Shown here piece after piece: positions 1 through 64,000 of a stretch of 64,000 nt of DNA. The DNA is from Patescibacteria group bacterium. GTDB taxonomy: Bacteria; Patescibacteriota; Patescibacteriia; JAHJFT01. Location of the stretch: assembly GCA_028710985.1 (NCBI GenBank), contig JAQTTB010000001.1, forward strand, positions 167,397 to 231,396, given 5' to 3'. Within the stretch, counting starts at the first letter, position 1. Each line of letters begins with the position of its first letter. The position numbers were made by a program, and so were the translations under genes. The notes below the pieces were generated by a model, which worked only from the letters and a program-made list of their open reading frames with translations, was not told the origin of the DNA and ran no database searches.

Positions 1-337
1 CTTTTTTGGCGCGCGCCGCTCCGATAATCCAGCGGAACGCGAGCATATTGCGGCGGTCTCCGTGCACCGGCGTCGGCACCTGATAGTTTGCGCCGCCGAT
101 TCTCCGGGATTTTATCTCAAGAATCGGAGTAACATTCTTTAACGCTTTTTCAAAAATTTCCAGGGCATCCTGTTTGGTTTTTTGCGAAATATATTCAAAG
201 GCATCATAGATAACGCGTTCGGCCGTATTCCTCTTACCGCCCTTCATAATATGATTGATGAGCTTTGAAACAATGATCGATCCGTACTTCGGGTCGGCAT
301 TTATTTTACGCTTTGTTGCTTGGGATTTTCCACGCAT
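1..337 (-). CDS. rpsG: 30S ribosomal protein S7 (N-terminal part; 3' end runs off window)
   Basis: Reverse-strand translation from ATG at 337 gives MRGKSQATKRKINADPKYGSIIVSKLINHIMKGGKRNTAERVIYDAFEYI...IGGANYQVP, a typical S7 N-terminus. It lies downstream of rpsL as in the str operon. Not in the ORF track because it is truncated by the window edge. Confidence 0.85.
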   Translation of the reverse strand, partial: MRGKSQATKRKINADPKYGSIIVSKLINHIMKGGKRNTAERVIYDAFEYISQKTKQDALEIFEKALKNVTPILEIKSRRIGGANYQVPTPVHGDRRNMLAFRWIIGAARAKK

Positions 338-476
338 AGGGTTTATTAGTGGCCCCGATGACTATCGGGGCAATTATGTTTGATAAGGTCGGCGGAGCCC
401 TGCCTACCGGCAGGCAGGCGACACTTTGTCTAAAAAACCCGCCCTGGTGCCCTGCGGCATTGCCGCAGGGACGGGT

Positions 477-893
477 TTATTTTTGATGCTTAGCTCCGTA
501 AAGCGAACGACTGCGACGGCGTCCCTCAACACCGGTTGTATCATAAACGCCGCGCACGATGTGATAGCGCACGCCCGGCAAATCTTTAACACGCCCGCCA
601 CGTATCATCACGATTGAATGCTCCTGCAGATTGTGCCCTACTCCCGGAATATAAGCCGTGACCTCCATGCCGTTTGAGAGACGGACACGGGCAATCTTGC
701 GGAGAGCCGAGTTCGGTTTTTTCGGAGTCGTGGTTGTAACCTTTACGCAAACGCCACGCTTAAAAGGACTTCCGGTTGGAAGCTCGGTCTTGTGGCGGTG
801 AAGCGTGTCCATGGTAAACTGCATGGCCGGAGATTTGGACTTCTTTTTTGACTGATGCCGCCCCTTACGGATTAGCTGATTGATTGTTGGCAT
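477..893 (-). CDS. rpsL: 30S ribosomal protein S12
   Basis: [11 protein letters not shown]...[51 protein letters not shown] are hallmark S12 motifs. A ~14 aa insertion ([14 protein letters not shown]) sits after the SKSPA segment relative to canonical S12. Confidence 0.93.
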
Positions 894-1157
894 AATAAAA
901 TAAGATTGATGTGATTTTAGCCTAAAAACAAAAAAGAGTCAAGAGAGTAATATTTGTAACAGAGCAAGACTAAAATAACATAAAAAAACGAACCGGTCAA
1001 GACCGGCACGCAGCGCAGGCGAAAGATCGACATTTTTGGGCTAAGTTAAGCCATTTTTACATGAAGCCGCATTTCCGCTTTTTCTTCATCTTCTCCCTCC
1101 TCAATCAAAAAAGAGCTAATTTTATTTAGCCCTTAATCCCTAAAAAAATCAACCGTC

Positions 1158-1829
1158 TTAAAATAATCCGAACGTTGCCACAAGCGGGTCAACTAGTCCA
1201 ATTATCTTGAACAAATAAAGCGCGCCGCCGAAAATCGGCGAAAGCACAAGTCCGTTTGTCACCCAATTTATCACAAGCAGCATCAATAAAAGATACTGGC
1301 CCTGAAGTTCGAGCCGCGCGCGGAGCCCGGCGTATTTTGGCGAAGAAAGGACCGCGTAGAGGATCTTTGAACCGTCAAGCGGCGGCACGGGAATAATGTT
1401 AAAGAAAAGCAAAATCGCATTAATAAAAATTGTAAAAATCAGGAGAACCACGAGCAAATTTTGATATCCGAGTCCGAAACCGATTAACGCGTGGGCCGCA
1501 AATCCCAAAATAAAAAAACTCGCGAGATTGGACGCCGGCCCGGCAAGCGCCACGAGAACCGGCCCCCATTTCGGGTACTTAAGATTATACGGATTGAACG
1601 GCACCGGCTTTGCCCAGCCGATTCCCACGACCATGAGCATTAAAAAACCGATTGGATCAATGTGCGCCATGGGATTTAAGGTGAGACGCCCGGCTCCGGC
1701 CGCGGTCTTGTCGCCCAGAACGTAAGCGGCAAGCGCGTGGCAGAATTCGTGGACCGTAAGCGCAAAAACAACCGCCAGAACCCAGACGATAAATAATAAC
1801 GGATTTTTCAGAAGCAAATCCAGGACCAT
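1158..1829 (-). CDS. Site-2 protease family (M50) zinc metalloprotease, integral membrane
   Basis: HEFCHAL is an HExxH motif. The ...NIIPVPPLDGSK motif is the LDG motif of M50/SpoIVFB-type proteases. Multiple transmembrane segments. Confidence 0.75.
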   Translation of the reverse strand: MVLDLLLKNPLLFIVWVLAVVFALTVHEFCHALAAYVLGDKTAAGAGRLTLNPMAHIDPIGFLMLMVVGIGWAKPVPFNPYNLKYPKWGPVLVALAGPASNLASFFILGFAAHALIGFGLGYQNLLVVLLIFTIFINAILLFFNIIPVPPLDGSKILYAVLSSPKYAGLRARLELQGQYLLLMLLVINWVTNGLVLSPIFGGALYLFKIIGLVDPLVATFGLF

Positions 1830-1888
1830 TGCAAAAAATTTAATACTATGCTAAACTACGACCATATTATAACACTAACGCAACCATT

Positions 1889-2062
1889 ATGGCTAAAGTT
1901 TGCGACATTTGCCAGAGAGGAAAAAGTTTTACCCACTCGCGCAGTAAATCAAATATTGCCACCCTCCGGACCCATGAAATTAATCTCCAGTCAAAAAAAA
2001 TCGCCGGCAAGAAAGTAAAAATCTGCACGCAGTGCATCAGGACCATGTCCAAGACAAAATAA
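1889..2062 (+). CDS. rpmB: 50S ribosomal protein L28
   Basis: 57 aa ORF missed by the ORF track (<60 aa): MAKVCDICQRGKSFTHSRSKSNIATLRTHEINLQ...KICTQCIRT. It has the L28 pattern MxKVCxxCGK...RTxxxNLQ...VCTxClRt and is followed by a strong terminator. Confidence 0.8.
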   Translation: MAKVCDICQRGKSFTHSRSKSNIATLRTHEINLQSKKIAGKKVKICTQCIRTMSKTK

Positions 2063-2100
2063 AAAACGTCCCGATCGCGATCGGGACGTTTTTATATTTT
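2063..2100. terminator. Bidirectional rho-independent terminator (aacgtcccgatcgcgatcgggacgtt + T-run)
   Basis: Perfect 11 bp stem hairpin flanked by A-run and T-run, lying between convergent rpmB (+) and the 2092..3006 (-) gene. Confidence 0.8.
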
Positions 2101-3006
2101 TGTAATTTTGAATTCAGGCGATGCAATTCCTTTCACCTTCGGAGAATATTTCATTAAAAGTTCTTTTGCTTTTTCAATCGCCGAATCATCGATCGCTTTA
2201 CCGCGAATAATTACAGTCGGTCCGACAATATCGGCAAGTTCCAAAACAATATCCCGCGGCTTGGCAATTTTAATAAGCATTTTACAATCTTGCGCGTCGC
2301 GCGCCACGACAATCATGTTTTCGCCGTGCCAAAAAACCCGTCCGTGGCGGAGTATGTCCGCGTCATCGGCCGTATAATCGGGCCAGTGTTCGCTAAGTTC
2401 CTTGAGGCGGCGCGAATAATCCGGGTCGGTCAAGAGACACCCGCCGGCCGGAGTCTGGAATTTTTTTATTCCGAATTTATCCGCGAGTTCAAACTGCGTG
2501 CCGCGGCTCCGGCCGCGGATATCAAATAATTTTTCGCGGCGAATTTGTCCTTTTTCTTCGGCTTCGGTCTCGGGCAAAGCTTTGGCGGAAAGGGGCCGCA
2601 CGATTTTTCCGGCGAGGCCGGCCTCGCGCTCAATCTTCATCATCGACCCGAGATTCTGCGACATGGGCCGCTGTCCCAGCACCTCGCCGGTCGCGAGGAA
2701 ATCAAAACCCTCGCGCTCCATGATTTCTTTTGCCTTGCGGATCATAAATAAATGGCAGTCAATGCACGGATTCATTCCGCTCCCCCGGCCGAACTTCGGC
2801 GCTTTGACAATCGCGAGATGCTCGTCACCCACGTTTTCAACCCGTAATTTTATCTCATTCGCTTCGGCAATCTCACGCGCCGCTTCTTCATCAAAAAAAT
2901 GCGTGCGAAAAAACAAGGCCGTCACATCCACGCCTTGTGATTCTAAAATCTTATACGCGAGCGACGAGTCCAGCCCGCCGGAAAATAATAAGAGAGCTTT
3001 AGACAT
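2092..3006 (-). CDS. PP-loop ATPase, ThiI-like tRNA sulfurtransferase family (no THUMP domain)
   Basis: N-terminal LLFSGGLDSSLA is a PP-loop SGGxDS motif. The later NPCIDCH...ATGEVLGQRPMSQNL segment resembles the ThiI segment GE(S/A)LGQVASQTL. At 304 aa it is shorter than canonical ThiI. Confidence 0.55.
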   Translation of the reverse strand: MSKALLLFSGGLDSSLAYKILESQGVDVTALFFRTHFFDEEAAREIAEANEIKLRVENVGDEHLAIVKAPKFGRGSGMNPCIDCHLFMIRKAKEIMEREGFDFLATGEVLGQRPMSQNLGSMMKIEREAGLAGKIVRPLSAKALPETEAEEKGQIRREKLFDIRGRSRGTQFELADKFGIKKFQTPAGGCLLTDPDYSRRLKELSEHWPDYTADDADILRHGRVFWHGENMIVVARDAQDCKMLIKIAKPRDIVLELADIVGPTVIIRGKAIDDSAIEKAKELLMKYSPKVKGIASPEFKITKI

Positions 3007-3035
3007 AAATCAATAATAACACGATGCCGCATAAA

Positions 3036-3071
3036 AACAAAAACCCCCCGCGAACGGGGGGCTTTATTTTT
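3036..3071. terminator. Rho-independent terminator (aaaccccccgcgaacggggggcttt + T-run)
   Basis: G/C hairpin with flanking A-run and T-run, immediately downstream of the minus-strand 3076..4995 gene. Confidence 0.75.
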
Positions 3072-3075
3072 TTAA

Positions 3076-4995
3076 TTATATCGCTATCGTTGCGCCGGTC
3101 GGATAGGTTATGGTTGGAGAAACATTCAAAACCTGTCCCCAGCTATATCCATGGCCGAAGAATGCGGCCTCGGTCGCAAACACCCTTCTCGCGCCGTTCT
3201 CGATCAAGTACACCGCCGGACTGCCGTTATATTTAATCAGCAAACCATCCGGATGAACCAGTTCGGAAATCATTGTGCCGGAAGATAATTTATTAATTTC
3301 CGCGTCGGTAAAATTACGGATTTTATTCCACTGAAAACCGAGATGCTCAAACACATATTCATTCTTGATCGGATATTTGATGCCCTTGGCGACCACATAA
3401 ACCGCCGCCTGGCTGCCCTTTACCAAGGTGCCGCTCGGCAGATTATTGACTGTCGGATAATTAATCACGCTCGAGGTCGGATACTGCGCCAGGCTTGAAT
3501 ATTCTTTCACATCTTCCCAGCGCCAGCCCCAGGCTTCAAAAACCTGGCCGTTCAAAATCGGATATTTGTAACCGTTGCGCAAAAGATAAACCGTGGGCTT
3601 GCCGATTTCTTTCGCCAGTTCGCCGGTAAGAAAATTATTATCCATGACCGTAACCGTAGTACCGGATGATTGTGTTGACCCAGCCACATAAGAATTATCA
3701 AGTGACAGCTTAACCGCGGCATAGGAAATTTCATAATCCGAAGAGCGTGGAGCGCCGATATAGAATAAACCGGAAACGAAAATATTTTCCTCATCTTCAC
3801 TGATGGCACATTCTCTAGATATAAAATTACCTGGCAAACCTATTGAGACATTATCACCATCATCCGGATCGACTTCCACCAAAGTATTAATGGTGAAAGG
3901 TTCGTTGATTACGAGTTCGCCGTTATCATTTACATGAGCGTCACCGGAAGTGGAATACATCGTCTCCAAGATAATAAATATTCTTCCATCCGTAGGACTG
4001 ACAAAAATATCTTCGTAGGAATTATAATTCAGACTTACCGCGGCATCCACCCTTTTTAAAAGTATATTACGATAAGAGCCTGAATCAATGTCAATCACCC
4101 TCAAATAATAACTGTAAATTGTCGAACCTGTGACCATGTCTGATAAACCGCTAATATATAATGTTTGCCCGTCCGGACTCATCGCCATGTGGTAAACGCC
4201 ACCATAGTGGTGATTATCATCCGGTCTTATTTCGTGGATATTTCTGACCGCGCCGCTGCCAATATCAACCTCAATTATTTCCGCCAGATGCATGGTGTAA
4301 CGACTCGGAAAAATCCTGTCAAAATATATATATAACTTTCTGCCATTAGGGCTGATAAAAAGATCCTGGATTGAGTACGACTTATTAGCACCATCTTCTA
4401 TACCCCAATTAACATGGACTTCGCTTACCGTACCCGAAGACGCATTCACTTTATAAATTTTTGGCAGATCTGGATTGGCCATAGTATCCGTGTAATATAG
4501 CGACGCGCCATCAGGACTTAAAATTAACTTGCCCCAATCAGTAATATGTCCGTTGGGATATTTATGTATATCAATATGCAGGGCAGGATTCCAAGGCTTT
4601 AATTCACCGGTTAATGCATCAACCGCAGCCAAGCCATTCCTTGCCTCATTATTCACGCTGGTAAAACGACCGGCAAAATATAATGTGCTGCCATCCTTGC
4701 TAAGAACCGTAGAAAAAATCCGAGTGTCGCACGATTCACCCGCCGCGCATCCTTCTAAATCTATATTTAAATTTTTTGCATTCACGCCCCCATCAATCAC
4801 CGAAATATCCGAGTTGCTCACGTATAATTTTCCATTGGCTAAATAGATGTCATTAATTCCCTCGGCAAAATCCCAGCGTTGGGTGTTTGCATCCGCCTCC
4901 GGCGTCTGAACAACAAAAAACCCCAGCCCGAGGCTCAAAATTAGTAAATATATCGTGATTTTCTTAAACATAAATTGAGTATTATTCATTGGCAA
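3076..4995 (-). CDS. Secreted beta-propeller repeat protein with three C-terminal ~50 aa repeats
   Basis: N-terminal signal/TM region (MFKKITIYLLILSLGLGFFVV). Reiterated xLYxSxxD/YVTN-like propeller blades (KLYVSNSD, TLYFAGR, SLYYTD, KLYIYFD, TLYISG). Three C-terminal repeats of the form AVYxxxxGxKYPIxNxxVFExxGF.W. Confidence 0.6.
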   Translation of the reverse strand: MPMNNTQFMFKKITIYLLILSLGLGFFVVQTPEADANTQRWDFAEGINDIYLANGKLYVSNSDISVIDGGVNAKNLNIDLEGCAAGESCDTRIFSTVLSKDGSTLYFAGRFTSVNNEARNGLAAVDALTGELKPWNPALHIDIHKYPNGHITDWGKLILSPDGASLYYTDTMANPDLPKIYKVNASSGTVSEVHVNWGIEDGANKSYSIQDLFISPNGRKLYIYFDRIFPSRYTMHLAEIIEVDIGSGAVRNIHEIRPDDNHHYGGVYHMAMSPDGQTLYISGLSDMVTGSTIYSYYLRVIDIDSGSYRNILLKRVDAAVSLNYNSYEDIFVSPTDGRIFIILETMYSTSGDAHVNDNGELVINEPFTINTLVEVDPDDGDNVSIGLPGNFISRECAISEDEENIFVSGLFYIGAPRSSDYEISYAAVKLSLDNSYVAGSTQSSGTTVTVMDNNFLTGELAKEIGKPTVYLLRNGYKYPILNGQVFEAWGWRWEDVKEYSSLAQYPTSSVINYPTVNNLPSGTLVKGSQAAVYVVAKGIKYPIKNEYVFEHLGFQWNKIRNFTDAEINKLSSGTMISELVHPDGLLIKYNGSPAVYLIENGARRVFATEAAFFGHGYSWGQVLNVSPTITYPTGATIAI

Positions 4996-5049
4996 TTATA
5001 ACGTATTTAACGCTGAAGTATAACAAAAATCCGCTTTATTGTCAAGCCC

Positions 5050-5082
5050 CTTGACTCCCCGCTCAAAACAGGGTATTATCAC
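5050..5082 (+). promoter_or_regulatory. Sigma70-like promoter (TTGACT-17-TATTAT) for the 5125 gene
   Basis: cttgactccccgctcaaaacagggtattatcacc has a near-consensus -35/-10 with 17 nt spacing. A GGAGGAGGAAGGG SD sits just before the ATG at 5125. Confidence 0.55.
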
Positions 5083-5124
5083 CTTTCAGTAAAACGCACC
5101 TTAATTTTTGGAGGAGGAAGGGAC

Positions 5125-5730
5125 ATGGAAGAGGAAAAAATCACCATTATCGTCTGCCGCCACCCGGGACATAACGAAAGGGGCATCACGCTCGAAGGCA
5201 TCGTGAACGCCATCAAGCTCGCCCGCTACCTGGTTGATGACCGGGGATTTATGCCCGAGCGCATTGTCCACTCGGGAACGGTCCACACGCGCATGGCCGC
5301 GAGCTTCATGGGCATCTCGGTGAACATGTGCGAACTCCGGCCCGAAGAGAACCAGGGTTTCCTGACCGCACCAAAACTCGTTCTGCCCGGAGAGAATGAG
5401 CTCGAAAAGGCAAGAATCGAAAGCGAGATCGCGGCGGCCGGCGGCATGGTCAAGGCGGCGCGCGAACTCTCGGCCCGGGTCCGCCGCCAGCGCGATCACC
5501 TACAGCTCACCCTGCACGGACTCGCCATGGACATGCGCGAGCACCGCCAGAACGTCGCCTGGGTCGTCTCCCACGGCGCCTTCGCCGAACTCGCCACCAC
5601 GCGCGCCGACAAGACACCCTACCCCATCGCAAACTGCGATTCCTTGATCTACTCCATGGGTCCGGATAGGGGCGGATACGCGGTCATGGACACCGACTAC
5701 ATCCGCTTCGCGGATCTCAACCTCAAGTGA
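5125..5730 (+). CDS. GC-rich (about 62% GC) hypothetical protein, possible histidine-phosphatase (SixA/PGAM-like) fold
   Basis: ORF with strong SD. IIVCRHPGH is an RHG-like motif, and ...VVSHGAFAEL resembles the second His motif of the histidine phosphatase superfamily. Codon usage is GC3-rich, unlike its neighbours. Confidence 0.5.
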   Translation: MEEEKITIIVCRHPGHNERGITLEGIVNAIKLARYLVDDRGFMPERIVHSGTVHTRMAASFMGISVNMCELRPEENQGFLTAPKLVLPGENELEKARIESEIAAAGGMVKAARELSARVRRQRDHLQLTLHGLAMDMREHRQNVAWVVSHGAFAELATTRADKTPYPIANCDSLIYSMGPDRGGYAVMDTDYIRFADLNLK

Positions 5731-5800
5731 GCGGCCCCGGCCCCTTGGCCGCGGCGCACGAAAAAACCGACGACTCTCTGTCATCGGTTATTTTTTTTAA

Positions 5801-6319
5801 TTATTCGCCCAATTCAATTAATTTAATCGGATTATTAATAATATAATTGCGGATTCTCTCCAAATCGTCATCGCATCGGACGATATGATCATAATACGAT
5901 CTTTGCCATCGAAAATCCGTTAAACCCATTTGATGAATTAATTTTGATGATGTGGTTTTAAACGCGCCAATCAATTCGGGAATCGGTTTAATTTTTCCCG
6001 GTAGGGACAGGTCGCGACCTGTCCCTACGTCGTGGTCGCGACCTGTCCCTACGATGGGATTATTGATGATTATTATTCCATGAAAATGGTTGGGCATTAC
6101 AACGGATTGATCCAATTTGATATATAAATATTGTTCCGCTAACCACAACCATTGTTTTTTGACAATCTCGCCAAATTTATTTAATTGCATCACGCCGTCA
6201 TGAATGCAACCGAAAACATGCGAACGATCATTAACACATGTGGTAATAAAATAAAAACCGTTTTGCGAATAATCGTACTCGCTCAAACGGTTTAATTTTC
6301 TATCCTTCTCTTGCGGCAT
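5801..6319 (-). CDS. IS200-like / REP-associated tyrosine transposase (RAYT) with an in-frame REP palindrome insertion
   Basis: Start taken at MPQEKDRK (Met 43 of the track ORF 5801..6445, which otherwise overlaps the upstream gene). HuH motif MPNHFHGIIII. Catalytic-Tyr region RSYYDHIV...YIINNPIK. Between these motifs the palindrome GTAGGGACAGGTCGCGACCTGTCCCTAC (plus a partial second copy) encodes GTGRDHDVGTGRD. Confidence 0.7.
   Translation of the reverse strand: MPQEKDRKLNRLSEYDYSQNGFYFITTCVNDRSHVFGCIHDGVMQLNKFGEIVKKQWLWLAEQYLYIKLDQSVVMPNHFHGIIIINNPIVGTGRDHDVGTGRDLSLPGKIKPIPELIGAFKTTSSKLIHQMGLTDFRWQRSYYDHIVRCDDDLERIRNYIINNPIKLIELGE
6001..6052. repeat. REP-like palindrome GTAGGGACAGGTCGCGACCTGTCCCTAC (1.8 copies, tandem) inside the RAYT ORF
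   Basis: Perfect 28 bp palindrome at 6001..6028, followed by GTCGTGGTCGCGACCTGTCCCTAC. A near-identical copy is at 38011..38038. Confidence 0.8.
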
Positions 6320-6329
6320 TATAAAAAAA

Positions 6330-7265
6330 TTAAAGAGTTGTAATCGGCCGTGATTGGACGATATAAAATTTTCCGCCCTCAAGCGCCCATTCAATATCCT
6401 GCGGCGCGCCGTAATGCTCTTCGATTTTTTTACAAATTTTCGCAAGCGCGACGATGTCTTTATTGGAAATTTTTTGCACGGTCTGGCGCTCGCGGGGAAC
6501 CGCGGTCTCCCTGGTGCCGACCGTGCTCTGTGAAATCATTTTTTCCTGGCGGCTCACATTCACGTCCAGAATCGCGAGCGTTGGCTTATCGACAATATAC
6601 GTATCCGGCGTGATGATGCCGCCGACAATCGCCTCACCCAGTCCCCAGCCCGCCTCAATCACCATTTGGTTTAAATCCTTGGTTACCGGATGCGCGGTAA
6701 AACAAATGCCCGAAACCTCGGACTGAATCATCTTTTGTACGACAACCGCTACCAAAACTTTTCTTTCATGCAGATTTTTTTCAAAACGGTAAAAAATCGC
6801 GCGCGGCGTATAAAGCGATGACCAACATTTTTGAATCGCGGCCGCGATCCGCCCCTCGGTGATATCAAGATATGATTCCAACTCTCCGGCCCAGGAAGCA
6901 ATTGCCGAATCCTCGGCCGTGGCGGATGAACGCACGGCCACAAATTCCGCGCCCAAATCTTTAAATGACTTTTTAATCTCTCTCGCCATCTCTTCCGGAA
7001 ACTCGGCATCGCGGATTAAGTCGCGGATTTTTATTGACGCCTCTTCCACGGATTTAATATCCTGTGAATTTACTTTTTTGAGAATCGCCGCGATTTCCAC
7101 GTTCAAATCCGAAATTTTCAAAAATTCGTCAAATGCCGAAGCGAGCACCACGAATCCGGGCGGCACCGGCATCTTGGCCCGGGTCATCTCACTGAGCGAC
7201 GCCCCCTTGCCGCCGGCAATAGCCACGTCTTTGGCAGAAAGCTGTTTAAAATTTTTGATAAACAT
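6330..7265 (-). CDS. PEP synthase / pyruvate phosphate dikinase-like N-terminal ATP-binding (PPDK_N) domain protein
   Basis: MFIKNFKQLSAKDVAIAGGKGASLSEMTRAKMPVPPGFVVLASAF matches the PPDK_N/PEP synthase nucleotide-binding domain consensus. It is the second gene of a two-gene unit with 7267..8403. Confidence 0.75.
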   Translation of the reverse strand: MFIKNFKQLSAKDVAIAGGKGASLSEMTRAKMPVPPGFVVLASAFDEFLKISDLNVEIAAILKKVNSQDIKSVEEASIKIRDLIRDAEFPEEMAREIKKSFKDLGAEFVAVRSSATAEDSAIASWAGELESYLDITEGRIAAAIQKCWSSLYTPRAIFYRFEKNLHERKVLVAVVVQKMIQSEVSGICFTAHPVTKDLNQMVIEAGWGLGEAIVGGIITPDTYIVDKPTLAILDVNVSRQEKMISQSTVGTRETAVPRERQTVQKISNKDIVALAKICKKIEEHYGAPQDIEWALEGGKFYIVQSRPITTL

Positions 7266-7266
7266 A

Positions 7267-8403
7267 TTATTTTGCCTTTCTGATTACGGTAACGCTTCCC
7301 CGCGTCGCGTCCACTTCCACCTCATCCCCGTCTTTCAGAACCTGCGTCGCAATTTTGGTGCCGGTGATGCACGGAATTTTAAATTCCCGGGAAACGATGG
7401 CCGCGTGGCAGGTGATGCCGCCCTCGTCGGTGATGATTGCTTTGACGCCCCGGAGATACGGAATAAAATGCGGCGTTGTTTGAACCGCGACCAGCACCCG
7501 GCCGTTGATTTTATTAGTTTTGCGCGCCAGTTCGCGGGCATTGCGCGCCAGCACGACTTGTCCGCGCACCCGGCCGCGAAAAGCCGGTGCGCCAAAAACC
7601 TGATTATCTTTCATCTGATATTTTTTATTTTCCGCAACCATGAGAATGTCCAAAAATTTCACGATCCCGGGAACGACTTTCTTATTGCTGATTACTTCCG
7701 CCTCCCGGCCATTCAGGCAAACAAAAATTCGTTTTCCGGCCTTTCCCTGCGCCACGATTCGGCGCGCCTCGCGGGCCGTAATTTCTCCGCGCTTAATTTT
7801 TATCACTTCTTCAACCGTAAAATATTTCATTATATCCTTGGCGGAAATTTTAATATTCAATCTCCGAATCAGCCGCCGGATGCTTTTAAAAAGCATCTCC
7901 CCCAATTTTTCCTCGGGCAAAGCCTGCGCGTTGCGCCAGCGATCGTGCTCGGCGAGCGCGCGCCGAGCAAGGGCGCCGGAAAATTTTTCCGTATTTTCCC
8001 TCATCACCTTGCCCAAAGAAAAAATTATCAAAAAAAGCGCGCTGTGCCGGCCGTAAACTTTTCGGAATTCTTCAAAATCACCGGCCCGTGCCGCGGCTCT
8101 CATTTTCGGCCAAAGCGCGTCATCTTGCTTTATATATTTATTAATAATTCCATTGTCCCGCAAAGCACACTTGAGCGAACGCGCATGAAACCGTTTGGCA
8201 TCGGCCAGATTAAAAATTCGCACCGGCAAAACCCGGCCGGACGCCACCCAAATTTCACCGATCGTGCCCGGCCAGCCGTACTGTTTCATCAGCGCATTCC
8301 GGTTTAAAAAAGCTGACGTAATAAAAAACATGGACTCATCGACCCGCACGCCGAAGAACCATTTTTGCCTCTTGATATCGCGGGAAATATTAATACTCAT
8401 CAC
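7267..8403 (-). CDS. PEP-utilizing enzyme mobile (phosphohistidine) domain protein
   Basis: The C-terminus AIITDEGGITCHAAIVSREFKIPCITG is the PEP-utilizers phosphohistidine swivel-domain signature (GGxTSHAAIxARExGIPxV). The ~250 aa N-terminal region is unassigned. Confidence 0.7.
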   Translation of the reverse strand: MMSINISRDIKRQKWFFGVRVDESMFFITSAFLNRNALMKQYGWPGTIGEIWVASGRVLPVRIFNLADAKRFHARSLKCALRDNGIINKYIKQDDALWPKMRAAARAGDFEEFRKVYGRHSALFLIIFSLGKVMRENTEKFSGALARRALAEHDRWRNAQALPEEKLGEMLFKSIRRLIRRLNIKISAKDIMKYFTVEEVIKIKRGEITAREARRIVAQGKAGKRIFVCLNGREAEVISNKKVVPGIVKFLDILMVAENKKYQMKDNQVFGAPAFRGRVRGQVVLARNARELARKTNKINGRVLVAVQTTPHFIPYLRGVKAIITDEGGITCHAAIVSREFKIPCITGTKIATQVLKDGDEVEVDATRGSVTVIRKAK

Positions 8404-10093
8404 TTACAATATAGTTTATCCCGTTCAATTTTTCAATTCCCAGATTGGCGAAATTTCCGGCCGCGCTCCGCCAGAGATTGGAAAAACCCCAGCCGTTCCA
8501 GCGCCAGACGGCAATGAACCGGTTTTCGCCGCCATAATCCCCCTCGATCGCCACAAGTTCGGGTTTGCCGTCTTCATCAATATCGTTTATGGCAAACTCG
8601 CGGTTCGGCGCGTCCAGATTTGACGACTGCCAAACCGGGGTCATTTTTTTATCCGCGTAATCAAACACGAAAAAATGATTTTTTACTTCCGCGCCGCCCT
8701 CTTCCCAGAAAGGATGCGAATCGCCGAAACTTCCGGATTTCCAGACCGACATGCTGATATCCGGCGCACCGTCGCCGGTTGAATCCGCAAGCGTAAAATC
8801 ATCAACCCACCAGTCCTCGGACGACTGCCAGACAATTCCCTCGCTCTCTTTTATAGTGAGCGTGCCGTTTTCCAAAATATATTGCTCTAAATTTTTGTCA
8901 TTATCCAGATCCTGCACCATAATTTTTAACAAATTATATTCCTGCGCTTCGCGGTCCGGATATATGGCCGGCCGCCCGGAAACCGCATCGACATTTCCGC
9001 GCACAATCATCCGGTTCGCGGTCTGAATCTTGAGCCTCGCCGCGATTGCCGCGCCGGTTTTCTCATCCGCAGGCTGGGGCTGGGCATAATCAAAAATTTT
9101 AACCGGCATTAATTCAATTTTCGATACGCCGGATTTTGTGAAAAATGCTTTTACCGCAATCCCGCGCCGCGTCTCCTCGGACCACATCTGGTCAAACACA
9201 AAATTTCCCAGTGAATAAAAAATATATTTGCCTTTATAAATTTCCGCCGACTGCACCACATGAGGATGATGGCCGATAACCATGTCCGCGCCGGCGTCAA
9301 CCGCCGCGCGCGCGAAATCCGTCTGTGTCCTGCCCGGCTCGGCCTGATACTCTTCGCCCGCGTGCATTGAGACGATCACGAAATCCGCCTCTCCCCGCGC
9401 GCGCCGCACCGCGCCCTGCATCTTCTTCGCGTCCATGACCGCGACATCCGCGTTTTTATTAACAAAATTATTTTGCGCGTAGGAGAGAAAAGCGAAACGC
9501 ATGCCCTTGATCTCGCGGTAAACCGGCGCGTACGGATCATCGGCCGCGCCGGAATATTGAATGCCTTCGGCATCAAGAAATTTATAAGTGCTCGCGAGGC
9601 CCTCGGCGCCGAAATTCAAAATATGATTATTTGCAAGCGACATTACCCGGAAATTGGCGTCCGCGAGCGCCCGCTCGGCTCCGGGATCGGCGTGAAAAAC
9701 CATTTCGTAAGTCTTAATTTCACGTCCCGCAACAATCGGCGATTCCAGATTGCCAAAAACCATGTCCGCCCCGCGGAGATAATCCCCCATCGCGCTAAAC
9801 GGATAATTTATATCCTTCTTTGCGCGCATCTTTGTCGCCACATCCCGCGATAGCATCACATCCCCCACGAAAATCAAAGAAGCCTCCTCCGGCTCGGAGG
9901 GAAGCTCCAATTTTCGCGCCTTAAAATTTGTAAATTCCGATACCGGCTGCGCGTCCTGCGCCGCCCCGACAGCGGTCGGGGACGGTATGATATAATTTTT
10001 GCGGCTCAAAATAAAAAGGCTCTCGTACCACAAAATTGATGCCGTGGCAATGGCAATGCTCGCACAAAAAATTATTAAAACGGATTTCTTCAT
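8390..10093 (-). CDS. CapA/PGA_cap family metallophosphatase with C-terminal FG-GAP/VCBS-like repeats, membrane anchored
   Basis: Start taken at MKKSVLIIF (the track ORF extends to 10162). LIFVGDVMLSR...GNLESP...SLANNHILNFG...VIGHHPHVVQ..YSLGNFVFDQ are CapA/YwtB-like motifs. The C-terminus has repeats of the type DIDEDGKPELV. Confidence 0.7.
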   Translation of the reverse strand: MKKSVLIIFCASIAIATASILWYESLFILSRKNYIIPSPTAVGAAQDAQPVSEFTNFKARKLELPSEPEEASLIFVGDVMLSRDVATKMRAKKDINYPFSAMGDYLRGADMVFGNLESPIVAGREIKTYEMVFHADPGAERALADANFRVMSLANNHILNFGAEGLASTYKFLDAEGIQYSGAADDPYAPVYREIKGMRFAFLSYAQNNFVNKNADVAVMDAKKMQGAVRRARGEADFVIVSMHAGEEYQAEPGRTQTDFARAAVDAGADMVIGHHPHVVQSAEIYKGKYIFYSLGNFVFDQMWSEETRRGIAVKAFFTKSGVSKIELMPVKIFDYAQPQPADEKTGAAIAARLKIQTANRMIVRGNVDAVSGRPAIYPDREAQEYNLLKIMVQDLDNDKNLEQYILENGTLTIKESEGIVWQSSEDWWVDDFTLADSTGDGAPDISMSVWKSGSFGDSHPFWEEGGAEVKNHFFVFDYADKKMTPVWQSSNLDAPNREFAINDIDEDGKPELVAIEGDYGGENRFIAVWRWNGWGFSNLWRSAAGNFANLGIEKLNGINYIVSDEY

Positions 10094-12387
10094 TCTGCCG
10101 TAAATTCCTGCGTCCAATCCGGTAACTCCGGCGCATCCGCTGTTTCGAGAAGCTCGCGCCACTTCCCGTCAGTCAGCCGGTCGCTCATCGGCCATGGAAA
10201 TTCATAATAAGAGAATGCTCCGCCCTTCGCGATGCGAAGCGCGCCGTCGATTGGAACAATCACGAGGATCTCCGAAACATTACCCACGCCCTCCTCGAGA
10301 ACATAACCCCTCGGATCGGTTGCCACATCCGCGATAATCGCCGCCGGACGGTCATCGAGTTGCGACACGGATAATATACCTTCGTTGCGGAAGGCTTCGA
10401 TCCAGAAATGTTCCAGCTGGCCGCCGAACGAACGGATTATTTCATATTCATCATCAGTGAGAGATACATTCTCAAGTTCTTTTTCAGAAATCGTCTTGAG
10501 CGAGAGCGTCAGCTCTTCCATGCGCGCGAGATTATCCTGATTGTCATCGCTCAAAAGATCGCGAATATCTAAACCCTCGCGCGTCATTTTAGTAAGCGCG
10601 GCAAGGCGTGCGTAAACATACGGATTGGGTTCAACATAACCGCGGTCGTCAACCTGCTCCTGGGGCCCGCCGCCAAGTTCGGCATAAACCTGCTTGGCAT
10701 AAAGAATCGTATCATGCTTGAGTTCGGCCCATGATCCGAGGTAAGTATTGATCTCCTTGCGCGCCCACGCGAGATTGGTCATAAAAACCGGATATCCGTA
10801 ATCCTTCTTGCCCGTAAGCGGCAAAATTGAATAAAGCCAGCCCCAGTAAAGATTCTGCGTCCAGGTTTCGGCATCAAGCCCCTTGATATATTCCCTCATC
10901 TTGCCCATGTTTTCGGGATAATTTTCATATTTCGTTTCTCCCGCCTGCTGCAAGATGCTGTAAGCCTCGGCCGAACCCATTGCCGCCGGAATATCCAGGC
11001 CCTTGGGCAACATGCGGCGCGCGCCGTCCGGATTTTCCTTGACCTCGCGGTAAACAAGTCGCTGAAAAACCGACGCATCAAGCGTGAAGCGCTGGCCCAT
11101 GAACCGGAAACCCAAAATCTCGCGCTCGCGGTCCGGATTCAGGCTTTCGTCAAATATCGGAATTGAATTGATTTGCGGCGGGGCAAGCTTTTTTGCCCCC
11201 TCCCAGAAATTCATGAATTTGTTCTCGTCGCCGAGAATTCCCGCGCTGTCGGTTTCAAGCCCGTAGACCTGCTCCACGAGTTTACCGAGATCGTAAAAAG
11301 AAATATCATCGCTCTTTCCCACGAAGAAATTCGTGGGCTCGTAAATTCTCTCCCACACGTCTTTGTTGCTCTCGTTCATGAGTGCCACGGTGATAAGGAG
11401 CGCGGAACGTGTCTCATCGTCGCTCTTGAAACGAAAAGTCATCCGGCCATACCACATCATTGATTTAAAATATGCTTTTAGTTCCTCACTTCGATCATAA
11501 TGCCCGCGTGGAATATATTGCGAATAATCTTCTTCGAGATTTTCAACCGGATTAACCGGCGCCTGCTCGCCATCGCTACGCCCGCCTGCCATCGCCTGGC
11601 CGGCGTAGGCCTGGCGGGCAGGCTCAGGCGTTAGCGGGCGAGCGCCTGCGTTCATGAGCGGCGAAACCGCGATCCCCTGGTGCGCGGCGATGAGAGCGAG
11701 CTCGGCATTCACTAGGTCACTGACGTAATCCGGAGTCTCAATGCTCGAATCGAGCAGTTTGCTTCCAACCGCGAAAAATCCGACGCTCCTTTTTGCCGCG
11801 TTCTCCCAGGCGGTGCCGCGCAGATCCTCATACTGCTTTTCGCTCTCCGCGAGCATCAGGGCGTTGAGATTCTTGAGCTCGGCCGCAAGATACTCCTCCT
11901 CCACGGTTTTCAGGAGATGATCGAACAAGAGATGATAATTATGCAAAATCGAATCCGTGGTTACAAAATTCGGAATATTGTCATATCGGTTCGATTCATA
12001 CACTGAAAAAAATTCTTTATACGCGGCCGGAATAACCACAAAAGCATCCTTTGCAAGTAGCTCCTCGGCGCTTGAAGAAAATTCAAATTTGTCCCGGTTG
12101 GTGATATTGGCAAAATCCGCTTCAACGGCGTAAATCGGCACCCGGGCGGTAAAACTGACCGGCACGGCCTCATAGTCCGCGAAACGCGACGCCACGGCAA
12201 CCGGCGGTTCAACCAAATCGCCGATCGCGTCGCCGATATTCTGGATGATGTCCCCGGTTTTTCCGCCGGATGAATAATTCGCCAGATACAAATAAACGCC
12301 CGCGCCCGCTAATCCAACAAGGGCGACGATCAAAATTATTAAAATCACGTTTACTCCGCGGCTCTTTTTTGCTTTTTGTTTGGGCAT
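10090..12387 (-). CDS. Large membrane-anchored hypothetical protein (765 aa)
   Basis: Long ORF with an N-terminal Lys-rich segment and TM helix (NVILIILIVALVGLAGAGVYLYLA), a Gly/Ala-rich linker, and 4 nt overlap with the downstream CapA start. No confident family assignment from sequence alone. Confidence 0.55.
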   Translation of the reverse strand: MPKQKAKKSRGVNVILIILIVALVGLAGAGVYLYLANYSSGGKTGDIIQNIGDAIGDLVEPPVAVASRFADYEAVPVSFTARVPIYAVEADFANITNRDKFEFSSSAEELLAKDAFVVIPAAYKEFFSVYESNRYDNIPNFVTTDSILHNYHLLFDHLLKTVEEEYLAAELKNLNALMLAESEKQYEDLRGTAWENAAKRSVGFFAVGSKLLDSSIETPDYVSDLVNAELALIAAHQGIAVSPLMNAGARPLTPEPARQAYAGQAMAGGRSDGEQAPVNPVENLEEDYSQYIPRGHYDRSEELKAYFKSMMWYGRMTFRFKSDDETRSALLITVALMNESNKDVWERIYEPTNFFVGKSDDISFYDLGKLVEQVYGLETDSAGILGDENKFMNFWEGAKKLAPPQINSIPIFDESLNPDREREILGFRFMGQRFTLDASVFQRLVYREVKENPDGARRMLPKGLDIPAAMGSAEAYSILQQAGETKYENYPENMGKMREYIKGLDAETWTQNLYWGWLYSILPLTGKKDYGYPVFMTNLAWARKEINTYLGSWAELKHDTILYAKQVYAELGGGPQEQVDDRGYVEPNPYVYARLAALTKMTREGLDIRDLLSDDNQDNLARMEELTLSLKTISEKELENVSLTDDEYEIIRSFGGQLEHFWIEAFRNEGILSVSQLDDRPAAIIADVATDPRGYVLEEGVGNVSEILVIVPIDGALRIAKGGAFSYYEFPWPMSDRLTDGKWRELLETADAPELPDWTQEFTAE

Positions 12388-12453
12388 ACTGTTTTTATTA
12401 ATTTTTCAAAATGTCTGGAATGGTCGCACAGTCCAATTTGGGACTTGCAAAAG

Positions 12454-13086
12454 CTAAATATTTTCTATTCTTTTATAACAAGTTAATTCGGCACCCTCAA
12501 TCTGAAAAGATTTTTCAAATTTAATTGCATCAGATTTATAAAAGGCTTCTCCGTCGAATGAAGGATCGTGAATTACTATCTCATCACCATTAATATCTAA
12601 TATAACCACCCTATGCAAAGAATAACGCGGCGGTTCTTCACCATATATTACCCATGGGTCTAGCATAACATCACAAACATAGTCTTTAGAAAAAAAATCC
12701 TTCAGCAAGGACACTGTCGGCTTTTGATAATAAAATTTAAAATTCTTACTTGCCAATAAATACTTAAGATCAACTTGATATTCGGCGGGATTAGCGATTC
12801 TATCGTTTAAAAAAATAAACGCCTTGGGGTCAATGTCTTCCCGAAATTTTGAGAATCCATCTTTCGCCCAAGTATTATAATTATTCTCACTAAAATCCAC
12901 AATCTCAACATCATTCTTTTCCACTAAAAACTTCCAAAAAGGAGCGAATCCTATTTCAGATTTTGTAATTTTTAAGATATCCTCCAGTGAATAATGCAAG
13001 CCCAGGGCATTCGCCACCATCGTGAAGTCTGCCGACGCGCAAGATGTTTCATCGATTTGTTTAATTTGAAGAATATTATATTTCAT
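12454..13086 (-). CDS. Papain-like cysteine peptidase domain protein (C39-like, putative)
   Basis: Very AT-rich ORF. A candidate Cys nucleophile sits in ETSCASADFTMVANALG (compare C39 NDCGxAxLAMI). A downstream HRVVILDINGDEIVIHDP motif is a candidate His/Asp region. No signal peptide. Confidence 0.4.
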   Translation of the reverse strand: MKYNILQIKQIDETSCASADFTMVANALGLHYSLEDILKITKSEIGFAPFWKFLVEKNDVEIVDFSENNYNTWAKDGFSKFREDIDPKAFIFLNDRIANPAEYQVDLKYLLASKNFKFYYQKPTVSLLKDFFSKDYVCDVMLDPWVIYGEEPPRYSLHRVVILDINGDEIVIHDPSFDGEAFYKSDAIKFEKSFQIEGAELTCYKRIENI

Positions 13087-13148
13087 TGTCTAAACCAATC
13101 AAATAATATAGTATATTAAGTGTATATTATATAAATTACAGCAAAACA

Positions 13149-14186
13149 ATGAAAAAATCAATGGAAGCAATATCTTTAAAGTGGGTAAGCCCTTTTTGGT
13201 ATTTAGGCTGTGATCAAAATTGCCAAGAATGTTTTATAGGTGAAAAAAATCGCGTAATTACTAATCTAGATATCAGGAAAAAAGCGATAGATACTCTGGC
13301 AAATAATAAAACCGAGGAAATTTTTTTATGTGGTGGTAACCCGATATTAGATCCGTTTATTGAAAAAACAGTTGAATATATCAAAACAAAAAAAATTTTA
13401 GTCGAGCTATTGAGCAACAGCTGGGATATTAATGGAAATAAATCTATAAAAAATAAAGAAAAATTTCTTCGTAATATTGATGATAGGGCCGCTACCTTTT
13501 GGGGAGGAGATGCTCAGACTCATGACAAAATATGCGGCTGCGTTGGCTCTTTTTCTAGATTAATGAATAACTTGGAAAAAATTTCCCGACAAGGATATCC
13601 TGTAATCTGTATTTTAAATGTCGTGCCGCAAAATAAAAATGACATTTATAAAACAATTAAAGAACTTAAAAGTAAAATTAATATAACTAAAGTCTGGTTG
13701 CAAAGAATATTCCCATATGGCAATGCGCTGCAAAGTGATTCTTCGACAATTTCGTTGCGACCTAATGATTTTAATTTAATTTTGAAACAATTAGTTAAGG
13801 CAAAGAATGATTTCAATTTAACGGATATATCTCTTGATTCAACTCCGCCTTTCTGCATGGTTGATAAAAAGTATTTCCAACTTATAGAAACATATAAGAG
13901 AGGGCTTTCGTTTTGGGCCTTAGATTATAAATGTAGATTATTTGGGGAATCTTTTGATGTTATAAATCCAGAATTTGCCCTGTTTGATGGAAAACCAATT
14001 TATGAAGTTGATAATCTGATCAATACAATCAAAAAAGATCCCCGAACGCAAGAGATCTTTGCCAAAAAATATTTACCCGAGAAATGCAAAATATGTGATA
14101 TCGATGAATGCTTCGGCGGATATTTAGTAAGAGATAAAGACGGACAATTAATAGTTGACCCCGTTCTATCAAAAAATTTAAGCTAA
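13149..14186 (+). CDS. Radical SAM enzyme with C-terminal SPASM-like Cys cluster (peptide-maturase-like)
   Basis: CDQNCQEC is the CX3CX2C radical-SAM motif near the N-terminus. FLCGGNPILDP is a GGEP-like SAM-binding motif. The C-terminus has CKICDIDECFGG plus earlier Cys (CMVD, CRLFG), consistent with SPASM/twitch auxiliary clusters. ~30% GC. Confidence 0.7.
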   Translation: MKKSMEAISLKWVSPFWYLGCDQNCQECFIGEKNRVITNLDIRKKAIDTLANNKTEEIFLCGGNPILDPFIEKTVEYIKTKKILVELLSNSWDINGNKSIKNKEKFLRNIDDRAATFWGGDAQTHDKICGCVGSFSRLMNNLEKISRQGYPVICILNVVPQNKNDIYKTIKELKSKINITKVWLQRIFPYGNALQSDSSTISLRPNDFNLILKQLVKAKNDFNLTDISLDSTPPFCMVDKKYFQLIETYKRGLSFWALDYKCRLFGESFDVINPEFALFDGKPIYEVDNLINTIKKDPRTQEIFAKKYLPEKCKICDIDECFGGYLVRDKDGQLIVDPVLSKNLS

Positions 14187-14903
14187 TTTACCTCCATCTA
14201 CGGGAAGGCAAACTCCGTTTATATAACTAGCTTCCTCGCTTATAAAAAATGAAATGGTATTCACTATTTCTAATAAATCCGCCATCCTACCGATTGGGGT
14301 AGACTGTTCATAATTTATAATTTCCCTTTTAAATTCTTCTGTATTTTTTGAGTAAAATCTAGCGGCATTAATTGCCATACCTTTTCTACCTATAGCGGCG
14401 GGACAAATAGAATTGCAAGTAATATTATACTTAGCATACTCTTTAGCCATTGTTCTCGTCAGTCCATTTAAAGCAAACTTCGTTACGTTATATGAAACAG
14501 TATATTCATATCCTCTTAAACCATTGATTGAAGAGATATTAACAATTCTGCCCCAATTTTGTTTCATCATATGAGGCAACACTAGCTTAGAAATTTTAAA
14601 AGGAAGCATTAAGTTTACTTCAAATGCTTTACGCATCATTTCATCTTTAACAGTATGGGTTGCCCCTCCGAACGAGCCGACTCCGACTGCATTAATTACA
14701 ATATCAAAATTTTTGGGTACTTTTCTTATATCTAAGTCCACGACCTGGATTGGACGGGCAGAAAATTTTTTACCTAAAGCTCCTGCTTCTTTTTTTGAAC
14801 TGTTATAGGTAAATGATATCTCATATCGTTTCTTGAGAGAAAGGATCTCTAGCAATTCTTTACCTAAAGCACCAGTACCGCCGGTAATTAATATTTTTTT
14901 CAT
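14178..14903 (-). CDS. Short-chain dehydrogenase/reductase (SDR) family oxidoreductase
   Basis: The N-terminal ILITGGTGALGKEL is a Rossmann TGxxxGxG motif. Y-x3-K is in YNVTK. 241 aa, typical of classical SDRs. AT-rich like its two neighbours. Confidence 0.8.
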   Translation of the reverse strand: MKKILITGGTGALGKELLEILSLKKRYEISFTYNSSKKEAGALGKKFSARPIQVVDLDIRKVPKNFDIVINAVGVGSFGGATHTVKDEMMRKAFEVNLMLPFKISKLVLPHMMKQNWGRIVNISSINGLRGYEYTVSYNVTKFALNGLTRTMAKEYAKYNITCNSICPAAIGRKGMAINAARFYSKNTEEFKREIINYEQSTPIGRMADLLEIVNTISFFISEEASYINGVCLPVDGGKLA

Positions 14904-14960
14904 AAAAATTAATTAAATTTGTTTATAAATGAATTATACCATTTCTTACTGCTTAAACAC

Positions 14961-14988
14961 AAAAAATCGCCGTTTAGGCGATTTTTTT
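14961..14988. terminator. Bidirectional terminator (aaaaaatcgccgtttaggcgattttttt)
   Basis: Hairpin atcgcc-gttta-ggcgat flanked by A6 and T7, lying between the SDR gene start region and tRNA-Pro. Confidence 0.6.
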
Positions 14989-15023
14989 AACTACTCGAGT
15001 CTCTAGATAAAAAAGTCTTTTAA

Positions 15024-15096
15024 TCGGGCTGACCGGACTCGAACCGGCGACCTTACCCACCCCAAGGGTACGCGCTACCAACTGCGCTACAGCCCG
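15024..15096 (-). tRNA. tRNA-Pro (anticodon GGG)
   Basis: Reverse complement: CGGGCTG-TA-GCGC-AGTTGGTA-GCGC-G-TACCC-TTGGGGT-GGGTA-AGGTC-GCCGG-TTCGAGT-CCGGT-CAGCCCG-A. A clean cloverleaf, 73 nt, with no encoded CCA. Confidence 0.8.
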
Positions 15097-15126
15097 GCAA
15101 AATATTATCGAAATGCTTTATTTTAG

Positions 15127-15185
15127 TCCCGACTTCCGCGAAGCGGAACGTCGGGGCGCTACAGCCTGCCTGCCCGCTAGGCAGG
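15127..15185. repeat. Two adjacent dispersed hairpin repeats: family A (cccgacttccgcgaagcggaacgtcggg) and family B (cctgcctgcccgctaggcagg)
   Basis: Family A recurs at 27771..27803. Family B recurs at 399..418 (inverted) and 45015..45034. Confidence 0.75.
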
Positions 15186-15262
15186 CCCGCTGATACAATA
15201 CGAGATTACCATCTTAAGTGCGGTTTGTAAACAAATTTGACATTAGAAAAAGCCTCCTTATT

Positions 15263-15306
15263 GTAGGGCTGTGCCGCGATACGAAACTCGTACCGCCGCA
15301 CAGCCC
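15263..15306. repeat. REP-like palindrome GTAGGGCTGTGCCGCG...CGCCGCACAGCCC
   Basis: Long GC-rich inverted repeat beginning with the GTAGGG head shared with the other REP copies. Confidence 0.6.
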
Positions 15307-15453
15307 TTAATAAAGAGGCCTGGAATCGAGGGGGTCGGAGGCAAGCCCCAATAATGGGTGCCGAAATCGGCAAAATGCTCGCTCCCCCTCCTCAATTACA
15401 TTAAAAAATATAATTGATTGGGGTTTGCGTCAACGTACATTATCCACAGCGTC

Positions 15454-15918
15454 TTACGCTGCCATCACTCCGCCGCCGGTTTCACTATTTTTCGCATATT
15501 GATTATCCAGATATTCCTGCGCCAAATCCCAGGCGGATTCAACGTCTTGATTGCTGAGTGTGGCGCGTGCCCCATGCGCCCCGTAAGAGGCTTCGAGACC
15601 CATAAGCGCCTGTACAAAATCCTGATTTAACTTGAGCGTCTCGATCTGTTCTTCCCGGGTGACGCCCGGCACCGGACGCCATTCAAATTTGGGATGCTTG
15701 TCGAAAAATTCCGGCAGCACCATATAGGCAAGTGCTTCAACCGCCTGGCGTCTTGGCGCATTTTCCGGCAATTTATTCAAATGTTCGCGCGCCGTATCTC
15801 CCCCGGCAGTTGATTCAAATTCTTCCGCCTGGACCACCGACTTAGCTTCGCGCATAATCTCTTCCGGCAGCGGCTGCTCGGGTCTCGGCCTACTTGTTTC
15901 GTATCCAAAAAATTTCAT
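15454..15918 (-). CDS. Hypothetical protein (154 aa, acidic)
   Basis: ORF with reasonable codon usage. No recognizable motif. Confidence 0.5.
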   Translation of the reverse strand: MKFFGYETSRPRPEQPLPEEIMREAKSVVQAEEFESTAGGDTAREHLNKLPENAPRRQAVEALAYMVLPEFFDKHPKFEWRPVPGVTREEQIETLKLNQDFVQALMGLEASYGAHGARATLSNQDVESAWDLAQEYLDNQYAKNSETGGGVMAA

Positions 15919-15936
15919 ATTTTTCTATTTAGAAAT

Positions 15937-16575
15937 TTATCCGAACATTATATCTTCGTCCACGCGTTTATAATCCTGAATTTCCTCGTTGTGAAACCAG
16001 AGCTGTTTTTCATATTCCGCCTCTTCGGCATTTCCCGAGGCATGCACCAGATTATGCACCGCGCGCTTACGAGCGTTTGCGAGAGCCGGCGAATCCAGCG
16101 AATAATCGCCGCGGATGGTGCCCGGTTCGGCAAAAACCGGAAGCGTCGCGCCCACCACCATGCGCACATTGTCAATCGCGTGCGGACCCTCAAGAAGAAT
16201 CGCCACCACCGGACCGGACGACAAAAAATCCATGTTCCAGCGGTTTACCATCTTTCCGATTTCGAGCGGGTTCTTGGTTCCGAGCTCTTCGCCCGGATCC
16301 TTACCGAATTTTTCATAAGTATCCAACGTTTTCTTTCCGATTCCCTCAAGAAGCGCGGTGCGCGCTTCGGGATAATGTTTGCCGGCAAAATCCTTGTCCA
16401 CCCAAATCATTTTCATGGCCGCGATCTTCAGTCCGGCTTTCTCAAAACGGGACACAATCTCACCCACGAGCCCCCTCTTAACGCCGTCCGGCTTAACCAG
16501 CACCAAACTTTGCTCTTTCGCGATGTCTGACATATTTTTAATCAATAATTGACTTAATTTATCATATTTTAGCAC
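15937..16575 (-). CDS. ndk: Nucleoside diphosphate kinase with N-terminal extension and an internal insertion
   Basis: The NDK core has LVLVKPDGVKRGLVGEIVSRFEKAGLKIAAMKM and the ...GATLP..A.PGTIRGDY active-site region. Canonical NDK is ~140 aa; this ORF is 212 aa, so the start may be at the internal MSDIAKEQ (~16533). Confidence 0.8.
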   Translation of the reverse strand: MLKYDKLSQLLIKNMSDIAKEQSLVLVKPDGVKRGLVGEIVSRFEKAGLKIAAMKMIWVDKDFAGKHYPEARTALLEGIGKKTLDTYEKFGKDPGEELGTKNPLEIGKMVNRWNMDFLSSGPVVAILLEGPHAIDNVRMVVGATLPVFAEPGTIRGDYSLDSPALANARKRAVHNLVHASGNAEEAEYEKQLWFHNEEIQDYKRVDEDIMFG

Positions 16576-16598
16576 AAAGCGCCGAAAAAATCAAGGGT

Positions 16599-17486
16599 TC
16601 AAAATGTAAAATTTTTACCGTCACTTGTAAATATTACCGTACCGCCTAAATCAGTTCGTTTAATTTCCATCCCCGCTCTTTCCAATCGCTTGATAGTCCT
16701 CTCCGACGGATGCCCGAAATCATTTCCTTGTCCCACTGATATCACCGCATTTTTTGCGCCAACCGCGAGCAAAAATCCTTCATCCGATGAATATTCACTG
16801 CCATGATGCCCGATCTTGAGGACATCGGCCGCAACATCCTGTCCCGACATAATGAGCCCGACTTCGCCCTCAATCCCGAGATCGCCTGTAAACAACGCCC
16901 GCGTCTCTCCATATCGCACCGCAAACACGATGCTCGTGTCATTTAAATTTTCCACGCGCTGGCCGGAAAATGATTCTTTCGGAAATAGAACCTCAAGCCT
17001 TACCCCACCGGGCAAACCTTCCTCGAACGGAGCATCCACGATTTGGGTGGTAATATTTTTTTCCTGAATCAATTTTAAGAATTCAATGTAATCGCTTGAA
17101 GTATGCAGGACCCCGGTCATATAAACTTTTCCGACATCATACCGCCGCAAAACCTCAACCAGCCCGGCCACGTGGTCGGAATGCGGATGCGTAAGCACCA
17201 CGGCGTCAATCGAACGGTCCCAAAAAGGCATGGCATCGCCAAGTTGTGTGAGAATCGATTTATCCGGTCCGCCATCAATTAAAATCTGATATTTCTCCGA
17301 CGTTTCAATAAAAATCGCGTCCCCCTGGCCGACATCAAGGGCTTCGATCGTGAGGCGCGGTCCGTCGGTACCCGCGGCCCGATCTCTCGAAATATCAAGA
17401 TACGCGTACACGAGCGCCGCGACCGCAAGAATGGCAATTAAAAATTTTGCGTGTTTCATTTTATACTTATAATCTTTTATTTCCAC
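16599..17486 (-). CDS. ComEC/Rec2-related metallo-beta-lactamase domain protein (competence)
   Basis: LDVGQGDAIFIET...VVLTHPHSDHVAG is the MBL HxHxDH motif in the ComEC C-terminal domain style. Overlaps the upstream ComEC membrane-domain ORF by 20 nt. Confidence 0.75.
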   Translation of the reverse strand: MEIKDYKYKMKHAKFLIAILAVAALVYAYLDISRDRAAGTDGPRLTIEALDVGQGDAIFIETSEKYQILIDGGPDKSILTQLGDAMPFWDRSIDAVVLTHPHSDHVAGLVEVLRRYDVGKVYMTGVLHTSSDYIEFLKLIQEKNITTQIVDAPFEEGLPGGVRLEVLFPKESFSGQRVENLNDTSIVFAVRYGETRALFTGDLGIEGEVGLIMSGQDVAADVLKIGHHGSEYSSDEGFLLAVGAKNAVISVGQGNDFGHPSERTIKRLERAGMEIKRTDLGGTVIFTSDGKNFTF

Positions 17487-19002
17487 AATATACCCAAATC
17501 AGAAGCCAGACGTACATGGCGATCAAAAATATGACGTGAAAAGCCGGCACTTGGACCTGTGCCCATGGAATACTCGCCAGAATCTCCGCGGCCTTGAGCA
17601 TGTAAGTAAGCGTGAGCCACGGCAATGTGGAAAAAATCACCGCGATCCACGGCGCGACGAAGCCGATGAGCACCGCGGCAAATCCAAGCGCCATGGTAAT
17701 GGGCACGGCCGGAAGAATCAGGAGATTCGCCACCGGCGCGATGAGCGAAAACCGGCTGAACTGAAAAATAATGAGCGGTGCGGTCGCGACAATCGCCGCG
17801 ATCGTGGAAGTAAGCGACTCCTGGAGTCCCAAAATTTTCGGCACGCGACTAAACCACGGTTCAAGAAGCGGCGCGAGATACACGAGTCCCACGGTTGAAA
17901 TAAATGAAAGCTGGAACCCGGCGTCAAACATGAGAACGCGCGGATTTACAGCGCACATGAGCCCTGCTGTGAGTGCAAGCACGTTAAAAATTCTTGACGC
18001 CCGTCCGGACTGTTTGGCCGCGAGCACGAGAACGCCCATAATACCGGCGCGCACCACCGAAGCCGAGGCGCCTGTAAATATCACGAAAATAATTATTGCC
18101 CCGACTATCCAGGGAAACGCCTTGCGCCGCGAAAATCCCAGTCCGAATGCCATCGCGAGAAGCACGGACGCCACGATGGTTATGTTATACCCGGAAATCG
18201 CCACAATGTGCGATACGCCGGTCGCCTGAAAATTATTCTTTACGTCATCCGGCAAACCGCTTCGCGCTCCATAAAGTATTCCGGCAAGCAGGCTTGCCTG
18301 CGGTTCGGAAAAAATCCGGTTCGTCATTTCGGCGAATTTGCTTTTCACGAAAAGCAAGCCGGATAAAACCGGATTGCCGCTCCCGGAAGAAACAAGTTTG
18401 ATTTCCGCGCGCGGATAACAAAGCGCAAATATACCGTCTTTGCCCAAATACTCGTCATAGCGGAAATCCTCAATCGCCTCCGGTTTTCTGATCTCGCACG
18501 CCGTTTCAATGATATCACCATATTTAAACTCCGGAAAAAGCCCGGCCGAAACCAACACGCGGCCGCCAACGCTCCGATCCTCGGGAGAAATTATTCTTTG
18601 CGCCGCGACCGTGTATTTAATGCCGTCAATCCGCGCGTCCGGTTCAGCCGCAACAACGCCCTGCCAGGTTATATATTCATCATAATGCCCCTGGATTTTA
18701 TCCGCCCGGAAATCCGGCAGGCTCGCGGAAAATCGCCACGCGCCCAAAATAACGAATAAAGCCGAAAAACAGATCAATCTAACTCGTTTATTTTTCCAAA
18801 AAACGCTCAAAAAAAATATGGCGGCCGCACCCGCGCTCGCCGGCAGCCACCATTCAAAATTTCTTTGAGCGATCGATTCCGCCGCAATGCCGACGATGAA
18901 CGCAAAACAGCAGATTAAAAATATTTTTGATTTTGAGTGAGCTATTACGGTGAGACTATTCCTCATATTGAGCGTGGATTCCCGCTTTCGCGGGAATGAC
19001 AA
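17467..19002 (-). CDS. comEC: ComEC/Rec2 family competence membrane-channel domain protein
   Basis: Polytopic membrane protein with the ComEC 'competence' domain pattern (many TM helices, ...GVSHIVAISGYNITIV...). The first codons derive from a palindromic repeat (MSFPRKRES), so the true start is probably MRNSLTV (~18966). Confidence 0.7.
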   Translation of the reverse strand: MSFPRKRESTLNMRNSLTVIAHSKSKIFLICCFAFIVGIAAESIAQRNFEWWLPASAGAAAIFFLSVFWKNKRVRLICFSALFVILGAWRFSASLPDFRADKIQGHYDEYITWQGVVAAEPDARIDGIKYTVAAQRIISPEDRSVGGRVLVSAGLFPEFKYGDIIETACEIRKPEAIEDFRYDEYLGKDGIFALCYPRAEIKLVSSGSGNPVLSGLLFVKSKFAEMTNRIFSEPQASLLAGILYGARSGLPDDVKNNFQATGVSHIVAISGYNITIVASVLLAMAFGLGFSRRKAFPWIVGAIIIFVIFTGASASVVRAGIMGVLVLAAKQSGRASRIFNVLALTAGLMCAVNPRVLMFDAGFQLSFISTVGLVYLAPLLEPWFSRVPKILGLQESLTSTIAAIVATAPLIIFQFSRFSLIAPVANLLILPAVPITMALGFAAVLIGFVAPWIAVIFSTLPWLTLTYMLKAAEILASIPWAQVQVPAFHVIFLIAMYVWLLIWVYCGNKRL

Positions 19003-19048
19003 TTGTAAGGTTTTCGTTTTTGCGTCATTCCCGCGCAGGCGGGAATCC
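18976..19048. repeat. Inverted pair of hairpin repeat family C (GGATTCCCGCTTTCGCGGGAATGAC ... GTCATTCCCGCGCAGGCGGGAATCC)
   Basis: Two ~25 bp hairpins in opposite orientation separated by 23 nt, located between the comEC start and the methyltransferase stop. Confidence 0.8.
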
Positions 19049-19630
19049 AGTAGCTTCTATTGGTTTTTGAAGCAAAAATTCCAGAATTTCATGTTTATGC
19101 AATTGCGGTAATTTATCTTCGCGCGTGAACTGTCGTTTTTCAATAACTTTGAATTTCTCGACAAGTTTTAAAATATCATTTTCATCGCCGGAATAATCAA
19201 CATTGCCTTTTTCGTCAGTAATCGAAAGATTAAAATGAATGAACAGATATCCGCCGAGGGTCAAAGCACGATAAATCCCGGCGAGCGCTTTTTCCGCATT
19301 AAGATAATGAATAATATTAATCATAAAAAATGCCGAAACCTCCTCGTCGCCGAATTCCAAATTTTCCGCGTCCTGCTGGTCAAAGCGGCAATCTCGGCAA
19401 TTGGCCTGCGCCGCTTCAATCTCATCCTGTGAAATATCAATGCCGAGCGCGTCAAATCCACTTTTCTTAAAAACAATGACATCACGGCCCCGACCGCAAC
19501 CGATGTCCACGACCAAGCCGTGAAAATTATTATTTTTCAAAAAGTCCGCGAACCTTTCCGCGTACTCGGTCGGATGCGCGTCCCAATGCTTGCCTTTTTT
19601 ATATTTTTCAAACAATTCCACGGCTCGCAT
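19025..19630 (-). CDS. Class I SAM-dependent methyltransferase
   Basis: VVDIGCGRGRD is SAM-binding motif I. ~200 aa. Confidence 0.7.
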   Translation of the reverse strand: MRAVELFEKYKKGKHWDAHPTEYAERFADFLKNNNFHGLVVDIGCGRGRDVIVFKKSGFDALGIDISQDEIEAAQANCRDCRFDQQDAENLEFGDEEVSAFFMINIIHYLNAEKALAGIYRALTLGGYLFIHFNLSITDEKGNVDYSGDENDILKLVEKFKVIEKRQFTREDKLPQLHKHEILEFLLQKPIEATGFPPARE

Positions 19631-19634
19631 AGTT

Positions 19635-22112
19635 TCAAATCACAATATTCACGAGCTTCCCGGCCACGAAAATAATCTTCTTGGGCGCTTTGCCGTCCAA
19701 AAATTTTAAAACTTTTTCGCTCTTGAGCGCGAGATTTTTCGCTTCGTCTTCCGTGATGCCAGCCAGAACCTTTATTCTGTCGCGGATTTTGCCGTTCACC
19801 TGAATAACAAGCTCGATTTCTTTGAACTCAATAAATTCGGGATTATAGCCCGGCCAATCGGATTCGAAAATCGAAGTCTTGTGCCCGATCCGCGACCAGA
19901 GTTCTTCGCAAATATGCGGCGCAAACGGCGCGAGTAGCTTCAGGAAATCCTGCGTGTCGTCGCGATCAAGCAGATACCAGGCTTCGTCTTCCTCTTTTGC
20001 TTCCCCGGCCGCGGCCGTCACCTTGTTCAAAAACGACATCAGGCTCGCCACCGCGGTGTTGAAGCCCATCTCGTCAATGTCCTCGGTTACTTTTTTCACG
20101 GTCCGGTGCAGTTCGCGCACGAGCTCGTCCTCGCCGGCGTGCAACGGCTTCTCCCCGCGCTTTTCGTAAAATTTTATCATCTCAATCTGGTGCGAAAAAA
20201 TATTCCAGACCTTGTTCAAAAAACGATTCGCGCCTTCCACGCCCTTTGTATCCCAGGCCACCGGCTGATCAAACGGCCCCATGAACATTTCATACAGCCG
20301 GAAAACATCGGCGCCGTATTTTTTTACCATTTCGTCCGGATTCACCACGTTGCCGCGCGATTTGCTCATCTTCTCCCCGCCCTCGGCTAAGATAAGGCCG
20401 TGCGAAGTTCTTTTGCGGTACGGTTCGTCGGTCGGGACCAATCCTTCATCATACAAAAATTTATTCCAGAACCGCGAATACAAAAGATGCAGAGTCGTAT
20501 GCTCCATGCCGCCGTTGTACCAGTCCACCGGCATCCAGTATTTTAATTTTTCCATGTCCGCGAAAGCTTTATCGTTTTTGGGATCGCAATACCGGAGAAA
20601 ATACCATGAGCTTCCGGCCCAGTTCGGCATGGTGTCGGTCTCGCGCCGCGCCTCTCCGCCGCACTTCGGGCATTTTGTTCTGACCCAGTCCGTAATTGCC
20701 GCGAGCGGCGACTCGCCCGTATCGGTGGGCTGATATTTTTTCACTTCCGGCAAGAGAACCGGCAAATCCTTTTCAGCGACCGGCACAAAACCGCATTTGG
20801 GACAATTTACGATCGGAATCGGCTCTCCCCAGTATCTTTGCCGCGAAAAAACCCAGTCGCGCAGTTTATAATTAATTTCGCGCGAGCCCAAATCACGCTC
20901 TTCCAGATATTGCAACATGTCCCGAATCGCTTGAGGCACGATTTTCCCGTTTAAAAATCCGGAATTCACCATAATTCCGTCGCCCGTAAATGCCTCTTTT
21001 TTTATATCTCCGCCCTGCACCACTTCACGGATTGGCAGTCCGTATTTTTTGGCAAACTCCCAGTCGCGCTGATCGTGCGCCGGCACGGCCATGATCGCGC
21101 CGGTGCCGTAGCCCGGCAAAACATAATCCGCGACATATATCGGAATCTCTTCATTGTTCACCGGATTAACTGCCATAACTCCCTCAAGCCTGACGCCGGT
21201 TTTTTCCTTGTTTAGATCCGACCGTTCCAAATCGCTTTTTCGCTTTGCTTTTTCCACATATTCTCTAATCTCTTCCTGATTCCTAATTCCTAATTCCCGA
21301 TTCCTAAGAATCTCATGCTCCGGCGCCACAACCATATAAGTCGCCCCAAATAAAGTATCCGGTCTCGTCGTAAAGACCCTGATTCCTGATTCCTGATTCC
21401 TGATTCCAAACTCAACCTCCGCTCCCTCGCTCCGGCCGATCCAATCAGTCTGTTGTTTGGAAATGCGCTCCCAAAAATCAACATCATCAAGCCCGGAAAG
21501 CAGCCGCTCCGCGTATTCCGTGATCTTCAGCATCCACTGTTCTTTTTCGCGCTTCTCTACCTGGCCGCCGCAACGCTCGCACTCCCCGTTCACCACCTCT
21601 TCGTTCGCGAGCCCGATCTTGCATGATGGGCACCAATTAATCGGCATCTTGGCCTTGTACGCCAGGCCTTTTTCAAAAAATTTCAAAAACATCCATTGCG
21701 TCCATTTGTAATATTTCGGATCCGTGGTATTCACCTCGCGCGACCAGTCAAACGCAAGCCCGAGCGACTTGAGCTGCCGCTTGAAATTCGCGATATTTTT
21801 TTCCGTGGCCGCTCTCGGATGAATGCCGGTTTTGATCGCGTAATTTTCGGTTGGCAGACCGAACGCGTCCCAGCCGATCGGGTAAAGTACGTTAAAACCC
21901 TGCATCCGGCGTTTGCGCGCGATAATGTCGAGCGCCGTGTAGCTTCGCGGATGCCCGACATGCAATCCCTCGCCCGAGGGATAAGGAAATTCAATGAGAC
22001 AATAATATTTCGGCTTGTCCGAAAAATCTTTGGCCGCAAAAATTTTATTTTTTTCCCAAAACTTCTGCCACTTTTCTTCAATTTTTTTAAAAATATATTT
22101 GTCCATAATCAT
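19635..22112 (-). CDS. leuS: Leucyl-tRNA synthetase
   Basis: Contains the HVGHPRSYT class I HIGH motif and the KMSKSRGN KMSKS motif, plus the editing-domain signature VFTTRPDTLFGATYMVVAPEH. It carries in-frame heptad-repeat-derived insertions encoding GIRNQESGIR and LGIRNQEEIR. Confidence 0.95.
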   Translation of the reverse strand: MIMDKYIFKKIEEKWQKFWEKNKIFAAKDFSDKPKYYCLIEFPYPSGEGLHVGHPRSYTALDIIARKRRMQGFNVLYPIGWDAFGLPTENYAIKTGIHPRAATEKNIANFKRQLKSLGLAFDWSREVNTTDPKYYKWTQWMFLKFFEKGLAYKAKMPINWCPSCKIGLANEEVVNGECERCGGQVEKREKEQWMLKITEYAERLLSGLDDVDFWERISKQQTDWIGRSEGAEVEFGIRNQESGIRVFTTRPDTLFGATYMVVAPEHEILRNRELGIRNQEEIREYVEKAKRKSDLERSDLNKEKTGVRLEGVMAVNPVNNEEIPIYVADYVLPGYGTGAIMAVPAHDQRDWEFAKKYGLPIREVVQGGDIKKEAFTGDGIMVNSGFLNGKIVPQAIRDMLQYLEERDLGSREINYKLRDWVFSRQRYWGEPIPIVNCPKCGFVPVAEKDLPVLLPEVKKYQPTDTGESPLAAITDWVRTKCPKCGGEARRETDTMPNWAGSSWYFLRYCDPKNDKAFADMEKLKYWMPVDWYNGGMEHTTLHLLYSRFWNKFLYDEGLVPTDEPYRKRTSHGLILAEGGEKMSKSRGNVVNPDEMVKKYGADVFRLYEMFMGPFDQPVAWDTKGVEGANRFLNKVWNIFSHQIEMIKFYEKRGEKPLHAGEDELVRELHRTVKKVTEDIDEMGFNTAVASLMSFLNKVTAAAGEAKEEDEAWYLLDRDDTQDFLKLLAPFAPHICEELWSRIGHKTSIFESDWPGYNPEFIEFKEIELVIQVNGKIRDRIKVLAGITEDEAKNLALKSEKVLKFLDGKAPKKIIFVAGKLVNIVI
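21273..21407. repeat. Heptanucleotide tandem repeats (ATTCCTR)n at 21273..21308 and 21379..21407 inside the leuS coding sequence
   Basis: ttcctgattcctaattcctaattcccgattcctaag and ctgattcctgattcctgattcctgattcc. The same unit occurs intergenically at 41799..41887. Confidence 0.85.
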
Positions 22113-23020
22113 TTTTTCAGCGCAACGACGATAACCGTGGCATCGTCGTAATTAATACCATCTTTGATAGTCGCTTCCATCAATTTTTTCTGTGCCTCCT
22201 GTGCGTTCGCCGAGGTGTCCAAAATACTCTGCACTTTTTTGAGCACAACATCATCCCAAAGCCCGTCGCTCGCAATGACAAAAAACTTATCATCATCCGT
22301 AATTTCAAACTTGAATACCGCCGGCTCATGGCTCACTACATCGCCGAGACTGCTGTCGCCCAATACCCGCGACAATTTTAATCCGGTTCCGCCTGGTTTA
22401 TGAATATAACCGTTTGCGTAAACTCCGCCGCGTCCAACCGCCTCTTGTCGCGCCGCAATATTGTTCCCCACGTTGTGATTCACGTTCAGTTGCTCGGGTT
22501 GACCGGATGCGGAAAATTTATAAACATGTGAATCGCCGACGTTCGCCACCCAACCCTCGTTACCCTCAAGCAAGACGACCGAGGCCGTCGTCCCACCGGT
22601 TCCCACCGCGCAGATCTCGTCACTCGCAACCTCAAAAGCGATTCGGAACGCCTCTTCGTACGACTTGCCCTGATTAAGCTCCTTCTCAAAAATCCCCGCG
22701 ATCCATGTCTTGGCAATCCGTTGCGGAAAAATCGCCCCAGTCTCATATTCAGGCGAATAATAATGGCCATCATAAACTCCAACCCAAAGCGTATCCCGCC
22801 GGCCCATAAATCCTTCTCGTATATCAAATTCATCCTGCAGGCCCATATTGTATTTAACATGCTCCTCGCCCCTCCCCTCAATTTGGCCTCCCACAATTTC
22901 CTGCCACACGGGTTCACCTTCAATATTTTCCTTTCTCTCCAGACCTCGGCCCCACTGTGGACTTGTTGGTCGTTCACTTTTAAACATACAGATTATCAAA
23001 TTATGTGATAATCTTATCAA
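22109..23020 (-). CDS. PP2C-family Ser/Thr protein phosphatase
   Basis: VGVYDGHxxxxxxxxA...ASDGLWD are PP2C motifs. The N-terminal ~50 aa of the track ORF may be upstream read-through; the likely start is MGLQDEF (~22849) or MGRRDTL. Confidence 0.7.
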   Translation of the reverse strand: MIRLSHNLIICMFKSERPTSPQWGRGLERKENIEGEPVWQEIVGGQIEGRGEEHVKYNMGLQDEFDIREGFMGRRDTLWVGVYDGHYYSPEYETGAIFPQRIAKTWIAGIFEKELNQGKSYEEAFRIAFEVASDEICAVGTGGTTASVVLLEGNEGWVANVGDSHVYKFSASGQPEQLNVNHNVGNNIAARQEAVGRGGVYANGYIHKPGGTGLKLSRVLGDSSLGDVVSHEPAVFKFEITDDDKFFVIASDGLWDDVVLKKVQSILDTSANAQEAQKKLMEATIKDGINYDDATVIVVALKK

Positions 23021-23060
23021 AAATTGACTTTTATTTCAAACAAAATCTTCTCATAAATTA

Positions 23061-23085
23061 AAAATCGCCTTTTTGGCGATATTTA
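23061..23085. terminator. Terminator hairpin (aaaaatcgcctttttggcgatattt)
   Basis: Downstream of the minus-strand rhodanese gene: hairpin atcgcc/ggcgat with flanking A-run and T-run. Confidence 0.55.
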
Positions 23086-23110
23086 TACCTCGTTTCCAAT
23101 ATTTTGTGCT

Positions 23111-23458
23111 CTAGCTCGCCCGTCCAAATTCCAAAGCATAGCCGGCCTCCATCCACGCGACCATTCCGCCGCTAAAAAGGCCGACTCGCGCATATCCGGC
23201 TTTTTCCAAAAAATCCGCCGCCCCCTTTGCCATGACGCAGGACTCGTTCGTGCCGTAGACGATGATTTCTGAATCCTTGTCCGGCAGGATATGCGGCAGG
23301 CTTTTCTCAAAATCCGGCCCCCAGGCGAGGCCGATCGCCTCGGGCAAATGATTATGTTCAAAATCCTCGCCCGACCGCGCGTCAATGAGATAAAAATTTT
23401 CCTCGGCGTCGAGCTTGGCTCTCAATTCATCAATTTTTATTATCTTTGCCATTGCCAT
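23111..23458 (-). CDS. Rhodanese-like domain protein
   Basis: YLIDARSGEDFEHNHLPEAI...IIVYGTNESCVMAKGAADFL has the rhodanese fold pattern with a candidate active-site Cys. Confidence 0.7.
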   Translation of the reverse strand: MAMAKIIKIDELRAKLDAEENFYLIDARSGEDFEHNHLPEAIGLAWGPDFEKSLPHILPDKDSEIIVYGTNESCVMAKGAADFLEKAGYARVGLFSGGMVAWMEAGYALEFGRAS

Positions 23459-23488
23459 TCTATTATATCACGCCTCTTGTTTCCATGA

Positions 23489-24418
23489 CTACGCCGACGT
23501 ATTAGTCAAAAACTCTTCCGCTTGAATCGCCGCCATTGCTCCGGCGCCGGCCGCAACAATCGCCTGCTTGTAATGCGGGTCTCCCACATCACCGGCCGCG
23601 AATACGCCCGGAACGCTGGTTTCCACGCCATTTTTTATCTTAATATAACCCTTGGCATCAAGCTCGAGCTGGCCCTGAAAAATTTTCGTGTTCGGATCGT
23701 GACCGATTGCCATAAAAATGCCATCGCAGACAAGATTTGAAATCTCACCGGTTTCTGTATCGCGCAGACTCGCTCCGCTTACTACTTTTTCCCCTTCTAT
23801 CTTTTCAATTTCTTTATTTAAATAAAATTCAATCCTGGATTCGGAATCTGCCCGCTTTTGCATAAAACGCGACGCGCGAAGCGCTTCCCGGCGATGAATA
23901 ATAATTACCTTCTTGGCAAAACGCGTCAGAAATATTGCTTCTTCAAGCGCCGAATCGCCGCCACCCACCACGGCCACCACTTTATCGCGATAAAAAAAGC
24001 CGTCACAGGTCGCGCATGTTGAAACCCCGCGTCCGCGGAACTTTTCTTCCCCCGGAACGCCGAGCCAGCGCGGATCGGCGCCGGTTGCGATTATAAGCGA
24101 CTTTGTCCAATATTCTTTTTTGCCAATCTGAACAATAAACGGATTCTTTTTAAAATTAACGCTTACGGCATCGCCGGCTAAAAATTTAGCGCCGAACCGT
24201 TCGGCCTGTTCGCGCATGCGGGTCACGAGCTCCGGCCCCAAAACGCCCTTGGGAAAACCTGGAAAATTTTCCACCATGGTCGTGCCCATGGGCTGTCCGC
24301 CCGGCTTCATTCCCTCCATTATAATCGGCGCGAGTCCCGCCCGACCGGCGTATATTGCGGCCGTGAGCCCGGCCGGCCCGGAACCGAGAATTATTAAATT
24401 TTTCGCTTCATCGGCCAT
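23489..24418 (-). CDS. trxB: Thioredoxin reductase
   Basis: ILGSGPAG is an FAD motif. CATCDG is the redox-active CxxC. VVGGGDSALEEA is the NADPH motif. 309 aa. Confidence 0.92.
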   Translation of the reverse strand: MADEAKNLIILGSGPAGLTAAIYAGRAGLAPIIMEGMKPGGQPMGTTMVENFPGFPKGVLGPELVTRMREQAERFGAKFLAGDAVSVNFKKNPFIVQIGKKEYWTKSLIIATGADPRWLGVPGEEKFRGRGVSTCATCDGFFYRDKVVAVVGGGDSALEEAIFLTRFAKKVIIIHRREALRASRFMQKRADSESRIEFYLNKEIEKIEGEKVVSGASLRDTETGEISNLVCDGIFMAIGHDPNTKIFQGQLELDAKGYIKIKNGVETSVPGVFAAGDVGDPHYKQAIVAAGAGAMAAIQAEEFLTNTSA

Positions 24419-24425
24419 AGAAAAA

Positions 24426-24758
24426 TTATTCCGCCGAAATTACCTGGTCAATACGCTCTTTTAAAGACGGCTTTGACTGTGAACCAACGAACTGATCGAC
24501 AATTTGACCATTTTTAAAAATTATAAATGTCGGAACGCTCATAATACCGTACTTTTGCGGCGTCACTTTATTCTCGTCAATATTCAATTTACCGACGCGG
24601 AGAGTGCTGTCATCGTAATCCTTGGCAGTCTCGCCGATAACCGGCAGCATGGTCTGGCAGGGTCCGCACCATGGCGCCCAGAAATCCACCAGAACCGGAA
24701 CCTTGGACGCGAGCACTTCTTGATCAAAATTCTTGTCATTAAGTTCGACTTCGGACAT
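24426..24758 (-). CDS. trxA: Thioredoxin
   Basis: The WAPWCGPCQ active site, 110 aa. Confidence 0.93.
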   Translation of the reverse strand: MSEVELNDKNFDQEVLASKVPVLVDFWAPWCGPCQTMLPVIGETAKDYDDSTLRVGKLNIDENKVTPQKYGIMSVPTFIIFKNGQIVDQFVGSQSKPSLKERIDQVISAE

Positions 24759-24770
24759 AGTTTGAAATAA

Positions 24771-26816
24771 TTAATTTTTAACGGATAATTTTATTTCCTT
24801 AGTTTTTGACTCTTCTTTAAAAATTTCCAGAATATCGCCGACCTCTATCTTTGTTTTTCCCGCGAGTTTGAGGCCGCATTCCTGGCCGAGCATCACGTCG
24901 TTCACTTTTTGCTTGCCGGATTGCAATTCCGTAATATCCGCTTCACCGATAAGCTCCTCGCCGCGCCAAATATTGACTTTGGCATTCGCCTCGGCCGCGC
25001 CTTCAATGACCGGCCCGCCGACAATCATGTATTTTGCCTCATGGCGGAAAATCGCCGCAACGCGCACCCGGCCAAGTTTGGTTATCACGATTTCCGGTTT
25101 CACGATCGCGTTAAGCCGGCCCTCGATATCATCAAAGAGCTCGTAAATTATTTTAAAATATTTTATTTCAACTTTTTTTTCGCGGGCCAGCTCCTCGACT
25201 GCCGCTAAGGCCTTTACGTTGAACCCGTAGATTACCGCTCCGGTCGCTTCGGCCGCAAGCACGTCGCCCTCGGTAATGTTCCCCAGCCCCTTGGCGATAA
25301 CATCGATCGCGAGCCCGGGTACGTCAACCTTCTCAATGGTGCCGAGAATCGCTTCAATCGAACCGAGCACATCCCCGCGGATGACAAAATTAAACTGCGC
25401 CTTGACCTCGCCCTCGATCGGAATCCGTTTCGTGCCGGTCATTTCGTCGATTATCCGGCGATTTGCCTTTACCTTCTTTGTTTCAAGCTCGCTTGGATTA
25501 ATTGAGACTTCCATAATATCTCCGACTGCCGGCGCCGCCTTGAATCCCAGAATTTTTACCGGCGTTCCCGGAGGAACCGCGGCCATATCCTCGCCGCGCC
25601 AGTCCCGAAGCGCGCGCACCCGGCCGTAATTTGCTCCGTGCACGCCGAGGCAGTCGCCGACCCGGAGCGTGCCGTTCTGCACCAAAACCGTTGCCACCGG
25701 CCCTTCGCCCTTGTCAACGTGCGATTCAATAATCGTGCCGATTGCCGGACCGTCGGGGTTTGCCGTAATGCGGTCTTTTTCCAGATCCGCGACCAGCAAA
25801 ACCATATCCAGAAGCTTATCGATATTAATGCCCTGCTTTGCCGATATTTCCTGCATCACGGTTTTGCCGCCCCACTCTTCGGGCAGGAGTCCGATATCGG
25901 AAAGATCTTTTTTTGTTTTTTCCACATTCGCATCCGGCTTGTCAATTTTATTCAAAGCCACAACGAGCGGAATCTTGGCCGCCTGAATGATATCAACCGC
26001 TTCTTTTGTCTGCGGCTGAACGCCGTCATCCACCGCCACGACAAGGATAGCGATATCCGCGACCTTGGCGCCGCGCGAACGCATCACCGTAAACGCCTCA
26101 TGGCCAGGAGTGTCAATGAAAGAAATGCGCCGGCCGTTGCGCTCAATCTGATAAGCGCCGATATGCTGGGTAATGCCGCCGGCCTCGCCCTCCATCACGT
26201 TTGTTTTGCGGATCGCGTCCAGAAGCCGCGTTTTTCCGTGGTCAACATGGCCCATTACCACAATTACCGGCGAACGCGGCACGGCCTTATGCTCGCGCCC
26301 GGCTTCCATTATATTCTTTATTCTCTCAAGATCTTCTTCCCCGGCGCCTTCCGCGGTCGCTTGTTCTTTCTTTACCTTGAACCCTAAATCTTCGGCCATG
26401 ATTGAAGCCGTTTCAAAATCAATCCTCTCGTTCTGCGAAGCCAGAATCCCGTTTTTCATGAGAATCTTGATGAGTTCGGTGACCGGCATCTGCATTTTGC
26501 TTGCGAGGTCGCGCACCGCGACAAGCGGCGGCAATTCTATCTCCCCGGCTTCTTCTACCGCGGTCTCGTCCTGGTGCGCCATTATTTCTTCGCGCTCCTT
26601 AAGATGCTCCTGGGCACGCAATTTGCGCTGATATTCGGCCCATTTCTGCACAATCCGTTCGGCCTGCGCCGGATCAACCTTGATTGCTTTTTTGCCAATA
26701 TCAATTCCCAGCTCCGGAAGTTTTTCCAAAAGCTCTTTGGCGGAAACGTTCAATTGTCGGGCGATCTCGGTAACGTTCATAAAATAAATTAGAGCGTATT
26801 GCTCTTGTAGGCACAT
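24771..26816 (-). CDS. infB: Translation initiation factor IF-2
   Basis: GTPase motifs [13 protein letters not shown] and NKID, then the IF-2 C-terminal domains. The start is likely [10 protein letters not shown] (~26780). Confidence 0.95.
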
Positions 26817-26924
26817 TTTATAGTATTTTCAAGGGTTGGTCAACAAGGCGGAGATTGGAGAACTAGTGAATCAGTTAATCGGTGAATCGGAAAAATAATA
26901 CAGTAGGCGCTGAATTGCCATTCG

Positions 26925-26964
26925 CCCCGTCCTTAAAAAAAATCCCCGCATCCATCGAGAGACA
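26925..26964 (-). terminator. Rho-independent terminator for the 27023..27640 gene (ccccgcatc...gatgcggg + T-run on the minus strand)
   Basis: Reverse-strand reading gives ttcccgcatctgtctctcgatggatgcgggg followed by T8. Confidence 0.65.
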
Positions 26965-27022
26965 GATGCGGGAAGTGAGATTTCTCGTTCAAGCACAGTC
27001 GCGGCGGATTCACGAATCGCCG

Positions 27023-27640
27023 TTACTTGCGTCGAAGAAAAACCCAGCGGTAGCCAGCGCCACAGCGATGGCCAGGGTTGTCGTAGTCCGTGCCGAGCCA
27101 GCAACCGTCGTCGTCATCATGTCCAACATTGAACACCCTGATATCGCCATCCGAATCGGTAATGGGCTCCATGGCGATTAAGCGCCGCTCGCCCATGGGC
27201 TGGTCCGGGTACTGGAGCCGAAGCTGGGGGCCGACCTCGGCCGGGCAGAGCGCGAGGCCGCGCTCCTTGGCGCGTTTGTTGATTTCGGTCCAGGTCGCAC
27301 CCTCCGGGAAACCGAGCTCGGCTACCGAAGCGGCCACGAGGTCAACCTCGGTCTCTTCGATTGCCGCCGTAAAAGCGGGCTTATTCATAATGTCGCGCGC
27401 CCTGGAGCCGACGCGGACTCTGGCGGCCGCAAGAGCCTGGCAGAAGTCGTCCGCCGTCTTGAGGCCCGTGCCGAGCTTGATCGTTTTCCAGACCGGGAAA
27501 TCGACCGGCCACGGATTCTCCTTGCGGAGGAACCGCTTGAGCGCCGCGAGCCAGGTTTCTCCTTCTTTGCCGGCCAGCTTATCGTTAAGATCGTTTAATG
27601 ATCCGCGCGCTTCGTGGAGCGTGAGCCGAGTGTCATCCAT
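27023..27640 (-). CDS. GC-rich (about 62% GC) hypothetical protein, 205 aa
   Basis: ORF with GC3-rich codon usage unlike its neighbours, with its own terminator. No recognizable motif. Confidence 0.5.
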   Translation of the reverse strand: MDDTRLTLHEARGSLNDLNDKLAGKEGETWLAALKRFLRKENPWPVDFPVWKTIKLGTGLKTADDFCQALAAARVRVGSRARDIMNKPAFTAAIEETEVDLVAASVAELGFPEGATWTEINKRAKERGLALCPAEVGPQLRLQYPDQPMGERRLIAMEPITDSDGDIRVFNVGHDDDDGCWLGTDYDNPGHRCGAGYRWVFLRRK

Positions 27641-27760
27641 AACAGTCAGTCCTTTGCTCTTGGGTTGATATTACGCTAGAGGGCAGCCCAATGGCCGTCA
27701 TAGCGTCGTTGTATTAAAGCACGGAACCGCCCAACCGTCAACCCGCATTCCTTTATCGCT

Positions 27761-27901
27761 GTCATCCTGAGCCCCGACTTCCGCGAAGCGGAATGCCGGG
27801 GCGAAGGATCTCGCATTTCGCAGAAATCGACGTGGCGCCATGAACAGTCATCCCGAAACTGTGAGATCCTTCGCCCCTCGCTCCGCTCGGGCTCAGGATG
27901 A
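27761..27901. repeat. 141 bp palindromic element: inverted arms GTCATCCTGAGC...GGGGCGAAGGATCTC / GAGATCCTTCGCCCC...GCTCAGGATGAC, with hairpin family A embedded in the left arm
   Basis: Left arm 27761..27810, right arm 27861..27901. Translating it creates the spurious ORF 27676..27906 (...SFRMTAIKE..., HPEPERSEG). Confidence 0.8.
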
Positions 27902-27944
27902 CACATTGCTTGCCATTATCTTTGACGCGTCATACAATCAACCC

Positions 27945-28649
27945 ATGAAAACCGGATTTATATTAATTGATAAACCCGCGGGCTGGACGTCGCATGATGT
28001 GGTCGCTCATCTGCGCCGCGTCACCGGCGAGAGGAAAATCGGCCATGCCGGCACGCTTGATCCGTTTGCCACCGGCCTTTTGATTTTGGGAATCGGCCGT
28101 CCCGCAACGCGGCAACTCGGCGAATTTTTAAAAATGGATAAAAAATATGAGGCCATCGCGCGCCTCGGCGCCCGCTCCGACACTCATGACAAAACCGGCG
28201 CAATCACCAAAAAGAAAATTTCAAAAAAACCGAGTCTTGCCGCAGTTAAAAAAGCGCTATTAAAATTCCGCGGCGAGCAGGAGCAGATTCCGCCCATGTT
28301 CTCGGCGAAAAAAATTCACGGCCAAAAATTGTATAACCTCGCCCGCGCCGGAAAAGAAATCGCGCGCGAACCGAACAAAATTATTATTCACCAAATCCGG
28401 CTTAAAAAATACGCCTGGCCGGCTCTCGCCTTTTCGGTCTCCTGCTCGAGCGGAACCTACATCCGTTCGCTCGCGCATGACCTCGGCACCGCCCTCGGCA
28501 CGGGCGCGTATCTTACCGCCCTCCGGCGGACCGAAATCGGCCGCATCCCCGTTTTACGGGCCGTAAACCTCGAAAAAATAAACCGCGAAAATTGGGAAAA
28601 ATACCTCAAAAATCGCCTGCCCCTTGCCAAGCTCCGGAATGTGTGCTAG
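27945..28649 (+). CDS. truB: tRNA pseudouridine(55) synthase
   Basis: Start taken at MKTGFILIDKPAGWTSHDVV. GHAGTLDPFATGLLILGIG is the TruB catalytic Asp motif. The track ORF starts earlier, inside the palindromic repeat. Confidence 0.9.
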   Translation: MKTGFILIDKPAGWTSHDVVAHLRRVTGERKIGHAGTLDPFATGLLILGIGRPATRQLGEFLKMDKKYEAIARLGARSDTHDKTGAITKKKISKKPSLAAVKKALLKFRGEQEQIPPMFSAKKIHGQKLYNLARAGKEIAREPNKIIIHQIRLKKYAWPALAFSVSCSSGTYIRSLAHDLGTALGTGAYLTALRRTEIGRIPVLRAVNLEKINRENWEKYLKNRLPLAKLRNVC

Positions 28650-28876
28650 TATGGAATTACATTAATTAATAATCATTTCGGAAGATTAAGGCAGTCGATT
28701 GTTAAAAAATTTCCATCCAAACTTGAGCTTGTTTTAACATGAATTTCAATTTCTCATCCCGTTTAAAAACCGGGCAAAGACAACTCACGCAAGATATAGC
28801 GCAGTCCGCTCGAGCGAACTAATTTTTGGAAAATTTTTTAACATTGCCTGAAATCTCTCCGATTAGAGAGATTTTT

Positions 28877-30406
28877 ATGTATTCAACTTATATACTTCTT
28901 ATCGCCGCCGGCTCCCTCATCGGCCTGGTTGTCGGCTATACGATCCGCCACTTTATCATTAAAACACAGATCGATACCGCCGCGGGCCGGGCCGAAAAAC
29001 TTATCGCTGACGCGCGCGTCAAGCAGCAGGAGCTCATGCTTTCTGCCAAAGAAAAGGCCATTCATATTATTGACGAGGCCAAGCACGAGGAAGAAGAGCG
29101 CCGCCGCGAGTTCACCCACCTTCAACAGCGTCTGGAACAACGCGAGTCTTTGTTTGACCAAAAACTGCTTGAATTCCAGGAGAAACAGCAAAAATTGTAC
29201 GAAAAAATCACCCGCGTCGAGCAGGTCAAGGAAGAGGTCCGTAAAATCCGCGAAGACGCCATTGCCAAGCTTCAGGAAATCAGCGGGCTCACCCGCGAAC
29301 AGGCGGAAAAACGCCTGCTTGAGGCGACCGAAGCCGAACTCAAGGAAGAAATCGCCGCGCGCATCCGCAAAATGGAAAATCAGGGCGATGAAGAAATTGA
29401 AAAGAAATCACGCGAACTCATTTCCCTCGCCATCCAGCGCTGCGCCGCTTCGCAGGCCCAGGAGACAACCACCACGAACGTGGAGCTTCCGAACGACGAA
29501 ATGAAGGGGCGCATTATCGGCAAAGAAGGCCGCAACATCAAAACAATTGAACAGCTTACCGGCACCGAAATCCTGATTGACGACACGCCGGGCATGATTA
29601 TGATTTCCGGATTCTCTCCGATCCGCCGCCAGCTTGCGAGAATCGCGCTTCAGCGCCTCATCAAGGACGGCCGCATCCACCCGGGCCGCATCGAAGAACA
29701 GGTGGAAGAAGCCAAAAAAGAACTTGCCGTGAGCATGAAGAAATCCGGTGAAGAATCTCTTTACGAGACCGGCGTTTCCATTGCCGAAATTGATCCCAAG
29801 CTTGTCCAGATACTCGGCCGCTTGAAATTCCGTACTTCTTACGGACAGAACGTGCTTCAGCACTCGGTTGAAGTCGCGAATCTTTCCACCCTGATCGCCC
29901 AGGAACTCGGCGCCAATGTCAAAATCTGCCGCATCGGCGGACTCTTCCACGATATCGGCAAAGCGGTTGACCATGATATCCAGGGTTCGCATCCGGAAAT
30001 CGGCTACAATATCATGAAAAAATTCAACTTCCCCGAAGAGATCGCGCGAATTTGCATTGAACACCATGAAGACCGGCCGACGACTGTTGAAGGCGCCATC
30101 TGCAAATCCGCGGACGCCATCTCCGGCGCGCGGCCCGGCGCCCGCAAAGACACGCTCGAGCAGTACATTCAGCGCCTTGGCGACCTGGAGAAAACCGCCA
30201 CCGGTTTTGCCGGCGTTGAAAAGGCTTATGCCATTCAGGCCGGCCGCGAAATCCGCGTCTTTGTTACGCCGACCCAGATTGACGATTCGGCCGCAACCAA
30301 GCTTGCCCATGATATTGCCAAAAAAATCGAGGAAGAATTGCGCTATCCCGGTGAAATCAAGGTTACGGTTATCCGGGAAACCCGCGTGATTGAATACGCC
30401 CGATAA
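28877..30406 (+). CDS. rny: Ribonuclease Y
   Basis: N-terminal TM helix, coiled-coil, KH domain (GRIIGKEGRNIK) and HD domain (HSVEVA...LFHDIGKA). Start taken at MYSTYILL. Confidence 0.92.
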   Translation: MYSTYILLIAAGSLIGLVVGYTIRHFIIKTQIDTAAGRAEKLIADARVKQQELMLSAKEKAIHIIDEAKHEEEERRREFTHLQQRLEQRESLFDQKLLEFQEKQQKLYEKITRVEQVKEEVRKIREDAIAKLQEISGLTREQAEKRLLEATEAELKEEIAARIRKMENQGDEEIEKKSRELISLAIQRCAASQAQETTTTNVELPNDEMKGRIIGKEGRNIKTIEQLTGTEILIDDTPGMIMISGFSPIRRQLARIALQRLIKDGRIHPGRIEEQVEEAKKELAVSMKKSGEESLYETGVSIAEIDPKLVQILGRLKFRTSYGQNVLQHSVEVANLSTLIAQELGANVKICRIGGLFHDIGKAVDHDIQGSHPEIGYNIMKKFNFPEEIARICIEHHEDRPTTVEGAICKSADAISGARPGARKDTLEQYIQRLGDLEKTATGFAGVEKAYAIQAGREIRVFVTPTQIDDSAATKLAHDIAKKIEEELRYPGEIKVTVIRETRVIEYAR

Positions 30407-30424
30407 AATGTAAGGGTTGCATAT

Positions 30425-31249
30425 ATGCGACCCGTCCAATATATGACCCTCAAGTTCATCTTCTTCGGCGACGTGGTCGGCAAAATCGGCCGCCGCGCCC
30501 TCGCCCAAATCGTTCCCAAATGGCGTAAAAAATACGCGCCTCATTTGGTTTGCGCCAATGCCGAGAATCTGGCCCACGGCAAAGGCTTTACGCCCTCGAC
30601 CATGCGCGAGGCCATGGCTGCGGGAATTGATTTTTTCACCGGCGGCAATCATATCTTTGATAATAAAGCCGGCTTAAAAATATTCGATGATCCCGAACTC
30701 TCCCGCCTCGTTGTCCGGCCGTTAAATTATCCGACCAGTGTTCCGGGCGAAGGCTGCCGCCTCATTGAAGTTGAGCGCCATCCGGTGCTCATCGCAAGCC
30801 TCAACGGCCAGGTCGGTTTCCGCGAAAGCTTTGACTCTCCGTTTCTCGCGCTTGATAAAATGGTCCACAGGCACATTAAGCAGAACCCCGCGATTATTGT
30901 GGACTTCCATTCCGAAACGACTTCCGAAAAAGTCGCTTTCGGCCTTTACTCCGACGGCCGCGTTTCGGCCGTGCTCGGCACCCATACCCATATACCAACC
31001 GCCGATGCCAAAGTCCTGCCCCAGGGCACGGGTTACATCTCCGATATCGGCATGGTCGGCGAAGAAAACTCGGTCATCGGAGTAAAACAAAACGTGATTC
31101 TCAACAATTTTATTACCCAAATCCCGCAAATGCACGAATTTGCCGAAACCGGCCGGTGCGAAGTGAACGCGGTTTATTTTGAGATTGATTCAAAATCCCA
31201 CCAATGCCTGAAAATCAAGCTCCTGCAAACCGTGGTTGACGTAAAATAA
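30425..31249 (+). CDS. YmdB-like metallophosphoesterase (TIGR00282 family)
   Basis: FIFFGDVVGKIGRRAL...CANAENLAHGKG..GGNHIFD...TH are calcineurin-like motifs arranged as in B. subtilis YmdB. It lies immediately downstream of rny, as in Firmicutes. Confidence 0.8.
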   Translation: MRPVQYMTLKFIFFGDVVGKIGRRALAQIVPKWRKKYAPHLVCANAENLAHGKGFTPSTMREAMAAGIDFFTGGNHIFDNKAGLKIFDDPELSRLVVRPLNYPTSVPGEGCRLIEVERHPVLIASLNGQVGFRESFDSPFLALDKMVHRHIKQNPAIIVDFHSETTSEKVAFGLYSDGRVSAVLGTHTHIPTADAKVLPQGTGYISDIGMVGEENSVIGVKQNVILNNFITQIPQMHEFAETGRCEVNAVYFEIDSKSHQCLKIKLLQTVVDVK

Positions 31250-31318
31250 GCCCTATTGCGGATATCCTGAAAAATGTGCTATACTTAGGCTAATAATTAA
31301 TAATTATCCCCACTCAAT

Positions 31319-31603
31319 ATGAATAAGGCAGAACTTATCAACCAAATCTCCGACCGCGTTGGCGTTACCAAAAAGCAGGCCGAAGACATGATTGAGGCGT
31401 ATACCGATATCACCACAAAAACCCTTAAAGCGGGCGGTGAAGTCACGATCGCCGGATTCGGCACTTTCAGCGCCAAGACCCGCGCCGGCCGCATCGGCGT
31501 GAATCCCCAGAGGCCGACTGAAAAAATCCAGATTCCGCCGGTTACGGTTCCAAAATTCAAGGCCGGCAAAGCCCTGAAGGACGCGCTCAAGGGTAAGGCG
31601 TAA
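31319..31603 (+). CDS. hup: DNA-binding protein HU
   Basis: MNKAELINQISDRVGVTKKQAEDMIEA...GFGTFSAKTRAGRIGVNPQ.PTEKIQIP is the HU/IHF signature. 94 aa. Confidence 0.92.
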   Translation: MNKAELINQISDRVGVTKKQAEDMIEAYTDITTKTLKAGGEVTIAGFGTFSAKTRAGRIGVNPQRPTEKIQIPPVTVPKFKAGKALKDALKGKA

Positions 31604-31655
31604 TTTACAAAATCAAAAAATTCACCCGCATCCATGGGTGAATTTTTATTTTTAA

Positions 31656-32927
31656 TTATTCCTTGGCCCAGTTCTCGATTTCTTCAAACACTCCGCCCAG
31701 GCTCACCATGCGGACTTCGGATTCCTGCCGAAATTTCCACTCCGCGGCATTGTCCTTCATGGTCCGGTCGGAAATCACGATGCGAAGCGGCGCGCCGATG
31801 AGATCCGCATCCCCGAGTTTCTCCCCGGCCGACACTCCCTCCCGGTCGTCCCAAAGCGCATCAATGCCCGCCGCGGCGAGCTGATCGGAAAGATTCGCCG
31901 CCGCGGAAGCAATCTCCGTGCTCGTATCCTCGTCTTTCGCGAAAAGTGAAACAATGTGCACGAGATACGGCGCGATTGATTTCGGCCAGATGATGCCGCG
32001 CTCGTCGCTCAAGACCTCAACCACCGACCCCATGACGCGGGACGGACCGATGCCGAAACATCCCATTATTACATCATTTTTCTTTCCGTCTGCCGCCGTG
32101 TAGCTAAGCTTCATGTCGTGGCTGTAGCGCGTCCCGAGTTTAAAAATGTTGCCCACTTCGATTGAACGCTTTTCCGCCACCGCGGCGCCGCAGGACGGAC
32201 ACTTGCCGCCGTCTTTCACCTCGGCGATTTCCTTATTCTGGCTCCACCCGCAGGAAGCGCAATGGAATATGGTATCTTCGCCGTTCGGAGTCACGACCTG
32301 AAACTCATGGGAATATTCGTTCGTGAATTCTCCGCCCGAGGCTTGGGTCACAATCGCTTCAAGCCCGCAGCGCGTAAAAATCTTTTTGTACGCTTCGGTT
32401 GCCTTGGCGTAAAAATCATTCAAATCCTGCTCGTCGCAATGAAAACTGTACAAATCCTTCATGGAAAACTCGCGGCCGCGGAGCAGGCCGGATTTGGCGC
32501 GCGGCTCGTTTCTGAATTTGTCCTGTATCTGATAAAGATAGAACGGCAAATCCTTGTATGAATTGACATGCCGCCGCGCGATATCGACGATCGGCTCTTC
32601 GTGCGTTGTCGCGAGCCCCAGCTCCTTGTCGCGGGACTTGAACTGAAACATTATTTCCTTAAGCTTTTCCCAGCGGCCGGTTTCGCTCCAGAGCTCTTTT
32701 GACTGCAGGGCCGGCATCAGCATCTCCTGGCCGCCGATTGCGTTCATTTCTTGCCGCACGATATTTTTTATTTTATTCAAAACGCGGAGGCCCAGGGGCA
32801 GGTACGCGTAAACCCCGGCCATCATCTGTTCAATAAACCCGGCCTGGGAAAGCAGTTTCGCGTTGACTGATTCCGCGTCATGCGGCGCGGTTTTTCTGGT
32901 TTTTCCGAAAAGTTGAGAATACTTCAT
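31656..32927 (-). CDS. proS: Prolyl-tRNA synthetase (short form lacking the editing domain)
   Basis: Class II aaRS motifs and a ProRS-like core (…FRNEPRAKSGLLRGREF…). 423 aa with a C-terminal anticodon-binding domain. Confidence 0.85.
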   Translation of the reverse strand: MKYSQLFGKTRKTAPHDAESVNAKLLSQAGFIEQMMAGVYAYLPLGLRVLNKIKNIVRQEMNAIGGQEMLMPALQSKELWSETGRWEKLKEIMFQFKSRDKELGLATTHEEPIVDIARRHVNSYKDLPFYLYQIQDKFRNEPRAKSGLLRGREFSMKDLYSFHCDEQDLNDFYAKATEAYKKIFTRCGLEAIVTQASGGEFTNEYSHEFQVVTPNGEDTIFHCASCGWSQNKEIAEVKDGGKCPSCGAAVAEKRSIEVGNIFKLGTRYSHDMKLSYTAADGKKNDVIMGCFGIGPSRVMGSVVEVLSDERGIIWPKSIAPYLVHIVSLFAKDEDTSTEIASAAANLSDQLAAAGIDALWDDREGVSAGEKLGDADLIGAPLRIVISDRTMKDNAAEWKFRQESEVRMVSLGGVFEEIENWAKE

Positions 32928-33027
32928 ATTATGAAAATAATATCAAAAAAACGGCCAAATGGCAATTCTGGATGAAAAGAAATCCCGTGTTCACGAGAAC
33001 ACGGGACAGTTAAGTTGTGGGAAGCGT

Positions 33028-33264
33028 CTACTTCCTCTTTTTGAAGCACCTCCTATTCCCCTTGCGCCTTATGAGCTCTTTGCGTTCGTAAGAGTCCAGA
33101 CAGTCCCAGCAGCGATCGCTGCCCTCGGCTACTGGCTCTTTGCATCCGTAGACGCAAAGACCGTCGTCATCCTCCATGAGCTCCGGCAAGCTGATTCCCG
33201 ACGCGATCACGCGACCAGCCGCCACTCCCTGGAGGAATCTCTCCTCATCTTCGCTCTGTCTCAC
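33028..33264 (-). CDS. GC-rich Cys-rich small protein (78 aa)
   Basis: CVYGCKEPVAEGSDRCWDCL gives a 4-Cys cluster with a basic C-terminus. ~62% GC. Confidence 0.4.
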   Translation of the reverse strand: MRQSEDEERFLQGVAAGRVIASGISLPELMEDDDGLCVYGCKEPVAEGSDRCWDCLDSYERKELIRRKGNRRCFKKRK

Positions 33265-33274
33265 TCCACCCTCC

Positions 33275-33577
33275 TCACTGTGTTCTGGCTCCCCTCAGCT
33301 TCTTGAACTGATGCGGCCAGCAACGTTTGCTGCCATTGAAAGTCGACAGGACCGTACCGCATCCCGGAAAATCGCATCGGCGACCGGGAGGAAACGTCTT
33401 CTGCGTTCCGCCGATCGTTGACGCGAGTCCGCGCGTACCTCGCCGCACTGCCGTTGCGTACCGTGCAACCACCGAGTCCTCTCCTCTCATGCCACCTCCC
33501 TGACCCGTCGCTCGCGAGTGACGGGTCGCTGACCCCAAAAAAACGGGGCGCTGTGTTTTATAAGGCAATTCTAGCAT
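33275..33577 (-). CDS. GC-rich Cys-rich small protein with a CPxCG-type zinc-ribbon-like motif (100 aa)
   Basis: RCDFPGCGTVLSTFNGSKRCWPHQF fits C-x4-C ... C-x2-H, suggesting a zinc-binding element. ~63% GC. Confidence 0.4.
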   Translation of the reverse strand: MLELPYKTQRPVFLGSATRHSRATGQGGGMRGEDSVVARYATAVRRGTRGLASTIGGTQKTFPPGRRCDFPGCGTVLSTFNGSKRCWPHQFKKLRGARTQ

Positions 33578-33685
33578 AAATTACGATTTTGTCAAGTAGG
33601 GGCGACTCGCGAGTCGCCCCTACTTGACGATTAATAAATATTTCTCTACAATAAGCTTAAATTTTAGTCTCGTCCGCTTTGCCTT

Positions 33686-33759
33686 GCGCCCATAGCTCAG
33701 TTTGGTAGAGCAGTTGCCTCTTAAGCAAACGGTCGTGGGTTCAAATCCCTCTGGGCGCA
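33686..33759 (+). tRNA. tRNA-Lys (anticodon CTT)
   Basis: GCGCCCA-TA-GCTC-AGTTTGGTA-GAGC-A-GTTGC-CTCTTAA-GCAAA-CGGTC-GTGGG-TTCAAAT-CCCTC-TGGGCGC-A. The acceptor and D/T loops are canonical. There is one mismatch each in the anticodon stem and the T stem. Confidence 0.6.
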
Positions 33760-33827
33760 GAGCAAAGCCGGACGGAAAAAAACAAAGAGGCATGTGCAAT
33801 CGACTGATAAATTATTAAATACAGCCT

Positions 33828-35540
33828 ATGGCAAATATAAGCATCGATGTAAGAAAAAAAACGATACAAGAACTTATCGACGACGAAATTCCGTCAGGCA
33901 GATATTGGTTACCATCTTTTCAGCGACAATATGTTTGGGATGCAGACAATGTCAAGGAGTTGCTCGATTCTATTGTACGTAATTATCCGATAGGAGCAAC
34001 CATACTTTGGAAGCCATCGCCAGAAGTTGCTTCCGACATTGATCCAACGTCCGTCCCGTTGGTTGATAGTGCACCCTCAAATACTACAGATAGGTATTTC
34101 GTTATTGACGGACAGCAACGCACTACCTCTCTGCTTCTTCTTTTCAACGACTGGGCAGTAGTGCGCGGCGGCGAGAGAATAACATGCGACCCCATCGCAT
34201 ACGACCCCACGTCCGATAAATTTATTAAGCACCGAAATAGGGGCATCGATTGCTCAAAAATTGTAAAGGCATTCTGCCGTCATGATGTTGAAACACTCAC
34301 TGAGTTAAATAATAACTATAACGCAGACGACTTCAACAAAATACGCGCAATAGCACAAAAAATCCTAGAGTATCCAATACCTCAATATGTTATGGAAACT
34401 TCAGGAGAAGCAACGGAAAGAGAAGATATATTTTCTCGAATGGCAGAGGCATTTGTGCGCATTAATAAAGAAGGTCTGAGAATAGGGAATGTCGAACTTA
34501 TGCTTTCTTTCTTGGCCGGAACGTTAAGCGGTGAGTTAAAAACACGAGTTGTACAACTATACCAAGAGTATGAAAAACGTGATGCATTTATACAACCTAT
34601 CATCCGCTCCGTATTCTCTAATTTTGGACTCTCACAAACGCAATTAGCGAAACCGAAACAATTTAAAGCCAATATTGAACGAATTAGAGAAATCTCTACC
34701 GACGATATAGCTAGGCGACTCAATACGAGCAGTAGAGCGCTTCAGCTTACTTTCAATTTCATTGAAAAAGAATTTGGTATGAGAAGTGCGCGTCTGATTC
34801 CTTCTCAAACAACTTTAATTCCGCTAGCGACATATTTTTCAAAAGTAAGTTTTGAGAAACTCGAGGAAATGCCCGCAGAAGATCGCGAGCGCATGACTTC
34901 TTGGTTTATGCTGGCAAATCTGAATGGACATTATAGCTCCAGCGTGGACACACGGTTGAGCCGTGATATCAAGATGATTCAAGATATGAGTAGCTTCCCC
35001 TTTCTTGAAATGCAAACCGCTATGAAAGTAAGAAAACACATCAATCTCGAATGGATTCAGGATGGGTTAGAAAGAAGTGCATTACGAGAAGCAAACAAAG
35101 CATTTGTTTTTTTGCTTTATGTTCTACTTATTAAAAATAATGCTGACGATTGGGATACGCGCTTAATCGCTTCACGCGATCTGAAAGAGTTAGAGCGACA
35201 TCACATTTTTCCAAAAGAATATTTAAGACAAGAACTAGAGCTCGATGATGTCGAGGACCCCGCAGAGGCGGAAATTGAGGTAAGCAACCTCGCGAACATT
35301 ACCTTTATTTTAAAAGAAAAAAACTCTACAATCGGTGATACGCCACCTAAGGATTACCTGCCACAGCTCATAGATCGAGCAAAATTACATTTTATCCCCG
35401 AAGACGAGAATCTATGGACCAAAGAAGCGTATGATAGTGGTCTATTCCAAAATGCACGCCTTCAAATTATCTTTGAAGCCGCGCTGAAACATTTTCCTGA
35501 CGTTTTCAAGATAGAATTATGTGATAAAGAAACCCAGTAA
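33828..35540 (+). CDS. GmrSD-like type IV restriction endonuclease (DUF262 ParB-like NTPase domain + DUF1524 HNH-like nuclease domain)
   Basis: The N-terminus YWLPSFQRQYVWD is the DUF262 DGQQR-type motif; VIDGQQRTTSL is also present. The C-terminus HHIFPKEYL is a DUF1524 His-Me finger motif. 570 aa, AT-rich, directly 3' of a tRNA. Confidence 0.8.
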   Translation: MANISIDVRKKTIQELIDDEIPSGRYWLPSFQRQYVWDADNVKELLDSIVRNYPIGATILWKPSPEVASDIDPTSVPLVDSAPSNTTDRYFVIDGQQRTTSLLLLFNDWAVVRGGERITCDPIAYDPTSDKFIKHRNRGIDCSKIVKAFCRHDVETLTELNNNYNADDFNKIRAIAQKILEYPIPQYVMETSGEATEREDIFSRMAEAFVRINKEGLRIGNVELMLSFLAGTLSGELKTRVVQLYQEYEKRDAFIQPIIRSVFSNFGLSQTQLAKPKQFKANIERIREISTDDIARRLNTSSRALQLTFNFIEKEFGMRSARLIPSQTTLIPLATYFSKVSFEKLEEMPAEDRERMTSWFMLANLNGHYSSSVDTRLSRDIKMIQDMSSFPFLEMQTAMKVRKHINLEWIQDGLERSALREANKAFVFLLYVLLIKNNADDWDTRLIASRDLKELERHHIFPKEYLRQELELDDVEDPAEAEIEVSNLANITFILKEKNSTIGDTPPKDYLPQLIDRAKLHFIPEDENLWTKEAYDSGLFQNARLQIIFEAALKHFPDVFKIELCDKETQ

Positions 35541-35556
35541 ACAAAGCGAGTATCCT

Positions 35557-35865
35557 ATGAAAATCACACTCATCATTCTAATCATTATTTCTCTTCTCCT
35601 CGCCGCGACAATCGGCGGCGGCCTGATTTATTATCAAAATCAAATCAACGGGCTTAATGGTCAGATTGCCGAACAGCAAATCCGGCTCACGAATCTCGGA
35701 ACCCAGGTACTAGAAAAAGAGCAGGCCATCAGCGATCTCGGCTTGGCCGCCAATTCGTCAACCGAACAAATTGCCGAGCTCCAAACTCAAATTGAAGAAT
35801 TGAATAAAAAAATTCAAGAACTGGAAAAAGCCAAGCAAGAACTCGAACAGCAAAAAACGCGTTAA
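35557..35865 (+). CDS. Small membrane-anchored coiled-coil protein
   Basis: MKITLIILIIISLLLAATIGG is a TM helix, followed by heptad-rich segments (LQTQIEELNKKIQELEKAKQELEQ). Start moved to an internal ATG that does not overlap the GmrSD stop. Confidence 0.55.
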   Translation: MKITLIILIIISLLLAATIGGGLIYYQNQINGLNGQIAEQQIRLTNLGTQVLEKEQAISDLGLAANSSTEQIAELQTQIEELNKKIQELEKAKQELEQQKTR

Positions 35866-35869
35866 TACA

Positions 35870-35900
35870 AATTCCCCCGTCCACGGGGAATTTTTTATTT
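35870..35900 (+). terminator. Rho-independent terminator (ttcccccgtccacggggaa + T-run)
   Basis: 7 bp G/C stem with T6 tail, after the coiled-coil gene and before ruvB. Confidence 0.75.
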
Positions 35901-35940
35901 CTTGCGCTTTCCGAATATTCTTGATAACCTTTGAGATAGT

Positions 35941-36975
35941 ATGGCTGAATTCAATCTCAAATCCGACCGCCTTACCGATCCCAAAGAAACCGGCGAAGAC
36001 CGGAGTTTTGATATTTCCCTGCGGCCCAAGACGCTCGCCGATTTTGTCGGCCAGAATAAAATCAAGGAAAATCTGGATATTTTCATGCAGGCCGCGCGGC
36101 AAAGAAGCGAGCCCATCGAGCATGTTCTCCTCTACGGCAATCCCGGCCTCGGCAAAACCACTCTTGCGCACATCATCGCGCGCGAAATGGATTCGGATAT
36201 CAAGGTTACTTCCGGCCCGGCGCTTGAACGCGTCGGCGACCTCGCCGCCATTCTCACGAATCTTGAAGAAGGAGACATTCTTTTCATTGATGAAATCCAC
36301 CGCATGAACAAAACCATTGAAGAAATTCTTTATCCGGCCATGGAAGACTATGCCCTGGATATCATCATCGGCAAAGGCCCGAGCGCCCGCACCCTGCGAC
36401 TCGACCTCAAACGCTTTACCATCATCGGCGCGACCACTCGCATCTCTCTGCTTTCAGCGCCGCTCCGCGACCGCTTCGGCGCCACCTACCACCTAAATTA
36501 TTACGAACCCGAGGATATCGAAAAAATTATCGGACGGAACGCCCGCATTTTGAGCATCGATATTGACCCCGCGGCCGTCGGCCAGATCGCGTCGCGCTCC
36601 CGCCGCACTCCGCGCGTCGCCAACCGCCTGCTCCGCCGCGTGCGCGATTTTGCCCAGGTCAAATCGGATGGTAGAATAAATGATGAAGCGACCCGGGGCG
36701 CCCTCGCGCTCATGGAGGTTGACGAATACGGCCTTGACCAGGTTGACCGCAAAATGCTGGAAATTATTATCAGCAAATTTGCCGGCGGACCGGTCGGCCT
36801 CTCCACTCTCGCCGCCGCAACCGGTGAAGAAATCGCCACCATTGAAGAAATTTACGAACCATTCCTCATGCAAATCGGATTTCTCCAGCGCACACCGCGC
36901 GGCCGCACGGTCACCGAAGCCGCCTACCGCCACCTCGGCCTCAATCCCCCGAAAAATCAAACCTCACTCCTATGA
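35941..36975 (+). CDS. ruvB: Holliday junction branch migration ATPase RuvB
   Basis: [16 protein letters not shown] is Walker [10 protein letters not shown] is Walker B. The domain order is RuvB-specific. Confidence 0.95.
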
Positions 36976-37226
36976 TCATCTTTCCGCTTTATATTTTTTT
37001 AATCATATACGCGCTTTTTCTTATCGGATTCGCTTTTTTTGGTTTCTTCTCGGTTTATCACCTCCTAAAATTTGGATTCACTACGTTTGGAACATTCTTT
37101 TTGGCGTTTATCTTCCTCGGCGTTTCGGTAATCATCCTTTTTGCTTCGGTCCAAGCAATCATCCCGATTGACTGGGGAAACGAAATAACCATGTTTAAAT
37201 ACACAGATGTTACGCCGTATTATTAA
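36972..37226 (+). CDS. Small integral membrane protein (84 aa), translationally coupled to ruvB
   Basis: ATGA overlap with the ruvB stop. Two predicted TM helices. Confidence 0.5.
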
Positions 37227-37229
37227 TGT

Positions 37230-37796
37230 ATGTTGAACATCAAAAGACTTCCAAATCAAAAAGAATTTGAAAAAACCATGTTCGCCCTGCGCCGGCATTT
37301 TATCGTACCCATAAAAATTATCATTCTATATGCGTTTCTTGCCGCCGTGCCTGTATTTTTTTATTTTTTTGCCCAAGAAAACCAGTCCGAAATCCTGACC
37401 GGCCGCATCAGCGGCCCAGTGAGTGTCCTCGCTCTCTCGATTTACGCTCTCGCAATCTGGCTCTTTTTTTTCAATAGCCTAATTGATTATTATCTTGATT
37501 TTTGGATCGTCACCAACGAGCGCATCATTAATATCGAACAGCGCGGACTTTTTTCACGGTCAGTTGCCGAACTAAAACTTTATCGCGTCCAGGATGTCAA
37601 AGCCGAAGTGCGCGGAGTCATGCACACCGTATTTGATTACGGGGATATTACAGTTCAAACCGCGGGCGAAGAAGCGCATTTCGTGTTCAAACAAGTGCCT
37701 AAGCCATACAAAGTCGCACGACAAATCCTTGAACTCGTAGAACAAGACCGCGAAAAGCATCTTGAGGAAATGCGCAATGAAATTACCGCCATATGA
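37230..37796 (+). CDS. Bacterial PH domain (bPH_2 / YdbS-like) membrane protein
   Basis: Two N-terminal TM helices, then IVTNERIINIEQRGLFSRSVAELKLYRVQDVKAEVRGV..DYGDITVQTAG, typical of DUF304/bPH_2. Confidence 0.65.
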   Translation: MLNIKRLPNQKEFEKTMFALRRHFIVPIKIIILYAFLAAVPVFFYFFAQENQSEILTGRISGPVSVLALSIYALAIWLFFFNSLIDYYLDFWIVTNERIINIEQRGLFSRSVAELKLYRVQDVKAEVRGVMHTVFDYGDITVQTAGEEAHFVFKQVPKPYKVARQILELVEQDREKHLEEMRNEITAI

Positions 37797-38014
37797 AAAT
37801 TCTTCATATTCTCTATTCCGCGCTCCGCGATAAAGAAATTGCCTGGTACTATAAAACGATTTTTATTTTAGTTGTGCTTATTTACATCATCTCTCCGATT
37901 GATGCGATTCCCGATGTCGTACCCGTCCTCGGCTTCTTGGACGACCTCGCCATAATCCCGCTTGCCGCGTATATCGCCCTACTCCTCATCCCCGACCGGA
38001 TAAAAAAACCGTAA
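37793..38014 (+). CDS. DUF1232 (YkvA-like) small membrane protein
   Basis: SPIDAIPDVVPVLGFLDDLAIIPLA matches the DUF1232 IPDFIPVIGYLDD signature. Confidence 0.65.
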   Translation: MKILHILYSALRDKEIAWYYKTIFILVVLIYIISPIDAIPDVVPVLGFLDDLAIIPLAAYIALLLIPDRIKKP

Positions 38015-38038
38015 GGACAGGTCGCGACCCGTCCCGAC
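38011..38038. repeat. REP-like palindrome GTAAGGACAGGTCGCGACCCGTCCCGAC (degenerate copy of the 6001 element), followed by a terminator hairpin
   Basis: Three mismatches to GTAGGGACAGGTCGCGACCTGTCCCTAC. It overlaps the stop codon of the DUF1232 gene. The terminator gccccgtcagtacgggc plus T-run follows at ~38043..38070. Confidence 0.75.
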
Positions 38039-38077
38039 AAATGCCCCGTCAGTACGGGCATTTTTTATTTATGTAAA

Positions 38078-38926
38078 ATGATATATAATAATGTTATGAA
38101 AAATTTGAGCGTGAGACAACTTGAGCGCACCGCCAACCTTATCCGCCAGGATATTATTAAAATGCTCTACGAGGCGGGCTCCGGCCATCCGGCTGGCGCG
38201 CTCGGTATGGCCGACATCTTTACCGCGCTTTATTTCAATATCGCAAAAATCGACCCCCGGCGGCCGAACTGGCCGGACCGCGACCGCATTATCCTCTCAA
38301 ACGGCCACATCTGCCCCGTGCTTTACGCGACAATGGCGCGGCGCGGATTTTTTTCTGCCAAAGAACTTCTGACCCTGCGTAAATTCGGAAGCCGCCTCCA
38401 GGGCCATCCGCACCGCGCTTCGCTCCCCGGGCTTGAAAACACGAGCGGCCCTCTGGGCCAGGGGCTTTCCCAGGCCTGCGGCGCCGCGCTTGCCGGCCGT
38501 TTAAATCAAAAAAAATATCAAGTCTATTGCCTCATGTCTGACGGCGAGCATGACGAAGGCCAGACCTGGGAAGCGGTGATGTTCGCTGGCAAATATCACC
38601 TTTCCAATATTACTGCGATCCTTGACCGCAATAATATCCAAATTGACGGATACACCGAAGATATCATGCCCCTTGAGCCGCTCCGTGAAAAATATGAAGC
38701 CTTCAACTGGCACGTGATTGAAATCGACGGCCACCGCATGGAGGAAATCATCGCCGCCGCAAACAAGGCCAAAACCATTGCTGAAAAACCGGTCATGATT
38801 ATCGCCCACACCGTGCCGGGCAAGGGCGTCTCATTCATGGAATACGACTACCGCTGGCACGGCAAAGCGCCGGACAAAGATAAAACGCGCCAGGCTTTAA
38901 AAGAATTAACAAAAATTAAAAATTAA
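38078..38926 (+). CDS. tkt: Transketolase, N-terminal (TPP-binding) subunit
   Basis: GHPAGALGMADIFTALYF..., ...SNGH and LMSDGEHDEGQTWEA are TPP-binding motifs. 282 aa, split-form. Confidence 0.88.
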   Translation: MIYNNVMKNLSVRQLERTANLIRQDIIKMLYEAGSGHPAGALGMADIFTALYFNIAKIDPRRPNWPDRDRIILSNGHICPVLYATMARRGFFSAKELLTLRKFGSRLQGHPHRASLPGLENTSGPLGQGLSQACGAALAGRLNQKKYQVYCLMSDGEHDEGQTWEAVMFAGKYHLSNITAILDRNNIQIDGYTEDIMPLEPLREKYEAFNWHVIEIDGHRMEEIIAAANKAKTIAEKPVMIIAHTVPGKGVSFMEYDYRWHGKAPDKDKTRQALKELTKIKN

Positions 38927-38936
38927 TTTAATTAAT

Positions 38937-39902
38937 ATGAAAAAACCGTTCAAAATCACGCTCATCGTTGCGCTGATTATCGTCGCACTGCTCATACTTA
39001 CGGCGTATCTTCTGACTCTGAATCCGTCCCAATTTAATATGCAGGGCAAAATGGGGCATGTTGTTTCGTCCGACGCCGGCGAGGGTGTCGCGTTTTTCGG
39101 AACCAATGAAGAAGGCACCGTAAGCCGTGAAATGGCAGTTACCGATTCTCTTAAAATGCCGGCCGCGGCTCCGATCGCGACCGAGTCCGCCGCTCCGGCC
39201 GATCTTATCGCGACGGAAAATCGTGTTATCAAAACCGGTGATATTCAGGCCAAAGTTGAAAGCGCCGCCGATTCGACCGCTCGCATCACTCAGATTGCCG
39301 CCGCCCACAAGGGCTTTGTCCAAAGCTCGTATATTTATGAAAGTCCAAAAGGCGCGAAAAGCGGCAACGTCGTAATCCGCGTCCCGGCCGCTGAATTTGA
39401 AGTTGCTTTCCAGGAGATTAAAGACGGCGTCAAAATGGTAATTTCGGAAAATGTTTCCGGCCAGGATGTCACGCAGGAATATGTGGATCTCAAGGCCCGC
39501 CTCACGAGCAAGCAGGCGGAAGAGGCTCAATATCTGGAAATACTGGATAAAGCATATACGGTTGAGGACATACTTCTCGTTACCGAACGCCTCGGCTGGG
39601 TGCGCCAGGAGATTGAACAGCTCCAGGGACAAATGAAATATCTTGAAAATCTGACCGATCTTTCAACCATTTCCGTTTTTGTCACCGAGGCGGAAAAAAT
39701 TGAACTGCCGGTTGAAAAATGGCAGCCGCTCGAAACAATCCGCCTCGCTTTCCGCGCCATGATTGCCTCTCTTCAGCGCATTGCCGATGCCGCGATCTGG
39801 CTCTTATTCTTTCTCGTCCTCATTGTCCTCCCGATCGCGATTGTCGTTAAATTAATCGTTATGGTCGTAAAAAAATTGCGCCGAAAAAAATCTAAAAAAT
39901 AA
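38937..39902 (+). CDS. DUF4349-like membrane protein inserted between the transketolase subunit genes
   Basis: N-terminal and C-terminal TM helices with a coiled-coil core (TQEYVDLKARLTSKQAEEAQYLEILDKA...EIEQLQGQMKYLENL), typical of DUF4349. Its stop overlaps the ATG of the next gene (TAATG). Confidence 0.55.
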   Translation: MKKPFKITLIVALIIVALLILTAYLLTLNPSQFNMQGKMGHVVSSDAGEGVAFFGTNEEGTVSREMAVTDSLKMPAAAPIATESAAPADLIATENRVIKTGDIQAKVESAADSTARITQIAAAHKGFVQSSYIYESPKGAKSGNVVIRVPAAEFEVAFQEIKDGVKMVISENVSGQDVTQEYVDLKARLTSKQAEEAQYLEILDKAYTVEDILLVTERLGWVRQEIEQLQGQMKYLENLTDLSTISVFVTEAEKIELPVEKWQPLETIRLAFRAMIASLQRIADAAIWLLFFLVLIVLPIAIVVKLIVMVVKKLRRKKSKK

Positions 39903-40876
39903 TGGATCCCAAACTTAATCCAAAACTCTACGCAAAAAATATTGAACTCGCGCCGGTGCGAAACGGCTACGGCGAGGGTGTGATTGACGCCGCAAAACGC
40001 AACCGCAATGTCGTTGTTCTCTGCAGCGACGTGGCCGAATCCACGCGCGTGCTTGATTTCAAGGAGAAATTCCCCGAGAGATTTATTGAATGCGGCGTGG
40101 CCGAACAGAACATGATGGGCGTAGCCGCCGGACTGGCGCGCGAAGGAAAAATTCCCTTCGTCACCGGCTATGCGGTATTTTCGCCCGGCCGGAACTGGGA
40201 CCAGCTCCGCGTCAATGTTTGCTATAACGACGTGCCCGTCAAAATATCCGGCGGGCACGCCGGCATTTCGGTCGGTCCGGACGGCGCGACTCATCAGGCA
40301 CTTGAAGACATCGCCCTGACCCGCGTTCTCCCGAATCTTACGGTTATCGTGCCCTGCGATGCGCTTGAAGCGCGCAAAGCCACCTTAGCGGCGGCAAAAA
40401 CCGCAGGTCCGGTCTACATCCGCCTCGCGCGCCACGCCTCGGCTGTGATCACCACCAAACGCACTCCGTTTAAAATCGGACGGGCGGAAATTTTCCATGC
40501 CGGAACCGACGCCACGATCTGCGCTTCGGGTCCGCTTCTCTACGAAGCCCTGCTCGCGGCAAAAGAGCTCGCGCGCGAAAAAATCTCCGTGGAGATAATT
40601 GACAATCACACCATCAAACCGCTTGATAATAAAACGATTTTGAAATCCGTGAAAAAAACCGGCTGCCTTGTTACCGTGGAAGAGCACCAGATTGCCGCCG
40701 GCGCCGGCAGCGCGGTTCTTGAAATGCTTGCCGAAAATTATCCGGTTCCGGCAATACGCGTCGGCATGCCCGATGCCTTCGGCGAATCCGGCGAAGCGGC
40801 CGAACTTCTGAAAAAATACCACATGAGCCTTGAAGCGATTATTCAAGCCGTGAGAAAAGTCATAAAAAGAAAATAG
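39902..40876 (+). CDS. tkt: Transketolase, C-terminal (pyrimidine-binding) subunit
   Basis: GYGEGVIDAAKRN...FIECGVAEQNMMGVAAGLA...GGHAGIS.GPDGATHQ are transketolase Pyr/C-domain motifs. Confidence 0.88.
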   Translation: MDPKLNPKLYAKNIELAPVRNGYGEGVIDAAKRNRNVVVLCSDVAESTRVLDFKEKFPERFIECGVAEQNMMGVAAGLAREGKIPFVTGYAVFSPGRNWDQLRVNVCYNDVPVKISGGHAGISVGPDGATHQALEDIALTRVLPNLTVIVPCDALEARKATLAAAKTAGPVYIRLARHASAVITTKRTPFKIGRAEIFHAGTDATICASGPLLYEALLAAKELAREKISVEIIDNHTIKPLDNKTILKSVKKTGCLVTVEEHQIAAGAGSAVLEMLAENYPVPAIRVGMPDAFGESGEAAELLKKYHMSLEAIIQAVRKVIKRK

Positions 40877-40878
40877 CT

Positions 40879-41796
40879 ATGCTCGTCACCACTAAAAAAA
40901 TCCTTGGCCCAGCCCGGCGCGGCCGCTACGCGGTCGGCGCGTTCAATGTCAATAACATGGAAATCCTGCAGGCCGTTATTGCCGCCGGAATCCGGATGAA
41001 ATCACCGCTCATCATCCAGACCTCCGAAGGCGCGATTTCTTACGCCGGCATGGATTATCTCATCGCCATGACCCGCCTCGCCGCTTCTTCGCCCATTCCG
41101 GTCGCTCTGCATCTTGACCACGGCAAAAATTTAAAAATTATTAAAAAAGCAATTGATTCGGGTTACACATCGGTCATGTTTGACGGCTCGCATCTTCCGC
41201 TCGCGAAAAATATCAAATTCACGCGCCAGGTTGTCTCCTGGGCGCGCCGGCGCGGGGTTTCGGTTGAAGCCGAACTCGGCGCCATTGCCGGCATTGAAGA
41301 TTTTGTTTCCGTCTCGGCGCGCGACGCGCATCTCACAGGTCCGGAAGAAGCGCGCGATTTTGTCCGCCGGACCGGCTGCGACTCGCTCGCCGTGGCCATC
41401 GGCACGGCCCACGGCGCCTACAAGTTCAAAGGCGCCGCCAAACTGGATCTCGCCCGCCTTGCCGAAATCCGGAAAAAAGTCAGCGTTCCCCTGGTGCTTC
41501 ACGGCGCAAGCGGCGTGCCGCAGACTCTCGTGAGACAGGCGGAAAAATTCGGCGCCCGGCTGAACAATCCGCGCGGCGTTTCCGACACTCTGATTAAAAA
41601 AGCCGTCCGCCTCGGCATCTGCAAAATCAACACCGATACCGACCTGCGCCTTGCCTTTACCGCCGGTGTTCGCAGCGCCCTGGCCGAAAACCCCAAGGAA
41701 ATTGATCCGCGAAAAATCCTCGGCCCGGCGCGCGAGATTATTCAGCGGGTGGTGAAGCAGCGAATAAATATTTTTGGATCAAAAAACAAAGCCTGA
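40879..41796 (+). CDS. fba: Class II fructose/tagatose-bisphosphate aldolase
   Basis: YAVGAFNVNNMEI...LHLDHG...GTAHGAYK...LVLHGASG are class II FBA motifs. Confidence 0.9.
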   Translation: MLVTTKKILGPARRGRYAVGAFNVNNMEILQAVIAAGIRMKSPLIIQTSEGAISYAGMDYLIAMTRLAASSPIPVALHLDHGKNLKIIKKAIDSGYTSVMFDGSHLPLAKNIKFTRQVVSWARRRGVSVEAELGAIAGIEDFVSVSARDAHLTGPEEARDFVRRTGCDSLAVAIGTAHGAYKFKGAAKLDLARLAEIRKKVSVPLVLHGASGVPQTLVRQAEKFGARLNNPRGVSDTLIKKAVRLGICKINTDTDLRLAFTAGVRSALAENPKEIDPRKILGPAREIIQRVVKQRINIFGSKNKA

Positions 41797-41798
41797 AT

Positions 41799-41887
41799 AG
41801 GAATCAGGAAGCATGAAGCATGAATCAGGAATTTTGAACCAATATCCCATTTTTTTCCTGATTCCTAATTCCTGATTCCTAATTCCT
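41799..41887. repeat. Intergenic inverted (ATTCCTR)n heptad-repeat hairpin: AGGAATCAGGAA ... GAATCAGGAATT ... TTCCTGATTCCTAATTCCTGATTCCTAATTCCT
   Basis: Same heptamer family as in leuS, here in both orientations between fba and the PfkB kinase gene. Confidence 0.85.
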
Positions 41888-41893
41888 CGAAAT

Positions 41894-42871
41894 ATGTTTG
41901 ACATTATTACTATCGGTTCGGCCACGCGCGACGTTTTTCTTGAGAGCGGCCAGATCAAAATAAAAAAATCCAAAACCTCCCCGACCGGGCTGGACGAGTG
42001 CATCCCGCTTGGCGCCAAGATTGAACTCAAGGATATTACTTTTGACACCGGCGGCGGCGCCACCAACGCGGCCGCGACCTTCGGAAATCTTGGCCTCAAA
42101 GCCGCGGCAATCTGCCGCATCGGCAAAGATTACGGCGGGCTTGAGATTCTTCAGGCTTTGAAAAACCGCGGCATCTCAAGCAAATTCATCCAGTATGATA
42201 AAAAACTCCGCACCGCCTATTCCCTGATTCTTCTCGCCGGTTCGGGCGAACGGAGCATTTTGGTCTACCGCGGCGCGAGTGAAAAAATATCGGCGAGTGA
42301 AGTTCCCTGGAAAGAAATAAAAACCAAATGGCTCTATGTGACTTCGCTTGCCGGCAACCTCGCTCTTACGAAAAAAATCTGGCAGTTTGCCAAAGCGAAT
42401 AAAATTAAAATCGCCTGGAACCCGGGCGGAAAAGAACTCGACCTCGGCTTTTCCCGGCTCGCTCCCCTGATCCGCCAGACCGATTTTTTCACCGTGAATA
42501 TTGAAGAAGGCGCCAAACTTGCCGGCACGAAAGATGGCGACGTTAAATCGATTGCCGCAAAACTGAAAAAAATCAGCCGTTGCCTTGCGATTACCGCCGG
42601 ACGCGAAGGCGCGTATGTTTACTCGCGGGGCGCGTCTCTTTATGCCCCGTCGCTCGCCGTGAAGCGCGTCAACACCACCGGCGCCGGCGACGCCTTTGGC
42701 TCCGGCTTCATCTCATCGCTTATTCTCCGCCGCGATCTGCGGCACGCCCTGCGCCTTGCCATCCTGAATTCCAATATGGTCATCACCAAGATGGGCGCGA
42801 AAAACGGACTTTTGGAAAAACTCCCCTCAAAAAAAGAATTGGACCGCGTCAAAGTCCGCAATATTAAATAA
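41894..42871 (+). CDS. PfkB-family carbohydrate kinase (ribokinase-like)
   Basis: Has DTGGGATNAAA and NTTGAGDAFGSGFIS, the GAGD motif of the ribokinase family. Confidence 0.85.
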   Translation: MFDIITIGSATRDVFLESGQIKIKKSKTSPTGLDECIPLGAKIELKDITFDTGGGATNAAATFGNLGLKAAAICRIGKDYGGLEILQALKNRGISSKFIQYDKKLRTAYSLILLAGSGERSILVYRGASEKISASEVPWKEIKTKWLYVTSLAGNLALTKKIWQFAKANKIKIAWNPGGKELDLGFSRLAPLIRQTDFFTVNIEEGAKLAGTKDGDVKSIAAKLKKISRCLAITAGREGAYVYSRGASLYAPSLAVKRVNTTGAGDAFGSGFISSLILRRDLRHALRLAILNSNMVITKMGAKNGLLEKLPSKKELDRVKVRNIK

Positions 42872-42874
42872 TAT

Positions 42875-43864
42875 ATGAAAAAAAATATATTTATCACGCG
42901 CGAAATACCGGAAATCGCGATTAAGATGCTGAAAGCGAATAAAAATTTTGACGTAAAAATTAACCGGTCGGACAAAACCCTGTCGCGCACCGCCCTGCTC
43001 CGCGCGGTTAAAGGCTGCTCCGGCATTCTCTCGCTCCTGACCGACAAGATCGACGCCAAGCTCATGGATGCCGCCGGCCCAAATTTAAAAATCATCGCCA
43101 ACTACGCGGTTGGCTACGACAACATTGACTGCGCGGCCGCCGCTTCTCGCGGCATCAAAGTCGGCTTTACTCCGTGCGACGAAGTTTCCGAAGCCGTTGC
43201 GGAATTTACATTCGCCCTCCTTACCGCTCTCTCGCGCCGCATTGTTGAAGCCGATAAATACACGCGCACCGGGCACTATGACGAGTGGAAGCCCCTCGTT
43301 ATGCTCGGCCGCGATATCCACGGAAAAACTCTGGGCATCATCGGCCTGGGCCGCATCGGCCGCGCCGTCTGCCAACGCGCGGTCAAGGGATTCGGCATGA
43401 AGGTGGTTTATTGCGACCGTATGGCTGATAAAAAATTTGAAAAAGAGTTTAACGCCAAAAAAGTCTCCATGGAGATGCTCCTCAAAAAATCCGACTATGT
43501 GAGCCTCCATGTTCCCCTGCTCCCCTCCACCCGCCATATGATTTCCATGCGCGAATTAAAACTCATGAAGAAAACCGCTTATCTTATCAATACCGCCCGC
43601 GGCCCGATGGTACACGAGAAGGCCCTGCTCAAAGCACTCTACGCCCATGAAATCGCCGGCGCCGCACTTGATGTTTTTGAATGCGAACCCGCGATTGACT
43701 GCGATCTTACCGACCGCTACGAACTGCGCAAACTTCCGAATGTCATCATCACGCCCCATGCCGCCTCGGCCACCATCGAAGCGCGCAACGCCATGGCCCG
43801 GCTAGCGGCACAAAACATCATCGGCGTTCTCACCGGAAAAAAAGCGCCAACACTAGTAAAGTAA
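42875..43864 (+). CDS. D-isomer-specific 2-hydroxyacid dehydrogenase (glycerate/hydroxypyruvate reductase-like)
   Basis: LGIIGLGRIGRAV is an NAD Rossmann motif. The catalytic region ...HVPL...TARG... follows. Confidence 0.85.
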   Translation: MKKNIFITREIPEIAIKMLKANKNFDVKINRSDKTLSRTALLRAVKGCSGILSLLTDKIDAKLMDAAGPNLKIIANYAVGYDNIDCAAAASRGIKVGFTPCDEVSEAVAEFTFALLTALSRRIVEADKYTRTGHYDEWKPLVMLGRDIHGKTLGIIGLGRIGRAVCQRAVKGFGMKVVYCDRMADKKFEKEFNAKKVSMEMLLKKSDYVSLHVPLLPSTRHMISMRELKLMKKTAYLINTARGPMVHEKALLKALYAHEIAGAALDVFECEPAIDCDLTDRYELRKLPNVIITPHAASATIEARNAMARLAAQNIIGVLTGKKAPTLVK

Positions 43865-43873
43865 TACAAACTC

Positions 43874-43913
43874 AAAAAATCGCCCCGGTAAAAATTACTT
43901 GGGCGATTTTATT
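43874..43913 (+). terminator. Rho-independent terminator (aaatcgccc...gggcgattt)
   Basis: 9 bp stem with A/T flanks, just after the 2-hydroxyacid dehydrogenase gene. Confidence 0.65.
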
Positions 43914-44127
43914 GCTGATATAAAATCCCTCTCTGTCTCTCCCTTTTTCAAAGGGAGAGAACCGTCTTTGGCCGCTTAGAAATAACCCTGGGGTTCGGGG
44001 GCGCAACTGAGCGTCATATTAATCTGTAAAGAGTTGCCTATTTCATGAGAGCGAATTTGCGACCCCGAAACTTTTGCATACTTTTGGTTACAAAAGTATG
44101 TCCTGCTGAAAGCAAAAAAAATAAAAA

Positions 44128-44889
44128 TCACACTCTAAGACCATCAAACCCCAGCACCACCTGACCCGCAAATCCTGTCGTGTGCGCCTGCCGCGCAATT
44201 TCCCGGCGCGCCCGCTCGTATGGCGGATACCCGTGCCCGATCTGCGTCAAGATTAATTTCTTCGGCCGCAATATTTTACCAAGCGCGATCGCCTGTCCGG
44301 CGTTCAAATGCCCCTTCATCCCCTTTCCGAACCACAACGCCGCGTCAAGAAATAAGACATCCAAATTTTTAAAATACTTTAAATTGCTTTTTGGAATCTC
44401 GCCGACATCGGAAATATAGCCGAGCTTGTTATCGATTATATAACCGACCGTGGGAAATCCGGGCGTTAGCCCGTGCCGCACCCGATACGCAACGACTTTA
44501 AACGGACCGATTGATTTGCGACTTCCGATTTTAATTTCCCTGAGGAGCAATTTTTTTGTTTTTTTAATTTTTTTAAAATTTATCGACTCGGAATAGACTG
44601 GCACAGCGGCCTCTGACCACCCGCCAAGTTTATTTAAACCTCCGGCCGCGTCAGCATGGAGATGAGTCAGAATCACGGTGTCAATCTTTTTTATTTTTTC
44701 TCTTTTGAGCTGCAGCAAAAAATCCGGCCCGCAGTCAATCAAAAGATTGAATCCGCGCTTTTCAATTATCAGCGAACTTCTTGTCCGCCGTGATTTGCTC
44801 CCGGACCGCCGCGCGTCGCGGCAAGTCGGGCATTTGCATGCCCTTCTCGGAATCGCTGTACACGGTCCGGACCCTAAGATCGTAATTTT
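44128..44889 (-). CDS. MBL-fold metallo-hydrolase with N-terminal Cys4 zinc-ribbon (PhnP/YycJ-like)
   Basis: Start taken at MKITILGSG. The zinc ribbon is CTAIPRRACKCPTCRDA. LIDCGPDF...VILTHLHADAAGG gives the HxHxDH-like MBL motif. Confidence 0.7.
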   Translation of the reverse strand, partial: KITILGSGPCTAIPRRACKCPTCRDARRSGSKSRRTRSSLIIEKRGFNLLIDCGPDFLLQLKREKIKKIDTVILTHLHADAAGGLNKLGGWSEAAVPVYSESINFKKIKKTKKLLLREIKIGSRKSIGPFKVVAYRVRHGLTPGFPTVGYIIDNKLGYISDVGEIPKSNLKYFKNLDVLFLDAALWFGKGMKGHLNAGQAIALGKILRPKKLILTQIGHGYPPYERARREIARQAHTTGFAGQVVLGFDGLRV

Positions 44890-45014
44890 CATATCTTGAC
44901 TTATCAATAATCTAAGTATATATTACTAAATAGTTTTTGAAAATATCACGGGCCCGTGGTTCCCTCCTCCGCTCTCGTTTCACTCGAGCTACGGCGGGCA
45001 AGCAGCTGGTAGAA

Positions 45015-45034
45015 CCTGCCTGCCGGTAGGCAGG
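45015..45034. repeat. Hairpin repeat family B (CCTGCCTGCCGGTAGGCAGG) embedded in a tRNA-Ala-like 5' fragment
   Basis: Exact reverse complement of the copy at 399..418. The flanking sequence agctggtagaac / cacctcgtttg mimics the D-arm and anticodon-stem of the tRNA-Ala just downstream. Confidence 0.75.
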
Positions 45035-45058
45035 CACCTCGTTTGTCCCGAAACCTTT

Positions 45059-45131
45059 GGGCTCGTAGTTCAGTTGGTAGAACGCCTCGTTTGCAACGAG
45101 GAGGTCACCGGTTCGAATCCGGTCGAGTCCA
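45059..45131 (+). tRNA. tRNA-Ala (anticodon TGC)
   Basis: GGGCTCG-TA-GTTC-AGTTGGTA-GAAC-G-CCTCG-TTTGCAA-CGAGG-AGGTC-ACCGG-TTCGAAT-CCGGT-CGAGTCC-A, with the G3:U70 Ala identity pair. It is flanked by the inverted repeat cccgaaacctttgg / ccaaaggtttcggg. Confidence 0.85.
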
Positions 45132-45203
45132 AAGGTTTCGGGAGGGAAGTCACCCCGACGTAACGTCGGGGTCGGGTCCACCAGATTAAATTAAACAAAC
45201 GTT

Positions 45204-45791
45204 ATGGCAACATCAAAACGAGTCTTCATCATTCATGGCTGGGATGGCTATCCGGAAGAAGGGATCTTCCCCTGGCTTAAAAAAGAAATGCAGGATCGGG
45301 GTTTTGAGGTCTTTAATCCATCCATGCCAGACCCATTAAAACCGCAAATCGAAACCTGGGTTCAATATCTCAAAGAACAGATCGGCGTGCCGGATGAAAA
45401 CACGTTTCTTTTTGGACATTCAATCGGCGCTCAGACTATTTTGAGGTATATTGAAACACTGCCCAGGGATATAAAAATCGGCGGAGCAGTTTTCCTGGCA
45501 GGATGGGTCCATCTTACGGACGAAGCTTATGAAACCGACGAGGATCCAGTCATTGCCAAGCCTTGGCTGGAAACCCCCATAGACTGGGATGAGATTAAAT
45601 CTCATTCTAATAAATTCATCGGCATCTTTTCGGATGATGACCCGCTTGTACCGATTTCCGATGCGAAAATTTTTGAAAGTAAGCTGGGGGCAAAAATCAT
45701 CATCGAACACGAAAAAGAGCATTTTAGCGGAAGCACGGGAATAAAAGAGCTGCCCGCCACCCTGAATGCGCTCCTGGAAATCGCCGAATGA
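45204..45791 (+). CDS. Serine hydrolase of the alpha/beta fold (RBBP9/YdeN-like)
   Basis: VFIIHGWDGYPEEG...LFGHSIGAQT is a GxSxG nucleophile elbow, with YdeN-like spacing. 195 aa. Confidence 0.7.
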   Translation: MATSKRVFIIHGWDGYPEEGIFPWLKKEMQDRGFEVFNPSMPDPLKPQIETWVQYLKEQIGVPDENTFLFGHSIGAQTILRYIETLPRDIKIGGAVFLAGWVHLTDEAYETDEDPVIAKPWLETPIDWDEIKSHSNKFIGIFSDDDPLVPISDAKIFESKLGAKIIIEHEKEHFSGSTGIKELPATLNALLEIAE

Positions 45792-45840
45792 TATAAAAAA
45801 TTTAAACTTCTCTCCAAACCGAGGAGGGATAACGAAAAAT

Positions 45841-45906
45841 ATGAAAAAAACAAAAAAGAAAGCCGCCAAAAAGGCCTGCAAGGGCTGCAAATGCTCCTGC
45901 AAATAA
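45841..45906 (+). CDS. Putative 21 aa Lys/Cys-rich micro-protein MKKTKKKAAKKACKGCKCSCK
   Basis: GAGGAGGG SD lies 12 nt upstream of the ATG. A strong terminator (agcgtcccg...cgggacgct + T7) follows at 45911..45956. Below the ORF-track size cutoff. Speculative. Confidence 0.35.
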   Translation: MKKTKKKAAKKACKGCKCSCK

Positions 45907-46083
45907 TAAAAAAGCGTCCCGACTGAACGAATTGAACGCCGGGACGCTTTTTTTATTCAAAACTCTTGACAAATTGTCTTGATGTATTCCAAAAAGTATA
46001 TTATAATTTAATTAGTAATTGATTTTTAAAATTTTTTCCTTACGAAAGGACAAAAAAACCACAAAGAAAGGAGGTGAACGGTT

Positions 46084-46155
46084 ATGGCAAAGAAGAAAGC
46101 CAAAAAGAAAGTCGCAAAGAAGAAAAAAGCGACAAAAAAGAAAAAGAAAAGATAA
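46084..46155 (+). CDS. Putative 23 aa poly-lysine micro-protein MAKKKAKKKVAKKKKATKKKKKR
   Basis: AAAGGAGGTG SD lies 9 nt upstream of the ATG. The sequence is a low-complexity AAG/AAA run. Alternative frames are listed in the ORF track (46019..46249). Speculative. Confidence 0.3.
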   Translation: MAKKKAKKKVAKKKKATKKKKKR

Positions 46156-46316
46156 TTTTTTTCTTTTACCAAACATCGAAAAGGCTCCCAAGACTGTCTG
46201 CCATCAATGCTTGTATGGCAAACAGCCCGCGGGAGTCTTTTTACTTTAAAAAACGCCCGCCGCAATTTCCCTGCCCGGGCGTAATATATATTTTCCGGCC
46301 GTCCGCTGAAATTTGG

Positions 46317-47573
46317 CTAAAATAAAGCTTTTTGGCTTGGTTTCTTGCTCAACTTCTCCTCATCGCTGAAGAGCTTCACGGTCCCGTATTCACCGTCATA
46401 TCCCGGATTGATGATGAGCCTTCCATCACGCGCGCGCGCCACCGCCTCGGCAATCATATCGCCGAATTTTTTTTCAATGTTTTTGATTTCCGTGTCCAAG
46501 AGCACCCCAAACTCCGAACCGAATTCATTAATCATCTCGTTGTAAATCTGCAAAACCTTTTTTGTCTTGGCGCCCTGATCCACGGCTTCGGAAATAATCT
46601 CCGCGAGCGGCACCATGCTCCGGTACGGAACCGCGCCCTCCGGACGCCTTCCCTCGGCATTGTCCGCCAAGTTATCCACACGGTTCAACACTCCGAGCGT
46701 CAGCTTCTTGCCGCATTTCGGACAAATTTCTTTGTTTTTCTTGGTTTCGGCCGGCTTGAAGCGCACGCCGCACTCGCGATGGCCGTCATAATGGTATTTT
46801 CCCTCTTCCGGGTAGAACTCAATGGTATAAAGAAATTTCTTTGTATCGCGTTTGCGCAGAATATCAAAGATATTATTATAATTTATGTCATCAAGCTCAA
46901 AAACATTGGCTTCGCGGCCCAGATTTCCCGGACTATGCGCATCGGAATTGGAAACCAGCATGATATTATCGAGTTTTGAACACCGCCAGTTCATTGCCGG
47001 GTCGCTTGAAAGCCCGGTTTCAATCGCGTGGATATGCGGCGCGAGCTCGTCAAAACACTCTTCGATGGAATCGTAGCCGCTTTTTGATCCGAAAATCGCA
47101 AACCACGGCGTCCAGGCATGAGCCGGAATGAGCATCGCTTCATCCGTGATGTCCAAGAGCATCTGCAATATCTCTTTAGAAGTAACGCCGACAATCGGCC
47201 GGCCGTCAGAGCGCAGGTTGCACCCGCGTTTCTCAAGAGCCGCGATAAATTTCTCAATCGCCGCGATGCTCGGGAGATAAATATTGTGATGCACGCGCCG
47301 CACGGCCCCTGACTTTTTATAAATGCAGGATATTTCCGTGCCCAAAATAAATTTGGTCGAAGATTTTTTATTTTTTAACTCAAAAATGCCCGGACCGCAT
47401 TCCGCGAGTTCGGATTTGATTGATTCAATCCACGCGGGATAAGTAAAATCCGCGGTTGAAACAACCTGAATCCCTTTTTTCTCGCACCCGGCGGCAATGT
47501 TCGCAAGCGTCAGCTCCGGCGAGCAGGAGCGGGAGTATTTTGAATGGATATGGAGATCGGCAATGACGCGCAT
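46317..47573 (-). CDS. PHP-domain metal-dependent phosphoesterase with C-terminal zinc ribbon
   Basis: The N-terminal VIADLHIHSKYS is the PHP His motif. The C-terminus has CPKCGKKLTLG. 418 aa. Confidence 0.65.
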   Translation of the reverse strand: MRVIADLHIHSKYSRSCSPELTLANIAAGCEKKGIQVVSTADFTYPAWIESIKSELAECGPGIFELKNKKSSTKFILGTEISCIYKKSGAVRRVHHNIYLPSIAAIEKFIAALEKRGCNLRSDGRPIVGVTSKEILQMLLDITDEAMLIPAHAWTPWFAIFGSKSGYDSIEECFDELAPHIHAIETGLSSDPAMNWRCSKLDNIMLVSNSDAHSPGNLGREANVFELDDINYNNIFDILRKRDTKKFLYTIEFYPEEGKYHYDGHRECGVRFKPAETKKNKEICPKCGKKLTLGVLNRVDNLADNAEGRRPEGAVPYRSMVPLAEIISEAVDQGAKTKKVLQIYNEMINEFGSEFGVLLDTEIKNIEKKFGDMIAEAVARARDGRLIINPGYDGEYGTVKLFSDEEKLSKKPSQKALF

Positions 47574-47574
47574 A

Positions 47575-48087
47575 TTACAATTTCTTGTTCATCATAAGCA
47601 TGTACGGCTTAAGTCCCCATTTCTTATAAAATTTTATTGCATGGACATTATTCGCAACCACATTAAGCTGCAAAAATTTGACTCTTCCCATCTTAAACCA
47701 CTTAAGGGTATCCTTCCATAAAAGATCGGAAACTCCCTTACCGCGATATTTCGGAATAACGAATATCTGCGCCAAATGTCCGATTAGCAGCTTTCGATCG
47801 TCAGGATAGTTTCTGATTCCCGCCAAGAGATACCCCACCGGCGCGGTGTCGTCTACCGCCACGATAAAATAAGTCTTTCTCTGCCTCGCCCACTTTAAAA
47901 ACTTTTTCCTTGACGTCGATCTTGAAAAAGCAACAAAACTCGGATCGATTTTTCTAAAAAGCGGCCGATGAAAAGCCCAAATTCCGGCGGTCAACTTCTT
48001 CATCGCCGGCCAATCGCTTGCTTTAACTTTTCTTATTTTTATATTCATATTACCACTATAATAACTCAAAATATCCAAAAAAGCCAA
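47575..48087 (-). CDS. GNAT family N-acetyltransferase
   Basis: HLAQIFVIPKYRGKGVSDLL is GNAT motif A (Q/RxxGxG/A). Confidence 0.75.
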   Translation of the reverse strand: MAFLDILSYYSGNMNIKIRKVKASDWPAMKKLTAGIWAFHRPLFRKIDPSFVAFSRSTSRKKFLKWARQRKTYFIVAVDDTAPVGYLLAGIRNYPDDRKLLIGHLAQIFVIPKYRGKGVSDLLWKDTLKWFKMGRVKFLQLNVVANNVHAIKFYKKWGLKPYMLMMNKKL

Positions 48088-48184
48088 TCAAAAAATCCGT
48101 AGAGGCATACTGCAATGCGCTCCTATGGACATTCTCATAATCCGATATTATATATTTTGGCCAAATTTTGAATCGTAGGGGCCG

Positions 48185-48326
48185 ACCCCTGTGTCGGCCC
48201 AGGTAGCCACCGCGCCCAACGGTTACCTAGCCGGGGCGGACGCGGGGGTCCGCCCCTACACGCCGACAACATCCTCTGCGATATTTAACAGGGCGACCGC
48301 AAGGGTCGCCCCTACATACGAATCTT
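48185..48326. repeat. Cluster of three REP-like units (GTAGGGG + GC hairpin) downstream of 5S: one on the top strand and two on the bottom strand
   Basis: cGTAGGGGCCGACCCCTGTGTCGGCC (48185..48210), GGCGGACGCGGGGGTCCGCCCCTAC (48246..48270) and GGGCGACCGCAAGGGTCGCCCCTAC (48302..48326). They share the GTAGGG head with the other REP copies. BIME-like arrangement. Confidence 0.7.
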
Positions 48327-48370
48327 TGAGATACAAAAAATCACCCTTACGGATGATTTTTTGATAATCC

Positions 48371-48484
48371 CGGCAATGACCTACTTTTCCGGACGCTAGG
48401 CGTCCAGTAACATCGGCGCTGGAGGGCTTAACTACCGTGTTCGATATGGGAACGGGTGTGGCCCCTCCGCGAAAATCACCAGGG
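48371..48484 (-). rRNA. rrf: 5S ribosomal RNA
   Basis: The reverse complement CCTGGTGATTTTCGCGGAGGGGCCACACCCGTTCCCATATCGAACACGGTAGTTAAGCCCTCCAGCGCCGATGTTACTGG... matches the 5S helix I/loop B/loop C consensus. Ends are approximate (+/-5 nt). Confidence 0.85.
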
Positions 48485-48620
48485 TTGAGATATGGATTAA
48501 GCATCCATAATTCAACCCAAGCGACTTTATAATTTTTCACGCGGGTATTTAAAGCCGATGATTTTCAATGTGCCGACCCTTTCGATATGCCTGTCCGCCG
48601 AAGCGAAGCGTAGGCGGAGG

Positions 48621-48654
48621 AACGGGTGTGGCCCCTCCGCGAAAATCACCAGGA
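48621..48654 (-). repeat. Duplicated 5S rRNA 5' fragment (34 nt identical to 48450..48483) in the 23S-5S spacer
   Basis: gaacgggtgtggcccctccgcgaaaatcaccagg occurs twice: once as the real 5S 5' end, and once in the spacer, followed by unrelated AT-rich sequence. Confidence 0.8.
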
Positions 48655-49011
48655 TAAATAAGTAAAATAAATTTACTTATCCGCCTGACGACTTTAACAA
48701 TGACGAATAAACTCACTAAAAAGCTTGAATGGTTGTAGAAATTGACCGATTAGTATTCCTCGGCTCAATCCCTTACGGGACTTACACCTGGAACCTATCA
48801 ACCTCCTCATCTCGAAGGAGTCTATAATGAAATCTAATCTTAGGGACAGCTTCGCGCTTATATGCTTTCAGCGCTTATCCAAACCGAACGTAGCTACCCA
48901 GCGATGCCCTTGGTAGGACAGCTGGTACACTAGAGGTTCGTTCACCTCGGTCCTCTCGTACTAGAGGCGAGACCCTTCAAATTTCGACGCCCATGGTGGA
49001 TAGGAGACCGA

Positions 49012-49780
49012 CATTCTGTTACTTTGCCAAACCACATCCGTTTTCAACCGGTGCTCTGTGGTGATTCCGACTTTCGTCGGAACTCTGCATGTCGCCATGC
49101 AGTTCGGACTATATCTTATCCCGATATATTTCGGAATTTCGGCATATAGTCTCTGAGGATTTCAAGGAATCTAATACAATTTTCTTATTAATTTTTCGGT
49201 ATTTACCGGCGCAATTCATACTGTAAGCAAAGCAAATAATTCTTTTAGCGCCATCAATGGTTGAGTGATCTGCATTCTCCATCATATCCACTATGCGCTT
49301 AAAAATTACCATTGCGTCATGTTTCTTTGAAATTAAAGGATACTTCTCGAAAAATGGAATTATCGTCTTTCTTAAGTCATTCCTATTTCTAACCACATAC
49401 ACCAGCGTATCATCTTTTTTATTTCGAGCGTGATTATTTTTGATATAGCCACAACCGAAATAATTTTTAATCGCTTCCAGAGTTTCTTTACGCAAATAAC
49501 TCTGATTTATGTGGAATTCAGGAATGAATTTAAGACCTGTTTTCATTTTTGCGTCTTTATAAATCGCAATATGAAAAGTTCCTTCGCCTTCAACGAAACC
49601 GGTAATATACCATGGATTTAGATTCTTCGATCTTTCCTGCTGATTATCTGCACTCATCACTTTTTTACTTTAATATATATATTATATCAAAGTAGTGTGA
49701 GATTCACAAGCCTCACTCCTTTTTGAGGCTCTCCAGACTTTCCAGCATTTAGCCGAATTTATAGACAGCACGATCTTCAT
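49012..49780 (-). mobile_element. Group I intron in 23S rRNA at the I-CreI-type site (E. coli ~2593, after GAGACAGT)
   Basis: The 23S exon sequence GAACGTCGTGAGACAGT | TCGGTCTCCTATCCACCATGGGCG is split by 769 nt that contain a LAGLIDADG ORF. Confidence 0.8.
49109..49660 (-). CDS. LAGLIDADG homing endonuclease (single-motif, I-CreI-like)
   Basis: WYITGFVEGEGTF is a LAGLIDADG motif near the N-terminus. 183 aa, AT-rich, encoded entirely within the 23S intron. Confidence 0.8.
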   Translation of the reverse strand: MMSADNQQERSKNLNPWYITGFVEGEGTFHIAIYKDAKMKTGLKFIPEFHINQSYLRKETLEAIKNYFGCGYIKNNHARNKKDDTLVYVVRNRNDLRKTIIPFFEKYPLISKKHDAMVIFKRIVDMMENADHSTIDGAKRIICFAYSMNCAGKYRKINKKIVLDSLKSSETICRNSEIYRDKI

Positions 49781-49824
<44 letters not shown>

Positions 49825-49837
49825 TGGCGAACAGCCA

Positions 49838-49893
<56 letters not shown>

Positions 49894-50002
49894 TCTCCGT
49901 CGTCGATATGGACTCTTGGACGGAATCAGCCTGTTATCCCCGGAGTAGCTTTTATCCGTTGAGCTCCCGCCGTCCTACTTCGAACGGTCGGATCACTAAC
50001 TT

Positions 50003-50034
<32 letters not shown>

Positions 50035-50382
50035 GCAGTAAAGCCGACTTATGCGTTTGCACTTTCAGCCCGATTTCCATCCGGGCCAAGTCGACCTTTG
50101 TAAACGCCTCCGTTACTTTTTAGGAGGCAACCGCCCCAGTTAAACTACCCACCAGTTACTGTCTCCCAAACCGGATTCACGGTTCGAGATTAGAATACAC
50201 ACAACACAAGGGTGGTATCTCACTGTTGTCCCGAAGGACTCCCACCTATTCTGAACATGCGGAGCATGTATCCAATAACAAGTTATAGTAAAGCTTCACG
50301 GGGTCTTTTCGTCCAGCCATGGGTAAATCGCATCTTCACGACTCTTGTAATTTCACCGAGTCCCTCGTTGAGACAGTCCCCC

Positions 50383-50413
<31 letters not shown>

Positions 50414-50415
50414 CG

Positions 50416-50461
<46 letters not shown>

Positions 50462-51267
50462 GCGTTCATCCGCGCTTAAGATCAAGGCTTTTCCCGAAGG
50501 ATAACCTCTCCCCTTAACGTTCGGACACTGGCCAGGCATCAGCCCCTATACATCACCTTACGGTTTAGCAGGGACCTGTGTTTTTGGTAAACAGTCGCTA
50601 GGAATACTTTAGCTGCGCCCCAACACGAGGTTGGGGAGGCTTTATCCCGAAGTTACAGCCGCTTATTTGCAGAGTTCCTAAACGAGGGTTCTCTCGTACG
50701 CCTTGGCACACTTATGCCCACCCACCTGTGTCGGTTTACAGTACGGATACCTAAAAGTTTAATGCTAGAGGCTTTTCTTGGCTCCACGTCTTCTCATATT
50801 GGCCGGTATTACCAGCCTTTAGATCGCCTGCGGCCTGATGGCCCGCGGATTTACCTGCGGACCGGCGCGCAAACGCCCTACGCATATAACCAAAATACGC
50901 TAGAGATTTCGGGAAGCGTCCCCCCATCGCGCTCTTAGGTAGTGCAGGAATATTAACCTGCTCATCCATCGGTTACGCCTTTCGGCCTCACCTTAGGACC
51001 GACTAACCCTGGGACGAAGGTCGTTGCCCAGGAAACCTTGGGTTTACGGCGGAGAGGATTCTCACCTCTCTTTTTGTTACTAATGCCAACATTCTCTCTT
51101 CTCATCGCTCCACCGAACCTCACAGTTCGACTTCAACGCAATGAGAACGCTCCTCTACCACTCGCTCCGATAAATCGGAACGAATTCTCGTCTTCGGTAC
51201 TAAGTTTTAGCCCCGAAATATTTTCGGCGCAAAGCAACTTGACCAGTGAGCTGTTACGCTATCTTTA

Positions 51268-51305
<38 letters not shown>

Positions 51306-52813
51306 AGTCGCTCCACAGCCTTTCACACTTAACCTAGATTTTGGGACCTTAGACGGAGATCTGGGCTTTTTCCCTTTCGACTAATGGAGCTTAGCCCCCA
51401 CAGTCTGACTGCCAGGAACACTTTACGGTATTCGGAGTTTGGTTAGGAGGAGTAGATTTCTCCCTCCGTCCCATTCAGTGCTCTACCCCCGTAAAGCTAT
51501 TAACTGACGCTAGCCCTAAAGCTATCTCGAGGAGAACCAGCTATTACCGAGTTCGATTGGAATTTCTCCGCTATCCACAACTCATCCCCGCGTGTTGCAC
51601 GGCGCGTGAGTTCGGGCCTCCATTCCGCCTTCGCGGAACTTCACCCTGGTCATGGATAGGTCACCCGGTTTCGGGTCTTGCATGCGCTACCATAGACGCC
51701 CGTTAAGGCTCGCTTTCACTATGGCTCCGCCCCCGCAGGGGCTTAACCGGCAACGCATGACAAACTCGTTGGCTCATTCTTCAATAGGAATGCCGTCACC
51801 CCGACTTGCGTCGGGGCTCCGACTTTTTGTAAGCACACGGTTTCAGATACTGTTTCATCTCCCTTCCGGGATGCTTTTCAACTTTCCCTCGCGGTACTTG
51901 TTCACTATCGATCACAAGAAGTATTTAGTCTTGCCACATAGTCGTGGCTGATTCCCACAGGATTTCACGAGTCCCGTGGTACTCTAGGTTGAATGCTATA
52001 AATAGAGATCCCCTTTCGCGTACAGGGCTATCACCTTCTTTGGCTCCGCTTTCCAGCGGATTCTACTAGGGAAGATCGCTTTATTTACCAAGGCTTGCAA
52101 GCGCCTTGAACGCAAACACCCGCAACCCCCCGCAGACATATGGTCTTGCAACCTTAGGCGCAAACTCTATTTCACCCGAAGGTGTCACTTTGTTCACGCT
52201 TGGTCTGCGAGGTTTGGACTGATCCCTTTTCGCTCGCCACTACTCAGGGAATGGGCTGACCGATAAGTATCCGGCTCGCAAGATACGAGCCAAATACTTA
52301 AGGCCAGCATTGTTTTCTGTTCCTCTGGCTACTGAGATGTTTCACTTCGCCAGGTTGCCTTCTTGCACCTATGTATTCAGTGCAAAATATCCCATTCTTC
52401 CAATGGGATGGGTTTCCCCATTCGGATATCCCCGGGTCAAAGGTTGCTTGCCACCTAACCGAGGCTTTTCGCAGGCTGCTACGTCCTTCATCGTCTTCTT
52501 ATGTCGAGTCATCCTCCGTGCGCTCTTCGTGCTTCTACAACCATTTAAACTTTTTAGTTCAAATGGCACGTACAAGATTTTAATGATGCTATTTACTCGT
52601 CATTATTAAATTGTCAATGTTCACTTGGCCTTGTGGCCAAACCCTGTTCGTCTGGTCGCAAGTGAGTCAAAAAACCGCCCGGTCGTGTCCAAGCGGTGCG
52701 AAAACAAGCATTAAAACTGCGTCAACTGATTGGACACGTATTTGATTGGCTTGAAACTCTCATATTTTAGCGAAAAAATGCTCTTTTTATGATAATTATT
52801 TTAAACTGCCCAT

Positions 52814-52842
52814 ATTATACATATATGTATAATGCCTGTCAA
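52814..52842 (-). promoter_or_regulatory. Near-consensus sigma70 promoter (TTGACA-17-TATAAT) ~270 nt upstream of the 23S 5' end
   Basis: Minus strand: cccgccTTGACAggcattatacatatatgTATAATatggg. Confidence 0.7.
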
Positions 52843-52875
52843 GGCGGGGTTTTGTGGATAGCGCGGGGATAAAAT

Positions 52876-53508
52876 TTAATTAGATTTTTGAAAAATTACC
52901 TCAAATGAATCAATCAATTTCTTTCTTATCCGATTAACATCCAACGGCATTTGATTCACGCTTTTTTTTGTAATAACGCCAAAACCGACTTTTTCAGCTG
53001 TTTCAATTACTTTTTCCGGATCATGATAATAATATGGAACATCATACCCCTTTACGCCTTGAACCGAACTATTGTTCACGACAAAACTCAATGCAACGTA
53101 GCCCTTCGGACGCAGGGCCATATACCAATTTTCAAGTAGTATTTTCGCAATGTCGGAACTAATATATTGCAAAAAACGAGTTGCCACAACGGCCAAATAT
53201 TTTTCCTTTTCAAAAACAAATTTCTCAGCCTCTGCTTCGGTAAATGTAATCAAACCATGCTCTTTGTATTCCGATGGAAAAATATCAACAACATCAACGG
53301 CATCTACTCCATAGCCCATGCGAGCAAAAAAAACTGAATTCCGGCCATTGCCCGCACCAACATCCAGAACATGTCCGGGCAATTCCATATAATACGAAAG
53401 GTCTTGGCAAATCAAACTTGGCGTAGTTCTGGCAACGTAAAAACCATTATTATACGCCGTTCGCCAGCGTTGTTTAAAATCCTCGTTTACTGAAGGCATA
53501 TTTATCAA
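52876..53508 (-). CDS. Class I SAM-dependent methyltransferase (TehB-like)
   Basis: VLDVGAGNGRNSVFFARMGYGVDAVD resembles the TehB SAM-binding region (LDLGCGxGRNSLYL). Confidence 0.7.
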   Translation of the reverse strand: MINMPSVNEDFKQRWRTAYNNGFYVARTTPSLICQDLSYYMELPGHVLDVGAGNGRNSVFFARMGYGVDAVDVVDIFPSEYKEHGLITFTEAEAEKFVFEKEKYLAVVATRFLQYISSDIAKILLENWYMALRPKGYVALSFVVNNSSVQGVKGYDVPYYYHDPEKVIETAEKVGFGVITKKSVNQMPLDVNRIRKKLIDSFEVIFQKSN

Positions 53509-53516
53509 AAAATCCT

Positions 53517-53590
53517 TGGTGGACTTAAGCAGAATCGAACTGCTGTCTCCGCAATGCGAATGCGGCGTATTACCACTATACTATAAGCCC
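53517..53590 (-). tRNA. tRNA-Ala (anticodon CGC), CCA encoded
   Basis: Reverse complement: GGGCTTA-TA-GTAT-AGTGGTAAT-ATAC-G-CCGCA-TTCGCAT-TGCGG-AGAC-AGCAG-TTCGATT-CTGCT-TAAGTCC-A-CCA. The G3:U70 pair is present. Confidence 0.8.
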
Positions 53591-53627
53591 ATGATGATGG
53601 CCTGCCAGCCGAAGCCTTGGCGAAGGC

Positions 53628-53713
53628 TGGTGCCGAGGGAGGGACTCGAACCCTCACACCCTTGCGGGCACAAGGTCCTAAGCCTTGCGTGTATACCATT
53701 TCACCACCTCGGC
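53628..53713 (-). tRNA. tRNA-Leu (anticodon TAG), CCA encoded
   Basis: Reverse complement: GCCGAGG...CAAGG-CTTAGGA-CCTTG with the long variable arm TGCCCGCAAGGGTG, the T arm GAGGG-TTCGAGT-CCCTC, and the acceptor CCTCGGC-A-CCA. Confidence 0.8.
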
Positions 53714-53763
53714 GCACCCTCTTCGGCTACTGCAATTTTAACTAATTATTGCCGATTTTCGCA

Positions 53764-53931
53764 AAAAAGTCAAGAGTCCCAATCCTGTCAAGGGTCGGAT
53801 ATCCACAAAAAAAGTCAGAAGTCTCTGACATGTCGGATATATTTTACAGAGCCGCGAATTTTAATCAGTAAATTTGTCGGCCGTCAGTTACACCGACTTC
53901 TTAATGCCAAAGACTTCTGACAGAACTTGAC
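53764..53931. repeat. Imperfect ~44 bp direct repeats (AAAAAAGTCARRAGTC...GTCGGATAT x2) plus an inverted GACTTCTGAC copy upstream of the LTD-protein gene
   Basis: aaaaaagtcaagagtc...gtcggatat (53764..53802), aaaaaaagtcagaagtctctgacatgtcggatat (53807..53840) and gacttctgacagaacttgac (53912..53931). Candidate regulator-binding sites. Confidence 0.5.
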
Positions 53932-54000
53932 AAAATCGCGAACGCGATTTTTTTATACCTCGTGCTATGATTGAATCAGAAGAAAAAAGTAGGAGGAAAT

Positions 54001-56424
54001 ATGAGAACCATCACAATCGCGCTAATCATCGTTATCACACTGCCGACATTTTTATTTATTCAAAATATTCCCGCGCGCGCCGAGGAAGCGCCGCGCGTGA
54101 TAATTAATGAGATTTTCTGGAGCGGCTCATCGCTTTCTATTGCCGATGAGTTCATCGAGCTCTACAATACCACGAATGAACCGATTGATATAAGCGGCTG
54201 GGAAATTGCCGGCGCGGCCACAAATAAAAATTCGTTAATTCTTCCAGTGAATTCCACCATTTCGGCGCTGGGATTTTTTGTTGTCGCCAATTATTCACCG
54301 GCCAACGAAAAATCAATTTTAAATATTGAGGCGGATTATCTTTCCGCTTCGATATCGCTCGCCAACTCGGACGCGTATTATGCCCTTCGCGGCCCCGATG
54401 GCGCAACCGTTGACGCGGCGGATGACGGCATGGGAGCGCCGTTCTCTGGCGACAATGAAAACAAGGCCTCAATGGCCCGTCGTCCCGGTTGCTGGAATGG
54501 TGGCGCTGGGGAATGTTGGTTTACAGCCACTTCCTCAGCGAATATCAAGCCCGAAAACACCGATCTCGCGACTCCGGGCGCTGACAATGCTTACGTTGAA
54601 CCGCCCATCGAGCCACCCGCCGATCCTCCGGCCGATCCGCCATCCGTCGACCCGGTCGATCCGGCAAATCCAGTTGATACACCCGCCACGACGCCTCTTG
54701 TCCTACCGCCAAAAATTTTAATCAATGAAATTTTACCCAATCCAGCCGAAGGTAGTGAATGGATTGAACTTTTTAATCCCACAACTTCAACCGCCGATCT
54801 CGCCGGCTGGTCACTCGAGGACGGCGCCGGACGAATCGCAAGTCTCTCCGGCGAGATTGAACCCGGCTACTGGCTATACGTCCTGAATTCAGCAAAACTA
54901 AATAACGGCGGCGATAAAATATATATCGAATATAATGAACAAATCATTGATCGGGTCGCTTACGGAAATTGGCAAGACGAGGATGTAGGCGACAATGCTC
55001 CATGCCCGGGCCGGGGCCAGTCCCTGGCCCGGTCTCCCGCGGCCGCGGACACGGATAATGACTTTCAGGATTTTAAAATCACCACCGCGCCCACGCCCGG
55101 GAGAGAAAACCAAATCAGCGCGCCCGAACCAGAATCCGAGCCCGAACCTCAGCCGACTACAACAACGATTGTTACTCCCGAAACGCCAATCATCACTCCG
55201 GAAACCTCAACCGCAACAATCGAAGTGCCCATATCTCAACCATTGAATTTCGCTTCCGGCACCATGATCATCACCGAATTCATGAGCAATCCCCCTTCCG
55301 GCGGCGTGGAATGGATTGAAATCTATAATCCTAGCACGCAAAAAATTATTTTGGATAGCTGGCACATCACTGACGAACGCGGCACTCCCACAAATCTTAG
55401 CGGTGAAATAAATTCGTTCGAATATTTGCCAATCTTTGCGCCGCGCGGCCGGCTGAATAATGACGGCGACATTATTTCCATATTTGATCCGTCCGGCGGT
55501 TTGATTGACCGCGTTGATTATCTTACCGATCTCTCTTCTCCGCCCAAGGGCGCAAGCCTGGCCCGGATGGATCCGGGCGTCTGGCAGGTGAGCGAAGCGC
55601 CGACTCCAGGCGGTGAGAACATCTCCGCCCCGCTGGCCGAAGAATCCGCCGAATCGGAAAAAAAGGCCGAGCCTGGCAAATCCAAACTCAATGCGACAGT
55701 CCAGCCGCAAGAATCCGGATTTGACGAAGCCTACGAATGGCAAGTCGGGGACAAAATAATCCTTAAAGCATTCGTTGCGACCGCGCCCGGGCATTTCTCG
55801 GGACAATATTTTTTTGCCGGCGACGAAGAAGGCCACGGCGTTCAGATATATTCATACCGCAAAGATTTTCCCGAACTCAAAGTCGGCGATTATATTGAGA
55901 TTAACGGCGAACTATCGCAATTTAAGAATATTTGGCGCATCAAAATAAAAACAAAAGACGATATTGCGATAATCGATTCCGGTCAAATCAAAGCAATTGA
56001 ACTCAGCATTTCGGAAATCGGCTCGGAGAACATCGGCGGCCTAGTAAAAATTAGCGGCGAAATTACCGAAGCCAAAAAATCATACTTTTATCTCGATGAC
56101 GGCGCCGAAATAAAAGTTGGCCTGGCAAAAAATAGAACAAAGAACTCATCCACTCTTGAAATTGGCGCGCGCGCTTCAGCGACCGGAATTCTGCTTGCAA
56201 CCGAAGACGGATTTTTCTTAGAAACACGCGAATTAAATGATATTCTGGTTTTCAATGAAGATAAGCCGGCGCCGGCGGCGACTGAGAATAGTCCGGCCGC
56301 AACATCCGAGCGCAAACGCTCAAATTACGCCGGCCTTATCCCCCTCGGCATCCTGGTCGCCGCCGGCGCCGCAAACATCAAAAAATTAAAAAAATTAATA
56401 AAAAATAAAAAGGAGGGAATATGA
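54001..56424 (+). CDS. Large secreted multi-LTD (lamin tail domain) protein with C-terminal membrane anchor
   Basis: Start taken at the ATG with an AGGAGGA SD (the track used an upstream TTG at 53971). Signal peptide MRTITIALIIVITLPTFLF. Three LTD-like modules: VIINEIFWSGSS..DEFIELYNTT, ILINEILPNPAEGSEWIELFNPT and MIITEFMSNPPSGGVEWIEIYNPS. Pro/Thr-rich linkers. C-terminal TM LIPLGILVAAGAA plus a basic tail. Confidence 0.75.
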   Translation: MRTITIALIIVITLPTFLFIQNIPARAEEAPRVIINEIFWSGSSLSIADEFIELYNTTNEPIDISGWEIAGAATNKNSLILPVNSTISALGFFVVANYSPANEKSILNIEADYLSASISLANSDAYYALRGPDGATVDAADDGMGAPFSGDNENKASMARRPGCWNGGAGECWFTATSSANIKPENTDLATPGADNAYVEPPIEPPADPPADPPSVDPVDPANPVDTPATTPLVLPPKILINEILPNPAEGSEWIELFNPTTSTADLAGWSLEDGAGRIASLSGEIEPGYWLYVLNSAKLNNGGDKIYIEYNEQIIDRVAYGNWQDEDVGDNAPCPGRGQSLARSPAAADTDNDFQDFKITTAPTPGRENQISAPEPESEPEPQPTTTTIVTPETPIITPETSTATIEVPISQPLNFASGTMIITEFMSNPPSGGVEWIEIYNPSTQKIILDSWHITDERGTPTNLSGEINSFEYLPIFAPRGRLNNDGDIISIFDPSGGLIDRVDYLTDLSSPPKGASLARMDPGVWQVSEAPTPGGENISAPLAEESAESEKKAEPGKSKLNATVQPQESGFDEAYEWQVGDKIILKAFVATAPGHFSGQYFFAGDEEGHGVQIYSYRKDFPELKVGDYIEINGELSQFKNIWRIKIKTKDDIAIIDSGQIKAIELSISEIGSENIGGLVKISGEITEAKKSYFYLDDGAEIKVGLAKNRTKNSSTLEIGARASATGILLATEDGFFLETRELNDILVFNEDKPAPAATENSPAATSERKRSNYAGLIPLGILVAAGAANIKKLKKLIKNKKEGI

Positions 56425-56909
56425 AAAAATTTAAACGCCAATCGCTTCCTGGTGACACCTGCTTTGTTACTGCCGTAACCAAGGGCCGCGAACCACTTCT
56501 TGCTGAACGAAAAAATATTATTCTTTTTCAACAAACCATGAAAGAAGTTCAGGCCATAAAAAATGTAAAAATTATCTCTTACGTTATTTTGCCGGATCAT
56601 ATTCACTTGATACTCTCTTGCGAATTTTACTCGGTCCCGGAAATTCTTCACTCTCTGGAATGGGGTTTCTCTAACAATTGGCGCCTTTTGCATCCCGCCG
56701 CCGAACTGCCGAATGCCAATCCCTGGCAATCGCGCGTCTGGGAGCACGTCATCCAAAGCGACGCTGAGCTGCAGTATCATATTAATTACATTATTAATAA
56801 TCCGGTGAAGCACGGCTTTGTCGACGATCCCGAAGACTGGCCATATTCTTCGTTCGCTCAGAATGTCTGCGATTATGATGCCTGGCAAGAGATGGAGCCG
56901 ATTGCCTAA
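56421..56909 (+). CDS. REP-associated tyrosine transposase (RAYT, IS200/IS605-like TnpA_REP)
   Basis: Has the HuH motif LPDHIHLIL and the catalytic Tyr motif YHINYIINNPVKHGFV, as in the TnpA_REP family. 162 aa. ATGA overlap with the preceding gene. Confidence 0.8.
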   Translation: MKKFKRQSLPGDTCFVTAVTKGREPLLAERKNIILFQQTMKEVQAIKNVKIISYVILPDHIHLILSCEFYSVPEILHSLEWGFSNNWRLLHPAAELPNANPWQSRVWEHVIQSDAELQYHINYIINNPVKHGFVDDPEDWPYSSFAQNVCDYDAWQEMEPIA

Positions 56910-56970
56910 AATACCTACCAAATTTTGAATTACAAATTTCGAATTTTGATTCAATTTTGAATAATAAATT

Positions 56971-57360
56971 ATGATTAATAAAAATAAAATATATAATTTG
57001 GAAGAAAGAACGGCGGTTATGGGTATTGACACAATCAAAATGTGTAAAAATATTAAACACGATATAATAATAAATCCTCTAATATCACAGCTCATACGTT
57101 CAGCTACCAGCGTTGGTGCGAATTATATGGAAGCAAATTCCGCATCTTCTAAGCGTGATTTTGTAAATAAAATCTTCATTTGCAAAAAAGAATCGCAAGA
57201 AACTATGCATTGGCTCCGCATGATCAGCGAATGTTGTCCAGAAAAAAGCAAAGAAATCTCACAATTGCGTCAAGAGATGCATGAATTAATATTAATATTT
57301 GGGAGAATAATTGCAACTATAAAAAATAGGGTAAATTCGAAACTCCAAAATCAAAATTAA
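56971..57360 (+). CDS. Four-helix-bundle protein (TIGR02436, '23S rRNA intervening-sequence protein' family)
   Basis: LIRSATSVGANYMEANSASSKRDFVNKIFICKKESQETMHWLRMI matches the family signature (RSAxSIxxNIAEG...DF..KL.IAxKEAxET.YWL.L). AT-rich. Confidence 0.7.
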   Translation: MINKNKIYNLEERTAVMGIDTIKMCKNIKHDIIINPLISQLIRSATSVGANYMEANSASSKRDFVNKIFICKKESQETMHWLRMISECCPEKSKEISQLRQEMHELILIFGRIIATIKNRVNSKLQNQN

Positions 57361-57469
57361 TTAAAAATTCAAAAATAAAAAATCAAAAATTCGCCGCCCT
57401 GGGCGGCGTCACCCCCCTCTTGCCAACAAAAGAGTCTTGATATATAATTTCCATACAATAATCTTGCGG

Positions 57470-57545
57470 GCGGGTGTAGTTCAGTTGGTAGAACGTTTCC
57501 TTGCCAAGGAAAAGGTCGCCGGTTCGAATCCGGTCGCCCGCTCCA
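57470..57545 (+). tRNA. tRNA-Gly (anticodon GCC), CCA encoded
   Basis: GCGGGTG-TA-GTTC-AGTTGGTA-GAAC-G-TTTCC-TTGCCAA-GGAAA-AGGTC-GCCGG-TTCGAAT-CCGGT-CGCCCGC-T-CCA. Confidence 0.85.
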
Positions 57546-57567
57546 AAAATATTCCAAGCGGCCAGAG

Positions 57568-58572
57568 ATGGCCGTTTTTGCTTGTTTACAAGCAACGCAT
57601 TATAATATAAATACTATGTTCTATCCGATAAAACTTTTCTCCGACTGGCTCTCTTTCGCTGTTCTGCGCCTCGCGCCGGAATCTCATGCCGGCCTAGCCG
57701 TAAACTTTTTCGTCTACGATACGATAAAGGTTTTCATCCTGCTTGCAATCATTATATTCGCCGTCTCTGTACTGCGTTCATTTTTCCCCTCGAGAAAAAT
57801 CCGAGATATTTTGTCGCGCCAAAATCAATTTGTCGGTAATATCTTCGCCTCGCTGTTCGGCATCATAACTCCATTCTGTTCCTGCAGCGCCGTACCACTA
57901 TTTTTGGGTTTCATTGAAGCCGGCGTACCGCTCGGAGTAACATTTTCCTTTTTAGTGGCATCACCCATGATTAATGAGGTGGCGCTTATTCTGCTATTCG
58001 GCACCTTCGGCTGGAAAATCGCCGGGCTATATGTCTTAAGCGGCTTACTTATTTCTATTATTTCCGGAATAATAATCGGTAAACTGCCGGTCGAACATTT
58101 GCTGGAAAATATGGCAGTTGAAGAAAAAAATAAAATAAATCCAACGGGGATAGATTGGCGGAAAAGAATTCGGTACGCATGCGGCTATACCCGGAGAATC
58201 ATAAAAAAAATTTGGTTCTATGTTATTATCGGCATTGGGCTGGGCGCCTGGATCCACGGATATGTTCCGACAAATTTTTTAACGCAATACGCTGGTGCCG
58301 ATAAATGGTATGCCGTACCACTCGCAACCCTGATCGGCATCCCCCTATATTCCAATGCGGCCGGAGTGGTCCCAGTCGTTAATGCTCTGGCCGAAAAGGG
58401 AGTTGCGGTTGGTACGACCTTGGCATTCATGATGGCTGTGACCGCATTATCGCTTCCCGAATTCATGATACTGAAGCGCATCATGAAAACAAAACTAATT
58501 TTCATTTACGCTTCAATTGTCGGGCTAGGAATTATCTTTACCGGATATTTGTTTAATCTTATACTAAAATAG
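57568..58572 (+). CDS. DUF318/ArsP-like permease
   Basis: Polytopic membrane protein with a TPFCSCS motif, typical of the DUF318 (YraQ/ArsP) permease family. The start may be at the internal MFYPIKL (~57616). Confidence 0.65.
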   Translation: MAVFACLQATHYNINTMFYPIKLFSDWLSFAVLRLAPESHAGLAVNFFVYDTIKVFILLAIIIFAVSVLRSFFPSRKIRDILSRQNQFVGNIFASLFGIITPFCSCSAVPLFLGFIEAGVPLGVTFSFLVASPMINEVALILLFGTFGWKIAGLYVLSGLLISIISGIIIGKLPVEHLLENMAVEEKNKINPTGIDWRKRIRYACGYTRRIIKKIWFYVIIGIGLGAWIHGYVPTNFLTQYAGADKWYAVPLATLIGIPLYSNAAGVVPVVNALAEKGVAVGTTLAFMMAVTALSLPEFMILKRIMKTKLIFIYASIVGLGIIFTGYLFNLILK

Positions 58573-58627
58573 ATTGCCCATCCAAACGGCCATATAAAAA
58601 AGGCTGTTTTTTTGATACAATATAGCC

Positions 58628-60382
58628 ATGCCGAATATCACCAACAAACAAATCGCCGATATATTTATAGAAATTTCCGAACGCCTTACCATGGAAGACG
58701 TGCCTTTTAAGCCGCGCGCTTATGAAAATGCCGCGCAGGTAATTGATTCTTTGAGCGATGAAGTCGCCGATATATATAAGAAAGGCGGCGAAAAAGCGCT
58801 CGATGCCATTCCTGGCGTCGGCGCCGGCATGACTCTGCGAATCGTTGAACTGCTGAAAACCGGCCGTCTGAAATATCTTGCTGATCTTCGGCGCAAATTC
58901 CCGGTTGATGTCGTGGCACTCACCGCGATCGAAGGCGTGGGTCCGAAAATCATCAAAACTCTTTATCAAAAACTAAAAATCAGGAACCTCGATGGCCTTG
59001 AGCGCGCCGCGCGGGCGCACCGCATCGCGAAAATACCGGGCTTCGGCGAAAAAACCGAACAGAATATCTTAGCTGGCCTGGAATTTCTGAAAAAAAGCCG
59101 CGGCCGCGTCGTGCTCGGCCACTACCTAGCGCTCGCGGAAAAAATCAAGCGCGAGATGCTCCAGGTGCCCGGAGTCACGCATTTTGAACTTGCCGGCTCA
59201 ATCCGCCGCCGCAAGGATACTATCAAGGATTTTGACATGGTCGCCGTGACCGAAAATCCAAAAAAACTTCTTAATAAATTCATCCATCTGCCCGATGTCG
59301 CGCGCGTGCTTGAGCTCGGAAAAAACCGCGCTTTTGTCCGGCTCAAACAAAAAATTGACGCCGATCTGCTCGTCGTGCCGCGCCAGTCCTGGGGCGCCGC
59401 ACTTCTCCATTTCACGGGCAGTAAATACCATAATGTGCATCTCCGGCGCATGGCGGTTGAACATGGCTGGACAATGAATGAATACGGCATCTTCAAGGGT
59501 AAAAAAAATCTCGCCTCCCGCACCGAGGAGGAAGTCTACAAAAAATTCGGCCTGGAATGGATTCCGCCCGAACTTCGCGAAGACTTGGGCGAGATTGAAG
59601 CCGCCCGCACCCACCGTCTCCCCCGCCTCCTGCCATATGGCGCGGTGCGCGGGGATCTCCAGACCCAGACCGACTGGACCGATGGTGTAAACTCGATTGA
59701 GGAAATCTCATTAGCCGCCAAACGCCTGGGACGCGAGTACATCGCCGTCACCGACCACACCAAAACACTCGCCATGACCGGCGGGCTTAATGAACGCGGG
59801 CTCGCGCGGCAGGCGCGCGAAATCGACCGGCTCAACAAAAAAATAAAAAACTTCCGCATCTTGAAATCCGCGGAAATTAATATCTTAAAAGACGGCAGGC
59901 TGGATATCAGCGACGAGGCTCTAAAAAAACTTGATATCGTTTCCGTGGCCGTGCACTCCGGATTTAGCTCAAACGAAAAAGAAATGACCGAACGCATCGT
60001 CGCCGCCATGCAGAATCCTTATGTTAATATTTTCTTTCATCCGACCGGCCGCATCATCGGCCGCCGGCCCGAATATGCCGTGAATATTGATGAAATTATC
60101 AAAGCCGCGAAAAAATACAACATTGCCCTGGAGATCGATGCCTATCCCGACCGCATGGATCTTAAAGATATTTATGTGAAAGCGGCCGTTGAAGCCGGCG
60201 TAAAACTTGTGATTGATACCGACGCGCATCAAACCGACCACTTAAAATACATCGCCCTCGGCGAAGCCACCGCCCGCCGCGGCTGGGCCAAATCAAGCGA
60301 CGTTCTAAACACCATGACCGCCGCGAAATTGATTGAATACTTTAAAAAGGCAAGGATTGACAGATTAAGAAAAAACCGCTAG
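58628..60382 (+). CDS. polX: DNA polymerase X family protein (Pol-beta-like domain + C-terminal PHP 3'-5' exonuclease/phosphoesterase)
   Basis: N-terminal HhH/Pol-beta fingers-palm (…IPGVGAGMTLRIVELLKTGRL…GSIRRRKDTIKDFD). C-terminal PHP domain (…VTDHTKTLAMTGGLNE…HSGF…FHPTGRI…DTDAH). 584 aa. Confidence 0.88.
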   Translation: MPNITNKQIADIFIEISERLTMEDVPFKPRAYENAAQVIDSLSDEVADIYKKGGEKALDAIPGVGAGMTLRIVELLKTGRLKYLADLRRKFPVDVVALTAIEGVGPKIIKTLYQKLKIRNLDGLERAARAHRIAKIPGFGEKTEQNILAGLEFLKKSRGRVVLGHYLALAEKIKREMLQVPGVTHFELAGSIRRRKDTIKDFDMVAVTENPKKLLNKFIHLPDVARVLELGKNRAFVRLKQKIDADLLVVPRQSWGAALLHFTGSKYHNVHLRRMAVEHGWTMNEYGIFKGKKNLASRTEEEVYKKFGLEWIPPELREDLGEIEAARTHRLPRLLPYGAVRGDLQTQTDWTDGVNSIEEISLAAKRLGREYIAVTDHTKTLAMTGGLNERGLARQAREIDRLNKKIKNFRILKSAEINILKDGRLDISDEALKKLDIVSVAVHSGFSSNEKEMTERIVAAMQNPYVNIFFHPTGRIIGRRPEYAVNIDEIIKAAKKYNIALEIDAYPDRMDLKDIYVKAAVEAGVKLVIDTDAHQTDHLKYIALGEATARRGWAKSSDVLNTMTAAKLIEYFKKARIDRLRKNR

Positions 60383-60408
60383 ACTTCAATGAAGTTAATT
60401 GTCATTTT

Positions 60409-60494
60409 GCCCGGGTGGTGAAACGGTAGACACGGCGGACTTAAAATCCGCTGGAAGAAATTCCATGAGGGTTCGACTCCCTCCCCGGGCACCA
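60409..60494 (+). tRNA. tRNA-Leu (anticodon TAA), CCA encoded
   Basis: GCCCGGG...GCGGA-CTTAAAA-TCCGC, the long variable arm TGGAAGAAATTCCAT, the T arm GAGGG-TTCGACT-CCCTC, and the acceptor CCCGGGC-A-CCA. Confidence 0.85.
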
Positions 60495-60516
60495 GTAAAT
60501 AAATAATCATGAAACT

Positions 60517-61155
60517 ATGAAAAATAAAATCGTAATTCTCATTTTAATCATCATCGTTATCACCATAGCAATAATAATTGGTTTTTATTTTGTTCAAAAA
60601 AATAAATCATCAATCAACTCTATCGAAAATACTGTGCCATCAAGTCAATCTGAAGTAAACAATCAAGCGAATCCCGAACAGCAACAAAATAAATTGGTAA
60701 CTGATGACTTTGAAATCAACCTCCCTACGGGCTGGCGGCAAACTGCTCCTGCGATTGGGGCTTCGGCAATGGCCGTTAATGCCGACGAGCAACTCAACGA
60801 TCCTGCGGCTCAGAAGATTAATTTTAGAAGTTATTTTGCCGTAAGTTATGATACGTTGCAGGGAAAAAATTTAAACGAATATTTGCAAAACGTCGAAAGT
60901 CAGCTGCGGCAAACCATTTCCAATGCTGTTTTTGCTCAAGAGCATGATACGACGATAAATGGAAAAGCGGCTCGGGCGGTTGAGGTGAACCTGACTCAGC
61001 AGGGAGTGGATTTTAAAATTTTAATGGTAGCAATTAAAGGCGTCGGTGATGATGTTTGGGTAATATCCTTCAATACTCTCCAGGGCAGTTGGGCAGAGTA
61101 TCAGGAAACATTCTCCGATATTGCTAGCAGTTTTAATTTGAAAAAATTAGATTGA
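60517..61155 (+). CDS. Secreted/membrane-anchored hypothetical protein (212 aa)
   Basis: N-terminal TM/signal region (IVILILIIIVITIAIIIGFYFV), a Gln/Asn-rich linker, then a globular domain. No confident family. Confidence 0.55.
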   Translation: MKNKIVILILIIIVITIAIIIGFYFVQKNKSSINSIENTVPSSQSEVNNQANPEQQQNKLVTDDFEINLPTGWRQTAPAIGASAMAVNADEQLNDPAAQKINFRSYFAVSYDTLQGKNLNEYLQNVESQLRQTISNAVFAQEHDTTINGKAARAVEVNLTQQGVDFKILMVAIKGVGDDVWVISFNTLQGSWAEYQETFSDIASSFNLKKLD

Positions 61156-61484
61156 AGATTAAAGAAGCACAGGACCTCGTTCCTGGGAAGTACTACCGCT
61201 TCGATCCTCCAGTCAAGGCGACGGCGTTTCCCACTGGCGGTCCCAACACCTGTGCGCTGGAGGAGTGCGAGTTCAACCGCGGCTGGTACGTGGGCCTGAA
61301 GGACGGAAATCACCTTTTCCAGGGCAAGCCGGTGAACGATCAGCGCGTCATCCCGACGCCACAAGGCTACGGAGACGCACCCGACCTGGACGAAATCTTG
61401 GAGAAACTCCGGGGCAGCTACTTCCACGTTCTGTTCATCGGCGGAAGCCGGGCGACGCTCGACTCCGACCAGAGTCATCATTGA
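61152..61484 (+). CDS. GC-rich (about 60% GC) hypothetical protein, 110 aa
   Basis: ORF overlapping the previous stop (ATGA). GC3-rich, unlike its neighbours. Followed by terminator hairpins at 61568..61600. Confidence 0.45.
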   Translation: MKIKEAQDLVPGKYYRFDPPVKATAFPTGGPNTCALEECEFNRGWYVGLKDGNHLFQGKPVNDQRVIPTPQGYGDAPDLDEILEKLRGSYFHVLFIGGSRATLDSDQSHH

Positions 61485-61567
61485 CTCACAATCTCGTCAA
61501 TACGAACATGACACTAATGGCCCCATAGAATCCAATTCTACCCGGGGCTCTTTTTTTAAAAAATAAC

Positions 61568-61600
61568 AAAAAAAACCCCAAACATATTTTGGGATTTTTT
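61568..61600. terminator. Bidirectional terminator (aaaaaaaaccccaaacatattttgggatttttt)
   Basis: Hairpin cccaaa/tttggg with flanking A-run and T-run. It lies between the convergent 61152 gene and tRNA-Arg. Confidence 0.6.
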
Positions 61601-61603
61601 ATA

Positions 61604-61675
61604 TGCGCCCGAGAGGAATCGAACCTCTATCATCAGCTCCGGAAGCTGACATTCTATCCGTTGAACTACGGGCGC
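61604..61675 (-). tRNA. tRNA-Arg (anticodon CCG)
   Basis: Reverse complement: GCGCCCG-TA-GTTC-AACGGATA-GAAT-G-TCAGC-TTCCGGA-GCTGA-TGATA-GAGGT-TCGATTC-CTCTC-GGGCGC-A. No CCA encoded. Confidence 0.75.
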
Positions 61676-61681
61676 GTAAAT

Positions 61682-62659
61682 CTATTTTCCTGTTTTCAAT
61701 TTATACAAAAAATACCAAAATTTATCAAGCGGCAGATCGAACGTACCGCTGTATGAAACTTCAACTCCGCCAAAACCTTTTTTAAATCTCGTAATCCCGG
61801 CCCAGGGATGATTTGCCGGCGCCCCCTCTGGCGCGATTCCCCAAAAATCATAATATCTATATCCGTCCGCTTTTGCCCGCTTTATCATTTCCCAGTGCAG
61901 AAGATACGGCGCCATTGTGTTGCGGTCCTCGCTCGATGACGCGCCGTGCAGATAGGTTGTGATTTCGCCTGAACGAATCATGAAATTCGCCGCGAGTATC
62001 TTGCCCCCAAGTTCGGCAAAATAAACATCGCACATTTCCTCGCCAAGAATCTCTAGCATTTTTTTATAATAATCTTTGAGATGCGTGCGGAACTCGTCGC
62101 GCTCCGCCGTCGCGGCTATGAGCTCCCAAAATTTTTCAAACTCATCCTCCCTCATCGCCCGCACCGCAACGCCGTGCTTTTCCGCGACCCGGATATTATA
62201 ACGGGTCTTCTGATGCATGGCCGCTAAGATCTCGTCTTCGGATTTTTCAAGATCCAGCATTGTGGTATGGCTCGGCTGGACATCGCGCGATCTCCGGAGC
62301 GCCAGTCCGGGATAAGCATAGTCCGGGGTTTCAAACCGCGCGAAAATCGCGCCCGGCGCGAACCCGCGAATTTTTTTAATTAATTCCGCAATGATTTCCG
62401 GCGCGTGATTGCGGCCGGCCGGCGTAAGAAGCGGCCCGCGCGGAAAATATACATAACACTTGCCAAACGGCAATGCGTGCCGCACCGCCTGTCCGAGGGC
62501 GAGCGTCTCACCTCCGCGCGAAATTTTAACACGCCAAACCCCGCGGCCGAGTGCCCTCTGAAATTCGCCCCACTGCCAGATTTGCAAAAATTGGCTGGGT
62601 TTAATCTCCCCAACCAATCCGTCCCATGTTTCTTTTTTTTCAATAAACTCAATTTCCAT
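61682..62659 (-). CDS. FemAB-family peptidoglycan interpeptide-bridge aminoacyltransferase (putative)
   Basis: 325 aa. The N-terminal region ...FLQIWQWGEFQRALGRGVWRV... and the overall length fit FemX/FemAB (Acetyltransf_6-like), a GNAT-related family. Moderate confidence from sequence alone. Confidence 0.55.
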   Translation of the reverse strand: MEIEFIEKKETWDGLVGEIKPSQFLQIWQWGEFQRALGRGVWRVKISRGGETLALGQAVRHALPFGKCYVYFPRGPLLTPAGRNHAPEIIAELIKKIRGFAPGAIFARFETPDYAYPGLALRRSRDVQPSHTTMLDLEKSEDEILAAMHQKTRYNIRVAEKHGVAVRAMREDEFEKFWELIAATAERDEFRTHLKDYYKKMLEILGEEMCDVYFAELGGKILAANFMIRSGEITTYLHGASSSEDRNTMAPYLLHWEMIKRAKADGYRYYDFWGIAPEGAPANHPWAGITRFKKGFGGVEVSYSGTFDLPLDKFWYFLYKLKTGK

Positions 62660-62660
62660 T

Positions 62661-63215
62661 CTATTTGCTTAAATAACGGAGCGCCTCGCGCACCTTGTCG
62701 CCCGTGTCCGTCACTTCCTCGGAAATTTTGCGCACCGCGTCGCGCGCCTGCGCGCTCGTGTACCCAAGATTCTTAAGCGCCTGAACCACTTCATGCTCCT
62801 CCTCGCCCTCGGCCGAAAGATCCAACTTGCCCTTAAGCTCAATGATAATTTTTTGCGCCGTCTTTTTTCCCACGCCCGAAACCTGGCTCACGTAATCAAC
62901 GTTGCCCTTTTCAATATTTTTGACAAGATCCGTGAGGCTCCCGAGCGCGAGCACGTTCATTGCCATTTTGGGGCCCACGCCGGAAATATCCAAAAGCTTC
63001 CAAAAAAATTCCAGTTCCCCACGCGTCGCGAATCCGTAAAGTTCACGGCTGTTCTCGCGCAGATATTCATGCGTGAAAAAAGTCTTTTTTTCGCCTTCGG
63101 CAATCAGGGCCGCGTATTTCACCGGTAAAAAAATCTGATACCCGATTCCCGCGTTTTCCAAAATCACATAATTCGCGCCTTTCGCTTTAATTATGCCGTC
63201 AACATACGTAATCAT
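62661..63215 (-). CDS. ruvA: Holliday junction DNA helicase RuvA
   Basis: MITYVDGII...GIGYQIFLP...LYGFATRGELEFFWKLLDISGVGPKMAMNVL. RuvA domains I and II with HhH motifs, plus a C-terminal domain III. Confidence 0.92.
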   Translation of the reverse strand: MITYVDGIIKAKGANYVILENAGIGYQIFLPVKYAALIAEGEKKTFFTHEYLRENSRELYGFATRGELEFFWKLLDISGVGPKMAMNVLALGSLTDLVKNIEKGNVDYVSQVSGVGKKTAQKIIIELKGKLDLSAEGEEEHEVVQALKNLGYTSAQARDAVRKISEEVTDTGDKVREALRYLSK

Positions 63216-63258
63216 ACGCGTTCATCTTATCAAAAAACGTCATCAAAATCAAATTGAA

Positions 63259-63290
63259 GTGTAGGGTTCGCATAAATGCGAACCCTACAC
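63259..63290. repeat. REP-like perfect palindrome GTGTAGGGTTCGCATAAATGCGAACCCTACAC
   Basis: 14 bp arms with a GTAGGG head and CCCTAC tail, as in the other REP copies. It is followed by a terminator hairpin (cccgctcgagacagatgtctcaagcggg) at 63296..63336. Confidence 0.75.
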
Positions 63291-63340
63291 GATAAATAAA
63301 AAAATTCCCGCTCGAGACAGATGTCTCAAGCGGGAAAAGG

Positions 63341-63907
63341 TCACTTTCCGACGAGCGCGTTGCACTTCTTGAGTGCTTCCTGCGCTTCGGAAAAGTCGGG
63401 ATTGTCGCCCGCGAGCTTGCGGAGCGACGGCAGTGCTTTGCGGCAACCGGCCGTGCCATGCGCGAGCTGCGGCTTAATGCCGTTCCACACTACCTTATCG
63501 AGCGGCGAGAGGCTGGTCTTTACTGCCGGGATTGGAACCGGCGCCGTCTCCTCCGAAGCCGCCTCGACCGATGGCGCAGGCGGTGGCGCTTCCTCAGACG
63601 CGATCTTGGGCAGCGGCGCCTCCACGGTTGGCGATTTCGGATTCATGGACTCGCTGCTCATGCTGCGAACGAAAAGTATCATGGCACCAGCGAGCACGAT
63701 CATGGCCACGAATCCGATCATCGCGTACCACAGACCCTTGGTTCGTTCCGGCTTCATCGCTCTCACGCTGCCGCCTTCGGTGATGATGAGCTTGGGCGCC
63801 GGCACCGGCGGCTCCGGAACGGAGAACACTCCTGTCGGCGGTTCGGGCAATGGCATCATGCCCGAAGGCCTGGTCTTCTCCATGTGCAGCCCCTCCTCGG
63901 CCGGCAA
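63341..63907 (-). CDS. GC-rich (about 60% GC) Pro/Ala-rich single-pass membrane protein (may extend upstream beyond the window)
   Basis: Has a TM helix LWYAMIGFVAMIVLAGAMILFV and Pro-rich segments (PEPPTGVFSVPEPPVPAP, EEAPPPAPS). The sequence remains GC-rich to the window end. Confidence 0.5.
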   Translation of the reverse strand: MPAEEGLHMEKTRPSGMMPLPEPPTGVFSVPEPPVPAPKLIITEGGSVRAMKPERTKGLWYAMIGFVAMIVLAGAMILFVRSMSSESMNPKSPTVEAPLPKIASEEAPPPAPSVEAASEETAPVPIPAVKTSLSPLDKVVWNGIKPQLAHGTAGCRKALPSLRKLAGDNPDFSEAQEALKKCNALVGK

Positions 63908-64000
63908 AATCTTGTCCCCATTCCGAAGCTTGATCTTCGGCGGAATCGTGGTGCGCGGCGCATGCTCCTGCTCTCCGAAGATTGCCAGACGCAGCGCGCG

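Follow-up and report, generated by a model that had tools for sequence, protein, structure and literature searches.

Two small cysteine-rich ORFs between proS and tRNA-Lys of a Patescibacteria genome: a probable regulatory pair with one member of an unnamed zinc-ribbon family

The block described here consists of two tandem minus-strand ORFs, ORF A and ORF B, between a proS-type gene and a tRNA-Lys gene in a Patescibacteria (Parcubacteria-like) genome. It is part of a stretch of 64,000 nucleotides that was analysed as a whole (the window). The features of the locus are listed below; the promoters, SD sites and the terminator are all called as matches to consensus signals.

31656..32927, minus strand: proS-type gene, class II aminoacyl-tRNA synthetase (Pfam tRNA-synt_2b and HGTP_anticodon)
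32937..32965, minus strand: predicted proS promoter (TTGCCA, 17 nt, TG-TATTAT)
32982..33007, minus strand: intrinsic-terminator-like hairpin, 11 pairs and a U-rich tail, about 20 nt past the ORF A stop
33028..33264, minus strand: ORF A, 78 aa and stop, GTG start, SD GGAGG at 33274-33270
33275..33490, minus strand: ORF B, 71 aa and stop (most likely length), pI 11.5, SD GGAGG at 33499-33495, 4 nt upstream of the ATG
33305..33400, minus strand: predicted zinc-ribbon core of ORF B, residues 31-62, KTFPPGRRCDFPGCGTVLSTFNGSKRCWPHQF (from invariant family columns, profile and AlphaFold2)
33502..33527, minus strand: 5'-UTR hairpin directly adjoining the ORF B SD, formed by an imperfect palindrome of 26 nt, GACCCGUC...GACGGGUC
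33568..33595, minus strand: predicted sigma-70-type promoter of the block (consensus match)
33591..33628, strandless: perfect palindrome of 38 nt (19+19, no spacer), the longest perfect one in the window
33685..33760, plus strand: tRNA-Lys(CTT), divergent from the block, with its own predicted promoter at 33624..33652
33828..35540, strand opposite to the block: GmrSD-type (GmrSD/HEC-05-like) gene, 3' of tRNA-Lys and 250 bp from the block

The original prediction had described two minus-strand ORFs of 78 and 100 aa between proS and tRNA-Lys, one with a cluster of four Cys and the other with a CPxCG-like zinc ribbon followed by CWPH. The DNA has these ORFs at 33028..33264 (78 aa, GTG start) and 33275..33577 (100 aa), ORF A with the motif CVYGCK...CWDCL and ORF B with CDFPGCG...CWPH, and the GmrSD-type gene lies beyond the tRNA gene. 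Of the two sizes only that of ORF A stands: the ATG of the 100-aa ORF B (33577) falls between the -35 and the -10 box of the predicted promoter, and this start was rejected. The 71-aa version is preferred because its ATG at 33490 is preceded by GGAGG.

The GC contrast had been overstated (about 62% in the block against about 48% in the flanks): the GC content is 58.5% in the block (33028-33577) and 56.3% for 32960-33600, with 200-bp peaks of 61%, and the flanks are unequal, with 54.5% in proS and 43.1% in the right-hand 900 bp (mean of the window 48.6%). Among all 550-bp segments of the window the block has a z of 1.67, 2.7% of the segments being as GC-rich or more, and eight further stretches of the window reach at least 59% GC. 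Part of the GC excess comes from codon position 2 of ORF B (GC 0.63), whose protein is rich in Arg, Gly and Pro. The third-position GC of the two ORFs is 0.61 and 0.69; host genes average 0.56 and proS has 0.68. Open frames exist on both strands across the block, and neither paralogues nor DNA repeats of ORF A or ORF B were found elsewhere in the window.

The predicted promoter of the block consists of the -35 box TTGACA (33595-33590), a 16-nt spacer and the TG-extended -10 box TAGAAT (33573-33568); it matches the consensus at 11 of 12 positions with the TG present, and the transcript would start near 33561. Each end of the 38-nt palindrome holds a -35 box, one for the promoter of the block and one for the divergent promoter of tRNA-Lys, and the palindrome is a candidate operator. 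Its CTCGCGAG core is shared with the 26-nt hairpin in front of ORF B, and its 22-nt core is absent from IMG/VR. At the other end of the block, the hairpin would terminate the transcript ahead of proS.

ORF B is strongly basic and its frame is unremarkable in host codon usage. Public gene calls annotate the opposite strand and, because these calls take the opposite-strand (shadow) ORF, ORF B is hidden from databases. A word-indexed protein search had no match for either ORF and did not return the two sequences themselves, an exact look-up of the 100-aa ORF sequence returned nothing, and the plus-strand ORF of 115 aa belongs to a singleton cluster with nothing else in the word-indexed search. 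Neither ORF A nor ORF B matched Pfam, PHROGs, NCBIfam or PADLOC.

A phmmer search with ORF B found 45 matches with E ≤ 1e-3 among 1.84 billion representatives, mostly proteins of 58-140 aa with 33-62% identity over the core. Judged by sequence, ORF B clearly belongs to an unnamed family of small zinc-ribbon proteins of roughly 60-90 aa (e.g. MEX1046240.1 and BFVD A0A6J5QM62). The family architecture is a disordered N-terminus, a zinc ribbon of 30 residues and a short aromatic/RGxR basic tail, and ORF B resembles its relatives in the core, the small size, the disordered N-terminus and the RGxR tail. The family core is ungapped and reads GRxCxxxGCxTxLSxYNxxxxCWxH (C-x4-C-x12-C-x2-H). The predicted zinc ligands of ORF B (C39, C44, C57 and H60) align without gaps to columns that are invariant, or nearly so, in 42 relatives; the original prediction had asked whether the Cys spacing is conserved in homologues, and for ORF B the ligand spacing is strictly kept. 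Also retained are R37, G43, T46, L48, S49, N52 and W58. Differences are the replacement of the nearly invariant Tyr51 by Phe, which is also found in the relatives P0012 and P0026, and a shorter tail: 11 residues follow H60, with a family median of 14. The tail FKKLRGAR fits the pattern F..[YFL]RG.R, which is present in its strict form in 23 and in a loose form in 54 of 94 distinct tails. Against a profile made from 162 family cores, with ORF B left out, ORF B reaches 61.2 bits (E 3.6e-18), and the runner-up among the 1494 six-frame segments of the window reaches only 7.7 bits. AlphaFold2 models residues 31-60 with a pLDDT of 91-95, and the zinc ribbon is predicted to be folded. Conserved ligands and profile score speak for ORF B as a real small protein with a predicted zinc ribbon.

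The family has no match in Pfam, NCBIfam or the PDB, and a full-text search of the literature did not find a description of it, although an earlier one may exist. PHROG 10853 is matched weakly by 28 of 43 relatives (best E 2.4e-4) and not by ORF B at E ≤ 1; the link to this PHROG is therefore indirect. The structure model of ORF B found nothing similar in the PDB, which holds no solved relative, and only uncharacterised phage proteins in BFVD; Foldseek ranks first a Caudovirales protein, also uncharacterised (probability 1.00, identity of 36% across 39 residues, but an E of only 0.08). Most sources of the family are high-GC Actinomycetota (MAGs) and phages. With a degenerate DNA pattern, family loci were found on 28 IMG/VR viral contigs and at no fewer than 120 places in metagenomes; the median GC of these metagenome loci is 0.69, in contrast to the 48.6% of the host DNA around ORF B. 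Isolate phage and plasmid collections gave no meaningful matches. A further difference to the family is the pairing with the Cys-rich orphan ORF A, which is not seen beside any relative.

ORF A lies 10 nt past the end of ORF B and is read in another frame. The TGA stop of ORF B (33277-33275) is immediately followed by the SD of ORF A, stop and SD overlapping or abutting, and GGAGG stands 4-5 nt before both starts. In the protein, an acidic N-terminal half (pI 4.1) is followed by a basic, Cys-rich C-terminal half (C37, C41, C52, C55 and C73). GC-rich DNA often contains open frames as long as this one. Conservation, about which the original prediction had asked for both ORFs, was not found for ORF A in any database searched: word-indexed search of 5.8 billion proteins gave no homologue, IMG/VR, JGI metagenomes and PDB sequences gave no match, isolate phages gave two chance-level matches only (E 6-8), and no homologue is present among the neighbours of the 140 or more family loci. 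In these searches ORF A is an orphan, and it would be a lineage-specific partner of ORF B.

Alternatively, ORF B could be the sole gene, with the stretch of ORF A being a long 3' UTR or the frameshift-split and decayed C-terminus of a multi-ribbon protein. Such a reading would account for the missing homologues, for the position of ORF A in another frame directly after ORF B and for the unusable single-sequence structure model of ORF A (pLDDT 43); moreover, some relatives (such as P0022, L015, L021 and L037) bear extra C-x2-C ribbons after the core, and hhalign of ORF A against the ORF B family sets four ORF A cysteines in register with the ligands, with a probability of only 3%. However, a GGAGG stands at the correct distance from the start of ORF A, the frame of ORF A scores best of the six with a host-like codon-position pattern (GC of 0.58/0.44/0.69 vs 0.57/0.39/0.68 in proS), and the terminator follows the stop of ORF A and not that of ORF B. 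ORF A is also unlike the extra ribbons of the long relatives, and it has no similarity to the two-ribbon phage relatives. BLASTP gave no alignment between ORF A and ORF B. ORF A is probably translated, and we regard the absence of a second gene as unlikely, although it carries some weight.

The original prediction had suggested an anti-defence function, and the pair could in principle be an anti-defence or anti-restriction module tied to the GmrSD-type neighbour or to phage counter-defence. Anti-restriction proteins exist among the small zinc-ribbon proteins of phages, the family of ORF B is present in phage genomes and the GmrSD/HEC-05-like gene is close by. The long relative P0022 even matches a 'Lar-like restriction alleviation' PHROG, but it does so only via its extra C-terminal domain, outside the shared core. 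ORF A and ORF B themselves match neither PADLOC nor anti-restriction PHROGs, no relatives of ORF B were found in defence islands, and most relatives are chromosomal genes of Actinomycetota beside housekeeping or sigma-regulatory genes. The GmrSD-type gene is on the other strand, past the tRNA gene, and has a GC content of 40.7% vs 58.5% in the block. These data lend the claim no support, and an anti-defence role is improbable.

Very little favours a non-coding reading, in which the block would be a structured RNA or an extended proS leader with a regulatory role and the ORFs would be incidental. The transcribed strand is G-rich (plus-strand GC skew of -0.22), the block immediately precedes an aminoacyl-tRNA synthetase gene that is read in the same direction, and the predicted 583-nt RNA folds better than its shuffled versions (z = -3.6), but the terminator and the 5' hairpins account for much of this folding signal. 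The terminator and a promoter separate the block from proS; as proS has this predicted promoter of its own, the block is not its leader. Rfam 15, applied with gathering thresholds to the whole window and with E ≤ 10 to 32800-33850, has no family in the block, T-box included: in 32800-33850 only tRNA-Lys reaches its gathering score, and the other matches have E ≥ 0.005 and are far below the gathering thresholds. No homologous regions that could show covarying base pairs were found. Finally, a match to a protein family at 61 bits with all metal ligands kept is not expected of non-coding sequence, and for the ORF B part the non-coding reading is largely refuted.

The assembly is supported on the proS side. 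Three Logan contigs from other runs contain proS with identical gene coordinates, and the one that was aligned (L001) is 100% identical to 28036-33624 and links the block over 5.6 kb to proS, HU, YmdB and RNase Y. The contigs of the proS side end at 33624, within the 38-nt palindrome, and those of the GmrSD side end within the tRNA gene, and for this reason the junction on the tRNA side (33624-33706) has no independent confirmation. That the block is a chimera or contaminant, misjoined from a high-GC organism, has a next to negligible chance: the family is overwhelmingly from high-GC organisms and the independent contigs do not span 33624-33706, but a perfect palindrome and a tRNA gene are typical break points of assembly graphs, the proS side is reproduced in the independent contigs, and third-position GC, promoter and AT-rich spacers of the block look native.

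A regulatory role of ORF B in transcription is the most plausible reading, by analogy with its relatives. Among the immediate neighbours of family genes, the most frequent Pfam family is ECF sigma (11/114). In 19 of the 72 loci with enough upstream DNA, the order is sigH (TIGR02947, above cutoff), a ZAS anti-sigma gene and then the family gene. Some family members are directly 3' of STAS/HATPase_c_2 (STAS/RsbW-like) pairs or beside a sigma gene within an integrase/ParB element, and fusions of the family core to helix-turn-helix domains occur. These sigma-regulator neighbours, the fusions and the basic charge of ORF B partly support the 'regulatory modules' of the original prediction, by association of the family: in a ranking of 156 relatives of ORF B the sigH-linked members come in 55th place or lower, and an ECF-based profile found no sigma-like gene in the window, which has no anti-sigma gene either. 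The link of ORF B itself to transcription is therefore one of family association only. The sigH-rshA clade of soil Actinomycetota (ECF12 sigma and ZAS anti-sigma) has the same core and a similar tail (FPNYRGKRL, with FKKLRGAR in ORF B). ORF B is not a close member of this clade.

The ZAS anti-sigma factors RsrA and RshA and Streptomyces RbpA are small proteins that bind zinc via Cys/His and are encoded in or beside sigma-factor loci, and they may be a model for how the ORF B family works. Membership of ORF B in either group was rejected: the HxxxCxxC motif of the ZAS factors is absent from both ORFs, the ligand spacing differs and neither ORF matches Pfam zf-HC2, RbpA or another family. In the related loci, the true ZAS genes sit between sigH and the family gene.

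From the family distribution (high-GC Actinomycetota and phages), an old horizontal origin of the ORF B gene is plausible. Three Patescibacteria species, the closest that were found (59-61% identical proS products), lack the block at proS. In these relatives, proS is preceded by RseP and a conserved 100-aa protein, and none of these neighbours is in the window. As synteny is lost on both sides of proS, the absence of the block says little about the time of gain. No att-like repeats were found around tRNA-Lys, and there is no prophage, integrase or att repeat near the block. The further suggestion of a remnant of a foreign high-GC element finds no support: the cassette is intact, with promoter, SD sites and terminator, and has a host-like third-position GC. 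A phage moron is a single gene with a promoter and a terminator of its own; the block resembles morons in having a strong promoter and an intrinsic terminator, in lying between unrelated host genes and in its phage-associated family, but differs in the absence of phage or integration features nearby and in its third-position GC.

We consider it reasonably probable that the block is a self-contained bicistronic operon on the minus strand, anciently acquired, which encodes two small Cys-rich proteins with ORF B as a zinc-ribbon regulator. The strong promoter (33595-33568) would drive a transcript of about 580 nt, from which ORF B would be translated from its SD and ATG, and ORF A by coupling, since its SD comes right after the stop codon of ORF B; the hairpin terminator would stop the transcript before proS. 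ORF B would bind one Zn2+ via C39, C44, C57 and H60 and may act as a small transcription regulator that binds nucleic acid or RNA polymerase/sigma, as its charge, the fusions and the neighbourhoods of its relatives suggest, with ORF A as a lineage-specific partner. To judge from its distribution, the gene probably arrived long ago by horizontal transfer from a phage or other mobile element, as a cassette with promoter and terminator, and its third codon positions now look native.

A wider reading is quite doubtful: the family may comprise unrecognised small factors that act on the sigma/RNA polymerase machinery, as a third gene of sigH-rshA loci and next to partner-switching modules of Actinomycetota, spread by phages, and the Patescibacteria copy with ORF A may be a captured mini-regulatory module. 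If so, the module would regulate itself and co-regulate the divergent tRNA-Lys promoter via the two CTCGCGAG-centred palindromes, one spanning both -35 boxes and the other just upstream of the SD, and the gene would be a trace of transfer from Actinomycetota or their phages to an episymbiotic lineage.

The two ORFs are real, fairly ordinary and probably regulatory small genes, and their direct importance is modest. ORF B is a clearly conserved small protein that is missing from protein databases through wrong-strand shadow-ORF calls. Its family is abundant, strictly conserved and uncharacterised, and recurs beside sigH-rshA and STAS/RsbW-type modules, which makes it a cheap and testable candidate for a new transcription-associated factor of Actinomycetota and their phages. 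That a reduced Patescibacteria genome carries a member of the family adds one small observation on gene flow from mobile elements into this radiation.

The GC-rich block on the minus strand between proS and the tRNA-Lys(CTT) gene is predicted to be a stand-alone bicistronic unit that encodes a 71-aa zinc-ribbon protein (ORF B, 33275..33490) followed by a 78-aa Cys-rich protein (ORF A, 33028..33264). Both ORFs on the minus strand are present in the sequence with their Cys motifs, as originally predicted. The promoter, SD and terminator calls of the block listed here are consensus matches.

Before proS in local gene order, plus strand: genes for RNase Y, a YmdB-like phosphoesterase and HU
31656..32927, minus strand: proS, adjoining the block
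32965-32937, minus strand: separate predicted proS promoter
33007-32982, minus strand: terminator-like hairpin, 11 pairs and a U-rich tail
33274-33264, minus strand: start of ORF A, GGAGG (33274-33270), 5 nt, GTG (33264); 78-aa product
33277-33275, minus strand: stop codon TGA of ORF B, with the GGAGG at 33274-33270 immediately after
33499-33490, minus strand: start of ORF B, GGAGG (33499-33495), 4 nt, ATG (33490); 71-aa product
33527-33502, minus strand: second of two hairpins in the 5' UTR of the block (about 70 nt), abutting the SD of ORF B
33595-33568, minus strand: predicted block promoter, -35 TTGACA (33595-33590), 16-nt spacer, TG-extended -10 TAGAAT (33573-33568); 11/12 consensus positions
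33685..33760, plus strand: tRNA-Lys(CTT), on the other side of the block
33828..35540, plus strand: GmrSD/HEC-05-type gene, after tRNA-Lys
After the GmrSD-type gene in local gene order: ruvB

A 100-aa version of ORF B was rejected: its ATG (33577) falls between the -35 and -10 boxes, and the 71-aa product is therefore preferred. The block is also unlikely to be a leader of proS, as the hairpin with its U-rich tail and a separate proS promoter intervene; this layout argues for a stand-alone unit. Public gene calls on Logan contigs annotate a 115-aa shadow ORF on the plus strand (32959-33306), a singleton cluster without relatives. The minus-strand ORFs are uncalled there, and ORF B is therefore missing from protein collections.

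A word-indexed protein search with ORF B gave no match. An exhaustive phmmer search of 1.84 billion representatives identified 45 proteins at E<=1e-3, most of them 58-140 aa long and 33-62% identical over residues 25-65. Over a core of 32 residues, ORF B and these relatives form a gap-free alignment with the consensus xTYPxGRxCxxPGCxTxLSxYNxxxxCWxH: R37, C39, C44, L48 and C57 (ORF B numbering) are invariant, G43, T46, S49, Y51, N52 and H60 nearly so, and ORF B has every one of these residues except Tyr51, which is Phe. A family profile built from 162 distinct cores, ORF B left out, scores ORF B with 61 bits (E 3.6e-18); the runner-up among the six-frame segments of the window reaches only 7.7 bits. 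With a pI of 11.5 the protein is strongly basic, its tail FKKLRGAR matches the family pattern (an aromatic residue, then RG-x-R), and the AlphaFold2 model based on the family alignment has a pLDDT of 91-95 at residues 31-60 and a disordered N-terminus. ORF B is a real, conserved protein that adds a member to an existing zinc-ribbon family, one that is unnamed and uncharacterised.

For ORF A, no homologues were found in Pfam, PHROG, NCBIfam, word-indexed proteins, isolate phages, IMG/VR, JGI metagenomes, PDB or among the neighbours of family loci, BLASTP detected no similarity to ORF B, and the structure model was unusable. Its four clustered cysteines C37, C41, C52 and C55 can be placed in register with the family ligands, without statistical support. 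A live alternative is that ORF A derives by decay from a formerly longer protein with several ribbons, consistent with the lack of homologues in these searches. However, a correctly spaced GGAGG of its own precedes ORF A, right behind the ORF B stop, and the predicted terminator is placed after ORF A and not after ORF B. Of the six frames, that of ORF A gets the best score, and GC varies over its codon positions as it does in host genes. ORF A is probably a lineage-specific gene.

The block had been described as having ~62% GC; we measured 58.5% over 33028-33577, with 54.5% for proS, 40.7% for the GmrSD-type gene and 48.6% for the source genome, a Parcubacteria-like Patescibacteria. Among all 550-bp windows of the stretch, 2.7% are equally or more GC-rich (z = 1.67), and eight other stretches reach >=59%. 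Codon-position GC (1/2/3) is 0.58/0.44/0.69 for ORF A and 0.56/0.63/0.61 for ORF B, compared to a mean of 0.55/0.39/0.56 for 29 long genes of the window and 0.57/0.39/0.68 for proS. Third positions lie within the values of host genes and are therefore host-like, while the GC excess of ORF B is at position 2, because the protein is rich in Arg, Gly and Pro. The block does not carry a compositional mark of recent foreign origin, and its interpretation as a remnant of a foreign high-GC element is unsupported. Apart from its GC figures, the observation behind the original prediction was largely right.

What does deviate in composition close by is the GmrSD-type gene, with its low GC. Together with a small coiled-coil ORF it occupies 33828-35865, between tRNA-Lys, whose 3' side it adjoins, and ruvB. 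The pair resembles a small tRNA-associated defence islet; neither integrase nor att repeat was found around it. Further along, the minus strand encodes 23S and 5S rRNA (48368-52539); compared with the bacterial model, the 23S rRNA gene contains several insertions, and the 64-kb window has no 16S rRNA gene. GC skew is negative (plus strand C-rich) in almost all 1-kb bins of 1-64000 regardless of gene strand, which suggests that the entire window is on one replichore.

The nearest proS genes (59-61% identity) are from Parcubacteria/Patescibacteria MAGs and one MAG labelled Gammaproteobacteria. In the three closest species found, the proS loci lack the block, but synteny is lost there on both sides of the gene, and it is therefore mainly the family distribution that argues for a horizontal origin. 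A phage 'moron' has a layout similar to that of the cassette, although neither prophage, integrase nor att repeat lies by the block. One Patescibacteria relative (L006:5105-5996) has an insertion immediately upstream of proS, with a gene for a GIY-YIG endonuclease (5105-5407) and a 91-aa Cys-rich ORF (5721-5996); the place is empty in two other relatives, which suggests a recurrent insertion spot. Three relatives (L004, L005, L006; about 5650-5970 or 4723-5022) have a conserved ~100-aa protein between rseP and proS (motif HYPRFHLY...HLDQK) that has no Pfam match and is not present in the window.

An assembly chimera is rejected, as an independent Logan contig joins the block to proS at 100% identity (28036-33624). 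Identical proS gene coordinates are found on three Logan contigs (runs SRR22315506/08/09), which all stop inside a 38-nt perfect palindrome; contigs with GmrSD stop inside tRNA-Lys (~33706). Assembly graphs typically break at palindromes and at tRNA genes. These ends leave a junction of 80 nt (33624 to ~33706) that is seen in this assembly only. An RNA gene is also rejected: Rfam has no match within the block even at E<=10, and although shuffled versions of the 583-nt RNA fold less well than the RNA itself (z = -3.6), the terminator and the hairpins of the 5' UTR account for much of this signal.

The 38-nt palindrome (33591-33628) is the longest perfect one in the window, and its ends carry the -35 boxes of the divergent predicted promoters of the block and tRNA-Lys. 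It is upstream of both predicted transcription starts and therefore terminates neither transcript. An imperfect 26-nt palindrome (33502-33527) in the 5' UTR, just before the ORF B SD, has the same centre, CTCGCGAG; this 8-mer has four copies in the window (1.25 expected), two of them here, 95 bp apart. It is an attractive idea that the two palindromes are a candidate operator pair for a dimeric regulator.

No relatives of the family were found in Pfam, NCBIfam or PDB. PHROG 10853 (unknown function) weakly matches 28 of 43 family members but not ORF B, the best structural neighbours of ORF B are uncharacterised Caudovirales proteins, and named members are 'hypothetical proteins' of Actinomycetota MAGs. 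A degenerate DNA pattern of the core identified 28 IMG/VR contigs (GC 0.36 to 0.70), with the core alone or fused to endonuclease VII/Lar-like zinc ribbons or helix-turn-helix domains. A stricter pattern gave at least 120 metagenome loci; among the matches listed, median GC is 0.69 and only one locus is below 0.55, a phage-like contig that also has an SNF2 helicase.

Among the same listed matches, ECF sigma is the commonest Pfam family next to the metagenome copies (11/114 immediate neighbours); in a local profile search, 22 loci had a same-strand sigma gene immediately upstream, corresponding to 19 of the 72 loci with >=1.2 kb of upstream DNA. The tested sigma genes pass NCBIfam SigH_actino (TIGR02947; 261-273 bits, cutoff 251.55), and most examined loci have an RshA-like ZAS gene (HxxxCxxC) between sigma and family gene. 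A conserved trio occurs in soil Actinomycetota, with sigH (TIGR02947), an RshA-like ZAS anti-sigma gene and the gene of a family protein of 61-70 aa with the tail FPNYRGKRL in this order (L048, L061, L062, L064, L097-L099, L105, L108, L124, L125 and others); it is present in 19 of the 72 loci that extend far enough upstream. Family members directly after STAS/HATPase_c_2 (RsbV/RsbW-like partner-switching) pairs (L163:4001-4222, L164:2797-3018, L011:5001-5207) are a second, independent link to sigma-factor regulation. Further members adjoin a sigma gene within an integrase/ParB element or, in a phage head module, carry a fused HTH_23 domain.

The sigH-linked clade is not among the close relatives of ORF B, and no sigma-like gene was found within the window. 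ZAS anti-sigma factor, RbpA and RNA were each rejected as identities of ORF B, and so was any known defence or anti-defence protein, which leaves the proposed anti-defence role unsupported. The regulatory role that had also been proposed is the best-supported reading: the sigma-gene, STAS/HATPase_c_2 and HTH contexts of the relatives, an association seen for parts of the family only, point to a role of the family at the transcription machinery.

Follow-up and report, generated by a model that had tools for sequence, protein, structure and literature searches.

A solitary, probably horizontally acquired BrxU-like gene of the GmrSD family downstream of tRNA-Lys in a Patescibacteria genome

The window analyzed here is a 64,000-nucleotide stretch of a contig from a Patescibacteria metagenome-assembled genome (MAG). 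In the middle of this window, between proS and ruvB, lie a gene for tRNA-Lys(CTT), a gene encoding a 570-aa protein that resembles the BrxU restriction enzyme, and an orphan ORF of 102 aa. The tRNA was located on the + strand at 33685–33760 by ARAGORN and at 33686–33759 by Rfam. The restriction gene extends on the same strand from the ATG codon at 33828 to the stop codon ending at 35540, and begins 67–68 nt past the tRNA, almost exactly where a preliminary description of this DNA had placed it (69 nt). The 102-aa ORF (35557–35865, + strand) starts 16 nt past the stop codon of the enzyme and encodes a protein with a transmembrane helix at its N-terminus and a coiled coil; a small transmembrane coiled-coil ORF had also been noted in that description. 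It is followed by a hairpin with a T-rich tail (35869–35903, + strand) and then by ruvB (35941–36975, + strand), which represents a conserved flank; the order of ruvB and a bPH-domain gene downstream is maintained in most of the Patescibacteria relatives.

Upstream of the tRNA, a perfect palindrome of 19+19 nt occupies positions 33591–33628. Its arms are 100% complementary according to the repeat search, its folding energy is −35.3 kcal/mol (z −10), and two divergent sites resembling promoters have their −35 boxes within it (TTGACA on the − strand, TTGACG on the + strand). Transcription of the unit probably starts in the region of this palindrome. The +-strand site, TTGACG-17-TACAAT at 33624–33652, is the sole promoter-like site on that strand from the palindrome to the restriction gene, and its match to the consensus suggests that it functions as a sigma-70-type promoter. 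Between the tRNA and the ATG codon at 33828, neither a terminator nor a promoter-like site was found. At the other end, the hairpin consists of a 9-bp stem (35869–35877 pairing with 35885–35893), followed by the T-run. This hairpin had been described as a strong terminator; the structure is real, but its strength is moderate (−11.3 kcal/mol, z −2.9). As a terminator-like element, it would end the unit composed of the tRNA-Lys, the restriction gene, and the small ORF ahead of ruvB. In the simplest case, transcripts starting at the tRNA-Lys promoter would read through the restriction gene and end at the terminator (35869–35893). Elsewhere in the window, none of the ten largest other ORFs has an R-M domain, and the search for CRISPR-like arrays was negative, in agreement with the earlier impression of a region otherwise devoid of such genes.

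The 570-aa protein contains the motifs SFQRQYVW, VIDGQQRTTSL, and HHIFPKEYL. Its N-terminal domain (aa 14–229, nt 33867–34514) matches the Pfam GmrSD_N/DUF262 model with 96.7 bits (cut-off 33.2; E 2.5e-27). A helical linker (aa ~230–450) leads to the His-Me finger (aa ~429–508, nt 35112–35351), in which the catalytic pair H458-H459 is encoded at nt 35199–35204. Of the two domains expected from the preliminary description, DUF262 is thus recovered above its threshold, while the Pfam GmrSD_C/DUF1524 model remains below its 23-bit cut-off with this protein alone (16.5 bits) and is matched by 30 of 35 family members at E ≤ 0.01 (best 3e-9). Among the 35 homologues, the residues Q32, R33, S48, D94-G95-Q96-Q97-R98, F209, N213, H458, H459, P462, and N490 are invariant, and N499 is conserved in at least 90%. 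Accordingly, each of the DUF262 motifs Q32-R33, L45-L46-D47-S48, D94-R98, and F209...N213 is either invariant or conserved to at least 90%. In the His-Me finger, H458 and H459 end the strand 455–459, N490 directly precedes the strand 491–495, and N499 resides in the helix 496–502.

Which known protein does the 570-aa protein most closely resemble? The best PADLOC model is PDLC04151 of HEC-05 (5.5e-39), with aa 166–550 aligned on model positions 218–587 of 600, and three additional HEC-05 models also match. HEC-05 corresponds to BrxU at 99.2% identity (bioRxiv 10.1101/2024.01.29.577857). Consistently, the sole strong match in the PDB is BrxU (7p9k), found at E 5e-12 with the single sequence and at E 7e-29 with the profile, and the profile match comprises three segments, including the nuclease motif. 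In the AlphaFold model (pLDDT 85.4), helices span residues 142 to 436. Foldseek aligned this model with BrxU (7p9k_A) over the full length (623 aligned columns, E 3.7e-13, probability 1.0), and the next matches were ParB/Noc and Cas9 (HNH). Owing to a different orientation of the domains, the global TM-score to BrxU is 0.43. [quoted passage not shown]

BrxU from Escherichia fergusonii pEFER (PDB 7P9K/7P9M) is likewise a single chain of ~570–590 aa composed of DUF262, a helical linker, and the DUF1524 His-Me finger, and the two proteins have the QR, (R/E)L(F/L)DS, DGQQR, and xHI(Y/F)P...N...N motifs in common. The family profile aligns HHIFPK...N...N with DHIYPK...N...N of BrxU, and L45–S48 align with L39–S42. 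The residues Q32/R33, S48, D94-R98, H458/H459, and N490/N499 correspond to Q26/R27, S42, D98-R102, D474/H475, and N509/N518-519 of BrxU, respectively, several of which are required for phage resistance (PMC8565348). BrxU is known to cleave modified, but not unmodified, DNA in an NTP-dependent manner and to confer an anti-phage phenotype (PMC8565348). It is a stand-alone effector, and the gene analyzed here is likewise solitary. In contrast, the typical context of brxU is a BREX, Hma, or type I R-M locus, although this context is not strictly defining, while the present gene lies outside any such locus, in a Patescibacteria MAG. The sequence identity in the structural alignment is 17–18%, and a histidine replaces the aspartate ahead of the catalytic histidine (HHIFP for DHIYP). 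Given the low identity and the TM-score, the substrate range could differ from that of BrxU. The founding type IV enzymes of the family, Eco94GmrSD and EcoCTGmrSD, have the same Pfam pair (PF03235 and PF07510), along with the motifs DGQQR and HNH in the definition of Machnicka et al. 2015 (PMC4619093), and the expected function in common is the NTP-dependent cleavage of sugar-modified hmC DNA. The 570-aa protein is more distant from these enzymes than from BrxU, and the PDB and PADLOC searches returned no match specific to them.

By analogy with BrxU, the most likely function of the 570-aa enzyme would be the cleavage of chemically modified phage DNA. The ParB/Srx-like DUF262 domain would use its LLDS and DGQQR motifs to bind and hydrolyze NTP, and would power a dimer-to-monomer cycle. 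The His-Me finger, with H458-H459, N490, and N499, would then cut incoming DNA containing modified cytosines, with 5mC, 5hmC, glucosyl-5hmC, or similar bases as the candidate targets, while the unmodified host DNA would escape cleavage.

Next, we consider the distribution of the gene. Homologues are scattered among Patescibacteria, Syntrophomonadaceae, Persephonella, Saccharicenans, Thermococcaceae, Archaeoglobus, and Methanotrichaceae. The clade of the 570-aa protein is small, with 92 cluster representatives at E ≤ 1e-30, mostly from archaea, thermophiles, and candidate phyla, and is characterized by the HH variant and a length of about 555–575 aa. The nearest homologues are 85–86% identical at the amino acid level and are found in unrelated genomic contexts. 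Elsewhere, some family members adjoin genes for an EVE protein, a methyltransferase, and an MvaI/BcnI restriction endonuclease, others adjoin a helicase and an AAA_13 ATPase, and a further context is within an integrase-bearing element; some homologues thus do have defence genes as neighbours. The scan of IMG/VR for phage carriage retrieved distant superfamily members alone (22–35% identity). None of 80 relatives, with RuvB identities of 57–75% and an upstream synteny that is not conserved among them, has the restriction gene next to ruvB, which agrees with the earlier view of an islet gene, rather than a core gene occupying the same locus in all relatives. The restriction gene therefore looks like an accessory, horizontally moving gene. 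With respect to the nearest homologues, dN is 0.08–0.09 and dS is saturated, so that dN << dS is all that holds; this relation indicates purifying selection on the ORF, and the saturation means that the transfer cannot be placed as recent.

The composition of the gene is in part consistent with a foreign origin. The GC content of 0.407 (GC3 0.368) is lower than those of proS (0.545) and ruvB (0.558), and the gene is indeed AT-rich relative to its flanks, as previously stated. However, against all 47 ORFs of at least 150 aa in this heterogeneous window, the deviation is modest (z −1.1 and −1.4), and the AT-richness of the gene is equalled or exceeded in about eight other ORFs. Searches for exact matches to ProRS, RuvB, and the enzyme retrieved contigs of the same genome exclusively, and three assemblies contain the ORF in intact form. 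The contig break points at the palindrome (33624) and inside the tRNA (33706) were read as assembly effects, and not as signs of population heterogeneity. An exact 50-nt pattern from the tRNA had no matches in the JGI metagenomes.

How large is the acquired segment? The blastn HSPs to the nearest homologous loci cover positions 33825–35549 with 77% nucleotide identity, and together with the junction alignments they delimit a segment with DNA homology at 33800–35547 (+ strand). This segment consists of a ~25-nt 5′ leader, the ORF, and ~30 nt past the stop codon of the homologues, where 21 of 30 positions are identical before the similarity falls to background (shuffle p < 5e-5). The stop codon of the homologues is lost here (TAA to TTA), adding seven codons to the enzyme. 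In the nearest homologous loci, the enzyme gene precedes a small ORF of 58–64 aa; in the present locus, this ORF has shrunk to an ATG-TGA vestige of ~30 nt at 35517–35547 (+ strand). The DNA homology stops ~10 nt short of the 102-aa ORF. The segment 33800–35547 is thus probably the acquired fragment, and the gene would have arrived in the Patescibacteria chromosome by horizontal transfer of ~1.75 kb comprising essentially the ORF alone. This corrects the structure proposed in the preliminary description, in which the gene came with the small ORF and its own terminator: the homology breaks before the former, and the latter lies outside the shared segment.

Is the gene part of an element that integrated at the tRNA? 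The locus had been regarded as a hallmark tRNA-adjacent islet. In the classical form of such an event, a mobile element carrying the gene, the small ORF, and the terminator would have integrated site-specifically at the 3′ end of tRNA-Lys and left the tRNA scarred. The short distance between the tRNA and the gene on the same strand and the AT-richness relative to the flanks agree with such an event, as do two other family members, one of them 110 nt downstream of tRNA-Ile(TAT) and the other 208 nt downstream of tRNA-Arg(CCG). The two stem mismatches that had been noticed, G27-A43 and U50-U64, are present, and the latter is peculiar to the tRNA-Lys in this locus. However, the anticodon arm with G27-A43 occurs in identical form in the tRNA-Lys(CTT) of the Komeilibacteria relative L039, and the Rfam score of 67.8 bits (gathering score 29) is within the range of the seven other tRNAs in the window, so the mismatches do not point to integration damage. 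The tRNA called by both programs is intact, as is the leader-trailer helix around it, in which ~33669–33684 pairs with ~33760–33777 (duplex −20.8 kcal/mol, z −3.0). No integrase or recombinase was found between proS and ruvB (32.9 to 36.0 kb). Moreover, the search for an att site revealed no further copy of the 3′ end of the tRNA (22-mer or 15-mer, with up to three mismatches) anywhere in the window, and no direct repeats beyond chance in 33550–36050. The homology begins ~40 nt past the tRNA, and ends ahead of the small ORF. Adjacency to a tRNA is also at background level in this tRNA-dense genome: 6–7 of the 8 tRNAs in the window have a same-strand ORF within 125 nt downstream. The tRNA upstream of the family gene varies (Lys here, Arg in L089, and Ile in L117/L125), and only one of 80 further loci, belonging to the L117 lineage, has an upstream tRNA. 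With a baseline adjacency of ~0.1 per gene in the window, 3 of ~11 contexts correspond to P ~0.09, and the pattern is therefore non-significant; tRNA adjacency was rejected as a family trait. We consider a tRNA-targeted integration very unlikely, and the link to the tRNA provides no evidence of site-specific integration.

The remaining explanations concern the gene product. A two-component system, with the 102-aa membrane/coiled-coil protein as a sensor, anchor, or antitoxin partner of the nuclease, is suggested by the close spacing of the two ORFs on the same strand, by their common terminator, and by the small ORFs that also follow the nearest homologues. Precedents are split GmrS/GmrD and TgvAB from Vibrio cholerae VPI-2, a system with a DUF262 + DUF1524 nuclease of the GmrSD family bearing the same motifs. 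However, TgvB requires TgvA, a second DUF262 protein, while no second DUF262 gene is present here and the adjoining small ORF is unrelated; BrxU/HEC-05, moreover, acts alone. The small ORFs of the different loci are also mutually unrelated: 102 aa with a transmembrane helix and a coiled coil here, 58–64 aa and soluble in L089/L091, 73 aa with a transmembrane helix in L083, and a 48-aa RHH protein in L117. For the 102-aa ORF, the search for homologues was negative, its matches in Pfam, NCBIfam, PADLOC, and PHROG (SMC, LmuB, and Rz-like spanin) being compositional or due to the coiled coil and far below threshold, and we rejected it as a conserved partner. It is annotated as a gene in independent assemblies and is absent upstream of ruvB in the relatives, and is probably a lineage-specific small membrane-protein gene co-transcribed with the enzyme. 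A two-component system is accordingly highly improbable. Another DUF262 function, such as an SspE-like phosphorothioate-sensing nickase, a DndB-like regulator, or a ParB-like housekeeping NTPase beside ruvB, is also very improbable. The N-terminal domain does match the SspE, Orf5, NsnA, and PD-T4-2 PADLOC models and the SspE structures, DUF1524 is sub-threshold, and a DNA-repair gene adjoins. Nevertheless, these matches are confined to the first ~100 residues (aa ~12–106 for SspE, a ~770-aa protein working with SspABCD, beyond which the 570-aa protein is unmatched), whereas those to BrxU/HEC-05 run along the whole protein. In addition, the His-Me motif is invariant in full, the ORFs examined include no ssp or dnd genes, and linkage to ruvB occurs in none of the 80 relatives. 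The truncated downstream gene, the shifted stop codon, and the lack of a promoter of its own might instead portray the gene as the decaying, non-functional remnant of a formerly larger defence cassette. This is extremely improbable, as the ORF has its full length, in colinearity with homologues of 563–574 aa, retains all of the invariant family residues, has a dN far below dS, and is intact in the three assemblies.

We therefore favor, as the probable explanation of the whole locus, a solitary BrxU-like type IV restriction endonuclease, encoded by a horizontally acquired ORF fragment and expressed by read-through from the tRNA promoter. A bolder variant, which we regard as unlikely, is that promoterless BrxU-like genes were repeatedly captured downstream of tRNAs in streamlined Patescibacteria and are expressed as tRNA-mRNA co-transcripts, with the leader-trailer helix as the processing site. 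If this were true, then the sites downstream of tRNAs would be integrase-free landing and expression pads for defence genes.

For specialists, the gene is an ordinary and unsurprising addition to a well-known defence family: it has already been auto-annotated as encoding a DUF262 protein, and PADLOC would call it HEC-05. For the Patescibacteria (CPR), with their tiny genomes and few recognized defence systems, it adds a predicted BrxU-type modification-dependent restriction enzyme. The HH-variant clade occurs in archaea, thermophilic bacteria, and candidate phyla, a distribution that suggests an exchange of genes between the domains, and the presence of such an enzyme implies that the host may encounter phages or other mobile DNA carrying modified cytosines.

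The 570-aa ORF (ATG at 33828 to stop at 35540, plus strand) lies between a tRNA-Lys(CTT) gene (33685-33760, ARAGORN) and a 102-aa ORF (35557-35865) that encodes a transmembrane helix at its N terminus and a coiled coil. This ORF is followed by a 9-bp GC-rich hairpin with a T-rich tail (35869-35893; -11.3 kcal/mol, z -2.9), and ruvB starts at 35941. The coordinates and motifs quoted in the preliminary description are all correct on checking, and its identification of a GmrSD-like protein combining DUF262 and DUF1524 is right, since the domain, PADLOC, PDB, alignment-profile, motif and fold evidence agree. Pfam detects GmrSD_N/DUF262 (E 2.5e-27) and gives a weak, sub-threshold GmrSD_C/DUF1524 match (16.5 bits; cut-off 23). 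The top PADLOC model, HEC-05 (5.5e-39), spans residues 166-550, while the SspE, Orf5 and NsnA models match only within the first ~100 residues. BrxU and HEC-05 are the same (99.2% identity; Payne et al., bioRxiv 10.1101/2024.01.29.577857), and the BrxU structure 7P9K is the sole strong PDB sequence match.

The profile of an alignment of 35 homologues (34-86% identity) matches BrxU in three segments (E 7e-29), the third of which places HHIFPK...N...N opposite DHIYPK...N...N of BrxU; GmrSD_C is matched by 30 of the 35. Residues Q32-R33, S48, D94-G95-Q96-Q97-R98, F209, N213, H458-H459, P462 and N490 are invariant, and N499 is conserved in at least 90%. These are the family-defining QR, RLFDS-like, DGQQR, FxxxN and His-Me finger positions, several of which are needed for BrxU or TgvB activity (PMC8565348; family motifs also in PMC4619093). 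In the AlphaFold model built from this alignment (pLDDT 85.4), a long helical linker joins a beta-rich N-domain to a beta-beta-alpha unit at 455-502. Foldseek against the PDB retrieves BrxU chains first, with a full-length alignment (E 3.7e-13, probability 1.0), and ParB/Noc and Cas9 follow far behind. Neither SspE nor the classical Eco94GmrSD comes as close to the enzyme as BrxU does.

Is the gene native to this genome? NCBI annotates the identical protein as a DUF262 protein on a 744.5-kb contig of a Patescibacteria MAG, and the relatives found through RuvB group the host with Magasanik-, Uhr-, Kerfeld- and Komeilibacteria-like lineages. A core gene would be expected at the ruvB locus in all relatives, but in none of the 80 species-level relatives (RuvB identity 57-75%) does ruvB adjoin the enzyme gene or the 102-aa ORF; most of them keep ruvB in synteny with a bPH-domain gene downstream of it. 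The homologues are scattered over bacteria and archaea, including other Patescibacteria, Syntrophomonadaceae, Persephonella, Saccharicenans, Thermococcaceae, Archaeoglobus and Methanotrichaceae. The subfamily is small, with 92 members at E <= 1e-30 among 1.84 billion cluster representatives, as compared to 6168 representatives at E <= 1e-3 for the superfamily. The AT-richness ascribed to the gene holds against proS and ruvB (GC 0.407, GC3 0.368, versus GC 0.545 and 0.558), but it is modest within the window (z -1.1 for GC and -1.4 for GC3), because the window is compositionally patchy. At five other loci, the GC of the homologue usually equals or falls slightly below that of the host contig. 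Relative to the nearest homologues, dN is 0.08-0.09 and dS is saturated; purifying selection therefore acts on the gene, and a recent transfer from a sampled donor cannot be claimed.

The locus had also been read as a tRNA-targeted islet, with a tRNA-Lys possibly damaged by integration. No integrase was found at the locus, and no direct repeat of the tRNA-Lys 3′ end that could mark an att site. The leader-trailer helix of the tRNA (~33669-33684 paired with ~33760-33777; -20.8 kcal/mol, z -3.0) is intact and lies entirely outside the acquired segment. Since tRNA-Ala(TGC) (45059-45131) is flanked by a similar helix (45041-45058/45132-45148; -22.4 kcal/mol, z -3.6), this seems to reflect tRNA processing in the genome rather than an insertion scar. 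As for damage, a Komeilibacteria tRNA-Lys(CTT) has an identical anticodon arm, including the G27-A43 mismatch, which leaves U50-U64 as the only private one, and the Rfam score of 67.8 bits falls within the 59.7-74.6 bits of the other seven window tRNAs. Two other family members lie just 3′ of tRNAs, namely Arg(CCG) at the homologous locus L089 and Ile(TAT) at L117/L118/L125, which suggested a pattern at first, and 80 further family loci added no new case. In the window, an ORF on the same strand comes within 125 nt downstream of 6-7 of the 8 tRNAs (baseline ~0.1 per gene); against the window baseline, adjacency in 3 of ~11 contexts gives P ~0.09. The adjacency is therefore treated as unproven and at most a hint, and neither the tRNA-targeted islet nor the damage to the tRNA is supported.

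Both helices extend the acceptor stems, and the other six window tRNAs do not have them. Neither tRNA-Lys(CTT) nor tRNA-Ala(TGC) has an encoded CCA, and a protein gene on the same strand comes after each of them without an intervening terminator. The helices may serve as stems at which tRNA-mRNA co-transcripts are processed.

How much DNA moved? The nearest homologues, at L089/L090 and L091 (85-86% amino-acid and 77% nucleotide identity), have unrelated neighbourhoods, as do the more distant homologues at L083, L084, L092 and L117, and BLASTN homology to the window is confined to 33825-35549. Junction alignments detect weak similarity over ~25 nt upstream of the ATG. Past the homologues' stop codon, ~30 nt are still similar (21/30 identities to L089; shuffle p < 5e-5) before background is reached. 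In L089 and L091 these ~30 nt begin a conserved 58-64-aa ORF (L089 1970-2164; L090 1843-1971; L091 4176-4352), whose counterpart in the window has shrunk to ATG-TGA; the homologues' stop TAA is TTA here, making the enzyme seven codons longer. This ORF is soluble and unannotated (KFFVVPQT(D/E)EEIERNRKIIEELRA...), and in the L089/L090/L091 sub-lineage it may act as a partner or regulator; the window retains no more than its first ~30 nt.

The homology stops at ~35547, and the ATG of the 102-aa ORF lies 10 nt further on. A search detected no homologue of this ORF, and it is unrelated to the small ORFs 3′ of other family members. The moved unit is therefore essentially the enzyme ORF alone; the small ORF and terminator, previously assigned to it, are not its own, and the claim of a terminator belonging to the gene is not supported. 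The layout of the 102-aa ORF resembles Rz-like i-spanins (phrog_739, E 3e-6; TIGR03495, E 0.007) and FtsB/DivIC-type proteins; these matches are probably compositional.

The only plus-strand promoter-like site, TTGACG-17-TACAAT (33624-33652), lies upstream of tRNA-Lys, and the first terminator after the tRNA is that at 35869-35893, with none before the enzyme gene. The simplest inference is that one transcript would span tRNA-Lys and both the enzyme and the 102-aa ORFs. A perfect 19+19-nt (38-nt) palindrome (33591-33628; -35.3 kcal/mol as RNA, z -10) holds the -35 hexamers of this site, which faces tRNA-Lys, and of a divergent, very strong one (TTGACA-16-TG-TAGAAT), which points towards proS and the small ORFs of the minus strand. 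The two sites may share the palindrome as an operator. The palindrome is also the exact break point of three independent Logan assemblies.

The 750 nt from proS to tRNA-Lys (32930-33580) are GC-rich (0.57-0.59) and of ambiguous coding. Two small minus-strand ORFs there (33028-33264 and 33275-33577) have zinc-ribbon-like Cys motifs, gene callers chose an antisense 115-aa plus-strand ORF, and neither Pfam nor PHROG matches any of these ORFs. Immediately upstream of proS, Rfam gives a weak L20-leader-like match (E 0.056). Elsewhere, further AT-rich ORFs (GC 0.31-0.39) adjoin tRNA genes (12454-14903, 52876-53508, 60517-61155 and 56971-57360): a C39-peptidase-like/radical-SAM/SDR trio 3′ of tRNA-Pro, a class I methyltransferase 9 nt 3′ of tRNA-Ala(CGC), a PsbP-like protein 3′ of tRNA-Leu(TAA) and a 23S-rRNA-IVP family protein just 5′ of tRNA-Gly. 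At 5801-6445, an AT-rich ORF (GC 0.38) matches an IS200-like Y1 transposase weakly and below threshold (E 4.8e-4). The spacer between the minus-strand 23S (49749-52539) and 5S (48368-48483) rRNA genes holds an AT-rich LAGLIDADG homing-endonuclease ORF (49109-49660; Pfam 3.9e-23). The 64-kb window contains no 16S rRNA gene, and the rRNA genes therefore appear unlinked.

Some family members occupy defence or mobile contexts. In a Staskawiczbacteria contig (L084), one follows a helicase and an AAA_13 ATPase, Hma-like; in Saccharicenans (L119/L120), one lies beside an EVE-domain protein, an N4/N6 methylase and an MvaI/BcnI endonuclease; and in Archaeoglobus (L121/L122), one sits within a tyrosine-integrase and TraG-like element.

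The enzyme is a new, solitary BrxU/GmrSD-family member in a Patescibacteria genome, a correct but ordinary annotation, and its gene was probably acquired horizontally as a single ORF. All of the residues corresponding to the BrxU mechanism are present, and by analogy the enzyme would act as BrxU does. The residue preceding the catalytic His is D in BrxU and H here, and the two proteins share 17-18% identity, which leaves room for a modification range that may differ from that of BrxU.
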